Assembly (NCBI GenBank): GCA_017861315.1 | Contig: JAGFXP010000004.1 | Location: forward strand, 10,329 to 74,328 | Length of the DNA stretch: 64,000 bases | DNA from: Bacillota bacterium | GTDB lineage: Bacteria; Bacillota; Clostridia; Clostridiales; Clostridiaceae | Direction: 5' to 3' | Shown: piece by piece, positions 1-64,000 of the stretch | Numbering within the stretch: the first letter of the stretch is position 1 | Layout: the number at the start of each line of letters is the position of its first letter | Notes under the pieces: generated by a model | The model's input: the letters and a program-made list of their open reading frames with translations, nothing else | The model's database searches: none | What the model was told of the DNA's origin: nothing | Position numbers and translations under genes: made by a program

Positions 1-693
1 GCTAGGGAAAAAGGGATCACGGTAATGTGCCATTCGGAAAACCACGATCTTTCAAAGGTGGACATGAGGCTTGCAGAAGATACGATGACCTGGAGGAACA
101 TAGCGCTGGGTGAATACTCAGGATGCGCTGTCCACATAGCCCATGTAAGCACCGTGGATTCCATGAGCTATATAGTTGAAGCGAAAGGCCGGGGAAGCAG
201 GATAAGCTGCGAGGTAGCTCCCCATCACATAGCTCTTACATCAGACGTGGTATACAGGGTGAACCCTCCTCTAAGGGAGCGGAGGGATGCTGACTACCTG
301 ATAAAATGCATCAGGGACGGTTACGTGGATGCCATAGCAACTGACCATGCACCTCACACTGCGGAGGACAAAAAGAATGGGTCTCCGGGGATGGTTGGTA
401 TAGAAACTGCGTTCCAAGTATGTTACACTAAGCTTGTATGCGAGGGGCACATAGATCTGCCTAGGCTTTCAGAGATAATGTCCAAAAGGCCCGCCGAGAT
501 AATCGGAGCAAACAAAGGGCAGATCAAGATAGGCTTTGACGGCGACCTGGTTCTCGTAGACCTTGAAAAGGACACTGTCATAACAAGCGGCAGCTTCCTG
601 TCAAAAGGCAGGAACACGCCTTTTGAAGGCTTCAAGGTAAAGGGAGAGGTAGCCAGGACATTCAAAGGCGGCAGACAGGTCTACCCGCTATAA
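1..693 (+). CDS. pyrC: dihydroorotase, C-terminal part (5' end lies outside the window; the frame is open from nt 1)
   Basis: Frame 1 is open from nt 1. The amidohydrolase motif DAIATDHAPH is present. It is followed by pyrF-pyrK-pyrD-pyrE. Confidence 0.85.
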   Translation, partial: AREKGITVMCHSENHDLSKVDMRLAEDTMTWRNIALGEYSGCAVHIAHVSTVDSMSYIVEAKGRGSRISCEVAPHHIALTSDVVYRVNPPLRERRDADYLIKCIRDGYVDAIATDHAPHTAEDKKNGSPGMVGIETAFQVCYTKLVCEGHIDLPRLSEIMSKRPAEIIGANKGQIKIGFDGDLVLVDLEKDTVITSGSFLSKGRNTPFEGFKVKGEVARTFKGGRQVYPL

Positions 694-713
694 ATTTCGG
701 AGGTATGTGATTT

Positions 714-1580
714 ATGATTATTGACAGATTATACGATAGTGTTGAGAAAAACGGCCACGTTTGCGTGGGGCTGGATACAGCGGTGGAATACCTGCCGGAT
801 ACCCTCCTCAAAAGCTCAAACTCAATCGAACAGGCCATGCTCAGGTTCAACCAGGAGATAATAGATGCAACGCTCGACGTAGCTTCCTGCTTCAAGGTCC
901 AGATAGCCTACTACGAGGCTATGGGTATGAAAGGCATGCAGCTCTATAAGGATACGCTGGATTACCTGAGGAAAAGAAATGCGATAATAATTGCCGACAT
1001 AAAAAGAGGGGACATTTCGAAGACCGCGGAGATGTACGCCAAGGCTCATTTCGAGGGAGACTTCGAAAGCGATTTTGTTACACTGAGCCCTTACATGGGA
1101 CTTGACGGCATAGAGCCTTACCTCCCGTATGTGGAGAATAAGGAAAAAGGGCTGTTCGTGCTCGTCAGGACATCAAACAAAGGCGCAGCGGATATCCAGT
1201 ATATCGACACTGCCAGCAATACAAAGGTTTATAATGAAGTCGGAAGAAAAATACAGGAGATGGGCAACGGATACCTGGGAGACTGCGGATACAGCTCGAT
1301 AGGCGGAGTTGTCGGCTGCACGCACGGCAAAGAGGGGATGGAGCTCAGGAAGAGCCTGGACAGGATGTTCTTCCTAATACCTGGATACGGCGCCCAGGGA
1401 GGTACTGCCGAGGATGTCGCGCTCTACCTTAAAGACGGAAACGGCGGCGTGGTAAACTCTTCGAGAGGAATACTGCTCGCTTACAGGAAGCAGGAGGGCG
1501 GCGAAGCAAGGTTCGCTGAATGCTCAAGAGCCGAAGCTGTAAGGATGAGGGACGATATCCTTAAAGCGGTAAATAAATAG
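714..1580 (+). CDS. pyrF: orotidine 5'-phosphate decarboxylase (long, type 2)
   Basis: Active-site motif IIADIKRGDI, about 288 aa, pyr operon context. Confidence 0.9.
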   Translation: MIIDRLYDSVEKNGHVCVGLDTAVEYLPDTLLKSSNSIEQAMLRFNQEIIDATLDVASCFKVQIAYYEAMGMKGMQLYKDTLDYLRKRNAIIIADIKRGDISKTAEMYAKAHFEGDFESDFVTLSPYMGLDGIEPYLPYVENKEKGLFVLVRTSNKGAADIQYIDTASNTKVYNEVGRKIQEMGNGYLGDCGYSSIGGVVGCTHGKEGMELRKSLDRMFFLIPGYGAQGGTAEDVALYLKDGNGGVVNSSRGILLAYRKQEGGEARFAECSRAEAVRMRDDILKAVNK

Positions 1581-1582
1581 AA

Positions 1583-2341
1583 ATGGGGAATCAGATGATG
1601 GCGAATCCGAAATTAACATACTCAAAAGAGAAGATAGCTGAGAACATAAGAATCAATGATTCCACCTACAGGATAGTGCTCAAGGGAAAGTTCGAAGGAA
1701 AGCCAGGACAGTTCTACATGCTGCGCGGCTGGGGCAGCGAACCGCTCCTTTCAAGGCCCATAAGCATTAACAACCTGTATGAAGACAGCATCGAATTCAT
1801 GTACCAGGTAGTCGGAGAAGGAACGAGGATACTGAAAAACCTCAGGCCAGGGGATGAACTTGAGATCACGGGACCTCTCGGCAACGGGTTTGACATAGAC
1901 AGCATAAAAGGAAAGGTCGCAGTTGTGGCTGGCGGAATCGGAACGGCTCCGATGAGCTTCGTGGTAAAGAGCCTCAAGAATTCAGAGGTGACGGCATTCT
2001 ACGGCTTCAGGGACCAGGTGTACTGCACTGATGAAATTGGCAGGTATGTGAAAGAGCTTAATATTTCAACCGAAGACGGAAGCGTGGGGCACAAGGGCTA
2101 CGTGACAGACATGTTCAAGCCTGAGCTGTTCGATGCGGTCCTTTGCTGCGGACCTGAAGTCATGATGAAGAAGGTTGTGGATATGTGCAGGGAGAAGAAT
2201 GTGGTTGTCTATGCCTCAATGGAAAAGCACATGGCCTGCGGAGTTGGAGCTTGCCTTGTATGCACATGCAAGACTACGGGCGGGAACAAGAGAGCCTGCA
2301 AGGAAGGCCCGGTTTTCAGGGGAGAGGACCTTGTGCTCTAG
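1583..2341 (+). CDS. pyrK: dihydroorotate dehydrogenase B electron-transfer subunit
   Basis: FAD motif RPISI and C-terminal 2Fe-2S cysteines CGVGACLVCTC...C. The true start may be ATG 1595/1598, which has a GGGGAA Shine-Dalgarno (SD) sequence. Confidence 0.9.
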   Translation: MGNQMMANPKLTYSKEKIAENIRINDSTYRIVLKGKFEGKPGQFYMLRGWGSEPLLSRPISINNLYEDSIEFMYQVVGEGTRILKNLRPGDELEITGPLGNGFDIDSIKGKVAVVAGGIGTAPMSFVVKSLKNSEVTAFYGFRDQVYCTDEIGRYVKELNISTEDGSVGHKGYVTDMFKPELFDAVLCCGPEVMMKKVVDMCREKNVVVYASMEKHMACGVGACLVCTCKTTGGNKRACKEGPVFRGEDLVL

Positions 2342-2369
2342 ACCCAATTAAATGTGAAGGAGAAATAGT

Positions 2370-3266
2370 ATGCTGAAGGTTGAAATTTGTGGGATAGAAT
2401 TTAAAAATCCGGTAATCGCTGCTTCAGGAACCTTCGGGTTTGGAGCTGAATACGGTCAGATATATGATGTCTCAAAGCTCGGCGGAATATCGTCAAAAGG
2501 CCTGACCCTCAATCCGAAGGAAGGGAACAGCGGCCTCAGGGTGTTTGAAACAAGAGCAGGGATGATGAACAGTGTCGGGCTTCAGAATCCGGGAGTTGAC
2601 GGTTTCATAGATAAAGAGCTTGAAGAGATGAAGAAGCTGGATACTGTTGTGATAGCAAACCTCGGCGGAAACACTCTGGAAGAATACCTGACAGGCGTGG
2701 ATAAGCTGAACCGCTCTGCTGTTGATATGATAGAATTGAACATATCCTGTCCCAACGTGAAGCACGGAGGGATGGCATTCGGGATCAAGGCGGATGTTGC
2801 TTACGATGTGGTGAGCGAAGTGAGGAAAATGTGCAGGAAGCCGCTGATAGTGAAGCTTTCGCCTAATGCGGAGGATATTGTCGACATGGCATATAAATGC
2901 TGCGAAGCCGGCGCAGACTCCATATCGCTGGTGAACACATTCAAGGCTATGGCTATAGACATAAACAGTAGAAAACCTGTTTTTGACAACGTGACTGCAG
3001 GGCTTTCCGGGCCTGCGATCAAGCCTATAGCGCTCAGGATGGTTTACGAGGTGTCAAAGGCTGTGGATGTTCCGGTAATCGGACTCGGCGGCATCGCTTC
3101 CGCAAAGGATGCGATAGAATTCATAATGGCCGGAGCTGCAGCGGTTCAGGTTGGAACAGCAAATTTCATGAAGCCTGACATATGCCTCGATATCATAAAC
3201 GGCATAGAGGAATTCATGAAAAAAGAAAATATAAAAGATTTAAAGGAAATCACAGGCTGTATATAG
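2370..3266 (+). CDS. pyrD: dihydroorotate dehydrogenase B catalytic subunit (class 1B)
   Basis: Motifs GLQNPG and ELNISCPNV (catalytic Cys); AAGGAG RBS. Confidence 0.93.
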
Positions 3267-3302
3267 AAATACATTCTGGCAATAATTTTAGGAGGAAATA
3301 AT

Positions 3303-3881
3303 ATGGATAACGATAAAATGGTTATAGATACTTTGAGGGAATCAGAAGCGCTTTTGGACGGACATTTCCTGCTGTCTTCAGGAAGACACAGCGACCGTTA
3401 CTGCCAGTGCGCAAAGCTTCTCCAGTATCCGGATAAGGCTGAGAAGGTACTCAAGGTGGTTGCCGACAAGCTCAAGGATGTAGATTTTGACTTGGTTGTA
3501 GGGCCTGCCATGGGCGGAGTTGTTGTAGCTTACGAGTTGGCAAGGCAGGTTAAAAAGCCCGGAATATTTGCCGAAAGAGCAGACGGCGAGATGACAATAA
3601 GAAGAGGCTTTGAAATAAAAAAAGGCCAGAAGATCATAATTTCAGAGGATGTAATCACTACCGGAAAATCTTCCCTTGAGGTCGCAAAGGTAATCCAGGA
3701 AATGGGCGGAGAAGTTGTAGGGTTGGCCTGCATAGTAGACAGAAGGGCTGAAGGCGTAAGTTTCCCATATCCTATTTACAGCGCAGTAAAACTTGAGATA
3801 AAATCATATGAGAAGGATGTTTGCCCTATGTGCAAAGAGGGAACACCTTACGTAAAGCCGGGAAGCAGAAATATAAAATAG
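3303..3881 (+). CDS. pyrE: orotate phosphoribosyltransferase
   Basis: PRPP-binding motif [22 protein letters not shown]. Confidence 0.93.
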
Positions 3882-3923
3882 TCAATTAGATATGGCGCAT
3901 TATAACCATGGGGAGGAGTTTTA

Positions 3924-4703
3924 GTGGCAAAGCCGAGTATTTTTAGCAAGGATTACCAGAAGAGGATGAGAAGAAGAAGGACGGGTTTTGCCCTTCTTAT
4001 AGTTGCTGCGTTAGTAGTTGCCGCTGCAGCATTCATGGCAGGCAAGAACTTCCTGTCAAACGGGAACCAGCAGCCATCGAATAATACGGCATCCGTAGAA
4101 GAAGAGAAAGAAGCGGACAAAACAACCGCTACCGATAAAACTGCGAACGAAACGAAAGAAGCGGAGACACCGAAGGAAGAAGGCTTTGAGTTCAAGCTGG
4201 CCGACGGGACTTCAATGAAGGCGGTTTACACCGCAACCGGAACAGTAACGAAATTCCAGTACGTTTCGCCGAAGGAAAAGAATGTATACTACAACATAAA
4301 TCCTGCAGGCGACAAGATCGTCGTCTTCGACAGCGGAGCTCAGAGTATGCTTATCATAGACAGCACAGGAAAGGTCCAGGACATAACAAACCCGGCTTAT
4401 ACATCCAGCTCAGGGCAGGTCATAACCAAAGAGAGCGTGCTCGGATCGAACAAAAGCTACATGTGGTGCAGTTCTCCCGCGTTCATAAGCGACACGGCGG
4501 TTGCCTATATTTCACAGCTTCCGTGGCTGAACAAAACGACAAAATATGTGTGGACGGTTGATTTGACCACAAGCAAGCACAAACAAGTCAGCAGCGTATC
4601 AGGTGAAAAAATCACCTTCGGAAAACTTGAAGCCAAGGGGCTGACGATGAACGCAGATGAAAGCGTATTCTACATCACGCCAGCAGGAAGTGCTGTGAAA
4701 TGA
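3924..4703 (+). CDS. hypothetical membrane-anchored protein (N-terminal TM helix, E/K/T-rich linker, extracytoplasmic beta-rich domain)
   Basis: GTG start 6 nt after GGAGGAG. The basic N-terminus is followed by LLIVAALVVAAAAFMA. No family recognised. Confidence 0.6.
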   Translation: MAKPSIFSKDYQKRMRRRRTGFALLIVAALVVAAAAFMAGKNFLSNGNQQPSNNTASVEEEKEADKTTATDKTANETKEAETPKEEGFEFKLADGTSMKAVYTATGTVTKFQYVSPKEKNVYYNINPAGDKIVVFDSGAQSMLIIDSTGKVQDITNPAYTSSSGQVITKESVLGSNKSYMWCSSPAFISDTAVAYISQLPWLNKTTKYVWTVDLTTSKHKQVSSVSGEKITFGKLEAKGLTMNADESVFYITPAGSAVK

Positions 4704-5482
4704 AGATAGGGCTTTCATCCGCCTGTTTCTACCCTGAGGTTCTAACCGAGGACAGCATAAAGCTGATAACGGATATAGGTTTCAACACCGGGGAGATATT
4801 TTTGAATTCAAACAGCGAGTACGAGGATGGATTCATAGGGATACTTAATGAGGAAAGGCTCAGGCACGGATTTGAAATCAAATCTGTACACAGCTTTTCC
4901 TCTGCATTTGAGCCATACCTCTTTGAGATATACGACCGGCGCCGCCAGGATATGTTCAAATATTTCAAAAAAGTATGCAGGGCGGCAAAACTTCTGGGGG
5001 CCGACTATTACACTTTCCACGGCATGAGAAAAGTTGATTTCAACTCGATGAACAGGCAGCACGTAGTGGATATTTATGACAAGCTGATCTACACCGCCTT
5101 GGAGGAAGGTGTGGTGCTTGCCCAGGAAAATGTATCCTGGTGCATGTCTTCGGACACAAGGTTTCTGGAGCTCTTGAGGGACAGGTGCAGGTATCCCGTG
5201 AAGTACACTCTTGATATAAAGCAGTCCTTCAGGGCAGGGGTGGATCTGCAGTCATACCTGGATGCGATGGGCGGGGATCTGGTGAATCTCCATGTCAACG
5301 ACAGGAATGAGGACAGGCACTGTCTCCTGCCGGGTATGGGCAGCGTTGATTATGAGGAATTGCTCAAAAAATTGACGGCAATAGGCTACAAAGGCGACAT
5401 GATAATAGAAGTTTACAGGGAAAATTTCAAAAAATACGATGAATTAGCCTGTGCAAGGGACTTTTTGACCCGAAAATTGTGA
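4700..5482 (+). CDS. sugar phosphate isomerase/epimerase (xylose-isomerase-like TIM barrel) family protein
   Basis: ATGA overlap with the upstream gene. Typical length and pattern (YYTFHG, AQENV, LHVNDR, IIEV) of the AP-endonuclease-2/TIM-barrel family. Confidence 0.7.
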   Translation: MKIGLSSACFYPEVLTEDSIKLITDIGFNTGEIFLNSNSEYEDGFIGILNEERLRHGFEIKSVHSFSSAFEPYLFEIYDRRRQDMFKYFKKVCRAAKLLGADYYTFHGMRKVDFNSMNRQHVVDIYDKLIYTALEEGVVLAQENVSWCMSSDTRFLELLRDRCRYPVKYTLDIKQSFRAGVDLQSYLDAMGGDLVNLHVNDRNEDRHCLLPGMGSVDYEELLKKLTAIGYKGDMIIEVYRENFKKYDELACARDFLTRKL

Positions 5483-5499
5483 AAATGATGCAAATAGGT

Positions 5500-5528
5500 T
5501 TGATAATTCATTGATATATGTATATAAT
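5500..5528 (+). promoter_or_regulatory. sigma-A type promoter for tig (TTGATA-17 nt-TATAAT)
   Basis: TTGATA at 5500-5505, 17-nt spacer, TATAAT at 5523-5528, about 70 nt upstream of the tig start. Confidence 0.5.
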
Positions 5529-5598
5529 TATATTTGCATACCTTTAAGGTGTGGACTGTCAATATATGCCATAAGGATATTTAGGAGGAATAAGAACA

Positions 5599-6891
5599 AT
5601 GAACGTAAAAGTGGACAAAATAGAGGCTAATGTGTATAAACTGGAGATCACAGTTGAAGCAGCTCAATTCAGTGAAGCAATGAATAAATCATATAAGAAA
5701 AATATGAATAAATTCAATGTACCGGGATTCAGAAAGGGAAAAGCTCCAATGAGCATAATCAAGAAATTTTATGGTGTAGAAGTTCTTTTTGATGATGCAA
5801 TTGACATAGTATGCGATGAAACATACCCTGTTGCTTTGGCTGAAAATGAAATAAAGCCTGTCGACTACCCTGGGATAGAGATCGTTCAGATAGGCGAAGG
5901 CAAGGACTTCATCTACACTGCAACTGTAACAGTAAAGCCAGAGGTTGAGCTGGGAGAATACAAGGGTGTTGAAGTTAAGAAACCTGTATACGAAGTTTCA
6001 GATGCTGAAATCGATGCTGAACTGATTTCAATGCAGGAAAAGAATGCAAGAGTTACAGCTAAAGAAGAGGGAACAGTTGAAAATGGAAACATTACTGTTA
6101 TAGACTTCAAAGGCTTTGTTGACGGAATAGCGTTCGAAGGCGGCACAGGAAGCAACTATGAGCTGGAAATAGGATCAGGCACTTTCATAGACAATTTCGA
6201 AGAACAGCTGATAGGCGCTGCAAAAGGCGAAACCAGAAACGTAAGCGTAACTTTCCCTGAAGATTACGGCAAGGAAGATTTAAACGGAAAGCCTGCAGTA
6301 TTCGAAGTTACTGTGCATGAGATAAAGGCAAAGGAGCTTCCTGCTTTAGACGATGAATTCGCAAAAGAAGTTTCAGAATTCGACACCATCGAAGAGATGA
6401 AAGCTGACCTTAAATCAAAAATGGAAGAATACAACAAGACAAGAGTTGAAAAAGAATACGAAAGCGCAGTTATTGATGCAGTTGTAGACAATGCAAAAGT
6501 AGAAATACCTGAGGCTATGATATCAAGAGAAATAGACAACATGCTTAAGGATCTTGAGATGAGACTTCAGTACCAGGGACTTGACCTCAAGACATACTAT
6601 GAATACACAAATACAACTGAAGAAAAAGCAAGGGAATTCATGAGAGAAGCTGCAGAGAAGAGAGTTAAGTCTGACCTTGTAATAGAAGCAGTAGCTAAAG
6701 TTGAGAATGTTGAAGCAACAGAAGAAGAGCTTTCAGCTAAAGCAAACGAGCTGGCAAAACACTACGGCGGCAAGGATGTAGAGAAGACAGTCAAAATGAT
6801 AATGGACGGACAGAGGGATTACCTTGAAACTGACGTTGTCAATGAAAAGGTAGTCAAACTGTTAGTAGACAGCAGCAAACCAACAGCATAA
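5599..6891 (+). CDS. tig: trigger factor
   Basis: Ribosome-binding signature GFRKGKAP, central FKBP-type domain, 430 aa, upstream of clpP-clpX. Confidence 0.95.
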
Positions 6892-6907
6892 TATATAAAA
6901 ATATGAG

Positions 6908-6939
6908 TTAATTGCCAATTTATTTTGGCAATTAATTTT
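6908..6939 (+). terminator. rho-independent terminator after tig
   Basis: Stem TTAATTGCCAA / TTGGCAATTAA followed by TTTTA. Confidence 0.6.
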
Positions 6940-6959
6940 ATAAACGGGAGGATTGAAAA

Positions 6960-7544
6960 ATGAGTTTAGTACCGGTAGTTGTAGAACAAACAAACAGGGG
7001 TGAAAGATCCTACGATATCTACTCCAGACTTCTGAAGGACAGGATTATAATGTTGAGCGATCAGGTCAACGATGTTACTGCAAGCCTTGTAGTTGCTCAG
7101 CTTCTGTTCCTCGAAGCAGAGGATCCAGACAAAGATATATTCCTTTATATCAACAGTCCAGGCGGATCCATAACATCAGGAATGGCAATTTATGACACTA
7201 TGCAGCACATAAAACCGGATGTTTCCACTATATGTGTTGGAATGGCGGCATCCATGGGTGCGTTCCTTCTTGCTGCCGGGGCAAAAGGCAAGAGATATGC
7301 GCTGCCAAACAGTGAAATAATGATACATCAGCCTCTTGGAGGATTCCAGGGCCAGGCTACCGACATAGGGATTCATGCTGAAAGAATCTTAAGGATAAAG
7401 GACAACCTTAACAAGATTTTAAGCGAAAGAACAGGTCAGCCGTTGGAGAAAGTCGAAAAGGACACTGAAAGGGACAACTTCATGTCCGCGGAAGAAGCCA
7501 AAGCATACGGCCTGATCGACGATGTTTTTTACAAAAAGAAGTAG
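6960..7544 (+). CDS. clpP: ATP-dependent Clp protease proteolytic subunit
   Basis: GMAASMGAF (catalytic Ser) and MIHQPLGG (His) motifs. Confidence 0.97.
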
Positions 7545-7569
7545 CAAATAACCTTTAGAGAGGTGTAAT

Positions 7570-8859
7570 ATGGTCAAAATTGATGAAAAGAAGCAGTTAA
7601 AATGTTCATTTTGCGGTAAGACTCAAGACCAGGTGAGAAGATTAATTGCTGGACCAGGCGTATATATATGCGATGAGTGTATAGATCTATGCTCGGAAAT
7701 TATAAGCGATGAGTTTGAAGAGGATATACAGGTAGATGTAAGCTCCCTGCCAAAACCGTCAGAAATCAAGGAACATCTTGATCAGTATGTCATAGGACAG
7801 AAAGAGGCTAAGAAATCGCTTGCCGTTGCAGTTTACAACCATTACAAGAGGATCAACTCAAACCTCGAAAATGACGACGTTGAACTGCAGAAGAGCAACA
7901 TACTATTGCTCGGTCCCACAGGATCAGGTAAAACGTTGCTTGCCCAGACCCTGGCGAAATTCCTCAACGTTCCTTTCGCTATCGCAGATGCCACAACTCT
8001 TACAGAGGCTGGCTATGTAGGCGAGGACGTTGAAAACATTCTGCTTAAGCTCATTCAAAATGCAGATTATGACATTGAAAGAGCCGAAAAGGGAATAGTA
8101 TATATCGACGAAATTGATAAGATTGCAAGGAAATCAGAAAATCCTTCAATAACCAGGGATGTATCCGGCGAAGGCGTTCAGCAGGCGCTCCTTAAAATAT
8201 TGGAGGGGACTGTTGCTTCGGTTCCTCCTCAGGGAGGAAGAAAGCACCCTCATCAGGAGTTCATCCAGATAAACACTGCAAACATACTGTTCATCTGCGG
8301 AGGAGCTTTTGACGGAATCGACAAAATCATTGAGCAGAGAACGAGGGTAAGCTCTCTGGGCTTCGGTGCTGAAATCCATTCGAAGAAACAGAAGGACGTT
8401 GGAGTTCTGCTCAAGGATATCATGCCTGGCGACCTCCTTAAGTTCGGATTGATACCTGAGTTTGTAGGAAGGCTTCCGATAGTTGTAACACTGGAAGCTC
8501 TTGATAAGAAAGCTCTCGTAAGCATCCTGAGCGAGCCTAAGAATGCTCTTGTCAAACAGTACAGGAAGCTTTTCGAGATGGACAATGTTGAACTCGAATT
8601 CTCAGAAGACGCACTCCAGGCGATTGCGGAAGAGGCGATGAAGAGAAATACAGGAGCCAGAGGTCTCAGAGCCATCATCGAAGACACCATGAAGGACATA
8701 ATGTTCGAAATCCCTTCAAGAGAGGAGATAGCGAAGGTTATCGTCACAAAGGATACGGTCGAAAAGAAGGTTCCTGAGCTCATAATGGCTGAGGGAGACA
8801 AGAGGCAGCCTCTCAAAGTTAAAAAGGCAAGAAACAGAAAAGGACCTGAAACAGCGTAG
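7570..8859 (+). CDS. clpX: ATP-dependent Clp protease ATP-binding subunit ClpX
   Basis: Zinc finger CSFCGK...CDEC, Walker A GPTGSGKT, Walker [10 protein letters not shown]. Confidence 0.97.
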
Positions 8860-8865
8860 TAAATA

Positions 8866-8910
8866 AAAACATATAATAATTAGTTTCAGCTAATTATTAT
8901 ATGTTTTATT
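8866..8910 (+). terminator. rho-independent terminator after clpX (AT-rich 16-18 bp stem)
   Basis: AAAACATATAATAATTAG / CTAATTATTATATGTTTT followed by a T-rich tail. Confidence 0.6.
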
Positions 8911-8939
8911 TGTAATTACAATAAAGTTAGGAGATAAGT

Positions 8940-11261
8940 ATGGAGAATAACAGAGTGATTCTGCCTCTTATTCCATTAAGGGGTATAACGATTTTTCCTT
9001 ACATGGTACTTCATTTTGATGTCGGCAGGGAAAAATCAATAGCGGCACTGGAAGAAGCCATGATATCAAAGCAGAAAATATTCCTTGTAACCCAGAAAGA
9101 TGCAAGGATTGAGGAACCGGGCCTGGAAGATATATTCGAAATGGGAACTGTCTGCAGCATAAAGCAGATATTGAAGCTGCCGGGTGAAACAGTGAGGGTA
9201 TTGGTTGAAGGAGAAGTCAGGGCAAAGCTTGACCAGCTGGTGCAGGCAGAGCCGTTTTTTACAGCCAAAATAGAAATATTGGAGGATTCCGACGAAAAGG
9301 CGGACAAGAAAACCGAGGCGCTGATGCGTTCGGTTAGAAAGAGCTTTGACGAATATGTGAAGCTTTCAGGAAGCATCCCCTTTGAGATAATCCTCACACT
9401 TGACGAGCTTGAAAATCCTGGGAGGTTTTCTGATGTCGTGAGTTCCTACCTCATGCTGAAACAGGATAAGAAGCAGGAGCTGCTGGAAGCCTTCGATGTG
9501 TATCTGAGACTTACAAAGCTTCTTGAAATCCTGAAAAATGAAGTGGACATAATAAAGCTTGAAAAAAAGATAGGCGTGAAAGTCAAAAGCAAAATTGACA
9601 AGGTTCAGAAGGACTATTACCTCAGGGAACAGCTGAAGGCGATCCAGGAGGAGCTCGGCGAAGAGGATGAGGACAAGAAGGAAATAAGGACCTACACAGA
9701 AAAGATAAACAAGGCTAAATTGCCTAAGGCGGTCAAGGAGAAGGCTTTCTACGAGCTGGACAGGCTGAAAAACAGCGGTACCTATTCTGCGGAAGGCGGA
9801 GTGATCAGGTCATATCTCGACTGGATACTCGATCTCCCTTGGAGCAAGGAAACCAAAGATAACCTTAACATTAAAAATGCCAGGGAGATACTCGAAAAGG
9901 AGCATTTCGGGCTTGAAGATGTAAAAAACAGGATAATAGAATACCTTGCAGTCAAGCAGATGAGCAAATCGCTGAAGGGACCTATACTCTGTTTTGTAGG
10001 GCCTCCGGGAGTGGGCAAAACATCCATAGCCAAATCCATAGCGCATGCTGTCAACAGGAATTTCGTAAGGATGTCGCTCGGCGGGGTAAAGGATGAGGCT
10101 GAAATCAGAGGCCACAGAAAAACGTATGTGGGCGCTATACCGGGAAGGATAATCTATTCCATGAAGCAGGCGAAGTCCAGGAACCCGCTTTTCCTTCTTG
10201 ACGAGATAGACAAGATGAGCGGCGATTTCAGAGGAGATCCTGCCGATGCACTGCTTGAGGTGCTGGACAGCGAGCAGAACAACACGTTCAGGGACCATTA
10301 CATGGAGCTCGAATTCGACCTCTCGAATGTGATGTTCATAACCACAGCTAACAGGCTTGACACTATTCCAAGGCCTCTCCTCGACAGGATGGAAATAATA
10401 GAGATTTCAGGCTACACATCGGAAGAAAAGCTGAACATAGCAAAGCAGCATCTAATCCCAAGGAAGCTCAAGGAGCACAATGTTACTGAAGATCAGATAA
10501 AGATACATGATTCCGCGATCAGCCTCATCATAGAGAATTACACGAGGGAATCCGGAGTCAGAAACCTGGAAAGAAAGATCTCCGACCTTATACGAAAAGC
10601 TATCTCCGAGATGCTGGAGATGGACAAGAAGAGGATAGTAATTAATGCAAACAAGGTTAAGGCTTACCTTGGCCCTATTTTCTACACTTACGACATGGCC
10701 GAGAAAGAGGACAGGATAGGCGTTGTTACAGGAATGGCCTGGACAGAATACGGCGGAGATACACTGCCGGTTGAAGTAACAGTCATGCCTGGCACAGGCA
10801 AGCTGGAGCTTACAGGACAGCTTGGAGACGTAATGAAGGAATCCGGAAGGGCAGGCTACAGCTATATCAGGGCCAATGCGGACAAGTACGGGATAAATCC
10901 GGACTTCTACAAGGACAAGGACATCCATGTTCACGTGCCTGAGGGAGCAGTGCCTAAAGACGGCCCTTCTGCTGGAGTAACAATGGTGACAGCCATCGTT
11001 TCTGCATTGAGCTCGACGAAGGTGAAGCATAACATCGCTATGACAGGAGAAATAACGCTTACAGGACGAGTTCTTCCTATAGGCGGCCTCAAAGAGAAAT
11101 CGCTGGCTGCTTACAGGGCTGGAATAGATACCCTGATAATCCCTAAGGCAAACGAGAAGGATCTGTTGAAAATACCTAAGACCGTCAAGAGTAAACTCAA
11201 ATTCATCCTTGCGGACAATATAGATACGGTTCTGGAAAACACATTGGTAAAAAATGATTAA
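8940..11261 (+). CDS. lon: endopeptidase La (Lon protease)
   Basis: Walker [10 protein letters not shown], protease serine motif PKDGPSAGV, 773 aa. Confidence 0.97.
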
Positions 11262-11275
11262 TTGGAGATGGTTAA

Positions 11276-11866
11276 ATGGAAATTAAACAGTCAGAGTTTA
11301 TAACATCTGCAGTGAAACCGGAACAGTATCCGACAGACAACAGGCTGGAGATAGCTTTTGTGGGAAGATCAAACGTAGGAAAATCCTCGCTTATCAACTC
11401 GCTTACTAACAGGAGGAAGCTGGTTAAGGTTAGCGGCACTCCGGGAAAGACAAGGCTGGTAAACTTCTTCCTTATAAACAATGAATTCTATTTCGTGGAT
11501 CTTCCGGGATACGGATATGCTAAAGTTTCAAAAAAGGAGAAGGAGAGCTGGGGTAAAGTAATAGAGACTTATCTTGTCAACAGGGCTCAGCTCAAAAGGA
11601 TAATACTCCTGGTGGACTGCAGGCATAAACCGTCAGAGGATGACAAGCTTATGTACAGTTTTATCAAGCATTATGGATATTCCTGCACAGTTGTCGCTAC
11701 AAAAACCGACAAGCTTACAAAAAATGAGCTAAGAAAAAACATAGCTATGCTTAAGACGGAGCTGAACCTTGAGGAAGGGGACTCGCTTCTCTTGTTTTCA
11801 TCCCTCAACAAATCGGGAAAAGAGGAGCTGCTCGAGAACATCGATAGCGCATTAAAGGAGATTTAG
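11276..11866 (+). CDS. engB: ribosome biogenesis GTP-binding protein YihA/YsxC
   Basis: G1 [10 protein letters not shown]3 DLPGYG, G4 TKTDK; conserved position after lon. Confidence 0.9.
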
Positions 11867-11878
11867 GAGAGTATAAGG

Positions 11879-12577
11879 ATGCTTGATTATGAAATCGCAA
11901 AGGAAATCCTGGTTTTTCTTCTTTTGATAATTCCGCCGCTCCTGGTTTACATCAGGTTCTGGCGTGAAAGGGACAGGAGCATGATGCTTATCTCAGCGAT
12001 AAGCATCATATACATAATTGCGGCAATATTTACCCAGAATCTGATGCCCTTCATCCTGGTGCTGTTTAATATAGCAATCATGAAGGGGAGAGTGGAGTTT
12101 GAGGAGTATGGATTCAGCCTGAAGGGATTCAGCTTCATCAAGGGCATGAAGTACTCGGTTTTTTCATATTTCATAACAATAGTGGTCGCAATTGTATCAA
12201 TATCGGTGATGGCTTACTTTGGTATCGGACAGGAGGAGCAGGAAGTCGTAAAATGGATGACTGACCTTCCCTTGGAGAAGTTTTGGATAGCCGTACCGGT
12301 GGCTGCTGTTTTTGCTCCTGTTGTGGAGGAGTTCGTCTTCAGATGGTTCTTCTTTGAAAGGCTTTTCAAGAAAAGTATAGGATTGATTGCCGGCGCGGTT
12401 CTCAGCAGCCTTATATTTGCATTCATTCATTTCAATATCCAGGCATTCCCGATGATACTCTGGATAGGGATGTACAACTGTTATCTTATCGAAAAGAAGG
12501 GATACTGGTATTCTGTGTTCAATCACCTCTTCTTCAACTCGGTAACGGTGGCCGCGCTCTTGATGGATAAAATATGA
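11879..12577 (+). CDS. CPBP family intramembrane glutamic endopeptidase (CAAX protease-like)
   Basis: Polytopic membrane protein with EEFVFRWFF, FAFIHF and HLFFN motifs. Confidence 0.8.
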   Translation: MLDYEIAKEILVFLLLIIPPLLVYIRFWRERDRSMMLISAISIIYIIAAIFTQNLMPFILVLFNIAIMKGRVEFEEYGFSLKGFSFIKGMKYSVFSYFITIVVAIVSISVMAYFGIGQEEQEVVKWMTDLPLEKFWIAVPVAAVFAPVVEEFVFRWFFFERLFKKSIGLIAGAVLSSLIFAFIHFNIQAFPMILWIGMYNCYLIEKKGYWYSVFNHLFFNSVTVAALLMDKI

Positions 12578-12628
12578 TGTATAAAAAAACAGGGATGGGG
12601 CAGAATATATAATGTCCCTATCCCCTAC

Positions 12629-12654
12629 GGACTGCGAAAGCGGTCCTCTTTTTC
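12629..12654 (+). terminator. rho-independent terminator (GAAA tetraloop hairpin plus T-run)
   Basis: GGACTGC-GAAA-GCGGTCC followed by TCTTTTTC. Confidence 0.6.
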
Positions 12655-12660
12655 AAAGTA

Positions 12661-12690
12661 AAAGAGGCGTGCCGTGGCAGCCGCCTCTTT
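12661..12690 (-). terminator. hairpin 7 nt downstream of the Fur-family gene stop
   Basis: AAAGAGGCG / CGCCTCTTT stem. The minus-strand tail TACTTTG is only weakly U-rich. Confidence 0.45.
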
Positions 12691-12696
12691 GAAAAA

Positions 12697-13125
12697 TCAA
12701 TTTTCTTTTTTCTTGCATTTCCCGCACAATCCATAGAAATAAACCTGATTGGCAAGAACCTTGTAATCCGTATACTGCTTGATCTCGTCGTTAAGATTAG
12801 AGAAGCAAACATTGTGGATGTCGTCAACCTTCCCGCAGGACAGGCACTGTATGTGAGGGTGTGCGCAGATATTGCCGTCATACCTGAAATTCCCTTCGCC
12901 CACATTGATTTCCTGTACAAGGCCAACCTCTACAAGGGTTTTAAGTGCCTTGTACACAGTTGCAAGGCTCATTGTAGGGTAAAGATCCTGAAGCGATTTA
13001 TATATGGTCTCCGCAGATGGATGTTCTGTAGTGCATTTCAAGTAATTGTATACCGCTATACGCTGAGGTGTGAGTTTCAATTTTTTTTCTTTGAATATGT
13101 TGGTGAGATTGTCCATAAACACCAT
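12697..13125 (-). CDS. Fur family transcriptional regulator (Fur/PerR/Zur subclass not resolvable by eye)
   Basis: Winged helix TPQRIAV, HPHIQCLSCGKV and C-terminal CGKCKKK CxxC pairs. The in-frame ATG at 13116 has a better AGGA SD and may be the real start. Confidence 0.85.
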   Translation of the reverse strand: MVFMDNLTNIFKEKKLKLTPQRIAVYNYLKCTTEHPSAETIYKSLQDLYPTMSLATVYKALKTLVEVGLVQEINVGEGNFRYDGNICAHPHIQCLSCGKVDDIHNVCFSNLNDEIKQYTDYKVLANQVYFYGLCGKCKKKEN

Positions 13126-13143
13126 CCTACTTTCGATTAATTG

Positions 13144-13163
13144 TTTCTATTATATAATAGAAA
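13144..13163. promoter_or_regulatory. perfect 20-bp palindrome, candidate operator in the fur-family promoter region
   Basis: TTTCTATTATATAATAGAAA lies 19-38 nt upstream of the Fur-family start codon. Confidence 0.4.
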
Positions 13164-13224
13164 TTATTTGTTGTCAAAATTAATATATTCTTAATCAATG
13201 TTAACTGTTATTTATCACGAAACT

Positions 13225-13242
13225 TTGTTATAATATAAACAA
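13225..13242. promoter_or_regulatory. candidate Rex (redox-sensing repressor) operator overlapping an extended -10 box
   Basis: TTGTTATAATATAAACAA matches the clostridial Rex consensus TTGTTAA-N4-TTAACAA at 12/14 specified positions. It sits inside a 7+7 inverted repeat CTTTGTT...AACAAAG. TGtTATAAT is at 13226-13234. Confidence 0.45.
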
Positions 13243-13298
13243 AGATTTTCGATAATTTTTTTGGCTATGATATCTATTATATAGGAGAGGGATTTGTT

Positions 13299-13655
13299 AT
13301 GAAAGTAAGAGAAATTAATGAGCTTCTGAACACGGGACCGGTTATATGTTGTGACGATGACATGGAATTTGACATAAAATTTGGATTTGCGTCTGACCTG
13401 ATGAGCGACGTGCTTGCCCTCGCAAACCATGATGTGGTGCTTATCACGGGACTCACCAACATCCAGACAATCAGGACTGCTGAAATGAAGGACATAAAAT
13501 GGATTATTTTTGTCAGGGGAAAGGTGCCGGATGACATAACTGTGGAACTTGCAAAAGAAAACGGTATCAACATCCTTTGCACAAAGGAAACAATGTTCAG
13601 AACGTGCGGAATACTATTCGATCACGGCCTGCGGGGAGCTGAAATAAACAGATGA
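13299..13655 (+). CDS. DRTGG domain-containing protein
   Basis: 118 aa with a VVLITGLTN..QTIRTA pattern typical of DRTGG domains. It is the first gene of the hydrogenase-associated regulatory operon. Confidence 0.8.
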   Translation: MKVREINELLNTGPVICCDDDMEFDIKFGFASDLMSDVLALANHDVVLITGLTNIQTIRTAEMKDIKWIIFVRGKVPDDITVELAKENGINILCTKETMFRTCGILFDHGLRGAEINR

Positions 13656-14080
13656 GTAACGAAATATTAAAACTTCACTACGATATTGCAACCGGTGATT
13701 ACCTTAAAGCAGGAGAAGCGTCAAGCAACATTAAGAAAGCGCTTATGCAGCTCGGAGTTGACAATAAAATAATAAGAAGAGTTTGCGTTGCCAGTTATGA
13801 GGCGGAAATAAATATCGTCATCCACAGTTTGGGCGGATACATGGATATGAACATTTATGAAGACAGGATAGAAATCGTTGCAGCAGATGTCGGCCCCGGG
13901 ATAAGCGATGTGGCGCTTGCCATGACGGTAGGCTATTCAACAGCTACCCAGGGGGCAAGAGAGATGGGCTTCGGCGCCGGCATGGGGCTCCCTAATATCA
14001 AGAACAACTGCGACGAGCTTACTGTGGATTCATCTGCAGGCGGAAGCACGACAATCACTATGAAAATATATTTTAAATAA
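13652..14080 (+). CDS. anti-sigma-factor-like serine kinase / GHKL ATPase (HATPase_c only, 142 aa)
   Basis: ATGA overlap. G1 DVGPGI and G2 GFGAGMGLPN. Size and architecture resemble RsbW/SpoIIAB. Confidence 0.8.
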   Translation: MSNEILKLHYDIATGDYLKAGEASSNIKKALMQLGVDNKIIRRVCVASYEAEINIVIHSLGGYMDMNIYEDRIEIVAADVGPGISDVALAMTVGYSTATQGAREMGFGAGMGLPNIKNNCDELTVDSSAGGSTTITMKIYFK

Positions 14081-14094
14081 GGTTGTGGTAATAT

Positions 14095-15345
14095 ATGACT
14101 AAGCTATTTCATTCGGTAAAACTTATAGAAGATAAGTGCAAGGGATGTAGCAAATGTATGAACAATTGCCCAATGGAGGCAGTCAGGATAAAAAACTCCA
14201 AGGCATTTGTGATAGAGGATAAATGCATAGACTGCGGAGAATGCATTAAGGTATGCCCGTATAACGCACACGACATAGACAGAGACTACCTGGAGGACAT
14301 CCAGAAATACAAAATCAAGGTGGCTGTGCCATCGACAACGCTTTATGCTCAGTTCGGAGAGTATGTCGATCCCGGCATAATACATGCGGCTCTCCTGAAG
14401 CTTGGCTTCGATGAAGTTTACGAACAGACATATGCCTGCGATATCGTGGCGGAGATAACAAAAAAAGAAATCGAAAATACAAAAAAGCCGGCTATATCCT
14501 TGGTATGCCCAAGCATAGCAAGGCTTATAAGCATCAACTATCCTAGTCTTATAGAGAACACCATTAAGGTGCTGACACCTATAGAGGTTGCGGCGAGCCT
14601 GATACGCGAGAAGTATGAGAAAGCCGGGTACAAATATGAGGATGTAGGAATATTTTTCCTCACCCCGTGCGCTGTCTGGCTCACCTCGCTGAAGCAGTCA
14701 CCCACAAAACAGAACCCTGATATAAACGGCATCATAGCTATAAAGGACATCTATTCGAAACTGCTGAAAGAGATCAAGAGCGGCGAGATCGAGAAGCTCG
14801 ATGTTAGCAGCATGTCCTTTACAGGGCTTTCGGTCGTTGTACCTGGAGGACTCTGCAAGAGCATAAACTCAAGCAACTATATAACCGTTGACGGTGTTAA
14901 AAATGTAATCAAGGTGCTGGATGAGGTTGAAAGCGGAAAGCTCCAGGATGTGGAACTAATAGAGCCCTTCGCCTGCAGCGGAGGATGCCTCGGAGGATCA
15001 TTCCTGGTCGAGAATCCTTATAACGCCAGGAGGCTTCTCGACAAATGCATAAAGGATACAAACTTCACGTACAGCTTTGATGAGCTGAGCGACTACTATA
15101 TGCAGCAGTTTGTGGAGAATGTCAGAAACATAAAGTTCTCAAATCAGAAGCTGGCAGAGGATTTCGTCAGCGCTGTCAAAAAGATGAAATACATGAATGA
15201 ACTTGTAAACACGCTGCCCGGTACTGACTGCGGACAGTGCGGTTCTCCTTCCTGCAAGGCCTTTGCGGAGGATGTGGTTAGGGGACTTGCTCACATAGAA
15301 GATTGCAAATACATTAATTTGGGAGGCGACGTCAATGAAGGTTAA
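14095..15345 (+). CDS. [FeFe]-hydrogenase-like putative sensory protein (divergent H-domain, group D/M2e-like) with 2x[4Fe-4S] ferredoxin N-terminus and C-terminal RnfB-type Fe-S domain
   Basis: CKGCSKCMNNCP and CIDCGECIKVCP. H-domain positions read SLVCPSI / LTPCAVWL / FACSGGCLGGS. C-terminal CGQCGSPSCKAF. Confidence 0.8.
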   Translation: MTKLFHSVKLIEDKCKGCSKCMNNCPMEAVRIKNSKAFVIEDKCIDCGECIKVCPYNAHDIDRDYLEDIQKYKIKVAVPSTTLYAQFGEYVDPGIIHAALLKLGFDEVYEQTYACDIVAEITKKEIENTKKPAISLVCPSIARLISINYPSLIENTIKVLTPIEVAASLIREKYEKAGYKYEDVGIFFLTPCAVWLTSLKQSPTKQNPDINGIIAIKDIYSKLLKEIKSGEIEKLDVSSMSFTGLSVVVPGGLCKSINSSNYITVDGVKNVIKVLDEVESGKLQDVELIEPFACSGGCLGGSFLVENPYNARRLLDKCIKDTNFTYSFDELSDYYMQQFVENVRNIKFSNQKLAEDFVSAVKKMKYMNELVNTLPGTDCGQCGSPSCKAFAEDVVRGLAHIEDCKYINLGGDVNEG

Positions 15346-15664
15346 GGATCTGGCTGATAAACTTGGTATGAAAATTTTGACCGGGGAGGAAGGCCTGGAA
15401 AAAGAAATTGAGGGAGGATATACAGGCGACCTGCTGAGCTGGGTAATGTCCCATGCGTCAAAGGGTGACGTATGGATTACTGTCCAGATACATCCAAACA
15501 TAATAGCTGTTGCCGTACTGCTGGAAATGGCAGCGATTATTGTGCCCGAAGATATTCCTGTGGAAGCTTCCACCTTGGAGAAAGCAAACTCGGAAGGCAT
15601 TGCTGTTCTTCAGTCTCCTGATTCTGCGTTTGAACTGTGTGCCAAAATTAAGGCAGCAATGTAG
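15335..15664 (+). CDS. DRTGG domain-containing protein (second copy)
   Basis: 109 aa, 11-nt overlap with the upstream gene, GGGAGG RBS, same fold-type pattern as 13299-13655. Confidence 0.7.
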   Translation: MKVKDLADKLGMKILTGEEGLEKEIEGGYTGDLLSWVMSHASKGDVWITVQIHPNIIAVAVLLEMAAIIVPEDIPVEASTLEKANSEGIAVLQSPDSAFELCAKIKAAM

Positions 15665-15668
15665 AATT

Positions 15669-16376
15669 ATGAAGATTTATACTGATTTTCATATACACAC
15701 CGCATTATCTCCCTGCGGAGATGCGGATATGACCCCGAATAACATTGTGAATATGGCAATCATAAAAGGGTTGGACGCAATTGCGATAACTGACCATAAC
15801 AGCGTTGAAAACGCGGCGACATGCATGGAGGTCGGGAAAGAGAACGGACTCCTAGTCATTCCCGGCATGGAGCTTCAGACAAGGGAGGAAGTGCATGTTG
15901 TGTGCCTCTTCCCTGATATTGAAGCGGCGCTGGCTTTTCAGGAGTATGTTTACTCCAAACTGCCACCTTTGAAAAACAATGAGAAATTGTTTGGAGAGCA
16001 GCTTGTCTTTGATAAGGATGACGAGATCGTAGGTCATAACGACAGGCTGCTTTTGTCGTCCTCAGATATGACACTTCGTGATGCATTTAACAAAGTAAAT
16101 GAATTAAAAGGTGCATTTATCCCCGCCCATATCGACAGGGAAGCATATGGAATCATCAACGCTCTCGGATTCGTTCCAGACGATCTGCCGATTTCGACTC
16201 TGGAGTATAAAAATGAGGAAGGCCTGAAAAAGCTTGTAAACAGCGGGATTGTACCAAAACGCTACAATTTCATCCGGTCGTCTGATGCCCACTACCTTCA
16301 GGACATCTCGGAGCGCCAAAATGAAATGGAAGTAGATGAATTAAATTCTCTCAATATCATCAATAAATTAAAATAA
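15669..16376 (+). CDS. PHP (polymerase/histidinol phosphatase) domain phosphoesterase
   Basis: MKIYTDFHIHTALSPCGD and AITDHNS metal-binding motifs. The ORF-track start at 15510 overlaps the previous gene, so ATG 15669 was chosen. Confidence 0.85.
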   Translation: MKIYTDFHIHTALSPCGDADMTPNNIVNMAIIKGLDAIAITDHNSVENAATCMEVGKENGLLVIPGMELQTREEVHVVCLFPDIEAALAFQEYVYSKLPPLKNNEKLFGEQLVFDKDDEIVGHNDRLLLSSSDMTLRDAFNKVNELKGAFIPAHIDREAYGIINALGFVPDDLPISTLEYKNEEGLKKLVNSGIVPKRYNFIRSSDAHYLQDISERQNEMEVDELNSLNIINKLK

Positions 16377-16379
16377 ATA

Positions 16380-16408
16380 TAGTCAAATCAGAAGTTATTT
16401 GCTATAAT
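16380..16408 (+). promoter_or_regulatory. possible promoter of the structural hydrogenase operon
   Basis: TAGTCA-17 nt-TATAAT, with TGc immediately upstream of the -10 box at 16403-16408. Confidence 0.35.
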
Positions 16409-16543
16409 GATTTTGGTAATATTTTATGAATTTTAAATTGTGCAAATGTGAGAGTTGTTTTAGAATAGTCCGACTGATGAAGGAAATTCTAAAAAATTTA
16501 AAATTGATAATTTATTAATTAACAATCGAAAGGAAGAGATGGT

Positions 16544-17041
16544 GTGAGTAACGAAAAGAATTGCTGCTGTGGATGCAGTCAGGAAGACCCAAGACTAGCT
16601 GAGCTTATGGAAACAATCGACAAGAACAGAGAAACAAAGGGAGCATTAATCCCGGTTCTGCATAAAGTGCAGACATTGTACGGATACCTGCCAGAGGATG
16701 TTCTTCAGGTAGTATCGGAAGAACTAGACGTTCCAATGACAGAGATATACGGTGTTGCTTCTTTCTATTCAATTTTCTCACTTGAACCAAAGGGAGAGCA
16801 CATAATAAGAGTATGCCTCGGAACAGCTTGCTACGTAAAAGGTGCGCAGCTGCTCATCGACGAAATCAGCAAGGATCTGAAAATCGAAGTTGGCCAGACT
16901 ACACCAGATGGAAAATTCACTTTGGAAGCCTGCAGATGCCTCGGAGCATGCGGATTGGCTCCGGTATTGACAGTAGGTGAAAAGGTTTACGGAAGACTCG
17001 TTCCTGAATCAATCCCAGGAATATTAGCAGAATACAAATAA
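16544..17041 (+). CDS. NuoE-like [2Fe-2S] subunit of NAD(P)H-dependent [FeFe] hydrogenase
   Basis: GTG start after AAGGAAGAG. Thioredoxin-like 2Fe-2S motif CLGTAC...CRCLGACGLAP. Confidence 0.9.
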   Translation: MSNEKNCCCGCSQEDPRLAELMETIDKNRETKGALIPVLHKVQTLYGYLPEDVLQVVSEELDVPMTEIYGVASFYSIFSLEPKGEHIIRVCLGTACYVKGAQLLIDEISKDLKIEVGQTTPDGKFTLEACRCLGACGLAPVLTVGEKVYGRLVPESIPGILAEYK

Positions 17042-17053
17042 GGATGTAAAATT

Positions 17054-17602
17054 ATGAGAGAGCTTTCTCTGCATTTGATAGATATAATACAAAACTCGGT
17101 GGTTGCTGGTGCAACTTTGATAGAAATCGAATTGGATGCAAACACGATTGAAAACTACCTGAAGATCACAATAAAGGATAATGGATGCGGAATGGATGAG
17201 GAGACCTTGAAAAAGGTCAAAGACCCTTTTGTAACATCGCGCAAAACCAGAAAGGTTGGACTCGGGCTTTCGCTGTTTGAAGCTGCATGCCAAAGATGCG
17301 ACGGCTATCTGGAAATCTCTTCGGAGAAAGGGAACGGCACGACTGTCACAGCCTTTATGAAATTCAACCATATTGACAGGAGTCCGGTCGGCAATATTGT
17401 GGATACAATTGTAAGTTCTCTGTTAAATGAAAATACAGACATAGTGTACAGGCATATATTTAACGGGGAGAGTTTTGAATTCGACAGCAGAGAAATCAAG
17501 AAGATAGTAGGCGATGACCTGAGCGATCCGGAGATATTGTGCTGGACCAAAGAGTACATTGCCGAGAACATTGAAAATATAGATGGAGGTGCCATTAAAT
17601 GA
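17054..17602 (+). CDS. GHKL/histidine-kinase-like ATPase (no DHp or sensor domain)
   Basis: N-box HLIDIIQNSVVAG, G1 DNGCGM, G2 GLGLSL. Embedded between hydrogenase subunit genes. Confidence 0.8.
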   Translation: MRELSLHLIDIIQNSVVAGATLIEIELDANTIENYLKITIKDNGCGMDEETLKKVKDPFVTSRKTRKVGLGLSLFEAACQRCDGYLEISSEKGNGTTVTAFMKFNHIDRSPVGNIVDTIVSSLLNENTDIVYRHIFNGESFEFDSREIKKIVGDDLSDPEILCWTKEYIAENIENIDGGAIK

Positions 17603-18000
17603 AATCATTAGCTGAATTAGAAGCAATCAGAAAGAAAACCATAGATAATGTGAACCAGAGAACAGACAGAACAACTACAAGAATAGTTGTCGGTATGGCT
17701 ACTTGCGGAATAGCAGCAGGAGCAAGACCTGTTCTTCTTGCAATACTTGACGAAGTCAAAAAGCTTGGCTTAGGGGATGTATCAGTAGTACAGACCGGAT
17801 GCATAGGCGTTTGCAGGCTTGAGCCGATCGTTGAGGTCATAAGACCAGGCGAAGAAAAAGTAACTTACATCAAGATGGATGCTGAAAAAGCAAAGAAAGT
17901 AGTTGACGAGCATGTTGCCGGCGGAAAAGTGTGCGACGAATACGTTATGCACATAGTAGACGGACACGTTGTAAATGACTACACAGTAAAACATGATTAA
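17599..18000 (+). CDS. thioredoxin-like (2Fe-2S) ferredoxin subunit
   Basis: ATGA overlap. Cysteines at MATCGIAAG and GCIGVCRLEP. Confidence 0.85.
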   Translation: MKSLAELEAIRKKTIDNVNQRTDRTTTRIVVGMATCGIAAGARPVLLAILDEVKKLGLGDVSVVQTGCIGVCRLEPIVEVIRPGEEKVTYIKMDAEKAKKVVDEHVAGGKVCDEYVMHIVDGHVVNDYTVKHD

Positions 18001-18038
18001 TACAAATTCGATAAATGTGATTGATTGGAGGAAGTAAG

Positions 18039-19832
18039 ATGGAATTTTACCGTTCACAAGTGCTGGTATGCGGAGGAACAGGATGTACTTCATCTGGTTC
18101 AAATGATATATGTGCTGCACTGAAAAGCGAGTTGGCAGCAAAAGGCTTAGACAAAGAGGTTGAAGTTGTAAAGACAGGATGTTTCGGTCTTTGCGAATTA
18201 GGTCCGATAGTAATAGTTTACCCGGAAGGAGCGTTCTACAGCCAGGTTAAGGTTGAGGATGTTACTGAACTGGTTGAAGAACACCTGTTAAAGGGAAGAA
18301 TAGTAAAGAGACTGGTTTACCATGATGCGATAGAGGATGACAAGATAAAGTCATTGAACAAGGTTGGCTTCTATGCTAAACAGGAAAGAATAGCCCTCAA
18401 AAACTGCGGAGTTATAGATCCTGAAAACATAGATGAATACCTTGCATTCGACGGATACAAGGCGTTGGAAAAAGCATTGACTCAGATGACACCGCTTGAT
18501 GTTATCAACGAAATGAAGAAGTCAGGCTTAAGAGGCAGAGGCGGCGGCGGCTTCCCTACAGGACTCAAATGGGAATTCGCTTACAAGCAGAACAACCCTC
18601 AGAAGTATATAATCTGCAACGCTGACGAAGGAGACCCGGGTGCATTCATGGACCGTTCGGTTCTTGAGGGAGACCCTCACTCAGTGCTGGAAGCTATGGC
18701 TATAGGCGGATACGCCATAGGCGCAAACATGGGCTTCATCTACGTAAGAGCTGAGTACCCAATAGCTGTTAAGAGGCTTGAAGTAGCAATAGACCAGGCT
18801 AGAGAATACGGACTGCTTGGAAAGAATATATTCGAAACCGGATTCGACTTTGACGTCGAAATCAGACTCGGTGCTGGCGCGTTCGTTTGCGGAGAAGAGA
18901 CTGCACTGATCCACTCAATAGAGGGACACAGAGGTATGCCTACTCCAAAACCGCCGTTCCCTGCTGTAAGCGGATTATGGGGAAAACCAACTGTTATAAA
19001 CAACGTTGAAACTTATGCGAACATCCCTCAGATAATCAACAAAGGTGCTGACTGGTTTGCAAGCATAGGAACCGAGAAGAGCAAGGGAACAAAAGTATTT
19101 GCCCTTGGCGGAAAAATCACTAACACTGGTCTCGTAGAGATCCCTATGGGAACTACTCTTAGAGAAGTTATATACGAAATGGGCGGCGGTATCCCTAACA
19201 ACAAGAAGTTCAAGGCTGTTCAGACAGGCGGACCTTCAGGCGGATGCATAACTGCTGAATCCCTTGATACTCCTATCGAGTACGATACTCTTGTAGCGCT
19301 CGGATCAATGATGGGTTCCGGCGGTATGATCGTCATGGACGAAGACAACTGTATGGTTGACGTTGCAAGGTTCTTCCTTGACTTCACAAGAGAAGAGTCC
19401 TGCGGAAAATGTACTCCTTGCAGAGTCGGCACAAAGAGAATGCTTGAAATGCTTGAAAAAATCACTGAAGGAAAAGCTACGCTTGAAGACCTCGACAAGC
19501 TTGAGAAGCTTGCTCTGTCAATCAAGACTTCAGCTCTCTGCGGACTTGGACAGACAGCTCCAAACCCAGTGCTTTCAACTTTGAAATACTTCAGAGACGA
19601 ATACGAAGCTCACGTTGTTGACAAGAAATGTCCGTCAGGAGTATGTAAGGCATTGCTGCAGTACACAATTGTTGATGATGTATGCAAGAAATGCGGTCTC
19701 TGCGTTAAGGCTTGTCCTGTAGGAGCTATATCAGGAAAAGTTAAGGAGCAGTTCATAATCGACCAGGATAAGTGCGTAAAATGCGGAGCTTGTATGGAAA
19801 AATGCCCATTCAAAGCGATAGTCAAGAAATAA
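18039..19832 (+). CDS. NuoF-like NAD(P)H-binding FMN/Fe-S subunit of [FeFe] hydrogenase
   Basis: ATG 18039 follows GGAGGAAG (the ORF is open from 18021). N-terminal 2Fe-2S domain, GRGGGGFPTG FMN/NADH motifs, ESCGKCTPCR, and two C-terminal 4Fe-4S motifs. Confidence 0.93.
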   Translation: MEFYRSQVLVCGGTGCTSSGSNDICAALKSELAAKGLDKEVEVVKTGCFGLCELGPIVIVYPEGAFYSQVKVEDVTELVEEHLLKGRIVKRLVYHDAIEDDKIKSLNKVGFYAKQERIALKNCGVIDPENIDEYLAFDGYKALEKALTQMTPLDVINEMKKSGLRGRGGGGFPTGLKWEFAYKQNNPQKYIICNADEGDPGAFMDRSVLEGDPHSVLEAMAIGGYAIGANMGFIYVRAEYPIAVKRLEVAIDQAREYGLLGKNIFETGFDFDVEIRLGAGAFVCGEETALIHSIEGHRGMPTPKPPFPAVSGLWGKPTVINNVETYANIPQIINKGADWFASIGTEKSKGTKVFALGGKITNTGLVEIPMGTTLREVIYEMGGGIPNNKKFKAVQTGGPSGGCITAESLDTPIEYDTLVALGSMMGSGGMIVMDEDNCMVDVARFFLDFTREESCGKCTPCRVGTKRMLEMLEKITEGKATLEDLDKLEKLALSIKTSALCGLGQTAPNPVLSTLKYFRDEYEAHVVDKKCPSGVCKALLQYTIVDDVCKKCGLCVKACPVGAISGKVKEQFIIDQDKCVKCGACMEKCPFKAIVKK

Positions 19833-19854
19833 CTTTTGTCAAGGAGTGAATTAA

Positions 19855-21591
19855 ATGGAAATGGTTAAATTAACTATAGATGGCCAGCTGGTTGAAGTTC
19901 CAAAAGGAACCACTGTGCTTGAAGCTGCAAGACTGACAGGAATAGAAATTCCTAGCCTTTGTTATATGAAAGACGTAAACCACCCTGCAAGCTGCAGAGT
20001 ATGCGTAGTGGAAGTTGGACCAAGACTTATTGCTTCCTGCACACTAGTAGCAGAAGAAGGAATGAACGTAAAAACTAATACACCTAAGGTAAGAGAAGCA
20101 AGAAAGATGTCAGTTGAACTTCTTCTCTCAAACCACAAAAGGGAATGTACTTCATGTTTGAGAAGTGAAAACTGCGAGCTCCAGACTGTATCAAAGGACC
20201 TAGGAATAAGGGAACTTAGCTATGAAGGCGACAAGACTGAAGCTGTCTGCGACGATTCTTCATGGTCAATAGTCAGGGATCCTGAAAAATGCATACTCTG
20301 CGGAAGATGCATAAGCACATGCTCAGACATACAGACAGTACACGCTATCGGCTGGGCAGGCAGAGGCTTTGAAACAAGAGTTGCACCTGCTTTCGACAGA
20401 AGTCTCGGAGATTCAGTTTGCATAAACTGCGGTCAGTGTATAATGAACTGCCCAGTTGGAGCACTGCATGAAAGAGAAAACGTTCAGGACGTTTGGGATG
20501 CGCTGAATGACCCGGACAAATTCGTTATAATCCAGACAGCTCCAGCTATCAGAGTTGCAATAGGCGAAGAATTCGGAATGCCTATCGGAACAAGCTCAAC
20601 AGGAAAAATGGTTGCTGCTATGAGAAAATTAGGCTTCTACAAAGTGTTTGATACAGACTTTGCTGCTGACCTGACAATCATGGAAGAAGGAACAGAATTC
20701 CTCGGCAGACTGAAAACTGGCGAAAACCTTCCTATAATGACATCATGCTGCCCAGGCTGGATTAAATTCGTAGAGCAGTTCTACCCTGAAATGATAGACA
20801 ATCTTTCAACATGCAAATCACCTCACGAAATGGAAGGCGCTTTGATAAAAGCGTACTACCGTGACAAGTTCGGCCTCGATCCTGAAAAGATTGTAGTAGT
20901 TTCAGTAATGCCTTGTACTGCAAAGAAATTCTCGGTCAAGAGAGAAATGATGAACGTCAACGGCATCGAAGATGTAGATATAGTTCTCACTACAAGAGAA
21001 TTGGCAAGATTGATCAAAGAAGCTGGAATTGACTACATGAACCTTAAGGATGAGGATTTTGACAATCCATTCGGAGAATCAACAGGTGCTGCTGTAATAT
21101 TCGGAGCTACAGGCGGAGTTGCAGAAGCTGCTGTCAGAACAGTACTCGATATCGTTACAGGAAAAGACCTTCAGGATGTTGATCTGACACAGCTCAGAGG
21201 TACTGAAGGAATAAAAGAAGCATCACTTACTTTGCCTGACGGAACAGTATTGAATGTTGCTATAGCAAACGGATTGGGAAATGCAAGGAAAGTTCTCGAT
21301 GCTCAGAAGAGCGGCGAGAAAAACTACCACTTCATAGAAGTAATGGCATGCCCAGGCGGATGCGTAACTGGAGGCGGACAGCCGATAATCGATGCTAAGC
21401 AGCAGGAGAAGTGCGACGTTAGAGCGATGAGGGCAAAGGCTGCTTACGGCGAAGATGCAGGTAAGGCAATAAGGAAATCACACCAGAACCCGTATATCAC
21501 TAAGATATATGAAGAGTACCTTGGAGAGCCAAACGGACACAAGAGCCACGAGCTTCTCCACACTCACTACGTAAAGAGAAGCAAATTCTAA
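19855..21591 (+). CDS. hydA: catalytic [FeFe] hydrogenase, M3 architecture, group A3 (bifurcating-type) by context
   Basis: All three H-cluster signatures are present: TSCCPGW, MPCTAKK, EVMACPGGCVTGGGQP. N-terminal 2Fe-2S, His-ligated 4Fe-4S and 2x4Fe-4S domains. Confidence 0.95.
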   Translation: MEMVKLTIDGQLVEVPKGTTVLEAARLTGIEIPSLCYMKDVNHPASCRVCVVEVGPRLIASCTLVAEEGMNVKTNTPKVREARKMSVELLLSNHKRECTSCLRSENCELQTVSKDLGIRELSYEGDKTEAVCDDSSWSIVRDPEKCILCGRCISTCSDIQTVHAIGWAGRGFETRVAPAFDRSLGDSVCINCGQCIMNCPVGALHERENVQDVWDALNDPDKFVIIQTAPAIRVAIGEEFGMPIGTSSTGKMVAAMRKLGFYKVFDTDFAADLTIMEEGTEFLGRLKTGENLPIMTSCCPGWIKFVEQFYPEMIDNLSTCKSPHEMEGALIKAYYRDKFGLDPEKIVVVSVMPCTAKKFSVKREMMNVNGIEDVDIVLTTRELARLIKEAGIDYMNLKDEDFDNPFGESTGAAVIFGATGGVAEAAVRTVLDIVTGKDLQDVDLTQLRGTEGIKEASLTLPDGTVLNVAIANGLGNARKVLDAQKSGEKNYHFIEVMACPGGCVTGGGQPIIDAKQQEKCDVRAMRAKAAYGEDAGKAIRKSHQNPYITKIYEEYLGEPNGHKSHELLHTHYVKRSKF

Positions 21592-21603
21592 TAGTAAATG
21601 ATT

Positions 21604-21637
21604 AAGGACTGCAATTCAATTGCAGTCCTTTTTTTAT
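21604..21637 (+). terminator. rho-independent terminator after hydA; the T-run overlaps the stop codon of the convergent PP2C gene
   Basis: AAGGACTGCAA-TTCAA-TTGCAGTCCTT followed by TTTTTTTA. Confidence 0.7.
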
Positions 21638-22806
21638 ACAAAATTCAGATTCACTTTTTTGCCGAGACTCTCAATCAGTTCTTTGAGTTCAAGCAGCTTG
21701 TTCAGTTTGATGCTAAGGTCGAGGGGGAAGTCCGGGTTCTGGTGAGCGGGGTTCACGGCTTTGCCAACCCAGAGGTTGAGATGGCTGCATTCGCATATAA
21801 GCATCTTTGCAAGCAGAGATGCCCCGTCGTGTCCGAAAGCCATCCCGTCGTTAAAGAGGTTTTCTATGGGCTTAGAGTACTCCTTAATCTTCTCCAGAGC
21901 CATGCTGAGGGTCAGCACGCCTTCGGTAATGAGGTCGATTCCCTCCATTGTTGCAGTCGGAGGGACCTTTTTGTCAGCAAAGTCCATGTTGACATTCAGA
22001 GCCCTGTTCAGTTCCCTGGAAGCAATGTTTGCAGCGGTGCCTCCGCAGATTATTTTTTTGCCGTGGCCGCTCATGAATTTCATTACAGCTTCACTGTCGG
22101 CTTCGGGATCCTGAGGAGGACCTGAAAACAGGTCCATGTGCTTCTCTCTTTCGGCTTTAATGATGAGGGCTGTGGTGTCGTCGCCGGGACTGTTGCCGTC
22201 GAAGACCATGCAGACCCCGAGGAGCTCCCGGGCCATTTCCCTTGCCGTCTTGTCAGGGCTAGCCAGCTTCTGGAGATAGTCGTTTACTCCTTCCCATTTC
22301 CAGCCGAGGTTCAGGAAGTCGCCTAGACCCGCATGAGTAACTCCGTCGCTGACAATAGCGAAGACGTCGCCCTCCTCGAGGGTGAAGGAGCATTCGGAAA
22401 CGGTCTTTCCGTGGATGATAACGTCCTTTTTCGGGACTTCGCGGTGATTCCCGTTCCTTATGAGGAAGAAGGGCGGGTTGTCATATTCTGCCATGTACAC
22501 CTTGCCGCAGTCTTCTATTTTTATTATGGTGAAGGTTGAGTATGCCAGATCCCTGACCTTGCACACGGGAAGGGTCTTAACTATGGTGTCCACTGTTTCG
22601 TAGATATCCGAGCCTTCCTTCAGCATGGTTGCTGCAATCTTGGATGTCAGCGTGGCGAGGATGTTGGCCTTTACCCCGCTTCCGAGGCCGTCGGAGAGGA
22701 CGATTATGGTTGAGTCGGGAAGCCTTGACACCTCAACCATATCGCCGCAGAGCTCTTCACCTGATTTTATGAGGCTGTGGTGAAATACGTCGATATAAAC
22801 GCCCAT
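21634..22806 (-). CDS. SpoIIE/PP2C family serine phosphatase with an extra C-terminal domain
   Basis: PP2C motifs CGDMVEV and VLSDGLGSG. ATG 22806 lies 1 nt after the HydS stop (the ORF-track start at 22884 overlaps HydS). Confidence 0.85.
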   Translation of the reverse strand: MGVYIDVFHHSLIKSGEELCGDMVEVSRLPDSTIIVLSDGLGSGVKANILATLTSKIAATMLKEGSDIYETVDTIVKTLPVCKVRDLAYSTFTIIKIEDCGKVYMAEYDNPPFFLIRNGNHREVPKKDVIIHGKTVSECSFTLEEGDVFAIVSDGVTHAGLGDFLNLGWKWEGVNDYLQKLASPDKTAREMARELLGVCMVFDGNSPGDDTTALIIKAEREKHMDLFSGPPQDPEADSEAVMKFMSGHGKKIICGGTAANIASRELNRALNVNMDFADKKVPPTATMEGIDLITEGVLTLSMALEKIKEYSKPIENLFNDGMAFGHDGASLLAKMLICECSHLNLWVGKAVNPAHQNPDFPLDLSIKLNKLLELKELIESLGKKVNLNFV

Positions 22807-22807
22807 A

Positions 22808-24529
22808 TCAGTTGCCTTCTTCCTCTGCCTCGACAAGCCTCTTAAGCTTGGTAAGCAGCGTTTTGGTTTCTGCAGTCGTTTCACCGAGGAGGCTGGCTAT
22901 CTCGTGGGCAACGCGCATCTGCTTGTCAATTACCTCCTGGGTTGAAATAAGGGTTTTTTCCCTGAGTGTGTTATATTTCTTCCTTTCCTCTTCCCTGTCG
23001 GCTATGTTGACCATGGACACCATAAGCATATCCTGCTTTGCAAGATATACTATGCTCTGAATGAATATGAGGTTGTAGCTGGGATAAGCCACACGCCTGC
23101 CGATGATGCTTTCGCCTGTCCTCCTGACCTCCCTGAAGCACTCGTCATCCATTAGGGCCGCCACGGGAAGGCCCTTCATCTTTTCCGAATCAACGAGGAA
23201 GGCGTTCCTGCATGCCGGATTCATCTCGATGATGTTCATATCCCCGTCCAGAAGCAGTGTGCAGTTTGCGGTGTGCTCGAATATTACGTTCGTTATGCTT
23301 TCCGCTTTTGTCCTCATATGGTGAAGGCACATGTTTGGCTCCGCCATGCCCTCAAAGATGGCCTGGGCTTTTTCTCTGCAGGTGTTGTAACCGCAGACGC
23401 CGCAGTTCAGCTCGTCCTCTTCGCCGTGTTTCCCCATGTTGCTTAATATGACCTTTATATCGTGCTCGTAGGCCATGGGATGCCTGAAGCTCTTGTCGCA
23501 GAAGGTTCTTTCAAGATTCAGGCTGCCGGCTGGATTTTCAGATCCTGCAGGGCGTATGGATTTCCTGGATTCCAGGTATTGTTTAACCTTGCCCTGCCTT
23601 TTATAGTAGCTGTGCTCGTTCCTCACCATGTCAGGCCCGCCTGTGCAGCTTCCCTTGCAGGAGCTTGCCTCCACGAAGATGTTTCCTATGTCGCCGTTGC
23701 TTATGCTGGTGAACAGGTCCGTGCATTCGTCTGACCCGCTGACAGTGATGATCCGGAGACCCTGCTTGTGTATGTCCTCGCCCATGCACTCTATAATGCC
23801 TCCGAACTCCGGAAAGCTGCGTCCCCTTCCTGCGGTATTCCTGTCAAAGGCTGAAGCGCCAGTGGACAACGGGTCGAGTCCGCTATCCTGAATCCACTGC
23901 TGGATCTCGTCGAAATTCAAGACCGCATCGATCGCCCCGTCGTTGAAAAAGCTTACGTTTTCGGTTTTCTTGGCCATGCATGGTCCTATGAAGACCGAAT
24001 AGCAGTCCTCGCCGTAGAATTGCTTGATCAATTTCCCGTGCGCTATCATAGGAGAGACTGCCGGTATCAGATATTCTGTCAGGGTCGGGTAGTATTTCTC
24101 AACAAGATAGTTTACTGACGGGCAGGCGGTTGTTATATAGATGCCCTGGGACGTATTCTTCACATAATCCATATAGAAATCCGAGACGACCTCTGCGCCT
24201 ACAGCTGTCTCCTCTACAAAGGAAAAACCAAGATTCTTAAGGACGCCCGGAAATTTCCCAGGTTCGAAGTCGAAATACCCTGCAAAGGAAGGAGCGATGC
24301 TGGCGACAACCTTCCTTCCTGTAATGACGGCATTTTTCACGTCGGGCAGGTAGCTTACAACGTTGCGGGCGTTTTGGGGGCATACGAGCAGGCAGTGGGA
24401 GCATGCTATGCACCTGTCCTCGATTATCTCAGCCTGGTCGTTCTTGAATTTTATAGCCTTAACGGGGCAGGATCTGAGGCATTTGTAGCAGCTCTTGCAG
24501 TTGGCTGCTGAGAAATTCATTATGTTCAT
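22808..24529 (-). CDS. sensory [FeFe]-hydrogenase HydS-like protein (group C): 2x4Fe-4S, modified H-domain, extra 4-Cys cluster, PAS domain
   Basis: CKSCYKCLRSCP and CIACSHCLLVCP. H-domain positions read TTACPSV / GPCMAKKTE / SSCKGSCTGGP. CGVCGYNTC...C is followed by a PAS-like segment. Confidence 0.88.
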   Translation of the reverse strand: MNIMNFSAANCKSCYKCLRSCPVKAIKFKNDQAEIIEDRCIACSHCLLVCPQNARNVVSYLPDVKNAVITGRKVVASIAPSFAGYFDFEPGKFPGVLKNLGFSFVEETAVGAEVVSDFYMDYVKNTSQGIYITTACPSVNYLVEKYYPTLTEYLIPAVSPMIAHGKLIKQFYGEDCYSVFIGPCMAKKTENVSFFNDGAIDAVLNFDEIQQWIQDSGLDPLSTGASAFDRNTAGRGRSFPEFGGIIECMGEDIHKQGLRIITVSGSDECTDLFTSISNGDIGNIFVEASSCKGSCTGGPDMVRNEHSYYKRQGKVKQYLESRKSIRPAGSENPAGSLNLERTFCDKSFRHPMAYEHDIKVILSNMGKHGEEDELNCGVCGYNTCREKAQAIFEGMAEPNMCLHHMRTKAESITNVIFEHTANCTLLLDGDMNIIEMNPACRNAFLVDSEKMKGLPVAALMDDECFREVRRTGESIIGRRVAYPSYNLIFIQSIVYLAKQDMLMVSMVNIADREEERKKYNTLREKTLISTQEVIDKQMRVAHEIASLLGETTAETKTLLTKLKRLVEAEEEGN

Positions 24530-24532
24530 TTT

Positions 24533-24775
24533 CTATTCTCCTAAGACATATTTTTTGAAAAAAGCTTCGGCGCAGTCCGGGATTACCGACATGACTTCGC
24601 TTTCATCAACCCTGACGGATACTCCTTTGCTGCACTTTCCAAGGCAATAGGAGCCTTTCAAGGTTACGGAATCTGTAACTGAATTGGCATCTATAAGTTT
24701 CTGAAATATATCGATTATATCATATGCGCCTTTGAGATGGCATGCGCTGCCGACACAGACTGTTATGGTAGTCAT
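24533..24775 (-). CDS. small thioredoxin-like (2Fe-2S) ferredoxin
   Basis: ATG 24775 follows AGGAGG. Cysteine pattern CVGSAC...CLGKC. It is the first gene of the 2Fe2S-HydS-PP2C operon. Confidence 0.75.
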   Translation of the reverse strand: MTTITVCVGSACHLKGAYDIIDIFQKLIDANSVTDSVTLKGSYCLGKCSKGVSVRVDESEVMSVIPDCAEAFFKKYVLGE

Positions 24776-24837
24776 AATATTACCTCCTGTAATTGTTGGG
24801 AAAATAACATTGAACACAATTTCATTTTACACCTATA

Positions 24838-24855
24838 ATGTTAAAAAATAAACAA
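24838..24855. promoter_or_regulatory. weaker candidate Rex operator between the HydS operon and pilD
   Basis: ATGTTAAAAAATAAACAA matches TTGTTAA-N4-TTAACAA at 12/14, but it is low-complexity A/T sequence. Confidence 0.3.
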
Positions 24856-24914
24856 TGTATTGCCATATAAATTTCAGGGAATAGTTATAAAAAAGTATAT
24901 TTTGAGGAGGCAGA

Positions 24915-25652
24915 ATGGAGATTCTTTATGTTTTTTTAACAGGCTTGTCAGTCGGGAGTTTTCTTAACGTTTGCATTTACAGGATCCCCAGGGGAGAAAG
25001 CTTAGTTTTGGATCCTTCACATTGTCCCGGCTGCGGGGAACTAATAAAAGCATCCGACCTTTTGCCGGTGATCAGTTACTTTCTGCTTAAGGGGCGGTGC
25101 AGGGATTGCGGACGCAGGATTTCTTTCAGGTACCCTGCGGTGGAGTTAGCGGCAGGATTATTTGGTGTGATGCTCTTCATGAAATTCGGAACGGGGCTGG
25201 AGTTTTTCAAATATGCAATGCTGGTGTCTGTACTGATCGTCATCGGGATGATAGACCTTGAAACCGGAGAGGTGTATACGTCGACAATTGCCGCTGGGGC
25301 GGCCGCAGGAGCTGTATTTGCGGCGATTGCTCCGGGAACGTGCGCAGATTCTGTGCTGGGGGCACTGACAGGCTTTGCAGTGATAGCGGCTATAGCCTTA
25401 ACAGGAGGCATGGGATGGGGCGATGCCGACATATGCCTCCTGTGCGGTCTATTTCTGGGCGTCAGGTGCACATTGGTTATGCTCCTGGTTTCGTTTATTG
25501 CAGGCGGAGCGGCGGGCATATTCCTTATAACGTCTTCCAAAAGAAGACTAAATGACAGTATGCCGTTCGGGCCGTTCCTGGCCGTATCGGCTATCGTGTC
25601 TTTGTTTTTCGGGAACAGCATAGTGTCGCTCTATTTCAATATGACGGCATAG
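24915..25652 (+). CDS. prepilin peptidase (A24 family)
   Basis: N-terminal CPGC...CRDCG zinc motif, polytopic membrane protein, GWGDADI aspartyl active-site motif. Confidence 0.85.
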
Positions 25653-25913
25653 GATTAAATGCCAGAATATTTTGTAAAGAGTATTTATTCAAAATACAGC
25701 GAAATATGCATAATTGCCGGGATTTTATTAAGTTGCAGTGTTTGCAGCATTGATTCTGCGGCGAAAATGCATACAATGCTTCGTATTTTACTGGATGATG
25801 AATGGAAAAACTTCAGAAAATTTGTTGATTTTATCAAAATGTGTTGAAATATAATTCAAAGCATGTTACTATCTTAACGAATAATATTTTTTTAAAAGGA
25901 GGAGATTGTACTA

Positions 25914-27260
25914 ATGAGCGAAGTAACAAAAAATGGAACTTCCGGCGATGGATTGCAAAAAACCATAGGTTTTGTCCCTGCACTTGCAATCGTTATCGGA
26001 ATGGTTATCGGATCAGGGGTTTTCTTTAAACCTCATGCAGTTTTCAGCGCTACTGGAGCTCCTGGACTTGGTTTAATAGCTTGGGTAGTAGGCGGAGTAA
26101 TAACAATAGCCGGCGGACTTACAGCAGCAGAAATAGCTGCAGCTATTCCAAAAACAGGCGGTATGGTTGCATACCTGGAAGAAACCTACGGGTCAATATG
26201 GGGATACCTTTTAGGATGGACTCAGACTGTAATATACTTCCCTGCAACAATTGCAGCACTCGGAATAATATTTTCAAAGCAGGTGCTTTCATTACTGAAT
26301 TTATCTGCCGGAATGTTAATACCAATAGCAATAATAGTTATTTTATTTTTGGTAATAATGAACTCATTGGGTTCAAAAACAGGCGGAGCAATCCAGACAG
26401 TTGCTACAATAGGTAAATTAATACCTCTAATCGCAATAATAATAATAGGTTTATTGAGTGGCGACGGCGGTGCAGCTAATCTTTTACCTGTCACAGTAGC
26501 GGACCATCCGGTTGCAACAAGCATGGGTTCAGCTTTAATCGGAATAATGTTCGCTTATGACGGCTGGATAAACGTTGGAGCTATTGCCGGAGAAATGAAG
26601 AATCCTGGAAAGGACCTTCCTAAAGCAATAATCGGCGGACTTTCGATAGTAATGGCAATATACGTGTTGATAAACGTTGCGTACCTTTTCGTACTGCCTG
26701 CAACAGCACTGGCAGCTACAGATACACCGGCTGCAGACGTTGCTAAGATATTGTTCGGAGAAAATGGCGGAAAAGTAATAACCATTGGTATCCTGGTATC
26801 AATATTTGGCGCATTAAACGGTTATATAATGACTGGAATGAGAATTCCTTACGCTATGGCAGTAGAAAACAGAATACCGTTCAGCGGATTCTTTTCAAAA
26901 TTACACCCTAAATTTGAAACTCCAGTGAACTGCGGAATATTGATAACAGTTATTTCAATAGCGATGTCATTCACAGGAAAATTTGACTTGCTAACAGACT
27001 TGGCGATGTTTGTAATCTGGATATTCTATGTTATGACATTCCTTGCTGTAATTGTGCTCAGAAAGACAAGACCGGACATGGAAAGACCATATAAGGTTCC
27101 ATTATATCCGGTAATACCTATGATAGGTATCCTTGGCGGAGTATATATGATTATAAACACTTTAATCACTCAGCCGATGAATGCAGGAATAGGTTTAGCG
27201 CTTGCGTTAATCGGATTGCCGATATACCTTTCAAGAAAAAACAAAATGACTAAAGCTTAA
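25914..27260 (+). CDS. APC superfamily amino acid permease
   Basis: 12 predicted TM segments, GSGVFF motif near the N-terminus, 448 aa, GGAGG RBS. Confidence 0.9.
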   Translation: MSEVTKNGTSGDGLQKTIGFVPALAIVIGMVIGSGVFFKPHAVFSATGAPGLGLIAWVVGGVITIAGGLTAAEIAAAIPKTGGMVAYLEETYGSIWGYLLGWTQTVIYFPATIAALGIIFSKQVLSLLNLSAGMLIPIAIIVILFLVIMNSLGSKTGGAIQTVATIGKLIPLIAIIIIGLLSGDGGAANLLPVTVADHPVATSMGSALIGIMFAYDGWINVGAIAGEMKNPGKDLPKAIIGGLSIVMAIYVLINVAYLFVLPATALAATDTPAADVAKILFGENGGKVITIGILVSIFGALNGYIMTGMRIPYAMAVENRIPFSGFFSKLHPKFETPVNCGILITVISIAMSFTGKFDLLTDLAMFVIWIFYVMTFLAVIVLRKTRPDMERPYKVPLYPVIPMIGILGGVYMIINTLITQPMNAGIGLALALIGLPIYLSRKNKMTKA

Positions 27261-27279
27261 TAAGATTTTAATTTTTAAT

Positions 27280-27313
27280 GAAGGTCCGGCGTATTGCCAG
27301 GCCTTCATTTTTT
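27280..27313 (+). terminator. rho-independent terminator after the permease
   Basis: GC-rich bulged hairpin GAAGGtCCGGC...GCCaGGCCTTC followed by ATTTTTT. Confidence 0.7.
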
Positions 27314-27353
27314 CTGTAAAATTGAATATAAACACATCTATCGGGAGGAAACT

Positions 27354-27908
27354 ATGAGCGTAAAGGAACTGTTAAAAGGGGAAAAGGTGAGGCTGACAGC
27401 TTTTTCAGAAGAAGATTTCAGTTTGATTGAAAAATGGTACGGCGATTCAGGATTCCTGAGGCATTACGATTTCATGCCTGCCATACCGCGGGCGGCAAGC
27501 CAGATAAAAGAATTCATAGATAGCTCTTCAAATGCTCAGGACCAGTGCGTATTTGCCATAAGGGAGAACGTGGGAGGCACGCTCATAGGCATATGCGGCT
27601 TTGAGAGCATAGTCTGGAACAACGGATCGGCAAAGCTTCATATAGGGCTTGGAGACAGCGAGCACCGGGGAAGGGGTTTTGCGAGCGAAGCCCTGAGGCT
27701 GCTTGTAGATTTCGGTTTCATGGAGCTCAACCTCCACTGCATCCAGCTCAGTGTGATATCCTACAACAGCGCGGCAATAAACCTGTACGAAAAGGTAGGC
27801 TTTGTGAGGGAGGGTGTCGTTCGTGAATTCATATTCAGGGATTCAAAAAGACACGACCTGTACATGTACGGAATGCTAAGGAGGGAATGGGAGAAGAATG
27901 AAGACTAA
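27354..27908 (+). CDS. GNAT family N-acetyltransferase (RimJ/RimL-like)
   Basis: ATG after GGGAGG. Acetyl-CoA motif HRGRGFASEA. Confidence 0.85.
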   Translation: MSVKELLKGEKVRLTAFSEEDFSLIEKWYGDSGFLRHYDFMPAIPRAASQIKEFIDSSSNAQDQCVFAIRENVGGTLIGICGFESIVWNNGSAKLHIGLGDSEHRGRGFASEALRLLVDFGFMELNLHCIQLSVISYNSAAINLYEKVGFVREGVVREFIFRDSKRHDLYMYGMLRREWEKNED

Positions 27909-28539
27909 AAAAATAATCAGCTTGATAATGGCGGGGGCTCTGTGCCTGTCTTTGGCCGCCTGCGCCGGCAGCGGTGAAAGCACGGATTCGGGCAGCTCTG
28001 AGACTGTTGACTATTCGGACGAATCGAATCCTGTGGCGGAAATTACGATGAGCGACGGCAGCGTGATAAAGATAGAGCTATATCCTGAGGCGGCGCCGAA
28101 TACAGTAAACAACTTCATATACCTGGCAAACAGCGGTTTTTATGACGGGCTTACCTTCCACAGGATAATTCCCGGTTTCATGATCCAGGGCGGAGATCCA
28201 AAAGGGGACGGGACAGGCGGCCCCGGATATTCCATAGCGGGGGAATTTGAGGACAACGGATTCGAAAACAGCCTAAAGCACACCAGGGGTGTGATCTCCA
28301 TGGCCAGGGCCCAGAGTTACGACTCGGCCGGGTCCCAGTTCTTCATAATGGCTGCAGACACTCACAGCCTTGACGGCCAGTATGCGGCTTTCGGAAAGGT
28401 CGCCGAGGGTATGGAGGTTGTAGACAAAATAGTGGGCGCTGAAAGGGATTCGAACGACAAGCCGGTGGAATCCATCGTTATGAGCAAGGTGACCGTCGAC
28501 CTGAAGGGGAAGACCTACAGCGATCCTGTGAAAAAATAA
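27898..28539 (+). CDS. cyclophilin-type peptidyl-prolyl isomerase, lipoprotein
   Basis: Lipobox LAAC and FHRIIPGFMIQGGDP. Confidence 0.92.
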   Translation: MKTKKIISLIMAGALCLSLAACAGSGESTDSGSSETVDYSDESNPVAEITMSDGSVIKIELYPEAAPNTVNNFIYLANSGFYDGLTFHRIIPGFMIQGGDPKGDGTGGPGYSIAGEFEDNGFENSLKHTRGVISMARAQSYDSAGSQFFIMAADTHSLDGQYAAFGKVAEGMEVVDKIVGAERDSNDKPVESIVMSKVTVDLKGKTYSDPVKK

Positions 28540-28618
28540 TTGCTTGTACCTGCTGCGCATATGGTTTATACTCTTATCAAAGCCAACTATTAAAATGTTT
28601 ATATGGAGGGATGTATTA

Positions 28619-29113
28619 ATGAGTAACGCAGAACTGACCATAATCAGACAGGCAATAGTGAAGGAACTTGAAGGGTATGAATTCTACAAAATGGTTTCGG
28701 AAAGGCCAGGCAACTCCCTGGAAACAAAGGAGTCATTCAAGCAGCTGGCGAATGAAGAGCTCAAGCATGTGGACTTCCTCAAGGAAATGTTCGTAAGGGT
28801 CAAAAGCGGCAAGATAGAAGACCTCGCCGAAGAAATCGAGCTTGATGTTCCGGCTCCGGGCAACGAGAAATGGAAAAAATTCAAAAAAGACAGCGGCTCC
28901 ATCGCGGTTGCAGTGTTCGGCATCGCAATAAACATGGAGAAGGCATCGATCGAATATTATACAAATGCAGCAGCAAAAACGCAGGTAAAGGGTGCGAAGG
29001 AGCTGTTTGAAAAACTTGCTAAATGGGAAAAGAACCATCTGGAGTTTCTGACTCAGGAATATGAAGACATGCTGGGTGACTGGTGGTCTGAACAGGGATT
29101 TGCACCGTTTTAA
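28619..29113 (+). CDS. ferritin-like / rubrerythrin-family diiron domain protein
   Basis: ATG after GGAGGG. Paired E...ExxH-type motifs (ELEGYEFY, EELKHVDFL, EKASIEYY, EKNHLEFL). Confidence 0.75.
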   Translation: MSNAELTIIRQAIVKELEGYEFYKMVSERPGNSLETKESFKQLANEELKHVDFLKEMFVRVKSGKIEDLAEEIELDVPAPGNEKWKKFKKDSGSIAVAVFGIAINMEKASIEYYTNAAAKTQVKGAKELFEKLAKWEKNHLEFLTQEYEDMLGDWWSEQGFAPF

Positions 29114-29119
29114 ATGGAA

Positions 29120-29158
29120 AAAAGGCAGAATCATTTATTTGATTCTGCCTTTGCTTTT
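29120..29158. terminator. bidirectional terminator hairpin; the right arm lies in the last codons of the flavin reductase gene
   Basis: AAAGGCAGAATCA-TTTATT-TGATTCTGCCTTT flanked by an A-run and a T-run. Confidence 0.6.
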
Positions 29159-39519: not shown

Positions 39520-39748
39520 CTTTGATAAAGAGGAGTAAGGAATACAACGTATTAAGAGAGGAAGGCCGGTTCGCTGCAAGGCTTTCTATAGGGCGTATCC
39601 TGAAGGTAGCTTTGGAGCTTCTCTGCTGAACCCAAGTAGGCAGGGACGGTTATCTTAACCGATAAAATTTCAAGAGCCTGTATTTTATGCAGGAAAAAAG
39701 GTGGTAACGCGGATCCTCGTCCTTTTATGGGACGGGGATTTTTTTTAT
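39520..39748 (+). promoter_or_regulatory. T-box riboswitch leader (tRNA-Val expected)
   Basis: Stem I elements (GAGGAGTAAGG, AGAGAG). T-box sequence AAAAAAGGTGGTAACGCGG at 39694-39712. Terminator GATCCTCGTCC/GGACGGGGAT plus T8 at 39712-39747. Candidate GUA specifier at 39606-39608. Confidence 0.85.
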
Positions 39749-39767
39749 TTAAAAAGGAGGAAAAGAG

Positions 39768-42416
39768 ATGGAAGAAACAAAAAACATCGCAAAAAATTAT
39801 GATCCAAAGGAATTCGAAGACAGGATATACGACATGTGGCAGGGAAGGGGCTATTTTACTCCGGAAGTCGACAAGGACAAAAAGCCTTACACGATTGTGC
39901 TGCCTCCGCCAAACATAACTGGAAAGCTTCACCTGGGACATGCGCTTGACGATACCATCCAGGATATAATAATCAGGACAAAAAGGATGCAGGGATACAG
40001 CACCCTCTGGCTTCCGGGAGAGGACCACGCCAGTATAGCCACTGAAGTAAAGGTGGAAAATGAGCTTCTGAAGCAGGGACTTGTAAAGAGGGAAATGGGC
40101 AGAGAAGCCTTCCTTGAAAAGGTATGGGAGTGGGCTGGAGAATACAGGGAGAGGATTGCCGGTCAGGTAAAGAAGCTTGGCTGCTCCTGCGACTTCACGA
40201 GGGAAGCCTTCACAATGGATGAGAAGCTGAACAAGGCTGTCAGGACAATGTTCGTCAAGCTCTACGATGACGGCCTTATATACCAGGGAAACAGGATTAT
40301 CAACTGGTGCCCAAAATGCAAGACTGCCATCTCGGATGCCGAGATAGAATATACCGAGCAGGAAGGAAGCTTCTGGCACATAAAATATCCATACGCTGAA
40401 GGCGAGGGCTATGTTGTTATAGCTACAACAAGGCCTGAGACTATGCTCGGAGATACTGCCGTTGCAGTAAATCCGAACGATGACAGGTACAAGGACCTGA
40501 TAGGAAAGAATGTCATACTGCCGCTTCTGAACAGGGAGATACCTGTAATCGCAGATGACTATGTTGACATGGAGTTCGGAACAGGCGTTGTTAAGATAAC
40601 ACCTGCCCACGACCCTAATGACTACCAGGTAGGAAAGAGACATAACCTGCCTGAGCCGAACATAATGCACGAGGACGGCAGCATCAACCTCAAGGGCTCA
40701 AAATATGACGGCCTGGACAGATACGAAGCCAGAAAGATGATGGTAGAGGACCTCAAAGCCCAGGGACTGCTTGTAAAGACCGAGGTTCACAACCACAACG
40801 TAGGCTGCCACGACAGATGCGGAATAGTTATAGAGCCTATGACCTCAAAGCAGTGGTTCGTAAGGATGGAGCCTCTTGCAGAGCCTGCCATTGAAGTTGT
40901 TAAGAACAAGACTATAAAATTCGTTCCGGAGAGATTCGACAAGACATACTTCAACTGGATGGAGAACATCCAGGACTGGTGCATATCAAGACAGCTCTGG
41001 TGGGGACACAGAATACCTGTATTCTACTGCAGGGACTGCGGAGAGGTTATAGCTTCCGTTGAACCTGTAGAGAAATGCACTAAATGCGGAAGCGCAAACG
41101 TTGAGCAGGACAACGACGTTCTGGATACATGGTTCAGTTCAGCGTTATGGCCTTTCTCGACACTTGGCTGGCCTGACGAGACCCCTGACCTCAAGTACTT
41201 CTACCCCAACAGCACACTGGTTACGGGCTATGACATAATATTCTTCTGGGTTGCAAGGATGATATTCAGCGGATTATACTGCATGGATGAAATCCCTTTC
41301 GATAACGTGCTGATCCACGGAATAGTAAGGGATTCAGAGGGAAGGAAAATGTCCAAGTCCCTGGGGAACGGAGTCGACCCGATCGAGGTGATAGAGCAGT
41401 ACGGAGCAGACGCTCTCAGGTTCACACTGATAAACGGAAACACACCAGGAAACGACATAAGGTACTATCCTGAAAGGGTAGAGGCGTCAAGGAACTTCGC
41501 AAACAAGATATGGAACGCGTCAAGATTCGTCCTCATGAACCTGGACAAGGATCTCATGGACAAATACAAGGACTGCAAAAACTACTCGGTAGCGGACAAG
41601 TGGATAATGTCGAAGGCAAACACGCTTGTAAAGGAGATAACAGACAACATTGAGAAGTTCGAGCTTGGCCTGGCGTCACAGAAGGTTTACGACTTCATCT
41701 GGGGAGAATTCTGCGACTGGTACATCGAGCTTGTTAAACCTGTAATGTACGGGGACGACGAGGAAGCAAAGGGAGTTGCATACAACGTACTTCACGACAC
41801 GCTGGCTAAGAGCCTTCAGCTCCTGCACCCGTTCATGCCTTTCATAACGGAGGAGATATTCTCACACCTGTACAGCGGATTCGAATCAATAGCTATCTCA
41901 AAATGGCCTGAGTACGATGAGGCAGCATACGACGAAAAGTCTGAGAGAGACATGGAGTACATCATAGAAGCAATAAAATCAGTCAGAAACGTAAGGACCG
42001 AGATGAACGTACCGCCATCAAGGAAGGCTACGGTCAAGGTATTCGTTACCGAAAACGACGCAGCCACTGCATTCGAAGACGGTGAAGCGTACTTCATCAA
42101 ACTTGCATCTGCCAGCGATGTTGAGTATATCGAAAGCAAGGAGGTTCTTCCTGACAAGGTAGTTTCAATAGTTTCAAGGGGAGCCGAGATGTTCATACCT
42201 ATGATGGAGCTCATCGACGCAGAGAAGGAAATCGAAAGGCTCAGCAAGGAAAAGGACAACCTGGAGAAGGAGATCGAAAGGGTTCAAAGCAAGCTTGCCA
42301 ACGAAAGGTTCGTGGCGAAGGCTCCTGCCGATGTCGTAGAAGAGGAAAAAGCCAAGGGCGAGAAGTACCAGGAGATGCTTGCGGCTGTTATAGAGAGACT
42401 GAACGCCTTCAAGTAA
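39768..42416 (+). CDS. valS: valine--tRNA ligase
   Basis: HIGH motif [17 protein letters not shown] present, C-terminal coiled coil, 882 aa. Confidence 0.98.
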
Positions 42417-42445
42417 AGGCCATATTGATTGATGAGGTAGATAGA

Positions 42446-43732
42446 ATGAATTACGAAGCTGCCATGGCATACATTCAGAACACAGCAAAATTCGGAAGCA
42501 ATCTGGGCCTGGACAGGACATTGAAGATACTGGAGCTGCTGGGCAACCCGCAGGACAAAATAAAATGCATCCATGTTGCCGGGACCAACGGAAAAGGGTC
42601 GACAACGGCCATGATCACCCGGATACTCAGGGAAGCAGGATACAAGGCGGGGATGTACACATCCCCTTTCCTTGAAGAATTCGAGGAGAGGATACAGGTC
42701 GACGGGGAAAACATCGGAAAGGACGACCTGGCAAGGACCGTGACGGAAGTGTCTAAGGTCGTGGAGAAGGTCATAAGCCTGGGCTTCGACCACCCGACTG
42801 AATTCGAGATAATAACCTGCGCGATGTTCAAGCATTTCTGCGAGGCCGAGGTGGACTATGCCGTAATCGAGGTGGGACTCGGCGGAAGGCTTGACTCCAC
42901 AAACGTCATCACTCCCGTGCTGAGCGTGATAACCTCCATAAGCCTTGACCACACAGGCGTTCTGGGGGACACACTGAGGGAGATTGCAGGGGAAAAGGCG
43001 GGAATCATCAAGAGAGGCGTCCCCGTCGTTTCCTATCCTCAGGAAAAGGAAGCGGAGAAGGTCATTGCGGACGCATGCAGCAGCTTGGGATGCGAACTCA
43101 TCAGCGTAGAACCCGGCTCCGGGGAGTTCCTTGAAACAACGAAACATGCACAGAGAATCAGGGTGAAAACCCTAAGTGGAGTCTACGAGCCTGAGCTTTC
43201 CCTCCTTGGGAAGCACCAGATAATGAACTGCGCGGTAGCCATTTCTGCGGCAGAAAAACTTCAGGACCTTGGGCTTTGCATAAGCAGGGACAACATCCTG
43301 AGCGCTCTGGGGAAGGTGAAGTGGATAGGCAGGCTCGAGGTGCTCAGGGAAAAGCCTCTGGTAGTAATCGACGGGGCCCACAATATCGAGGGGATAACGC
43401 TTCTGAGCGAAAGCCTTAAAACATATTTCAAATATGAAAAACTCATTCTCATAATAGGCATCCTCAGGGACAAGCAGGTGGAGGCGATGATCGAAACGAT
43501 CGCTCCTCAGGCGCACAGGGTAATAGCGGTAACCCCGAACAGCGGGCGTGCGGAAAGCGCAGCCGAACTGAACGAGGTGATAGTGAAATACAACAGCAGC
43601 TCTGAAGCCTGCGATGATTACGCCGAAGCCTATGAAAAGGCACTCGGGTATGCAGGCGAGGATGATATGGTGCTGGTTTGCGGGTCGCTCTACATGATAG
43701 GGGATATGAGGAAGGTAATAAGGAGGTATTAA
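42446..43732 (+). CDS. folC: bifunctional folylpolyglutamate synthase / dihydrofolate synthase
   Basis: P-loop HVAGTNGKGST, Mur-ligase pattern, conserved valS-folC linkage. ATG 42446 chosen over the TTG at 42425. Confidence 0.9.
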   Translation: MNYEAAMAYIQNTAKFGSNLGLDRTLKILELLGNPQDKIKCIHVAGTNGKGSTTAMITRILREAGYKAGMYTSPFLEEFEERIQVDGENIGKDDLARTVTEVSKVVEKVISLGFDHPTEFEIITCAMFKHFCEAEVDYAVIEVGLGGRLDSTNVITPVLSVITSISLDHTGVLGDTLREIAGEKAGIIKRGVPVVSYPQEKEAEKVIADACSSLGCELISVEPGSGEFLETTKHAQRIRVKTLSGVYEPELSLLGKHQIMNCAVAISAAEKLQDLGLCISRDNILSALGKVKWIGRLEVLREKPLVVIDGAHNIEGITLLSESLKTYFKYEKLILIIGILRDKQVEAMIETIAPQAHRVIAVTPNSGRAESAAELNEVIVKYNSSSEACDDYAEAYEKALGYAGEDDMVLVCGSLYMIGDMRKVIRRY

Positions 43733-43733
43733 A

Positions 43734-44039
43734 ATGCAGTTTATTGTAACAGGTTACGACGGAACAGACGAGAAAGCTTTGGAAAGAAGGCTGGCAGCTA
43801 GGGCGGAACACTTGAAATCAGTTGAAGAAAGGTTCGAGGCAGGGGAATTCCTTTACGGGATTGCGCTTCTTGATGAGGAAGGAAAGATGAAGGGCTCGAT
43901 CATGGTTGTTCAGTATCCGACCAGGGAAGAGCTTGACAAGTGGCTTGAGGTTGAGCCGTACGTGCTGGGTAATGTATGGCAGAAGATAGACATACAGCCC
44001 TGCAGCGTCGCACCGATCTTCATGGAGCTGTACAAATAG
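43734..44039 (+). CDS. YciI family protein
   Basis: 101 aa with RxxHL...DPY-type pattern (RAEHLKSV, VEPYV). Confidence 0.75.
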   Translation: MQFIVTGYDGTDEKALERRLAARAEHLKSVEERFEAGEFLYGIALLDEEGKMKGSIMVVQYPTREELDKWLEVEPYVLGNVWQKIDIQPCSVAPIFMELYK

Positions 44040-44058
44040 TAAAAGAGATTGAAGTTTT

Positions 44059-44090
44059 TAGGGATTTACTGTGTAAATCCCTATTTTTTT
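44059..44090 (+). terminator. rho-independent terminator
   Basis: TAGGGATTTAC-TGT-GTAAATCCCTA followed by T7. Confidence 0.75.
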
Positions 44091-44261
44091 CGCATTATAC
44101 AAAAAATTAATCCCAATAATAGCATTCGTCAAATGCGTAAAATTCATTATTTGTAAAATTCGAAAAAAATAATATGAAAAATAATTATGATATAATTAAG
44201 CGGTACTGTAATTATTATAGTACGACTCAAAAATAATGAAAAAAAGAGGGGGATACATCTT

Positions 44262-46184
44262 ATGGATAAAAAATTATCTAAAGATGCATATGGCGGCGTA
44301 GCCGGCAAGGACTACGTACCTTACGTTTCCAGTGGTTCTAAATCTGGAGGGAACGTTGCTGTATTGATAATCGGTATTGTTCTGGCTGCTTTATTCGCAG
44401 CGTCTACTGCCTATTCAGGCATGAAGTCAGGTCTTACAGTTGCGGCTGGTATACCTGGATCTATAATAGGTTCAGCGTTTATAGCTGCATTTGCGAAGCA
44501 AAAAGGTATCCTTGGCAAAAACCTGGTTCAAGGTATGTCAAGCGGTGGAGAATCTGTTGCAAGCGGTATAATCTTCGTTTTGCCGGCAGTCCTGCTGATA
44601 GGTTCAAAAGTCTCTTTCCTGGAAGGCTTTGTTGTTGGTATAGGCGGAGTCTTATTTGGTATAGGAGCCGCTGCGCTGGTCCATAATTATCTGATTGTTG
44701 AAGAACACGGGAAATTAATGTATCCTGAGTCGATGGCTATATCTGAAACGCTTGTTGCCTCAGAAGGCGCTGGTGAATCGATGAAGTACATGGGCATAGG
44801 TTTCGGAATCGGCGGTATTATTACTGTTGTCACTGGTTCGTTCCTGAATGTAGCAAACAACGTTATAAGCTATGTAAACGAAACCTTCTACAAGTGGAAA
44901 CTTGAAGTTGAAGTGAGCCCGTTGTTATTAGGTATCGGATTCATAGTTGGTTTGGAAGTTTCTGTAGCTATGTTTGCAGGTTCAATACTAGCCAACTTCG
45001 GCATTATGCCCCTAATTGGCTATTTCGCTGGATTTGGAAGAGAAGGCGCAAATGTTTGGAATAATCCGAACGTGGCTATAAATGCTATGCTTGTCAAGAA
45101 TATTGCCGGAAGCTATGTGAAATATATCGGCGCAGGCATGATGCTTTCCGGTGGCCTGATAGGAGCTATAAAGCTAATACCTACCATAATATCATCAATA
45201 AAAGAAACTCTTAATGCTAAACCTGCAGCTGGTGCTGACAGTTCATCCGTAGGAAAGATAATACTTCTTAGCGGTATAGTTATTGCTTTCGTAGCTGGCT
45301 TCGTGGTATCAGGCGGCAATGTAATGATGGCAGTAGCAGCTTCGATTTTATCAGTATTCTTGTCATTGCTGTTTGTCATAGTTTCAGGACGTTTAACCGG
45401 AACAATAGGAACTTCAAACCTTCCTGTATCCGGCATGACTATAGCTTCATTGGTTCTTGTAACGCTTTTGTTCGTAGTAATGGGCTGGGTAAGCCCTGAA
45501 AACAACAGATCGCTGCTTTTGTTCGGTACATTCATAGTAACTGCTATAGCGATGGCTGGCGGCTACGCCCAGTCGCAGAAGGTTACTTTCATTATAGGCG
45601 GCAGCAAAAATGAAATGCAGAGATACTTTACAATAGCTGGTATAGTAGGCGTTGCAGTAGTAGTTGGCACGATATTGTTGCTTTCCAGCCAGCTTTCTAT
45701 GACTGGCGACAATGTTCCGTTCGCACTGCCGCAGGCTAACCTGATGGCAACATTGACAGCCGGCATAATGTCGGGCGAGTTGCCTTGGGTTATGATCATT
45801 GTGGGCGCAGTTATGGGAGTTGTTCTATTCCTGCTGAAACTTCCTGTAATGACTGTTGCAATCGGATTCTACTTGCCGATATCTACAACTTCAATAATAT
45901 TGATAGGTGCACTGGTTAGAATGTTTGTAGAAAAAACCTGCAAATCTGAAGCAGAAAAAGAAGTTAAGGTTTCAAACGGTATCAGTTTATCTTCAGGACT
46001 TGTTGCCGGAGGTTCAATAATTGGACTTGTTGGCATAATACTTCAGGTTACAGATGTCATAAAAGGAGCCGGTCCAAGCGGATTCGCTGCTTCTAACGGG
46101 ATGGCATTTGTATTATTGGCAGGTCTGTTAATAGCTACCATAATACCGATAATAAACAGCAAGGTAAAAAATGGCCAGCAATAA
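44262..46184 (+). CDS. OPT family oligopeptide transporter
   Basis: 640 aa with about 16 TM segments. N-terminal pattern KDYVPY...SGLTVAAGIPGSI is typical of bacterial OPT proteins. Confidence 0.88.
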   Translation: MDKKLSKDAYGGVAGKDYVPYVSSGSKSGGNVAVLIIGIVLAALFAASTAYSGMKSGLTVAAGIPGSIIGSAFIAAFAKQKGILGKNLVQGMSSGGESVASGIIFVLPAVLLIGSKVSFLEGFVVGIGGVLFGIGAAALVHNYLIVEEHGKLMYPESMAISETLVASEGAGESMKYMGIGFGIGGIITVVTGSFLNVANNVISYVNETFYKWKLEVEVSPLLLGIGFIVGLEVSVAMFAGSILANFGIMPLIGYFAGFGREGANVWNNPNVAINAMLVKNIAGSYVKYIGAGMMLSGGLIGAIKLIPTIISSIKETLNAKPAAGADSSSVGKIILLSGIVIAFVAGFVVSGGNVMMAVAASILSVFLSLLFVIVSGRLTGTIGTSNLPVSGMTIASLVLVTLLFVVMGWVSPENNRSLLLFGTFIVTAIAMAGGYAQSQKVTFIIGGSKNEMQRYFTIAGIVGVAVVVGTILLLSSQLSMTGDNVPFALPQANLMATLTAGIMSGELPWVMIIVGAVMGVVLFLLKLPVMTVAIGFYLPISTTSIILIGALVRMFVEKTCKSEAEKEVKVSNGISLSSGLVAGGSIIGLVGIILQVTDVIKGAGPSGFAASNGMAFVLLAGLLIATIIPIINSKVKNGQQ

Positions 46185-46521
46185 CGAAGAGGTTTTAAGT
46201 ATAGTATATAAAATTCAGGACGGTTTGGAATACGAAGTGAGCGAAGAAGGTATTGCAACCATTCTTGAAAAACAAGACCATGCGGTACAAAAACTCTTCA
46301 GGAAACTTAAATTCAGAATTCCGGAATATAAAAAAACTTCCCTGGACGAATACGGAAGCTGTGTGTTTTTGCTGATAGACGGCAGGAGAACAGTAAGGGA
46401 TATCGGAGAAAGCCTGGAAGCAAGGTATTGTGATAAAGCTTACCCGCTTTATGAAAGATTATTGTTGTTCTTAAACCATATCGACGTAAATTGCCACTAT
46501 ATAGAAAAAACAAAGTTCTAA
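46171..46521 (+). CDS. PqqD-family (RRE-like peptide-binding) small protein
   Basis: 14-nt overlap with the OPT gene. The segment LDEYGSCVFLLIDGRRTVRDIGESL...YERLLLFLNHI resembles the PqqD winged-helix fold. Confidence 0.6.
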   Translation: MASNNEEVLSIVYKIQDGLEYEVSEEGIATILEKQDHAVQKLFRKLKFRIPEYKKTSLDEYGSCVFLLIDGRRTVRDIGESLEARYCDKAYPLYERLLLFLNHIDVNCHYIEKTKF

Positions 46522-46526
46522 AAAAT

Positions 46527-46561
46527 AAAGATGGCACTGCAAACTGTAGCTGCCATCTTTT
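46527..46561 (+). terminator. hairpin / probable terminator after the PqqD-like gene
   Basis: AAAGATGGCA...TGCCATCTTT with an inner 5-bp extension and a short T-run. Confidence 0.5.
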
Positions 46562-46579
46562 AAAGAAAGGATGATAGTC

Positions 46580-48040
46580 ATGTTACAAGAATTAGAACAT
46601 TTAAATTCATTTGAGGCATTTAGATATTTTAAAGAGATGAACGAGATTCCAAGAGGTTCTGGCAATGAGAAAGCCATAAGCGATTGGTTGGTGAAATTTG
46701 CAAAAGAGCATAATCTGCAGGTTATCCAGGATGAAGCGTTAAACATAATTATCAAAAAGCCTGGCACAAAAGGATATGAGAATGCTCCTGTTACAATAAT
46801 CCAGGGGCACATGGACATGGTCTGCGAAAAAAACATAGGAACAGAGCATGATTTCGAAAAAGACCCTATCGAGTTTATCGTAGAAGGCGACTTCCTGAGG
46901 GCTAACGGAACAACCTTAGGGGCCGACAACGGCATTGCAGTAGCTTTCGGGCTTGCAGTGCTTGCATCTACAGACATACCTCACCCTCCAATAGAATTAC
47001 TGGTGACTACCGAGGAAGAAACAGGTATGGGCGGAGCGCAGATGCTTGACCCTAAGCATTTAGAGGGTAGAACGCTGATAAATATTGATTCAGAGGAAGA
47101 AGGAAAACTTTTAGTTAGCTGCTCCGGCGGAGTGAGAGAAAAAATAAAGCTTCCGATAACCTGGGTTAAAGCAGATCAGAACCTGGTGAACTGCGCAGTC
47201 AGGCTGAGGGGGTTGCTAGGCGGTCACTCCGGAATGGAGATCGACAAAGAAAGAGGAAATTCCAACAAACTGATGGGACGTTTCCTGATGGATTTAAAAT
47301 CAGTAGTGGATTTCAAGATAAATTCAATAACAGGCGGATCCAAAAACAACGCGATTCCTAGAGAAGCTGATGCAATCATATTGTTCATGGAAAAGGATAA
47401 AGCGGTGGTTCTTGAAAAGCTGTCGCAGTGGAATTCAATATTCAAAAATGAACTGGCCGGCATTGATCCGGACATAAGTCTAGCTGTTGAAATCCTGGAC
47501 AAAAAGGCAAACAGGGTTTTCTCTGATGATACAGCCAAAAGAGCGCTTCAAGTACTTCTTCTGATTCCAAACGGAGTCAAAAACATGAGCATGGCCATCC
47601 CGGGCTTGGTGCAGAGTTCGACAAACATCGGAGTGGTGACTACAGATGAAGAAAACGTAGAATTTGATTCCGCTGTCAGAAGTTCTGTAAAGACTTTAAA
47701 GAAGGCTATATGTGATGAGACTATAGTTCTTGCAGAAATGGTAGGAGCATCCATAGAATTCGAGTCAGACTATCCGGAGTGGCAGTATAATCCTAACTCC
47801 AATATAAGGACTATATTCCAGAAGGTATACAACGATATGTACGGAAAGATGCCTGAAATATCAGCCATACATGCGGGGCTCGAGTGCGGACTGTTCAGCG
47901 ATAAATTCAACGGAGATATTGACCTTATATCTTTCGGACCGAACATCTATGATGTGCACACGCCAAAAGAACATCTGAGCATTTCGTCAACAGACAGAAC
48001 ATGGAACTACTTGCTCGGAGTATTGAAGGAAATTAAATAG
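46580..48040 (+). CDS. pepD: aminoacyl-histidine (Xaa-His) dipeptidase, M20C
   Basis: PRGSGNE, IIQGHMDMV, LGADNGI and TTEEETGMGGA motifs. ATG 46580 is preferred (AAGGA SD). Confidence 0.9.
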   Translation: MLQELEHLNSFEAFRYFKEMNEIPRGSGNEKAISDWLVKFAKEHNLQVIQDEALNIIIKKPGTKGYENAPVTIIQGHMDMVCEKNIGTEHDFEKDPIEFIVEGDFLRANGTTLGADNGIAVAFGLAVLASTDIPHPPIELLVTTEEETGMGGAQMLDPKHLEGRTLINIDSEEEGKLLVSCSGGVREKIKLPITWVKADQNLVNCAVRLRGLLGGHSGMEIDKERGNSNKLMGRFLMDLKSVVDFKINSITGGSKNNAIPREADAIILFMEKDKAVVLEKLSQWNSIFKNELAGIDPDISLAVEILDKKANRVFSDDTAKRALQVLLLIPNGVKNMSMAIPGLVQSSTNIGVVTTDEENVEFDSAVRSSVKTLKKAICDETIVLAEMVGASIEFESDYPEWQYNPNSNIRTIFQKVYNDMYGKMPEISAIHAGLECGLFSDKFNGDIDLISFGPNIYDVHTPKEHLSISSTDRTWNYLLGVLKEIK

Positions 48041-48059
48041 ATTGATCAATAAGCGTATG

Positions 48060-48096
48060 TTCCTCCGGAATTCTTTCCGGAGGAATATTTTTTTTG
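48060..48096 (+). terminator. rho-independent terminator after pepD
   Basis: TTCCTCCGG-AATTCTTT-CCGGAGGAA followed by T8. Confidence 0.75.
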
Positions 48097-48160
48097 ACTT
48101 TCATGCGGCCTGGGTGTATAAGTAGATTAATGATGTTTTCAAAAAAAGGGGGTAATTTTT

Positions 48161-48544
48161 ATGCCAACAATCGTTCATTTCGACATTGCAACAGATGACG
48201 CTCAGAGAGCAAAAAAGTTCTATGAAGAATTATTTGGCTGGAGAATGGAAGGCCCGCCAGGGATGACAGATTACTTCTTGATCGAAACCGAAGACCTTGA
48301 TGGGAAAAGGGGGGTCGGAGGAGGACTCGGGTTGAGGGGAGATCCTTCCCAAAGGATAACCGCCTATATTGGTGTCGATGACGTTGATGAGTATGGAAAG
48401 AGAGTAGCTGAACTTGGAGGAAAGGTGGAGCAGCCAAAGCTGGTTGTGCCGGGGTGGGGATACCTGTCCATCTGTACAGATACTGAAGGCAACACCTTCG
48501 GTCTATGGCAGGATGATAAAAATGCAGGGCAGGTGAAACTATGA
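48161..48544 (+). CDS. VOC (glyoxalase/bleomycin-resistance) family protein
   Basis: 127 aa with HFDIATDD...FYEELFGW and TEGNTFGLWQ patterns. Confidence 0.8.
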   Translation: MPTIVHFDIATDDAQRAKKFYEELFGWRMEGPPGMTDYFLIETEDLDGKRGVGGGLGLRGDPSQRITAYIGVDDVDEYGKRVAELGGKVEQPKLVVPGWGYLSICTDTEGNTFGLWQDDKNAGQVKL

Positions 48545-49503
48545 AGAGAGCAAAGGTGTTCAGCTTGCTGATTTTATTTGTTTTGTCGGCATCGGTTTTT
48601 GCAGGCTGCAGTCCCGATGCCGATAAAAATACTTCAGGCGGCGATACGGCGGTTAATACCTCAGGCAATACAAGCGGCAACATATCGAATGGCGGGATTG
48701 CCTCAAAGCAGGGAGACTGGATCTACTATATAAACGGCAGTGACAGCGATAAGATATACAAAATAAAGGCTGACGGGACAGGAAAAGCCAAGCTGTCTGA
48801 CGACGAGGCTGCATCAAGCATAAATGCAGCAGGAGACTGGATCTACTACAGAAGCTGCAGTGATGTCTGCAGTCTTTACAAAGTGAAGACAGACGGGACA
48901 CAAAGAACAAAGCTGGGTGAAGACAGCGTTGACTACGTGAATGCAGCAGGAGACTGGATCTACTACTGTAACTACAGCGACAATTACAAGGTATACAAAA
49001 TAAAAACCGACGGCACGGGCAGGACCAAGCTGAGCGATGATGCCTCGGCCTTTATAAATGTATCGGGCGGGTGGATCTATTACCAGAATTCCAGCGACGG
49101 CAGTAAAATATACAGGATGAAAACCGACGGCACGGAAAGGGCAAAGCTCAACGAGGATATTTCCGGCTCAATAGATGTGGTCGGAGACTGGATTTACTAC
49201 AGCAATTCAAGCGACGACAGAAAAATATACAAAATAAAAACCGACGGCACGGGCAGGACCAAGCTTGGAGAAGACAGCACTTCCTATATCAATAATTCGG
49301 GAGACTGGATTTATTACCAGAATGCGGGCGACGGCAGCAAAATATACAGGATGAATACGGACGGCACAGAAAAAACAAAAATGAATGAAGATGGTTCAAA
49401 TTCCATAAACATAGTGGGGGACTGGATCTACTATCTCAATATAAGCGATGACAACATATACAGGATAAAGACAGACGGGACTGGCCGGGTTGAAGTTAAC
49501 TAG
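48541..49503 (+). CDS. lipoprotein with seven DUF5050-like beta-propeller-type repeats
   Basis: Lipobox FAGC. Seven tandem units of about 39 aa: GDWIYY-N-SD-KIYKIKTDGTGRTKL. Confidence 0.75.
   Translation: MKRAKVFSLLILFVLSASVFAGCSPDADKNTSGGDTAVNTSGNTSGNISNGGIASKQGDWIYYINGSDSDKIYKIKADGTGKAKLSDDEAASSINAAGDWIYYRSCSDVCSLYKVKTDGTQRTKLGEDSVDYVNAAGDWIYYCNYSDNYKVYKIKTDGTGRTKLSDDASAFINVSGGWIYYQNSSDGSKIYRMKTDGTERAKLNEDISGSIDVVGDWIYYSNSSDDRKIYKIKTDGTGRTKLGEDSTSYINNSGDWIYYQNAGDGSKIYRMNTDGTEKTKMNEDGSNSINIVGDWIYYLNISDDNIYRIKTDGTGRVEVN
48712..49500 (+). repeat. intragenic tandem repeat, 117-nt period, 6 full units plus 1 truncated unit
   Basis: A 39-nt identical block ATACAAAATAAAAACCGACGGCACGGGCAGGACCAAGCT occurs at 48993-49031 and 49227-49265 (offset 234 = 2 x 117). 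GGAGACTGGAT recurs at each unit start. Confidence 0.85.
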
Positions 49504-49514
49504 ATTGCGAGAAT

Positions 49515-49554
49515 AAACGGAAAACGCTGTGCGTGCGCACAGCGTTTTCCGTTT
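49515..49554. terminator. bidirectional terminator (19-bp perfect stem) between convergent genes
   Basis: AAACGGAAAACGCTGTGCG-TG-CGCACAGCGTTTTCCGTTT. Confidence 0.8.
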
Positions 49555-49558
49555 CAAG

Positions 49559-49807
49559 CTATTTTCCGAGTACAAGTTTTTCAATTGCCCTGGCGAACTG
49601 GTCGGGACATGACGTGTCCTTATAGCCGCAGGTGCCTCCCTTAAGCCTTTTGTGGACTTCGGCAGCATCCATGCCTTCTACGAGGCTGGATATCCCCTTG
49701 AGATTGCCGCTGCAGCCCCCAGTGAAGCTTGCATTTTTGATTTTGCCGTCGATGACGTCGAAGTCGATCTGGCTTGAGCATACGCCCTCAGGAATAAATG
49801 AGTACAT
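49559..49807 (-). CDS. TSCPD domain-containing protein (TIGR03905-like)
   Basis: 82 aa with FTGGCSGN and GTxCGxKxTSCPDQ motifs. Confidence 0.8.
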   Translation of the reverse strand: MYSFIPEGVCSSQIDFDVIDGKIKNASFTGGCSGNLKGISSLVEGMDAAEVHKRLKGGTCGYKDTSCPDQFARAIEKLVLGK

Positions 49808-49820
49808 GTTTTTACATCCG

Positions 49821-50366
49821 TTAGATATCTTCGGTCAGAATGCCGGTGATTTTCTCGTACAGCTCAGGACATTTTTCCTTCCATTTGGAGCACAGATCCC
49901 TTGCCTGCTTGTTTGAAGGCACATTCATCCTGATGTCGATCAGGAGCCTGTCCTTTTCCATGGCCTTAAGACTTACAATGAAGTTGTCTTTTTTCTCGAT
50001 CGTGTAGTCTGCAGTTACAGTCATATCTTTTTCTATATCGTCCCAGTTTTTCTCGATATAATCGTTCACGACTGCGCATTTTTTTTCAGACACCCTGTCT
50101 CCGAACAGTTCAAGCACCTTTTTGCCTTTTCCGCTTATTACGAGTCTTTGGCTGCCGCTTACATTTGTGTGCTTCAGGAATTCCGAAGAGACAAGCTCAT
50201 CGATGTACTGCTGAAGTATGAAATAATTCATCAGGCTGTTCTTCAAAACCAGCTCGGTGAGCTGGGCATTGGAAACAGGCAGATTCAGTCTGTTTATTAT
50301 ATAAAGGAGAAGAAGCTTGTTCTCCGCTAATTCCAAAGTATCTTCAAACATTTTATTAACCTCCAT
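49821..50366 (-). CDS. DUF4364 family protein
   Basis: 181 aa with an N-terminal winged-helix-like LLLLYIINRLNLPVSNAQLTE pattern. The family call is from memory. Confidence 0.65.
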   Translation of the reverse strand: MEVNKMFEDTLELAENKLLLLYIINRLNLPVSNAQLTELVLKNSLMNYFILQQYIDELVSSEFLKHTNVSGSQRLVISGKGKKVLELFGDRVSEKKCAVVNDYIEKNWDDIEKDMTVTADYTIEKKDNFIVSLKAMEKDRLLIDIRMNVPSNKQARDLCSKWKEKCPELYEKITGILTEDI

Positions 50367-50458
50367 GGCAAGAAAGTCTCAACCAAAAATATTATAACAT
50401 ATAATGATTTTTTTGTAATAGGATATCGGAGAGAAGGTCAAGAAAAAAGCTGCTCCTT

Positions 50459-50600
50459 TTTAAGTGTTGCAGCGTCATAAGGTTGTTCCGGTGCTTCGGG
50501 AATTGTTCGGTTTAAGTGTTGTTACGACCTTCTAACAAAATCCAACAACACTTAATGCAAACATTCCATTATGGCACTCACATAAGTGTGCATGCACCAT
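50459..50600. ncRNA. candidate structured RNA or repeated-operator element (strand and identity unresolved)
   Basis: Perfect 12-bp hairpin 50512-50523/50544-55. Flanking imperfect helices 50501-10/50557-65 and 50471-82/50566-78. Motif TTAAGTGTTG x2 direct, x1 inverted, x1 degenerate. Confidence 0.3.
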
Positions 50601-50618
50601 ATCGGCAGGAAATTCGAA

Positions 50619-50651
50619 AGAAAAAAATCACTATGCGAAAACATAGTGATT
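50619..50651 (-). terminator. rho-independent terminator of dapH
   Basis: The minus strand reads ATCACTATG-TTTTCG-CATAGTGAT followed by T7. Confidence 0.7.
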
Positions 50652-50678
50652 TCAATGTGCCCAGGAAACACGACCTGA

Positions 50679-51389
50679 CTATTTTCTCAGGTCGTCGAGC
50701 AGCTCGGTTTTGCCCTTTGTCTTGTCGTCCACAGTCTTTATTATCCTGGCAGGCGTTCCGGCAACAACCACTCCAGCAGGAACGTCTTCGACTACAACAG
50801 CTCCCGCAGCAACTACTGAGCCCTTTCCGATCTTGACGCCTTCAAGGATAACCGCATTTGCACCTATAAGAACATCATCTTCGATTTCGCAAGGCGACTT
50901 GCTTGGCGGCTCAAGAACTCCGGCTACAACAGCGCCTGCTCCAAGGTGAACCCTCTTGCCAAGTTTTCCTCTTGCTCCGACAACCGCATTCATGTCGACC
51001 ATAGTCTCTTCACCGATCTCAGCGCCGATGTTGATCACGGCGCCCATCATTATTACGGCGTTTTTGTCTATCTTGACCATATCTCTGATTGTTGCGCCCG
51101 GCTCTATCCTGGCTTCTATGTCAAGCATATCGAGCATAGGAATAGCTGAATTCCTTCTGTCCTGCTCCAGCTTGAATTTGCTTATCTTGCCTTCGTTCTT
51201 TTTAAGGAAAGCCTTAATCTCAGCGCCTTCCCCGAAGAGCACATAGAAGCTTCCTGAACCGAAGCTTTCGATTGCACCGAAGTCGCAGCCTGCCAAATCT
51301 CCATCCACATAAACCTTTACCGGTGTGGATTTCTTAGCATCCTTTATGTATCTTGCTATTTCATACGGGTTTGTCATATCGTAACTCAT
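50679..51389 (-). CDS. dapH: 2,3,4,5-tetrahydropyridine-2,6-dicarboxylate N-acetyltransferase
   Basis: Left-handed beta-helix hexapeptide repeats. N-terminal [22 protein letters not shown] is typical of DapH. 236 aa. Confidence 0.92.
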
Positions 51390-51549
51390 TGATATCCTCC
51401 TCTGATTCGTTTTATTTTTTCCAGTACTACCATTATAATAAATAATGTTTATTTATGAAAGAGTATGTATATTAAATTATTTAAAAAAATGATAGTATAA
51501 TAATTAATAATAGAAAATTATAAAATATGTTTTTGGAAGGAGCGGTCGC

Positions 51550-52278
51550 GTGCAGGACGAAATAGCGCTACAGGTAAAACATCTGAACAAGAGCTTTGAC
51601 AAAAAGCAGATACTCCACGATGTAAGCCTTGACGTACATAAAGCAAAAATCCTGGGGCTGCTTGGACCATCGGGATCGGGAAAGACGACTCTGGTGAAGC
51701 TAATGGCGGGTATAGACTCACCGGACAGCGGAGAGGTCTTCATCCTCGGAGAGAAAGTACCTAATCTCAAGATGCTCAACAGGATAGGCTACATGGCCCA
51801 GGCAGACGCGTTGTACGGGGAGCTTACGGCGGAAGAGAATCTGGAATTTTTCGCCTCGATGTACGGCCTAAGGAAGTCTGAAAAGAAGAATCGGATCGAA
51901 GAAGTCATGAAGATAGTGAATCTTTACGACTACCTCAAGATTCAGGTTAAGAAGTATTCGGGCGGCATGAAGCGAAGGCTGTCCCTTGCCATAGCGCTTC
52001 TCCATAAACCTCCCATCCTGGTTCTCGATGAACCAACGGTAGGAATCGATCCCGTCCTGAGGATAAGCATATGGGAGGAGCTCTACGAGTTGTGCAGAAA
52101 CGGCACTACCATCATCGTAACCACCCATGTCATGGACGAAGCTGAGAAGTGCCATGAACTGGGCATGATCAGGGAGGGAAGGCTCATAGCCCTTGGAACC
52201 CCTGAAGAAATCCTCAAGGCATCAGATTCCGAGACAATAGAGGAAGCTTTCCTCTTCTACGGGGGTGTTAAGAGATGA
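51550..52278 (+). CDS. ABC transporter ATP-binding protein (ABC-2/DrrA type)
   Basis: GTG start after GGAAGGAG. Walker A GPSGSGKT, signature YSGGMKRR, Walker B ILVLDEP. Confidence 0.9.
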   Translation: MQDEIALQVKHLNKSFDKKQILHDVSLDVHKAKILGLLGPSGSGKTTLVKLMAGIDSPDSGEVFILGEKVPNLKMLNRIGYMAQADALYGELTAEENLEFFASMYGLRKSEKKNRIEEVMKIVNLYDYLKIQVKKYSGGMKRRLSLAIALLHKPPILVLDEPTVGIDPVLRISIWEELYELCRNGTTIIVTTHVMDEAEKCHELGMIREGRLIALGTPEEILKASDSETIEEAFLFYGGVKR

Positions 52279-53291
52279 GGGTAAGGGCGGTAATGATAAG
52301 GATCCTGCTGCAGCTCAAGCACGACAAGAGGACAATCGGGCTTATGGTCTTTGCGCCGATACTGGTGCTCACACTCATGAGCTTCATCTTCGGTGGGGAG
52401 GCCTACCATTCCAAAATTGGTGTAGTGAACGCCCCTCTCCAGTTTGTGAATTCGCTTGAAAACGGCGATGCGGAGGTGACGCGGTACACCGAGGCGGCTG
52501 CAGCCCGGGCGCTTTATGAAGGGGAGATAGACGCCGTTGTAGATTTCAAAAACGGCGTTCCCAATGTGGAGCTGGAGGGTAGCGACCCGGCCAAGAGCAG
52601 GGCGGTCCTGTCCCTGGTAAAGACCTCATCCATGAAGGCGGTCCTTCAGGTACAGGTGGAGGAGTCCTACCTGTTCGGTTACGAGGACATGTCCAGCTTT
52701 GACAACTTCGGCCCGATTCTCATAGGGTTCTTCGTATTCTTTTTCGTATTCCTTGTATCCGGCATTGCATTCCTTGGCGAACGAAACTCAGGGACGCTGG
52801 AAAGGCTCATGGCGACACCGATCCGGAGATGGGAGATAGTCGCCGGGTACCTTCTGGGATTCGGAGTTTTCACCATACTCCAATCGGCGCTGATAGCATG
52901 GTTTTCCATAGAAGTGCTGCACATTATGATGGTGGGCTCCTTTGCGCTGGTGCTCCTCATAACCATACTGACAGCGATGACAGCGCTGACAATAGGCATA
53001 TTCATATCGGCCTTCGCAAACAATGAGATGCAGATGATACAATTCGTTCCGATAATCATAGTTCCTCAGGTATTCTTCTCGGGGCTCTTTGACCTGAGCA
53101 CCATGGCGGCCTGGCTTCAGGCCATAGGCCGGTTCACTCCGCTGTGGTACGTGGCGGACGCCCTCAGGAACATAATGATAAGGGGGAAAGGCTGGGAGGC
53201 GATTTATTTCGATGTCCTAGTCCTGGGCTCGATATGCCTGTTTTTCACAGCGGCTAACATTCTGATCTTGAAAAAATACAGAAAGATATAG
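52275..53291 (+). CDS. ABC-2 type transporter permease
   Basis: ATGA overlap. One N-terminal TM segment, an extracytoplasmic loop, and 5 C-terminal TM segments. Confidence 0.85.
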   Translation: MRVRAVMIRILLQLKHDKRTIGLMVFAPILVLTLMSFIFGGEAYHSKIGVVNAPLQFVNSLENGDAEVTRYTEAAAARALYEGEIDAVVDFKNGVPNVELEGSDPAKSRAVLSLVKTSSMKAVLQVQVEESYLFGYEDMSSFDNFGPILIGFFVFFFVFLVSGIAFLGERNSGTLERLMATPIRRWEIVAGYLLGFGVFTILQSALIAWFSIEVLHIMMVGSFALVLLITILTAMTALTIGIFISAFANNEMQMIQFVPIIIVPQVFFSGLFDLSTMAAWLQAIGRFTPLWYVADALRNIMIRGKGWEAIYFDVLVLGSICLFFTAANILILKKYRKI

Positions 53292-53312
53292 TTAGGAATC
53301 GGAGGTGACCAT

Positions 53313-54656
53313 ATGAAGAAGATAATCATCATTGCACTGTCCCTGATTGCTGTCCTTTCAGCAGGATGCGCAGCGGACCAGGACAAGGCTGCAATCAAGG
53401 GGGAAGTACAGAACAATATAATATCCTCAAACAGCACTGCCGCCGGCAAGATCGTCGAGATGAAGGTTGAGCAGGGGCAGAGCGTTAAGAAAGGCGATAT
53501 AATAGCCGTCATAGACAACACAAATCAGAAGTACATAGTGGACCAGATGCAGGCTGTAGTTAACATAAAGCAGGCGAAGCTTGAGGAGCTCCGGGCTGGG
53601 ACAAGGCCTGAGCAGATTGACCAGGCGCAGGCGCAGGTAAATGCAGCCAGGTCACAGGTAAACGTAGCGAAGGACCAGCTGGCGAAAATAGCGGGCGGTG
53701 CTAGAGCCGAGGAAGTTGCCTCGGCGCAAGCTGTGGTGGATCAGGCGAAGGCATCCTTGAGCGGGGCTCAGATAGGAAAGGCGAACCTCCGGGACTCGCT
53801 GGATACGGCTGAATCAAATTACTGCGACCTTCTGAAATCCATGTCATCCTTCAAGGATTCGGAGGGTGACTACAGTCCGGATGCAGCGTTGGCTGAACTG
53901 GACAATATGCTTGCAGCTAAGCTGATCACAGAGGCCCAGTATACCGAAAAGGTGAATTACATAAACCAGCTGTTTTCAAACAAAGCCCAGCTTGAAGCTG
54001 CAATAGACCAGCTGGAGGGACAGATAAAAGTGGCTTATTCTCAGATCGATGCACTTGATGCGGGCGTGAATGCAGCAGAAAGCCAGTTGGGTTTGATAAG
54101 CGCAGGCGCTGCCTCCTATGACGTTAAGATTCTGGAGGATCAGGTTAAGACCGCCCAGGCAAATTATGATGCGGCAGCGGCCCAGCTGAACCTCCTCAAA
54201 AGCGGTGCAACAAGCCAGGCCTTAGCTGCGGCTCAGGCTGACCTGGACCAGGCGACTGCCCAGCTTAACCAGGCGAAGTATGCTCTGGACAACTGCAGCA
54301 TCATAGCCCTTGCGGACGGGATAGTGATCAGCAGGAACTACCAGCTCGGGGACATAGTCACAGCGGGCAGCAACATAGCGGACATAGCCATGGACGACAT
54401 ATACGTGCTGTGCTACGTGCCTGTGAAATACCTGGACAGGGTATCCTACGGCCAGGAGCTGGAGGTCAAGACATCCCTGGGCACCAGGACAGGCAGGGTG
54501 ACTTACCTGGACCTTGAGAGCGAATATACTCCGAAGGATATGCAGTCGGATTCCGACAGCGAACAGGAATCGGTCAAGATGAAGGTGTCCATAGAAGGCG
54601 AGGCTGGAAAACTGAAATCGGGAATGTCCGCGGAGGTGGCGGTTCCGTTGAAATAA
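53313..54656 (+). CDS. HlyD family periplasmic-adaptor-like protein, lipoprotein
   Basis: Lipobox SAGC, biotinyl-lipoyl-like GKIVEMKVEQGQSVKKGDIIAVID, long A/Q-rich coiled coil, C-terminal beta-barrel. Confidence 0.8.
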   Translation: MKKIIIIALSLIAVLSAGCAADQDKAAIKGEVQNNIISSNSTAAGKIVEMKVEQGQSVKKGDIIAVIDNTNQKYIVDQMQAVVNIKQAKLEELRAGTRPEQIDQAQAQVNAARSQVNVAKDQLAKIAGGARAEEVASAQAVVDQAKASLSGAQIGKANLRDSLDTAESNYCDLLKSMSSFKDSEGDYSPDAALAELDNMLAAKLITEAQYTEKVNYINQLFSNKAQLEAAIDQLEGQIKVAYSQIDALDAGVNAAESQLGLISAGAASYDVKILEDQVKTAQANYDAAAAQLNLLKSGATSQALAAAQADLDQATAQLNQAKYALDNCSIIALADGIVISRNYQLGDIVTAGSNIADIAMDDIYVLCYVPVKYLDRVSYGQELEVKTSLGTRTGRVTYLDLESEYTPKDMQSDSDSEQESVKMKVSIEGEAGKLKSGMSAEVAVPLK

Positions 54657-54689
54657 TAATTGAGAAAATGTATAGGGGTGTAAGATTAA

Positions 54690-55856
54690 ATGGGTAAAAT
54701 TGCAGACAACGTAAACAGCATAGAAATATCGGGCATAAGGAAATTCTACAACAAGCTGGCCAACTATCCGGATGCCATATCCCTGACGCTGGGACAGCCG
54801 GACTTCAGCGTGCCGAAGAAGATAAAGGAAGCGATGATAGCGGCCATCAACGAGAACAAGACCGAGTATACCTCAAATGCCGGCATAATAGAGCTGAGGA
54901 GGGAGATATGCAGCTATCTGCAGGGCTTCGGCATCGGGTACGAGCCTGAGGAGGTATGCCTCACCGTTGGAGGCAGCGAAGGCCTCATGGATGTATTCAT
55001 GGCCTTCATAAATCCCGGCGACAAGGTGCTGATACCGACTCCCGCATATCCTGCATACGAGAGCTGCGTGAAGCTCATAGGAGGAAAGGTTGTCAACTAC
55101 GAGCTGAACGGTGATTTCTCCATAAATTTCGGGGCGCTGGAAAAGGTCATCGCGGAAGAGAAGCCCAAACTGATGGTGGTTTCATACCCCAGCAATCCGA
55201 CGGGCGCAGTCCTCTCGAAGGCTGACAGCGAAAAGCTCAGGGACATCATAAGGGGGAACGACATTATCGTGATCAGCGACGAGATCTACAGCTCGCTGTG
55301 CTTTGACGAGGAGTACCATTCAATAGCAGGCTACGATGAGATTAAGGAAAAGGTGGTCCTTGTGAGCGGCTTTTCGAAGATGTTCTCCATGACAGGGCTC
55401 AGGCTGGGATTCGTATGCGCGGTGAAGCAGTACATGGACTCCATAATCAAGGTCCACCAGTACAACGTATCCTGCGCTCCTTCCATAGTGCAGTGGGGAG
55501 CCTACACGGGCCTCAGGGAATGCATGGGTGACGTGGAAAGCATGAAGGAGGAATTCGCAAGGCGGAGGGATTACCTCTACGGGCAGCTCAGGGACATGGG
55601 CTTCGATGTCAACATGCCTATGGGAGCCTTCTACATGTTCCCGAGCATAAGGAAATTCGGCATGGGCAGCGACGAGTTCTGCGAAAGGCTCCTCAAGGAA
55701 GAAGGGGTCGCCATAGTGCCAGGCTCGGCGTTCGGGCCGGGGGGAGAGGGCTATATAAGGATATCCTACGCCTACAGCATGCCTCAGCTTGAGGAATGCG
55801 CGGGTCGGTTGAGAAATTTCGTTGAAAACTATAAACAGAAAGGCAGCAGCAAATAA
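54690..55856 (+). CDS. class I/II PLP-dependent aminotransferase (PatA/DapX-like; candidate N-acetyl-LL-diaminopimelate aminotransferase by context)
   Basis: SYPSNPTG and PLP-lysine motif SGFSKMFSMTGLRLG. Sits among dap genes. Confidence 0.85.
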   Translation: MGKIADNVNSIEISGIRKFYNKLANYPDAISLTLGQPDFSVPKKIKEAMIAAINENKTEYTSNAGIIELRREICSYLQGFGIGYEPEEVCLTVGGSEGLMDVFMAFINPGDKVLIPTPAYPAYESCVKLIGGKVVNYELNGDFSINFGALEKVIAEEKPKLMVVSYPSNPTGAVLSKADSEKLRDIIRGNDIIVISDEIYSSLCFDEEYHSIAGYDEIKEKVVLVSGFSKMFSMTGLRLGFVCAVKQYMDSIIKVHQYNVSCAPSIVQWGAYTGLRECMGDVESMKEEFARRRDYLYGQLRDMGFDVNMPMGAFYMFPSIRKFGMGSDEFCERLLKEEGVAIVPGSAFGPGGEGYIRISYAYSMPQLEECAGRLRNFVENYKQKGSSK

Positions 55857-55872
55857 AATTTGCTGCTGCCTT
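55840..55872. terminator. bidirectional terminator; the left arm encodes the last residues of the aminotransferase
   Basis: AAGGCAGCAGCAAA-TAAAA-TTTGCTGCTGCCTT. Confidence 0.7.
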
Positions 55873-55881
55873 AATTCTTGT

Positions 55882-56634
55882 CTAGTTTTCTGCTATTACG
55901 TCATCCATGTTGTATAGTCCCGGCCCTTTGCCGAACATGAACTCGCATGCCTTCAGCGCGCCTACGGCGAACACTTCTCTTGATATCGCAGAATGCTTGA
56001 TCTCGATAACCTCGCCCTGGCCGGCAAATATGACTTCATGGTCTCCCACGATAGCGCCGCCCCTGATTGCGTGGATGCCGATTTCCTTGTGTTCCCTCTT
56101 GGAATTGCCGACCCTGCCGTAGGTGTACTCCGTTTCTTCAGGGATAGAATCCCTGATCGTATCCGCAAGCAGAATAGCAGTTCCGCTAGGTGCATCGACC
56201 TTCTGGTTGTGGTGCTTTTCGATTATCTCTATGTCGTAATTGCTGTATAAAAATGCGCTTATGTTCCTTAGGACGCTGTTTACGACATTTATGCCTATGG
56301 ACATGTTGGCTGAACGGAAGACAGGTATCTCCCTGGAGGCCTCCTTCATCTTTTCCAGCTGCTCCTTAGTGTATCCTGTGGTGCAGAATATAACAGGCGT
56401 CTTGTTCAGTTTTGCAAGCTCCAGCAGTCCGTCGAGGGCGTCAGGCCTTGAAAAATCAACAATCACATCGATTTCCGCTTCGCAGTTTTCCGGTGAGCAG
56501 TAAACAGGGAACTTGTCGCAGGCAGTGTTCCTGTCTATTCCCGCAACTATCTCCAGCTCAGGGAAATTCGAAACGGAATTGCAGATAACCTTGCCCATTT
56601 TCCCGTTGGATCCGCTCAATAAAATTCTAATCAT
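55882..56634 (-). CDS. dapB: 4-hydroxy-tetrahydrodipicolinate reductase
   Basis: N-terminal GSNGKMG Rossmann motif and [15 protein letters not shown]. Confidence 0.93.
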
Positions 56635-56654
56635 AGGAACCTCCCGTTACAGGC

Positions 56655-57533
56655 TTAAAGCAACCCGTATTTCTTCATCTCGTCTTTTACTATCTCAAGA
56701 TTTCCTTCTGTCATGTCGACAAGAGGAAGCCTCAGGTTTCCAACTTTCATCCCCATAAGGTTCATCGCAGTCTTTACAGGGATAGGATTTGTCTCTATGA
56801 ACATCGCATCGTTAAGCGCGAGGGTATCAAGATGCATTTTAAGAGCTTCCTTTGTTTTTCCTTCCAGGTAAAGATGAGTCATTACGCTCATATCTTTAGG
56901 TATTATATTTGCAAGAACCGAGATTACGCCCAAGCCGCCGAGAGCCATCAGCGCGATCACCTGGTCATCGTTTCCTGAATATATGTCAAGCTTGTCTCCG
57001 CAGAGAGCCTTGATTTTGGCTATCTGGCTTATGTCTCCGCTTGCTTCCTTTATTGCCACTATGTTCTTGTCTCCGCAGAGCTGCTGCAGTGTCTTAGGAG
57101 TGATATTCATTCCTGTTCGGGAAGGGACGTTGTAAATAATTATAGGCGTATTAACACTTTCAGAAATTGCTGTGAAATGTGCGATAAGGCCCTTCTGGGT
57201 TGTTTTGTTGTAGTAAGGGGTTATAACAAGCAGGCCGTCTACGCCTACGCTCTCTGCGTACTGGCTCATCTTGATAGATGCTGCAGTGTTGTTTGTACCT
57301 GTACCAGCTATTACAGGGATCCTCTTATTGATAACATCCACTGTAAACTTGATCGCGTCTTTTCTTTCCTGCTCAGACATGGTGGAAGCTTCGCCTGTAG
57401 TGCCGCATACAACTATGGCGTCTGTTCCTTCTTTTACATGCCATTCAAGCAGTTCTTCAAGCTTTTTGAAATCAACACCGTCCTCTGTAAATGGAGTACA
57501 AATTGCAACTGCTGAACCTTTGAATATGCTCAT
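56655..57533 (-). CDS. dapA: 4-hydroxy-tetrahydrodipicolinate synthase
   Basis: [18 protein letters not shown] and the active-site Lys context AIKEASG. Confidence 0.95.
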
Positions 57534-57589
57534 ACAAACACCTCTTTCGTTTAATTTGGTTAATCAAGTAATTTTTTATGTGATGTTAA

Positions 57590-58579
57590 TTACTTCTCTA
57601 TCATGCATTCCGCAATCTGGACTGCGTTTGATGCTGCGCCTTTTCTTATGTTGTCTGCCACAACCCACAGATTCAATCCGTTGTCAGCGCTGAAGTCGCG
57701 TCTGATTCTGCCCACGAATACTTCGTCATGGCCCGCAGCGTCTATCGGCATTGGGTATATGAGTTTTTCAACATCATCCTTCAGGATAACGCCTGGCGCG
57801 TGACTAAACAGCTCGAATATATCCTTCAGTTCGAACTCCTTGTTGAGCTCCACGTTTATGCTTTCGCTGTGTCCGTAGAAAACAGGCACTCTTACTGTTG
57901 TTGCTGTTATCTTCAGCTTGTCGTCGTGGAGTATTTTCTTAGTCTCCTCGATCATCTTCATCTCTTCCTTTGTGTATCCGTTTTCCATGAAAACGTCTAT
58001 GTGAGGCAGGAGATTGCCTGCTATCGGATAGTTGAACTTCTTAGGAGCTTCTCCCTTGTATCCTGCTTCCAGGTCTTCAAATCCTTTCAGGCCGGCTCCG
58101 GATACTGCCTGGTAGGTTGAGTAGATTATCCTCTTTATGCCGTATTTTTCATAAAGCGGCTTCAGGGCTACCACAGCCTGTATTGTTGAACAATTCGGAT
58201 TTGCAATTATTCCCTTGTTCCACTTTATATCCTCAGGGTTGACTTCAGGTACAACGAGCGGCACCTCTGGGTCCATTCTCCAAGCGCTGCTGTTGTCAAT
58301 TACAGTTGCGCCGTATTTAACAAAAACCGGGGCAAAAGCTTTGCTGATATCGCCGCCGGCGGAGAACAAAGCAAAATGAATCTTTTTGGTCTTTATGTTC
58401 TCTTCCTTCAGTTCTTCTACCACGACATCCTGACCTTTAAATTTTAGTACCGTTCCTGCGGATCTACCAGATGCAAAAAAATAAATCTTATCTATAGGGA
58501 AATTTCTTTCTTCAAGAACTTCGATGAATTTTCTTCCGACCATTCCGGTAGCACCGACAACTGCTACATTGTAATTCAT
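57590..58579 (-). CDS. asd: aspartate-semialdehyde dehydrogenase
   Basis: VVGATGMVG, catalytic Cys in IANPNCST, YQAVSGAG. Confidence 0.95.
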   Translation of the reverse strand: MNYNVAVVGATGMVGRKFIEVLEERNFPIDKIYFFASGRSAGTVLKFKGQDVVVEELKEENIKTKKIHFALFSAGGDISKAFAPVFVKYGATVIDNSSAWRMDPEVPLVVPEVNPEDIKWNKGIIANPNCSTIQAVVALKPLYEKYGIKRIIYSTYQAVSGAGLKGFEDLEAGYKGEAPKKFNYPIAGNLLPHIDVFMENGYTKEEMKMIEETKKILHDDKLKITATTVRVPVFYGHSESINVELNKEFELKDIFELFSHAPGVILKDDVEKLIYPMPIDAAGHDEVFVGRIRRDFSADNGLNLWVVADNIRKGAASNAVQIAECMIEK

Positions 58580-58883
58580 TACACTTCCTCCTTAAATAAA
58601 TACTTTACTATATTATATAACTCGCGATGTGAAAAATACATAGTTTTTTGCAAATAATTATTAACATTTTGCATGAATATCACTGTGCATATTGCATAAT
58701 TCCGGCTATTGCTGAGATTTGAGCCTATAGATGACGCTCGGAAAATTTATAATTATGCATAAATAATTTTTGTTTATAAAGAAGGAATTTGTCTCTTTTG
58801 GTGGAATATAACATAATGTAATAATTTGAGTCTTTTAAAGGCGTTGCAAGAAGCGATTATACTAAAAAAGGGGGAGTTTAGTG

Positions 58884-64000: not shown

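Follow-up and report, generated by a model that had tools for sequence, protein, structure and literature searches.

The window, a stretch of 64,000 nucleotides from a bacterium of the Clostridiaceae, contains a string of five tightly packed genes on the forward strand (13299-16376), which code in turn for a small DRTGG protein, a single-domain ATPase, a hydrogenase homologue, a second DRTGG protein and a PHP-family phosphoesterase (Table 1). An ORF and Pfam check bore out both the positions and the spacing given in the initial annotation, adjacent genes either overlapping (by 4 nt, ATGA, and by 11 nt) or lying 14 and 4 nt apart. An AGGAGAG ribosome-binding site is located 10 nt 5' of DRTGG1, and the PHP gene starts at ATG 15669, the mechanically called frame from TTG 15510 overrunning DRTGG2. 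A single transcription unit is the best explanation for the five genes. No terminator-like site was found in the 167-nt gap between the PHP gene and the following hydrogenase operon; the gap holds a promoter-like site, which marks where the unit ends on its 3' side and whose extended -10 element (TGnTATAAT) recurs in a 73%-identical relative (L082). A terminator-like site follows the hydrogenase operon.

Table 1. Features of the five-gene cassette and its downstream flank (window positions)
Feature	Position	Strand	Details
DRTGG1	13299..13655	+	118 aa; stand-alone DRTGG-fold protein
RsbW/SpoIIAB-like single-domain GHKL ATPase	13652..14080	+	142 aa; putative serine kinase or ATP-dependent switch
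Group D (M2e) [FeFe]-hydrogenase homologue	14095..15345	+	416 aa; putative sensor
DRTGG2	15335..15664	+	109 aa; degenerate paralogue of DRTGG1
PHP-family metal-dependent phosphoesterase	15669..16376	+	235 aa
Promoter-like site	16380..16408	+	TAGTCA-17-TATAAT with TG
NADH-linked (bifurcating-type) [FeFe] hydrogenase operon	16544..21591	+	Pfam, ORFs
NuoE-like	16544-17041	+	hydrogenase operon
Orphan histidine-kinase catalytic (CA) domain protein	17054..17602	+	182 aa; HATPase_c 64.8 bits
2Fe-2S protein	17599-18000	+	hydrogenase operon
NuoF-like	18021-19832	+	hydrogenase operon
HydA	19855-21591	+	hydrogenase operon
Terminator-like site	21604-21630		after hydrogenase operon
Second, separate sensor pair	21634..24529	-	group C (M2f) PAS-HydS and PP2C; Pfam
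SpoIIE/PP2C phosphatase	21634-22806	-	Pfam
Group C (M2f) HydS with PAS domain	22808-24529	-	Pfam, motifs

The cassette, which recurs as a set in many anaerobes, is a real, widespread and uncharacterised sensor-signalling set. Conservation was assessed in 80 species-representative genomes from several families of Clostridia, WOR-3 and Armatimonadota. The gene-neighbourhood analysis, which the initial annotation had called for, showed the full string, with gene order unchanged, in 62 of the 69 species-level loci with room for it. The conservation of gene order is far beyond chance. The ATPase gene immediately precedes the hydrogenase gene in 74/76 loci and DRTGG1 is upstream of it in 73/76, while DRTGG2 is downstream in 69/73 and the PHP gene is present in 67/73. 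The median gaps along the string (-4, 31, 2 and -1 nt) indicate two translationally coupled pairs, DRTGG1-ATPase and DRTGG2-PHP, compared to a median of 174 nt between PHP and NuoE. Two proteins (L070 and P0516) join DRTGG1 and the ATPase in one chain, and their 46% identity to each other indicates that the fusion has been maintained. In a single case (P0474) the fusion partner of DRTGG1 is a complete M2e hydrogenase, an arrangement more readily expected of a fixed subunit than of a switching partner. The string is not confined to thermophilic Firmicutes, from which the initial annotation cited similar gene strings: gut and rumen members of the Oscillospiraceae and Lachnospiraceae commonly carry it, and WOR-3 and Armatimonadota have it too. 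In the 80 genomes, neither STAS, sigma-factor or DNA-binding genes nor any further family are conserved within 10 kb of the cassette. In line with the reported lack of a STAS protein, sigma factor, response regulator or DNA-binding output, a search of limited sensitivity found no relatives of sigma-70, SpoIIAA, RsbV, CheY or Rex in the six-frame ORFs of the window.

The sequence of the central protein, previously described as a "HydS-like" protein, places it in a known class, group D (M2e) of the [FeFe] hydrogenases, which is that of the biochemically characterised TamHydS from Thermoanaerobacter mathranii. The 416-aa protein has two Fer4 motifs, an Fe_hyd_lg_C domain (93 bits) and a C-terminal FeS domain (PF04060, 54.8 bits) with a Cx2Cx4Cx16C motif (C379, C382, C387, C404); no PAS domain was found by Pfam and architecture checks. 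TamHydS exhibits the same architecture (two N-terminal [4Fe-4S] motifs, H-domain, Cx2Cx4Cx16C, no PAS), and TamHydS and window residues are nearly collinear (A137/V137, S191/T190, L291/F292, E289/E290 and C379/C379). Both genes lie upstream of a bifurcating-type HydABC operon and adjoin a gene for a histidine-kinase-like ATPase (PMC8163306, PMC11803613). The DRTGG and PHP neighbours are not discussed in the publications. TamHydS has sensor-like properties, and its signalling partners have been declared unknown (PMC8163306, PMC13104023).

The H-cluster cysteines (C138, C192, C294, C298) are invariant in 203/203 sequences, and the replacements of C299 by V137 and of M353 by T190 are expected of group D. 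The lysine that binds the distal cyanide (CpI K358) is W195 in the window protein, the group D proton-relay glutamate (TamHydS E252) is L253, and bulky residues occupy the C299 and M497 positions. The protein, a putative sensor, is a member of a subclade with an altered H-cluster pocket; it is only about 34-44% identical to the Lys-type clade that includes a Thermoanaerobacteraceae MAG (L074), a figure that does not refer to TamHydS itself. Sensing of H2 is uncertain owing to the loss of the lysine and the glutamate, and with the bulky positions added, binding of a normal [2Fe] subcluster or the response to H2 may fail. The protein could also be a plain ferredoxin-linked catalytic hydrogenase beside four unrelated accessory or housekeeping genes, as in older annotations and in line with the "Fd-linked" label given to the group D protein in a Thermoanaerobacter survey (PMC3608648) and with slow H2 turnover by TamHydS (PMC8163306). 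However, TamHydS turns over a thousand-fold more slowly than group A enzymes (PMC11803613), none of the sequences compared has the group A proton pathway, and the window protein also lacks the group D relay glutamate. The strict synteny of the five genes, with their overlaps and fusions, leaves no room for unrelated neighbours, and this reading deserves hardly any credence.

The 142-aa ATPase scores 28.7 bits for Pfam HATPase_c_2 (cut-off 27.4). Its proposed kinship with anti-sigma serine kinases is upheld by the AF2 model (pLDDT 91), for which the top Foldseek matches are SpoIIAB (1til/1th8/1l0o, TM 0.72-0.77), RsbW (6m36), UsfX (8ih8) and SiaB (6kko). The ATP-binding N, G1 and G2 boxes are present and are invariant among homologues, the invariant residues including E50, N54, H58, D79, G81, G83 and G106-N115 except A109. 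The SpoIIAA-SpoIIAB-sigmaF and RsbV-RsbW-sigmaB modules share with the cassette a single-domain GHKL kinase of ~140 aa of this fold and with these boxes, the gene of a small alpha/beta protein immediately 5' with overlapping stop and start, and a third gene after the kinase. The cassette differs from them in that the upstream protein is DRTGG and not STAS, the downstream gene codes for a hydrogenase and not a sigma factor, and there is no conserved PP2C; its ATPase also scores far under the cut-offs of the NCBIfam spoIIAB and rsbW models (46 bits against 135 for TIGR01925 spoIIAB).

The two DRTGG proteins score 20.1 (DRTGG1) and 23.8 bits, under the Pfam cut-off of 25.2, yet the calls are confirmed by the match of the DRTGG1 model (pLDDT 93) to the stand-alone DRTGG protein AF1212 (2ioj, TM 0.78) and by DRTGG2 being a collinear paralogue (hhalign 99.5%, E 4e-22). 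Other PDB matches of DRTGG1 are the DRTGG domain of CBS-pyrophosphatase (3l2b) and the N-terminal domain of HPr kinase, and the UDP-binding N-terminal domain of MurE-type ligases is among its structural neighbours. No STAS match was found in the PDB structure search, and the modelled fold is that of DRTGG, not STAS. The fold is shared with AF1212 and the CBS-pyrophosphatase insert at TM 0.72-0.78, while the hydrogenase-linked proteins have invariant motifs of their own (SDxMSDVL, TGLxNxQxxRTAEM, FVRGKxP), the first of which AF1212 lacks. DRTGG1 is invariant at D33, M35, S36, D37, V38, L39, L48, G51, L52, N54, R59, T60, E62, M63, D65, F71, V72, R73, K75 and P77, and nearly so at T50; DRTGG2 is invariant only at D32, L33, L34, S35, T49, N55, V59 and A84. 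The suggestion that a DRTGG protein occupies the antagonist's place was sustained for DRTGG1, which has the position of the STAS antagonist in spoIIAA-spoIIAB and rsbV-rsbW (median gap to the kinase gene -4 nt, 74 genomes) and is joined to the kinase in the two fusion proteins.

The PHP protein scores 43.8 bits (cut-off 26.4) and is invariant at H8, H10, C16, D42, H43, E68, H76, H154, D206 and H208. A profile search of the PDB returned EndoQ (5zb8, 6e-9), RNase AM (7ug9), 3e0f and pAp phosphatase (2yb1); EndoQ, RNase AM and pAp phosphatase are its nearest solved relatives, rather than protein phosphatases, which speaks against the opposing phosphatase role once proposed for it. The PP2C, proposed for the same role, is instead the partner of the neighbouring PAS-containing HydS. 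A partner-switch reading of the cassette is plausible but unproven. In its strict form, where the kinase binds a DRTGG antagonist and a target in turn and is opposed by PHP and the nearby PP2C, it would draw on the SpoIIAB/RsbW-like fold and motifs of the ATPase, the antagonist-like position and coupling of DRTGG1, the Ser-containing helix SD(L/M)MSDV(L) common to both paralogues, and the structural match to SiaB-SiaC, a known switch with a non-sigma output. The strict form is nevertheless rather unlikely, in view of the 80 other loci lacking a PP2C homologue, the distance of PHP from known protein phosphatases, the non-STAS fold, the fusions of DRTGG1 to kinase and hydrogenase, which suggest a fixed complex, and the lack of an identifiable target.

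The same proteins may form a ligand-sensing complex that involves no protein phosphorylation, whereby a DRTGG1/DRTGG2 heterodimer binds a nucleotide or redox cofactor (e.g. NAD(H), adenine nucleotides or Ap4A-like molecules), PHP degrades a nucleotide signal, the hydrogenase-like protein supplies the H2 or redox input, and the GHKL protein is only an ATP-dependent clamp, as anti-sigma factors are on their target. The invariant residues of DRTGG1 lie in loops after beta-strands (TGLxN, RTAE, VRGKxP), the ligand-binding place in this alpha/beta fold; MurE-type ligase and HPr kinase domains are among its neighbours, other DRTGG domains occur in nucleotide-regulated enzymes such as CBS-pyrophosphatase, the solved enzymes closest to PHP have nucleic acid or nucleotide substrates, and DRTGG2 resembles a degenerate, non-binding partner. 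Yet we know of no ligand of any DRTGG domain, nucleotides in CBS-pyrophosphatase being reportedly bound by the CBS domains (2010 work attributed to Tuominen), and the ATPase keeps every catalytic-looking GHKL motif in a gene order that mimics antagonist-kinase pairs; we consider this reading unlikely.

NADH-linked (HydABC) hydrogenase genes occur within 10 kb of the cassette in 42/80 loci, co-directionally downstream in 30 and divergently upstream in 10. About half of the 80 have no hydrogenase operon within that distance. In one locus (L083) the cassette lies between NuoE/NuoF-like genes and a [NiFe] hydrogenase, and this linkage to two hydrogenase classes favours regulation over a subunit or maturation role. 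The NADH-linked operon is the probable object of that regulation. The orphan CA protein inside the operon matched the CA domains of KinB (3d36), ZraS and WalK in a profile search, which detected no DHp domain. Its gene directly follows PHP or DRTGG2, without NuoE, in four loci (L040, L042, L052, L075), and in another (L073) the five cassette genes lie between NuoE and the CA gene; the protein is likely a sixth associate of the cassette. GHKL ATPases include chaperones, and a set for the assembly, repair or chaperoning of hydrogenase Fe-S or H-clusters may be envisaged, with the hydrogenase-like protein as scaffold or carrier and the ATPase driving cofactor transfer. A pocket possibly unfit for a normal [2Fe] subcluster, the frequent adjacency of hydrogenase structural genes and one cassette (L001) ~3 kb downstream of hydE/hydG/hydF-like maturase genes (two Radical_SAM domains and HydF), themselves after HydA, would be in keeping with such a role. 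This is very unlikely, however, since maturation needs no proteins beyond HydE, HydF and HydG, the ATPase belongs specifically with SpoIIAB and RsbW and not with Hsp90 or MutL, a [NiFe] hydrogenase adjoins one cassette and half of the loci have none nearby, and TamHydS is a complete, active, low-turnover enzyme (PMC8163306).

The general model that we favour, if only slightly, is that the five genes encode a dedicated cytoplasmic sensor-signalling complex centred on the group D homologue. The Fe-S/H-cluster protein would sense H2 or, in the altered-pocket subclade of the window, may sense the redox state of its own clusters instead, and would pass a conformational signal to the ATPase encoded just upstream. 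DRTGG1 would be the bound partner of the ATPase in place of a STAS antagonist, and the most likely phospho-acceptor, with the Ser of the shared helix as the best candidate site; DRTGG2 and PHP would form an opposing or reset arm. The output would be post-translational and directed at the NADH-linked hydrogenase or at redox metabolism, with the orphan CA protein as a possible intermediary and no part for a sigma factor or linked DNA-binding protein. Phosphorylation of the DRTGG proteins, taken as a step alone, is doubtful. We know of no DRTGG protein that is a phospho-acceptor, and the literature searched holds no report of binding, kinase activity or phosphorylation for the cassette proteins. 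The model is weakened by a DRTGG fold unrelated to STAS, the nucleic acid- and nucleotide-directed relatives of PHP, the altered sensor pocket, the loci devoid of a nearby hydrogenase operon and the DRTGG1-hydrogenase fusion, as well as by the C-terminal cluster of TamHydS, whose redox state is unchanged under H2 (PMC13104023). The cassette genes are the best candidates for the machinery that links the group D sensor to the control of hydrogen metabolism.

Parts of this model have parallels in known systems. In SiaA/B/C/D of Pseudomonas aeruginosa an RsbW-like kinase controls an enzyme and not transcription initiation, and SiaB is a structural match of the cassette ATPase, but the antagonist fold and phosphatase type differ. 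HoxBC/HoxJ/HoxA of Cupriavidus necator (summarised in PMC5707799) reports H2 through a complex of a low-turnover hydrogenase and a kinase-type ATPase; HoxBC, however, is a regulatory [NiFe] hydrogenase, a class unrelated to the [FeFe] homologue of the cassette, and HoxJ, a full histidine kinase, contains a PAS domain and works with a cognate DNA-binding response regulator, HoxA, neither of which features is seen in the cassette. The group C HydS-PAS and PP2C systems (R. albus HydS; Thermoanaerobacterium HfsB/HfsC) combine a hydrogenase-derived sensor with Ser/Thr phospho-signalling, and there is genetic evidence for their regulatory role (PMC5707799). Group D differs in the lack of PAS and in its partners, a GHKL ATPase, two DRTGG proteins and PHP in place of PP2C. 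A true example of the group C pair lies in the same window, its HydS matching the TmHydS pattern (C299 to A, M353 to G, M497 to S). The pair is a neighbour outside the conserved cassette: it is kept in the 73%-identical relative, while a HydS-PAS gene occurs in only 1/80 other cassette loci.

The 416-aa protein in the middle of the cassette has, as judged from its sequence, the M2e architecture of group D [FeFe] hydrogenases, a group whose members are proposed H2 sensors. Both N-terminal [4Fe-4S] motifs (C15/18/21/25 and C44/47/50/54) are invariant, as are the C-terminal Cx2Cx4Cx16C motif (C379-x2-C382-x4-C387-x16-C404) and, in 203 of 203 sequences, the H-cluster cysteines of the H-domain, C138, C192, C294 and C298; Pfam finds no PAS domain in the protein. 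In the numbering of CpI, group D is characterized by a residue other than Cys at C299 and by Ser or Thr in place of M353 (PMC8163306; PMC11803613). The first position is V137 in the window and A137 in TamHydS, the putative sensory hydrogenase of Thermoanaerobacter mathranii, and the second is T190 and S191, respectively, with T or S in 202 of the 203 sequences. The label "HydS-like" of the initial annotation can be replaced by this known, named class.

TamHydS is the only characterised member of group D (PMC8163306). The literature describes its signal transduction as unexplained, and a 2026 study, in which H2 elicited no response from the C-terminal cluster, calls the identification of its interaction partners critical (PMC13104023). 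Genes of this type, accompanied by a "histidine kinase", are known to precede bifurcating hydrogenase operons (PMC3608648), and according to Land et al. (2020) an "AraC family transcriptional regulator" flanks TamHydS (PMC8163306). Such a regulator does not fit the loci examined here; in the Thermoanaerobacteraceae locus (L074) the flanking genes code for the ATPase and a DRTGG protein. Homologues of DRTGG1 carry the JGI label "predicted transcriptional regulator", and the term "AraC" may have arisen as an artefact, from an old annotation of a DRTGG gene. Synteny and fusions name four, possibly five, candidate partners for TamHydS-type proteins, as well as a candidate phospho-site, and thus render the group D partner question directly testable.

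Features of the cassette and its surroundings in the window
Feature	Position	Strand	Remarks
PerR-type Fur regulator	12697-13125	-	Divergent, 5' of the cassette; NF052545, 240 bits
perR promoter (region)	12697-13177	-	Perfect TTGACA-17-TATAAT
Rex-like palindrome TTGTTATAATATAAACAA	13225-13242		Overlaps an extended -10 5' of DRTGG1
DRTGG1	13299-13655	+	118 aa; Pfam call slightly under cut-off
GHKL ATPase	13652-14080	+	142 aa; HATPase_c_2, 28.7 bits
Hydrogenase-like Fe-S protein	14095-15345	+	416 aa; Fe_hyd_lg_C, 93 bits; C-terminal FeS domain PF04060, 54.8 bits
DRTGG2	15335-15664	+	109 aa; Pfam call slightly under cut-off
PHP phosphoesterase	15669-16376	+	235 aa; Pfam PHP, 43.8 bits (cut-off 26.4)
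Extended -10 (TGnTATAAT)	16398-16408		In the PHP-NuoE gap
AT-rich palindromic element ATAATTTATTAATTAACAAT	16504-16526		Immediately 5' of the NuoE ribosome-binding site
Bifurcating-type HydABC operon			3' of the cassette; NuoE-like, orphan CA-domain gene, small 2Fe-2S protein, NuoF-like, HydA
Orphan histidine-kinase CA-domain gene	17054-17602		Within the HydABC operon
Terminator-like site	21604-21630		Closes the HydABC operon
SpoIIE/PP2C phosphatase and PAS-containing HydS	21634-24529	-	Convergent to the HydABC operon
T-box leader	39513-39727	+	Rfam RF00230, 123.9 bits
882-aa ORF	39768-42416		Preceded by the T-box leader

The layout of the five genes holds as first described, in position, strand, overlaps (4 nt, ATGA, and 11 nt) and gaps (14 nt and 4 nt). 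The PHP gene starts at the ATG at 15669, and a mechanically called ORF from the TTG at 15510 runs across DRTGG2. A 167-nt gap with a promoter-like site separates PHP from the NuoE-like gene. When one genome per species is scanned, at least 570 stretches encode relatives of the central protein, and 80 of these loci, taken with 10-kb flanks, were examined. They derive from Oscillospiraceae, Acutalibacteraceae, Ruminococcaceae, Lachnospiraceae, Christensenella, Thermoanaerobacteraceae, Clostridiaceae and others, and the cassette also occurs in a WOR-3 MAG and an Armatimonadota MAG, a distribution far wider than the thermophilic Firmicutes to which similar gene strings had been ascribed.

The neighbourhood analysis that the initial annotation had called for, with neighbours counted by single-sequence phmmer over those loci with room for them, reveals a highly constant arrangement. 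The ATPase gene lies directly 5' of the hydrogenase gene in 74 of 76 loci, DRTGG1 is found in 73 of 76, DRTGG2 follows the hydrogenase gene in 69 of 73 and PHP is present in 67 of 73, such that 62 of 69 loci retain all five genes in unchanged order; in the loci that deviate, the string is cut short and unrelated genes follow. Median distances within the string are short (-4 nt for DRTGG1-ATPase, 31 nt for ATPase-hydrogenase, 2 nt for hydrogenase-DRTGG2 and -1 nt for DRTGG2-PHP), whereas PHP and NuoE are separated by a median of 174 nt, and the five genes therefore form a unit of their own, in which two pairs with predicted translational coupling, DRTGG1-ATPase and DRTGG2-PHP, flank the sensor gene. 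That the central protein is a plain catalytic hydrogenase, its neighbours unrelated to it, is unlikely in view of so constant a string. All-against-all clustering of the other ORFs in the 80 loci gives no further conserved family, and no STAS protein, sigma factor, response regulator or DNA-binding regulator is conserved among them; within the window, sigma-70, SpoIIAA, RsbV, CheY and Rex queries have no match, so that the reported lack of such genes beside the cassette stands.

Gene fusions point to physical contacts within the unit. A profile search of 1.84 billion representative proteins finds 2205 DRTGG1-type proteins (E <= 0.001), and among the best 150 of these almost all are stand-alone. 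DRTGG1 is fused to the ATPase in a 270-aa protein of locus L070 (9164-9976) and in a 275-aa protein from the profile search (P0516); as the two are only 46% identical, the fusion represents a maintained lineage and not an assembly error. In a second type of fusion (P0474, 556 aa), a complete M2e hydrogenase carries DRTGG1 at its N-terminus, and in Anaerosolibacter (L009) the ATPase gene is missing and the hydrogenase gene directly follows DRTGG1. The fusions indicate that the ATPase and the sensor are both physical working partners of DRTGG1.

The ATPase was proposed to be RsbW-like, and its predicted structure (pLDDT 91), a single-domain GHKL fold, bears this out. The best full-length match is SpoIIAB (TM 0.72-0.77), followed by RsbW, UsfX, SiaB and the RsbW domain of Rv1364c, all of them partner-switching serine kinases. 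The N box (Glu50/Asn54), the G1 box (Asp79-x-Gly-x-Gly83) and, except for A109, the G2 box (Gly106-Asn115) are invariant. A large part of the N-terminal helix (G21-G35) is likewise invariant; in SpoIIAB this helix makes contact with the partner proteins. The scores against the spoIIAB model TIGR01925 (46.1 bits, cut-off 135) and the RsbW models (22-24 bits, cut-offs 145-155) are far under the thresholds, and the ATPase is thus assigned to a separate family with the same fold.

The two small proteins score just below the gathering threshold of PF07085 (20.1 bits for DRTGG1 and 23.8 bits for DRTGG2, against 25.2), and many of their close homologues bear a precomputed match to this family. The AlphaFold model of DRTGG1 (pLDDT 93) resembles AF1212 (2ioj, TM 0.78) and the DRTGG insert of a CBS-pyrophosphatase (3l2b, TM 0.72), and the structure search returns no STAS match for it. 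DRTGG1 and DRTGG2 are collinear paralogues (hhalign 99.5%), a relation by which DRTGG2 is also predicted to have the DRTGG fold. Invariants specific to the DRTGG1 family cluster at the C-terminal strand ends (SDxMSDVL, TGLxNxQxxRTAEMxD and FVRGKxP), the first of which is missing from the canonical AF1212; DRTGG2 has lost most of them and has kept a D-[LM]-[LM]-S-x-V-[LM] helix. The first turn of this helix contains a serine common to both proteins (S36 in DRTGG1, S35 in DRTGG2). Its setting is similar to the helix start that carries the phospho-serine of STAS proteins, and this serine would be the best candidate phospho-site. A phosphoproteome search gave nothing useful. Phosphorylation of a DRTGG protein is a tentative proposal, and we regard it as doubtful.

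The opposing phosphatase activities first envisaged for the module fare less well. The metal ligands of the PHP protein are complete and invariant (H8, H10, D42, H43, E68, H76, H154, D206 and H208), and when its profile is run against every PDB sequence (E<=0.01), the matches are EndoQ, RNase AM, the Bifidobacterium phosphoesterase 3e0f, the pAp phosphatase 2yb1, TM0559 and PolC PHP domains. Nothing labelled a protein phosphatase appears at this threshold, and a CpsB/YwqE-type function is not supported; the closest solved relatives are EndoQ, RNase AM, the Bifidobacterium phosphoesterase and the pAp phosphatase. These relatives, and the pyrophosphatase insert matched by DRTGG1, would suit a complex that senses a ligand, with a nucleotide or cofactor bound by the DRTGG pair and a nucleotide as the substrate of PHP; ligand sensing is the main rival interpretation and is itself improbable. 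Anti-phage defence was also considered and set aside, as PADLOC gives only weak generic matches for PHP and HATPase.

The other proposed phosphatase, the SpoIIE/PP2C protein (start ambiguous: GTG 22884, overlapping HydS, or ATG 22806), belongs to the neighbouring group C HydS. The substitutions in this HydS-PAS protein follow those of TmHydS (C299 to A, M353 to G and M497 to S, with the Lys kept), and its pairing with PP2C is retained in the 73%-identical relative L082. No PP2C homologue occurs in the 80 other loci, and its membership of the cassette is rejected on grounds of conservation.

The cassette is frequently associated with hydrogenase operons. In 42 of the 80 loci the 10-kb flanks contain HydABC-type genes, co-directional and downstream in 30 and divergent and upstream in 10, and one locus (L073) has the cassette inside the operon, with NuoE on one side and the remaining operon genes on the other. 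The usual place of the orphan CA-domain gene is after NuoE, and where NuoE is elsewhere it directly follows the cassette (L040, L042, L052 and L075); it is probably a sixth associate. Its product matches the catalytic domains of KinB, ZraS and WalK in a profile search, and the phospho-accepting DHp domain is absent from it. The protein has a conserved 80-aa C-terminal extension, and its gene is embedded in hydABC operons. In locus L083 (6290-13794) the cassette has divergent NuoE/NuoF-like genes on one side and, on the other, a convergent [NiFe] hydrogenase set (large subunit, small subunit and HycI-like protease), with no [FeFe] HydA within 9 kb. Proximity to hydrogenase genes might suggest that the five proteins are assembly factors; this is unlikely, and the occurrence of the cassette beside two hydrogenase classes that are not related to each other points to regulation rather than to a part in structure or maturation.

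The best-supported reading, which we consider slightly more likely than not, is a dedicated sensor-signalling complex. The hydrogenase-derived sensor would control the RsbW-like ATPase, with DRTGG1 as the bound partner of the latter and DRTGG2 and PHP as the opposing arm, and the output would be post-translational, on NADH-linked hydrogenase or redox metabolism; the controlled proteins are probably electron-bifurcating hydrogenases. As a kind of system, this would be sensor-hydrogenase-linked phospho-signalling. In gene order, coupling and the set of duplicated small protein, ATPase and phosphoesterase, the cassette is reminiscent of spoIIAA-spoIIAB-sigF and rsbV-rsbW-sigB. It differs from them in that a DRTGG protein and not a STAS protein holds the antagonist position, as had been noted at the outset and as the ATPase gene following at a median of -4 nt upholds, in that no sigma factor is conserved and in that the cassette has no conserved PP2C. 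It does encode a kinase-like protein, yet with a non-STAS protein in the antagonist position and no sigma factor it at most works in the manner of a partner switch and does not belong to that family.

The most far-reaching interpretation is a STAS-independent partner switch, in which DRTGG proteins would be phospho-acceptors of an RsbW-type kinase and PHP a protein phosphatase, the input a hydrogenase-derived sensor (here a pseudo-hydrogenase without the cyanide-binding Lys and the proton relay) and the output direct post-translational control of electron-bifurcating or NADH-linked hydrogenases; taken as a whole it is rather unlikely. If true, it would provide the first function for stand-alone DRTGG proteins and extend partner-switch-type signalling beyond STAS domains. 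Electron-bifurcating hydrogenases determine how much H2, ethanol and acetate is made by gut, rumen and biofuel Clostridia. Neither the components nor the adjacency of hydrogenase and ATPase is new. The five- or six-gene unit with paired DRTGG and PHP, the fusions and the Lys-less subclade were not found described in the literature searched, nor was any link of DRTGG or PHP to hydrogenases or of partner switching to [FeFe] hydrogenases; as that search did not cover Poudel 2016, Calusinska 2010, Zheng 2014 and Greening 2016, earlier mention is possible.

The residues of the H-cluster pocket vary within group D. In CpI, Lys358 hydrogen-bonds the distal cyanide of the [2Fe] subcluster, and Glu252 of TamHydS is the proposed proton relay of the group (PMC10407848, PMC11803613). 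The lysine is retained in 129 of 203 group D sequences, 127 of which also have the glutamate. The other 74 constitute the subclade of the window, in which the lysine is replaced by Trp (58) or Arg (16), the Glu252 position is mostly Gln, Leu or Ile, and the C299 and M497 positions are bulky; named relatives include Caloramator, Thermobrachium, Fervidicella and Clostridium tepidiprofundi. The pocket of the window protein comprises V137, W195 (K358 position), L253 (E252 position) and F292, and thus lacks both the cyanide-binding lysine and the relay glutamate, which suggests that the protein is a member of a divergent subclade inside group D. All cluster cysteines are invariant despite these changes, and the cassette is present in both subclades (window, L001, L040, L082 and L083). 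With Lys and Glu replaced and the pocket bulky, the window protein may hold no normal H-cluster and may sense redox state rather than H2, as a pseudo-hydrogenase or redox sensor. A subclade of "sensors" without the residues for a normal H-cluster calls for caution in the field, and is a possible case of a hydrogenase turned pure redox sensor.

Comparison with L082 also bears on the intergenic regions. The PHP-NuoE region is 84% identical between the two, the proteins being about 73% identical, and both its extended -10 and the palindromic element ATAATTTATTAATTAACAAT, which contains a Rex-like half-site (TTAACAA), are conserved. The Rfam search for structured RNA near the cassette gives only the distant T-box leader. 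The Rex-like palindrome 5' of DRTGG1 has two mismatches to the clostridial Rex consensus and is absent from L082; it is therefore probably not a real operator, and Rex control of the cassette is not claimed. The perR-cassette arrangement is kept in L082, as is the block ATTATATAATAGAAATTATTTGTTGTCAAA by perR.

Follow-up and report, generated by a model that had tools for sequence, protein, structure and literature searches.

A group D HydS-type [FeFe]-hydrogenase homolog from a Bacillota genome, and its Trp/Arg subclade with an apparently rebuilt di-iron pocket

The 416-amino-acid product of an open reading frame in the 64,000-nucleotide stretch of Bacillota DNA analyzed here (henceforth, the window) is a group D (M2e-type) HydS by family, architecture and fold. 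It belongs to a monophyletic subclade, designated W/R, whose residues assigned to the surroundings of the di-iron site point to a rebuilt pocket. In the overall best explanation, to which we give an even chance, the protein would be a group D HydS with an occluded [2Fe] pocket, acting as a [4Fe-4S]-based sensor within a signaling cassette.

All mechanistic thinking on the group D "sensory" hydrogenases comes from one enzyme, TamHydS of Thermoanaerobacter mathranii, and we know of no physiological evidence for any group D protein as a sensor. In published logos of about 70 sequences, K358 (CpI numbering) and E252 (TamHydS numbering) seem invariant in the group; the window protein departs from this at both positions, and its lineage is under selection and embedded in the cassette. 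Such natural variants allow one to ask whether an H-cluster can be assembled without the Lys anchor. Since canonical and W-type sensors occur in the same cassette before the same bifurcating hydrogenase, they also form a paired comparison for the cassette's signal. Should the protein instead prove to have an H-cluster, in an aprotic pocket and held by a hydrogen bond between Trp and cyanide, this would be no less new to the field than a [4Fe-4S]-only protein.

Domain architecture and assignment to group D

Translation confirmed that the reading frame and all the motifs quoted for it in a first-pass annotation are real. The features of the gene are as follows.

14095..15345, + strand: HydS-type (group D / M2e architecture) [FeFe]-hydrogenase homolog of the W/R subclade; ATG start, 416 aa
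14119..14274, + strand: N-terminal F-domain of the Fer4 family, two Cx2Cx2Cx3C [4Fe-4S] motifs (C15/18/21/25; C44/47/50/54)
14137-14169, + strand: ferredoxin motif CKGCSKCMNNC, aa 15-25 (translation)
14224-14256, + strand: ferredoxin motif CIDCGECIKVC, aa 44-54 (translation)
14320..14997, + strand: H-domain, Pfam Fe_hyd_lg_C, aa 76-301
14497..14517, + strand: L1 motif SLVCPSI, aa 135-141; V137 at the CpI-C299 site, C138 an H-cluster ligand
14659..14688, + strand: L2 motif LTPCAVWLTS, aa 189-198 (translation, alignments); T190 at the M353 site, C192 a ligand, W195 (codon TGG, 14677-14679) at the K358 site, S198 at the E361 site
14842..14853, + strand: PGGL, with P250 and L253 in place of TamHydS S249 and E252 (TamHydS alignment)
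14959..15003, + strand: L3 motif IEPFACSGGCLGGSF, aa 289-303 (translation, alignments); E290 (TamHydS E289), F292 (M497 site), ligands C294 and C298
15229..15306, + strand: C-terminal [4Fe-4S] motif CGQCGSPSCKAFAEDVVRGLAHIEDC, aa 379-404 (PF04060), exactly Cx2Cx4Cx16C, with cysteines C379, C382, C387 and C404

The description of the product as hydrogenase-like was borne out by both sequence and predicted structure. Pfam Fe_hyd_lg_C (PF02906) matched at E 3e-26 over profile positions 4-244 of 245, with 93 bits against a cut-off of 22.1, and the top Foldseek matches of the AF2 model (pLDDT 89.1, pTM 0.88) were the [FeFe]-hydrogenases DdH, CbA5H and CpI, at TM 0.64-0.71 and probability 1.00. The two canonical ferredoxin motifs noted at the N-terminus fall within aa 9-60, which were matched by the Fer4 dicluster models of Pfam. 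The RnfB-type motif reported at the C-terminus was likewise recovered by PF04060 'FeS' (aa 374-406, E 7.7e-15), by alignment of residues 44-76 of the RnfB chain 9eri_B to aa 373-405, and by the NCBIfam RnfB models. The match takes in 33 C-terminal residues and spans the whole of the Fe-S domain found at the N-terminus of RnfB; unlike in RnfB, the domain lies at the C-terminus of a hydrogenase-like protein, with no membrane anchor and no Rnf genes. Overall, Pfam predicts four [4Fe-4S] sites, and the cluster cysteines, 16 in all, are conserved. More than 2583 homologs were found. In an alignment of 121 sequences, the eight F-domain cysteines were invariant or nearly so and the [4Fe-4S]H ligands C138, C192, C294 and C298 (CpI C300, C355, C499 and C503) were invariant. 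Within the genus, dN/dS of the gene was 0.017-0.03; the protein is under strong purifying selection.

The architecture of group D, or M2e, HydS has been published (Land et al. 2020, PMC8163306), and the features by which M2e is defined there were found in the window protein, namely a Cx2Cx4Cx16C motif, M353 replaced by T, and C299 replaced by a residue other than Cys. In Pfam terms it consists of two N-terminal [4Fe-4S] motifs, a compact H-domain and a C-terminal cluster, with no PAS domain. The hydroxyl residue that replaces M353 is T190, and nearly all members of the W/R clade have T or S there. The group A proton pathway is missing, C299 being replaced by Val and E279 by Ile, with a gap at the R286 site; in the TamHydS-based alignment the E282 site aligns with Lys, and the next position is Glu. 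Loss of C299, loss of the group A pathway and an RnfB-like C-terminal cluster are, in fact, norms of the group D family. Homologs from Thermobrachium celere and Caloramator australicus are among 70 listed group D enzymes (Table S6, PMC13104023), the T. celere protein falling in the W/R clade of the window, and our tree placed this clade inside the group D radiation that holds AKE-type sequences.

Assignment to the other groups was not supported. There was no PAS match after Cx2Cx4Cx16C, as would mark group C, and only 12 residues follow the last C-terminal Cys, where canonical group D has a median of 33.5. Instead of the group A signatures TSCCPxW, MPCxxKxxE and ExMxCxxGCxxGGGQP, the protein has SLVCPSI, LTPCAVWLTS and EPFACSGGCLGGSF, and the NCBIfam models of groups A and B scored far under their cut-offs (79 vs 406 and 119 vs 450, respectively). 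The Fe_hyd_lg_C scores were 84-98 bits in the W/R clade, 110-133 in canonical group D, 172 in the group C paralog of the window and 335 in its HydA.

Two earlier statements about size had to be revised. About 358 residues, rather than "about 300", follow the second ferredoxin motif, and the H-domain, which had been called stripped-down, has the same length as in canonical group D and group C. Counted from residue 58 up to the last Cys of the H-cluster, the W/R clade has 241 aa and canonical group D 242 aa, the linker lengths likewise equal those of canonical group D, and the Fe_hyd_lg_C span equals that of the group C paralog. The H-domain is compact only in comparison with group A, which has a 39-residue insert and an Fe_hyd_SSU tail.

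The second sphere compared with characterized hydrogenases

It had been noticed that Val replaces the proton-relay Cys and that the Lys and Glu of MPCxxKxxE are absent. Indeed, Val137 aligned with CpI C299, and Trp195 and Ser198 aligned at the Lys and Glu positions, without gaps against both canonical group D and the window's own HydA. Misalignment of Trp195 with K358 was suspected, since phmmer opened a two-residue gap there against CbA5H; it was ruled out, as the family, window-HydA and TamHydS tblastn alignments were all free of gaps from the invariant Cys to position +3. The accompanying proposal that the second sphere differs from that of both catalytic (group A) enzymes and group C sensors also stood, and the group C paralog of the window retains GPCMAKKTEN. 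The difference extends to TamHydS, which has A137, K, S249 and E252 where the window protein has V137, W195, P250 and L253.

Group A enzymes (CpI, DdHydAB, CbA5H and the HydA of HydABC) share with the window protein the H-domain fold and the same four H-cluster cysteines; absent from the latter are Cys299 of TSCCPGW, the proton-pathway residues, Met353, Met497, Lys358 and Glu361, as well as the 39-residue insert and the small-subunit-like tail. Group C (M2f), represented by TmHydS, R. albus HydS, T. saccharolyticum HfsB and the window paralog at 22808-24529 (- strand), has in common with it the F-domain, the compact H-domain, the Cx2Cx4Cx16C cluster and the loss of C299, and is also linked to phospho-signaling genes and a group A hydrogenase. 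Group C differs in its C-terminal PAS domain, in Gly at the M353 site, in keeping Lys358 and Glu361 (GPCMAKKTEN in the window copy) and in its partner, which is a SpoIIE/PP2C phosphatase and not the DRTGG/PHP set.

TamHydS, the sole characterized group D member (PMC8163306, PMC10407848, PMC11803613, PMC13104023), is the closest point of reference; at about 35-40% identity, its domains follow in the same order and its residue numbers hardly differ. Its C-terminal residues D378, C379, E392, D393, D403 and C404 bear identical numbers in the window protein, as do C382 and C387; it also has no Cys at the C299 site, and has a hydroxyl residue at the M353 site, E289 and D265. On the other hand, its L1 motif is SSACPAV, with A137, where the window protein has SLVCPSI, with V137; the Lys of its SPCAAKVTS, at the cyanide anchor, is W195 (TGG); L291 is Phe; Met is Ile at the Q325 site; and the C-terminal tail of the window protein is about 21 aa shorter. 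The pathway E252 - E289 - S249 - D265 is reported to be highly conserved in group D (PMC10407848). Compared with the TamHydS segment GWANSGGEAFG, E252 is replaced by L253 and S249 by P250, so that the first two members of the proposed TamHydS proton path are gone, while E290 and D266 are retained. In TamHydS, the E252V and E252D variants had less than 0.01% of H2 oxidation and 10-20% of H2 evolution left (PMC10407848).

TamHydS takes up [2Fe]adt and catalyzes slow interconversion of H2 and H+ (PMC8163306), which already answers the doubt, raised earlier for proteins of this kind, whether group D binds the [2Fe] subcluster; thus, a missing Cys299 is by itself no argument for a [4Fe-4S]-only protein. 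It counts against a sensory reading that H2 does not even reduce the C-terminal cluster of TamHydS. For the W/R subclade specifically, the suggestion that the protein binds only [4Fe-4S] clusters, or senses something other than H2, seems more plausible, because of the Lys-to-Trp change and the bulkier pocket. Lacking both a protonatable relay residue and the Lys anchor, the window protein would be unable to turn over H2 as TamHydS does, and it probably does not handle H2 in the TamHydS manner.

The W/R subclade and its pocket

The lysine that anchors the distal cyanide is common to all characterized [FeFe]-hydrogenases and is not a stated criterion of group D. In the 121-sequence alignment, the K358 site was K in the 49 canonical rows, and in all 72 members of the W/R clade it was either W (57 members) or R (15 members). 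The stem of the clade is long (0.59-0.65 substitutions per site) and well supported (99-100). The C299 site is occupied in the clade by V, F or L in place of a small residue (Val in the window protein), the E252 site by Q, L or I (Leu in the window protein), and the S249 site by P or variable residues; at G296, which lies between the ligands C294 and C298, about half of the clade has E or N, vs 100% G in canonical group D. Nine members of the clade keep Glu at the E252 site, an observation that speaks against the overall best explanation. In a wider sample, K was found at the K358 site in only 93 of 138 family representatives; judging by this sample, the full TamHydS signature would be present in only about half of the clusters formed by the family at 50% identity. 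No paper remarking on a Lys-to-Trp clade of group D HydS was found in the literature searched.

To express the filling of the pocket in numbers, residue volumes were summed over nine homology-assigned positions at or near the di-iron site. The result was 1349 cubic angstroms for the window protein and 1222-1424 for the W/R clade, vs 1083-1209 for canonical group D, 1189 for the window's own group A protein and 1103 for its group C protein. By this sum, side chains would take up about 190-210 cubic angstroms more in the W/R pocket, with no overlap with the groups assumed to bind [2Fe]. The idea that lineages without Lys have fuller pockets in general was not supported among the 138 representatives (median 1050 vs 1021, p = 0.14); by this measure, the volume gain appears specific to the W/R clade.

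On the strength of these substitutions, we lean slightly, at roughly even chances, to the view that the [2Fe] cavity is largely filled, and hold it somewhat less probable that the site is retained. A precedent for a [4Fe-4S]-only reading is Nar1 / NARFL (IOP1) of eukaryotes, in which a hydrogenase-derived scaffold has kept its cubane-binding cysteines and has no [2Fe] subcluster. Nar1 / NARFL is of another lineage and architecture, functions in cytosolic Fe-S protein assembly and has no signaling cassette. It is only a little short of an even chance that the W/R clade consists of Nar1-like, [4Fe-4S]-only derivatives of hydrogen sensors, still connected to the same cassette, in which case HydABC would now be controlled by the cellular reductant state and no longer by H2.

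The main competitor, to which we assign a substantial but distinctly less than even probability, is that the window protein is still a true H-cluster protein. [2Fe] would then be bound, Trp195 (Arg in part of the clade) would donate a hydrogen bond to the distal cyanide, and the aprotic pocket formed by V137, L253 and P250 would trap the H2-reduced state, giving an essentially non-turnover sensor of H2 (or CO). The residues at the K358 site speak for this possibility and against occlusion: W and R, the only two seen there in 72 of 72 members, both donate hydrogen bonds and could keep the distal cyanide in place, and L, S, G and C, which are also one mutation from TGG, are absent. The Arg codons, AGG/AGA, fit a path from K through R to W. 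Retention of [2Fe] would also predict the conservation that is seen in the clade, i.e., of P231, S232, P324, the GG of xGGx, Thr/Ser at the M353 site and E290. The strong purifying selection on the gene is in keeping with it, as is the presence of HydF and HydE homologs in the genome of the window; HydG gave only a weak or partial match in this 104-contig assembly. Moreover, a group D scaffold without C299, that of TamHydS, loads [2Fe] spontaneously (PMC8163306).

Against an H-cluster stand the extra side-chain volume and the relaxed conservation beside the ligand cysteines, e.g., at G296. The Lys itself also has to be considered, and we take Lys228 of CrHydA1 to be the equivalent of CpI K358. 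Mutations of CrHydA1 that disturbed Lys228 produced variants defective in cofactor incorporation (PMC9516953; see also PMC11376134), i.e., disturbing the Lys in group A enzymes blocks incorporation.

The gene cassette and its neighborhood

The flanking genes in the window are listed below.

13299..13655, + strand: DRTGG-domain protein 1 (weak Pfam DRTGG match, 20.1 bits, below cut-off)
13652..14080, + strand: RsbW/SpoIIAB-like GHKL ATPase, candidate Ser kinase (HATPase_c_2, 28.7 bits; TIGR01925 spIIAB, E 4e-12, below cut-off)
15335..15664, + strand: DRTGG-domain protein 2, its start overlapping the HydS stop by 11 nt
15669..16376, + strand: PHP-domain phosphoesterase (PF02811, E 2.7e-11)
16544..21591, + strand: HydABC-type bifurcating operon, encoding NuoE-like protein, GHKL ATPase, 2Fe-2S ferredoxin, NuoF-like protein and group A6 HydA (NF040763, 897.8 bits, cut-off 765)
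21634..24817, - strand: second sensor unit, encoding 2Fe-2S thioredoxin-like protein, group C HydS and SpoIIE/PP2C phosphatase
22808-24529, - strand: the group C HydS, 573 aa, with a PAS domain (PAS_4 match)

HydS is the central gene of a five-gene cassette, in the order DRTGG / RsbW-like ATPase / HydS / DRTGG / PHP, upstream of HydABC. All four flanking genes were present in each of the 22 W/R-clade loci that extended far enough, and in 68-73 of 74-77 canonical group D loci among the matches listed; for DRTGG protein 1 the counts were 22/22 and, among the matches listed, 71/74. The canonical loci came from a scan of genome contigs and the W-clade loci from separate genome searches. A close TamHydS ortholog (L086), from a Thermoanaerobacteraceae genome, is encoded within the same five genes, with HydABC downstream. 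A PDB sequence search found no solved homolog of the RsbW-like ATPase or of DRTGG protein 2, and in the literature searched no paper was found that names DRTGG together with a hydrogenase. The roles of the partners are suggested by weak domain matches, and, to our knowledge, no partner or output of the cassette has been established for any group D protein.

Under the occluded-pocket explanation, HydS would be the iron-sulfur input component of this conserved cassette, which stands in front of the electron-bifurcating HydABC hydrogenase and presumably controls it. With its four [4Fe-4S] clusters it could report reductant pressure, i.e., the ferredoxin- or H2-linked redox state, and a redox-linked conformational change in HydS may be passed on to the partner ATPase, DRTGG and PHP proteins.

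The location of the gene also allows HydS to be read as an accessory, polyferredoxin-like electron-transfer subunit of HydABC and not a sensor, which we regard as unlikely. It has four predicted [4Fe-4S] sites, and in the window and its genus the cassette is co-oriented with hydABC and directly upstream of it. However, hydABC lies directly downstream in only about 40% of the canonical loci among the matches listed, whereas HydS almost always has the kinase-like, DRTGG and PHP genes as its neighbors. In Thermobrachium celere, the 9 kb downstream of the cassette contained no hydABC; upstream of it are a HydA gene and the hydEGF maturase genes. In the solved HydABC structures returned (7p5h, 8a6t and 7q4v), no chain resembling HydS was noticed.

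A division of labor that depends on a co-resident group C HydS (subfunctionalization) was also considered, and was not supported, since a full-length ortholog of group C was present in no more than 12 of the 20 W-type genomes.

Catalysis, decay and the range of the clade

It is very improbable that the protein is an active catalytic hydrogenase with an unrecognized proton pathway: alternative pathways do exist in group D (TamHydS, PMC10407848), but the group A pathway is absent, E252, the first residue of the group D pathway, is Leu, and TamHydS itself is about 1000-fold slower than group A enzymes. Equally remote is a decaying, functionless relic of a group D sensor, for although key second-sphere residues are lost and two orthologs in the clade are broken, L109 by a single frameshift and L114 by several stops and frameshifts, this was ruled out by the low dN/dS and the conservation of all 16 cluster cysteines, and does not agree with the confident structure prediction or with a clade spread over at least two families with its cassette intact.

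The W/R clade was found in the genus of the window, in two other genera of its family and in one neighboring family, the named members of which appear to include Caloramator and Thermobrachium. A canonical group D gene is absent from the genome of the window, and PCxxK is kept in all five of the other hydrogenase paralogs there.

Sequence, domains and family of HydS

Translation of 14095-15345 (+) confirmed a real open reading frame for the 416-residue [FeFe]-hydrogenase homologue HydS, and every motif string quoted in the first-pass annotation was recovered from its exact coordinates.

Motifs of HydS (amino acid positions, by translation)
15-25 and 44-54: two ferredoxin motifs, Cx2Cx2Cx3C
135-141: SLVCPSI
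189-198: LTPCAVWLTS
289-303: IEPFACSGGCLGGSF
379-404: CGQCGSPSCKAFAEDVVRGLAHIEDC, exactly Cx2Cx4Cx16C

In Pfam, Fe_hyd_lg_C matched residues 76-301 over almost the entire profile (E 3e-26), the RnfB-type 'FeS' domain PF04060 matched residues 374-406 (E 7.7e-15), and 4Fe-4S dicluster models matched the N-terminus; no curated NCBIfam hydrogenase model scored HydS at or above its own cut-off. The AlphaFold2 model, based on a 121-sequence alignment, was confident (pLDDT 89.1, pTM 0.88), and its top structural matches were the [FeFe]-hydrogenases DdHydAB, CbA5H and CpI (TM 0.64-0.71).

Group D, or M2e, was defined by Land et al. as having an H-domain and a C-terminal Cx2Cx4Cx16C but no PAS domain, no Cys at CpI position 299, no group A proton-pathway residues, and Ser or Thr replacing Met353, with the gene lying upstream of a trimeric bifurcating hydrogenase and adjoining a histidine-kinase-like ATPase (PMC8163306). 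HydS has each of these features, and its architecture is therefore not new. It even shares its C-terminal numbering (D378, C379, E392, D393, D403, C404) with TamHydS of Thermoanaerobacter mathranii, the only characterised group D enzyme. The H-domain had been described as stripped-down, but measured between residue 58 and the final H-cluster Cys it is 241 amino acids long, against 242 in canonical group D (members with Lys at the CpI K358 site), and in both, 80 amino acids link it to the C-terminal cluster. That reading thus fails for the family, and the first-pass interpretation as a whole is partly supported. HydS belongs to group D, a known family, and within it to a subclade without this Lys that had gone unremarked.

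The accompanying concern that a protein without Cys299 may not bind [2Fe] had already been answered for the type member, since TamHydS spontaneously takes up synthetic [2Fe]adt and forms an H-cluster (PMC8163306). TamHydS interconverts H2 and H+ slowly, in an irreversible-type manner, and tolerates CO; its C-terminal cluster is not reduced by H2, and it has no known signalling partner. An alternative proton path has been proposed in it, from E252 through E289 and S249 to D265, and the E252V and E252D variants lose H2 oxidation and retain 10-20% of H2 evolution (PMC10407848).

Gene neighborhood

HydS lies in a five-gene cassette followed by hydABC genes.

Genes of the cassette and downstream
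13299-13655 (+): DRTGG protein 1
13652-14080 (+): RsbW/SpoIIAB-like ATPase
14095-15345 (+): HydS
15335-15664 (+): DRTGG protein 2, start overlapping the HydS stop
about 15669-16376 (+): PHP phosphoesterase
16544-21591 (+): NuoE-like, GHKL ATPase, 2Fe-2S ferredoxin, NuoF-like and group A6 HydA (897.8 bits against an NCBIfam cut-off of 765)

The four genes flanking HydS were found at all 22 loci of its subclade that reach far enough and, among the loci listed, at 68-73 of 74-77 canonical ones, about 40% of which have HydABC directly downstream. A Thermoanaerobacteraceae locus with a close TamHydS orthologue has a ten-gene order identical to that of the window. The cassette is thus a property of the group D family, for all of which gene context suggests a putative sensor role. 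Domain matches of the cassette partners were weak in Pfam and NCBIfam, and a sequence search of the PDB retrieved no solved homologue of the RsbW-like ATPase or DRTGG protein 2.

The stand-alone GHKL ATPase (182 amino acids, 17054-17602 (+); HATPase_c, E 1.2e-17) is encoded within the structural hydABC operon, flanked by the NuoE-like and 2Fe-2S genes, and recurs there in 23 of 57 canonical loci with a long enough flank, among the loci listed. In Thermobrachium celere (HF952018.1), the cassette is not directly upstream of hydABC; upstream of it are genes for a HydA, a TM1266-like protein, hydE, hydG, hydF and a chemoreceptor, and two small genes, an EAL fragment and a methyltransferase. A Fur-family regulator (12697-13125 (-); PF01475, E 1.4e-27) is divergent from the cassette in the window.

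Residues around the putative [2Fe] site

HydS and its 120 best database homologues (of more than 2583) split into two sharply separated sets: the canonical set, about 40% identical to HydS and 430-449 amino acids long, and its own, the W/R clade (Trp or Arg at the K358 site), 46-92% identical and 407-423 amino acids long. Site assignment was verified against the TamHydS coding sequence in the supplement of PMC13104023, the OCR-damaged text of which is readable piecewise.

Pocket residues (canonical group D; W/R clade; HydS)
C299 site of CpI: Ala; Phe, Leu, Val, Ile or Met; V137
Q325 site of CpI: Met; Ile or Val; I163
K358 site of CpI: Lys; Trp in 57, Arg in 15; W195
S249 site of TamHydS: Ser; variable; P250
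E252 site of TamHydS: Glu; mostly Gln (33/72), Glu in nine; L253
D265 site of TamHydS: Asp; Asp; D266
E289 site of TamHydS: Glu; Glu; E290

The corresponding TamHydS and HydS segments are, respectively, VISSACPAV and ISLVCPSI, FFISPCAAKVTSVK and FFLTPCAVWLTSLK, GWANSGGEAFG and VVVPGGLCKSI, and FFEGLA and LIEPFA. Within the 24-member subclade of HydS, the E252 site is hydrophobic or small throughout (L/I/M/V/A/T). All sixteen cluster cysteines are conserved in the 121 sequences. The W/R clade has a C-terminal tail about 21 residues shorter than that of canonical group D and lower Pfam H-domain scores (84-98 against 110-133 bits).

HMMER, run in full over 1.84 billion representatives, gave 307 matches (E up to 1e-30), among which the whole W/R clade is one 50%-identity cluster. 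Across 138 full-length representatives of such clusters of M2e-like proteins, the four H-cluster cysteines were kept in 136-138 and the four C-terminal ones in 133-137. The K358 site was Lys in only 93 (R 15, Q 9, N 5; L, M and H 4 each; Y, C, E and I single) and the E252 site Glu in 97; the full K, E252 and E289 signature occurred in 68, and the TamHydS-type A-K-E triplet in only 36. Lys loss was weakly associated with E252 loss (odds ratio 2.7, p = 0.01, not phylogeny-corrected). Because of this variation, TamHydS does not represent the second sphere of the family. Both T. celere and C. australicus were already counted among the field's 70 group D sequences (PMC13104023); since the W/R clade makes up about 3% of that sample, K and E look conserved in the published logos. 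One 4122-residue representative (P0160) matched the HydS query in 14 separate stretches, which may reflect hydrogenase-like modules repeated many times in one giant protein, or else an error of assembly or gene calling.

History and distribution of the W/R clade

The W/R set forms one clade (stem 0.59-0.65 substitutions per site, support 99-100). It is nested in a somewhat wider lineage, already with Gln at E252 and with K, R, N, H or Q at position 358, and this lineage in turn falls within the group D radiation. Arg codons at the K358 site are AGG/AGA, which fits AAR to AGR to TGG, the one two-step path between Lys and Trp that avoids a stop codon. Within the window's genus, dN/dS of HydS is 0.017-0.03, with dS near saturation. 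Across 289 sampled genomes from the order, the W/R type is present in 4/4 genomes of this genus, in two other genera of its family and in about 17 genomes of a neighbouring family; named members include Thermobrachium celere, several Caloramator species, Clostridium tepidiprofundi and Fervidicella. Two W-type orthologues of the neighbouring family (genomes G014 and G046) are pseudogenes, one frameshifted and the other heavily decayed, with its coding sequence scattered over three frames and 14 in-frame stops; a group C HydS persists in one of these genomes.

The window's genome has six H-domain genes: HydS, one of group C, and two each of groups A and B. None is canonical group D, and the five paralogues of HydS all keep PCxxK. 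HydF and HydE homologues are present, while HydG gave only a weak match in this fragmented assembly. The group A6 HydA (19855-21591 (+), MPCTAKKFS) has Ser at the site of CpI Glu361, the salt-bridge partner of Lys358. This Ser is common to 4/4 genomes of the genus and a paralogue in one; Glu at this site is retained by eight HydA copies of other genera and, within the genus, by one paralogue.

Possible cofactor binding by W/R-type HydS

We take CpI K358 to be equivalent to Lys228 of CrHydA1. That residue holds the distal cyanide in place and is the final one along the positively charged maturation channel, and variants disturbing it are defective in cofactor incorporation (PMC9516953); a review conveys the same message for the cationic residue beside the distal CN, naming arginine (PMC11376134). 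HydS thus has neither the Lys anchor nor its Glu361 partner, and it likewise lacks the only protonatable residue reaching the amine bridgehead in group D. The experiment behind the review's point was reportedly the K358N exchange in CpI by Knoerzer et al. in 2012.

As a crude cavity-filling test, standard residue volumes were summed at nine homology-assigned positions (78, 80, 137, 163, 190, 195, 250, 253 and 292).

Summed residue volume (cubic angstroms)
HydS of the window: 1349
W/R clade: 1222-1424 (median 1370)
Canonical group D: 1083-1209 (median 1158)
Group A HydA of the window: 1189
Group C HydS of the window: 1103

The W/R clade thus exceeds every group taken to bind [2Fe] by about 190-210 cubic angstroms, and the ranges do not overlap; by rough estimate, this is a large share of the space needed by the 17-heavy-atom di-iron unit. 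Conservation beside the ligand cysteines is also looser: G296, Gly in 100% of canonical group D, is Glu or Asn in about half of the clade. Weighing these two features against the restriction of position 195 to Trp or Arg and the pocket residues that are kept, we give roughly an even chance that the W/R-type pocket is occluded and [2Fe]-less, in which case HydS would be a four-cubane redox sensor reporting reductant pressure. Somewhat short of an even chance goes to a Trp- or Arg-anchored H-cluster in an aprotic pocket, making HydS a non-turnover sensor of H2 or CO; both residues are hydrogen-bond donors that could hold the cyanide, and P231, S232, P324, the GG pair and Thr/Ser at the M353 site are conserved, although the added side-chain volume and the variable G296 speak against it. 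The small remaining probability is shared by an electron-transfer subunit, a relic and an active enzyme.

A second sensor unit and candidate regulatory sites

A second sensor unit (21634-24817 (-)), convergent with hydABC, encodes a 94-residue thioredoxin-like 2Fe-2S protein, a 573-residue group C HydS (PAS domain, TTACPSV, GPCMAKKTEN, Cx2Cx4Cx16C) and a SpoIIE/PP2C phosphatase. Rex-box-like sequences, each with 2 mismatches to TTGTKAAN4TTMACAA, lie upstream of the HydS cassette (TTGTTATAATATAAACAA, 13225-13242) and of this second operon (ATGTTAAAAAATAAACAA, 24838-24855); the signal is weak, the window having 4 such matches against 0.87 expected and 3/100 shuffles reaching 4. Full-length orthologues of the group C gene were found in 12 of the 20 genomes bearing a W-type group D gene.
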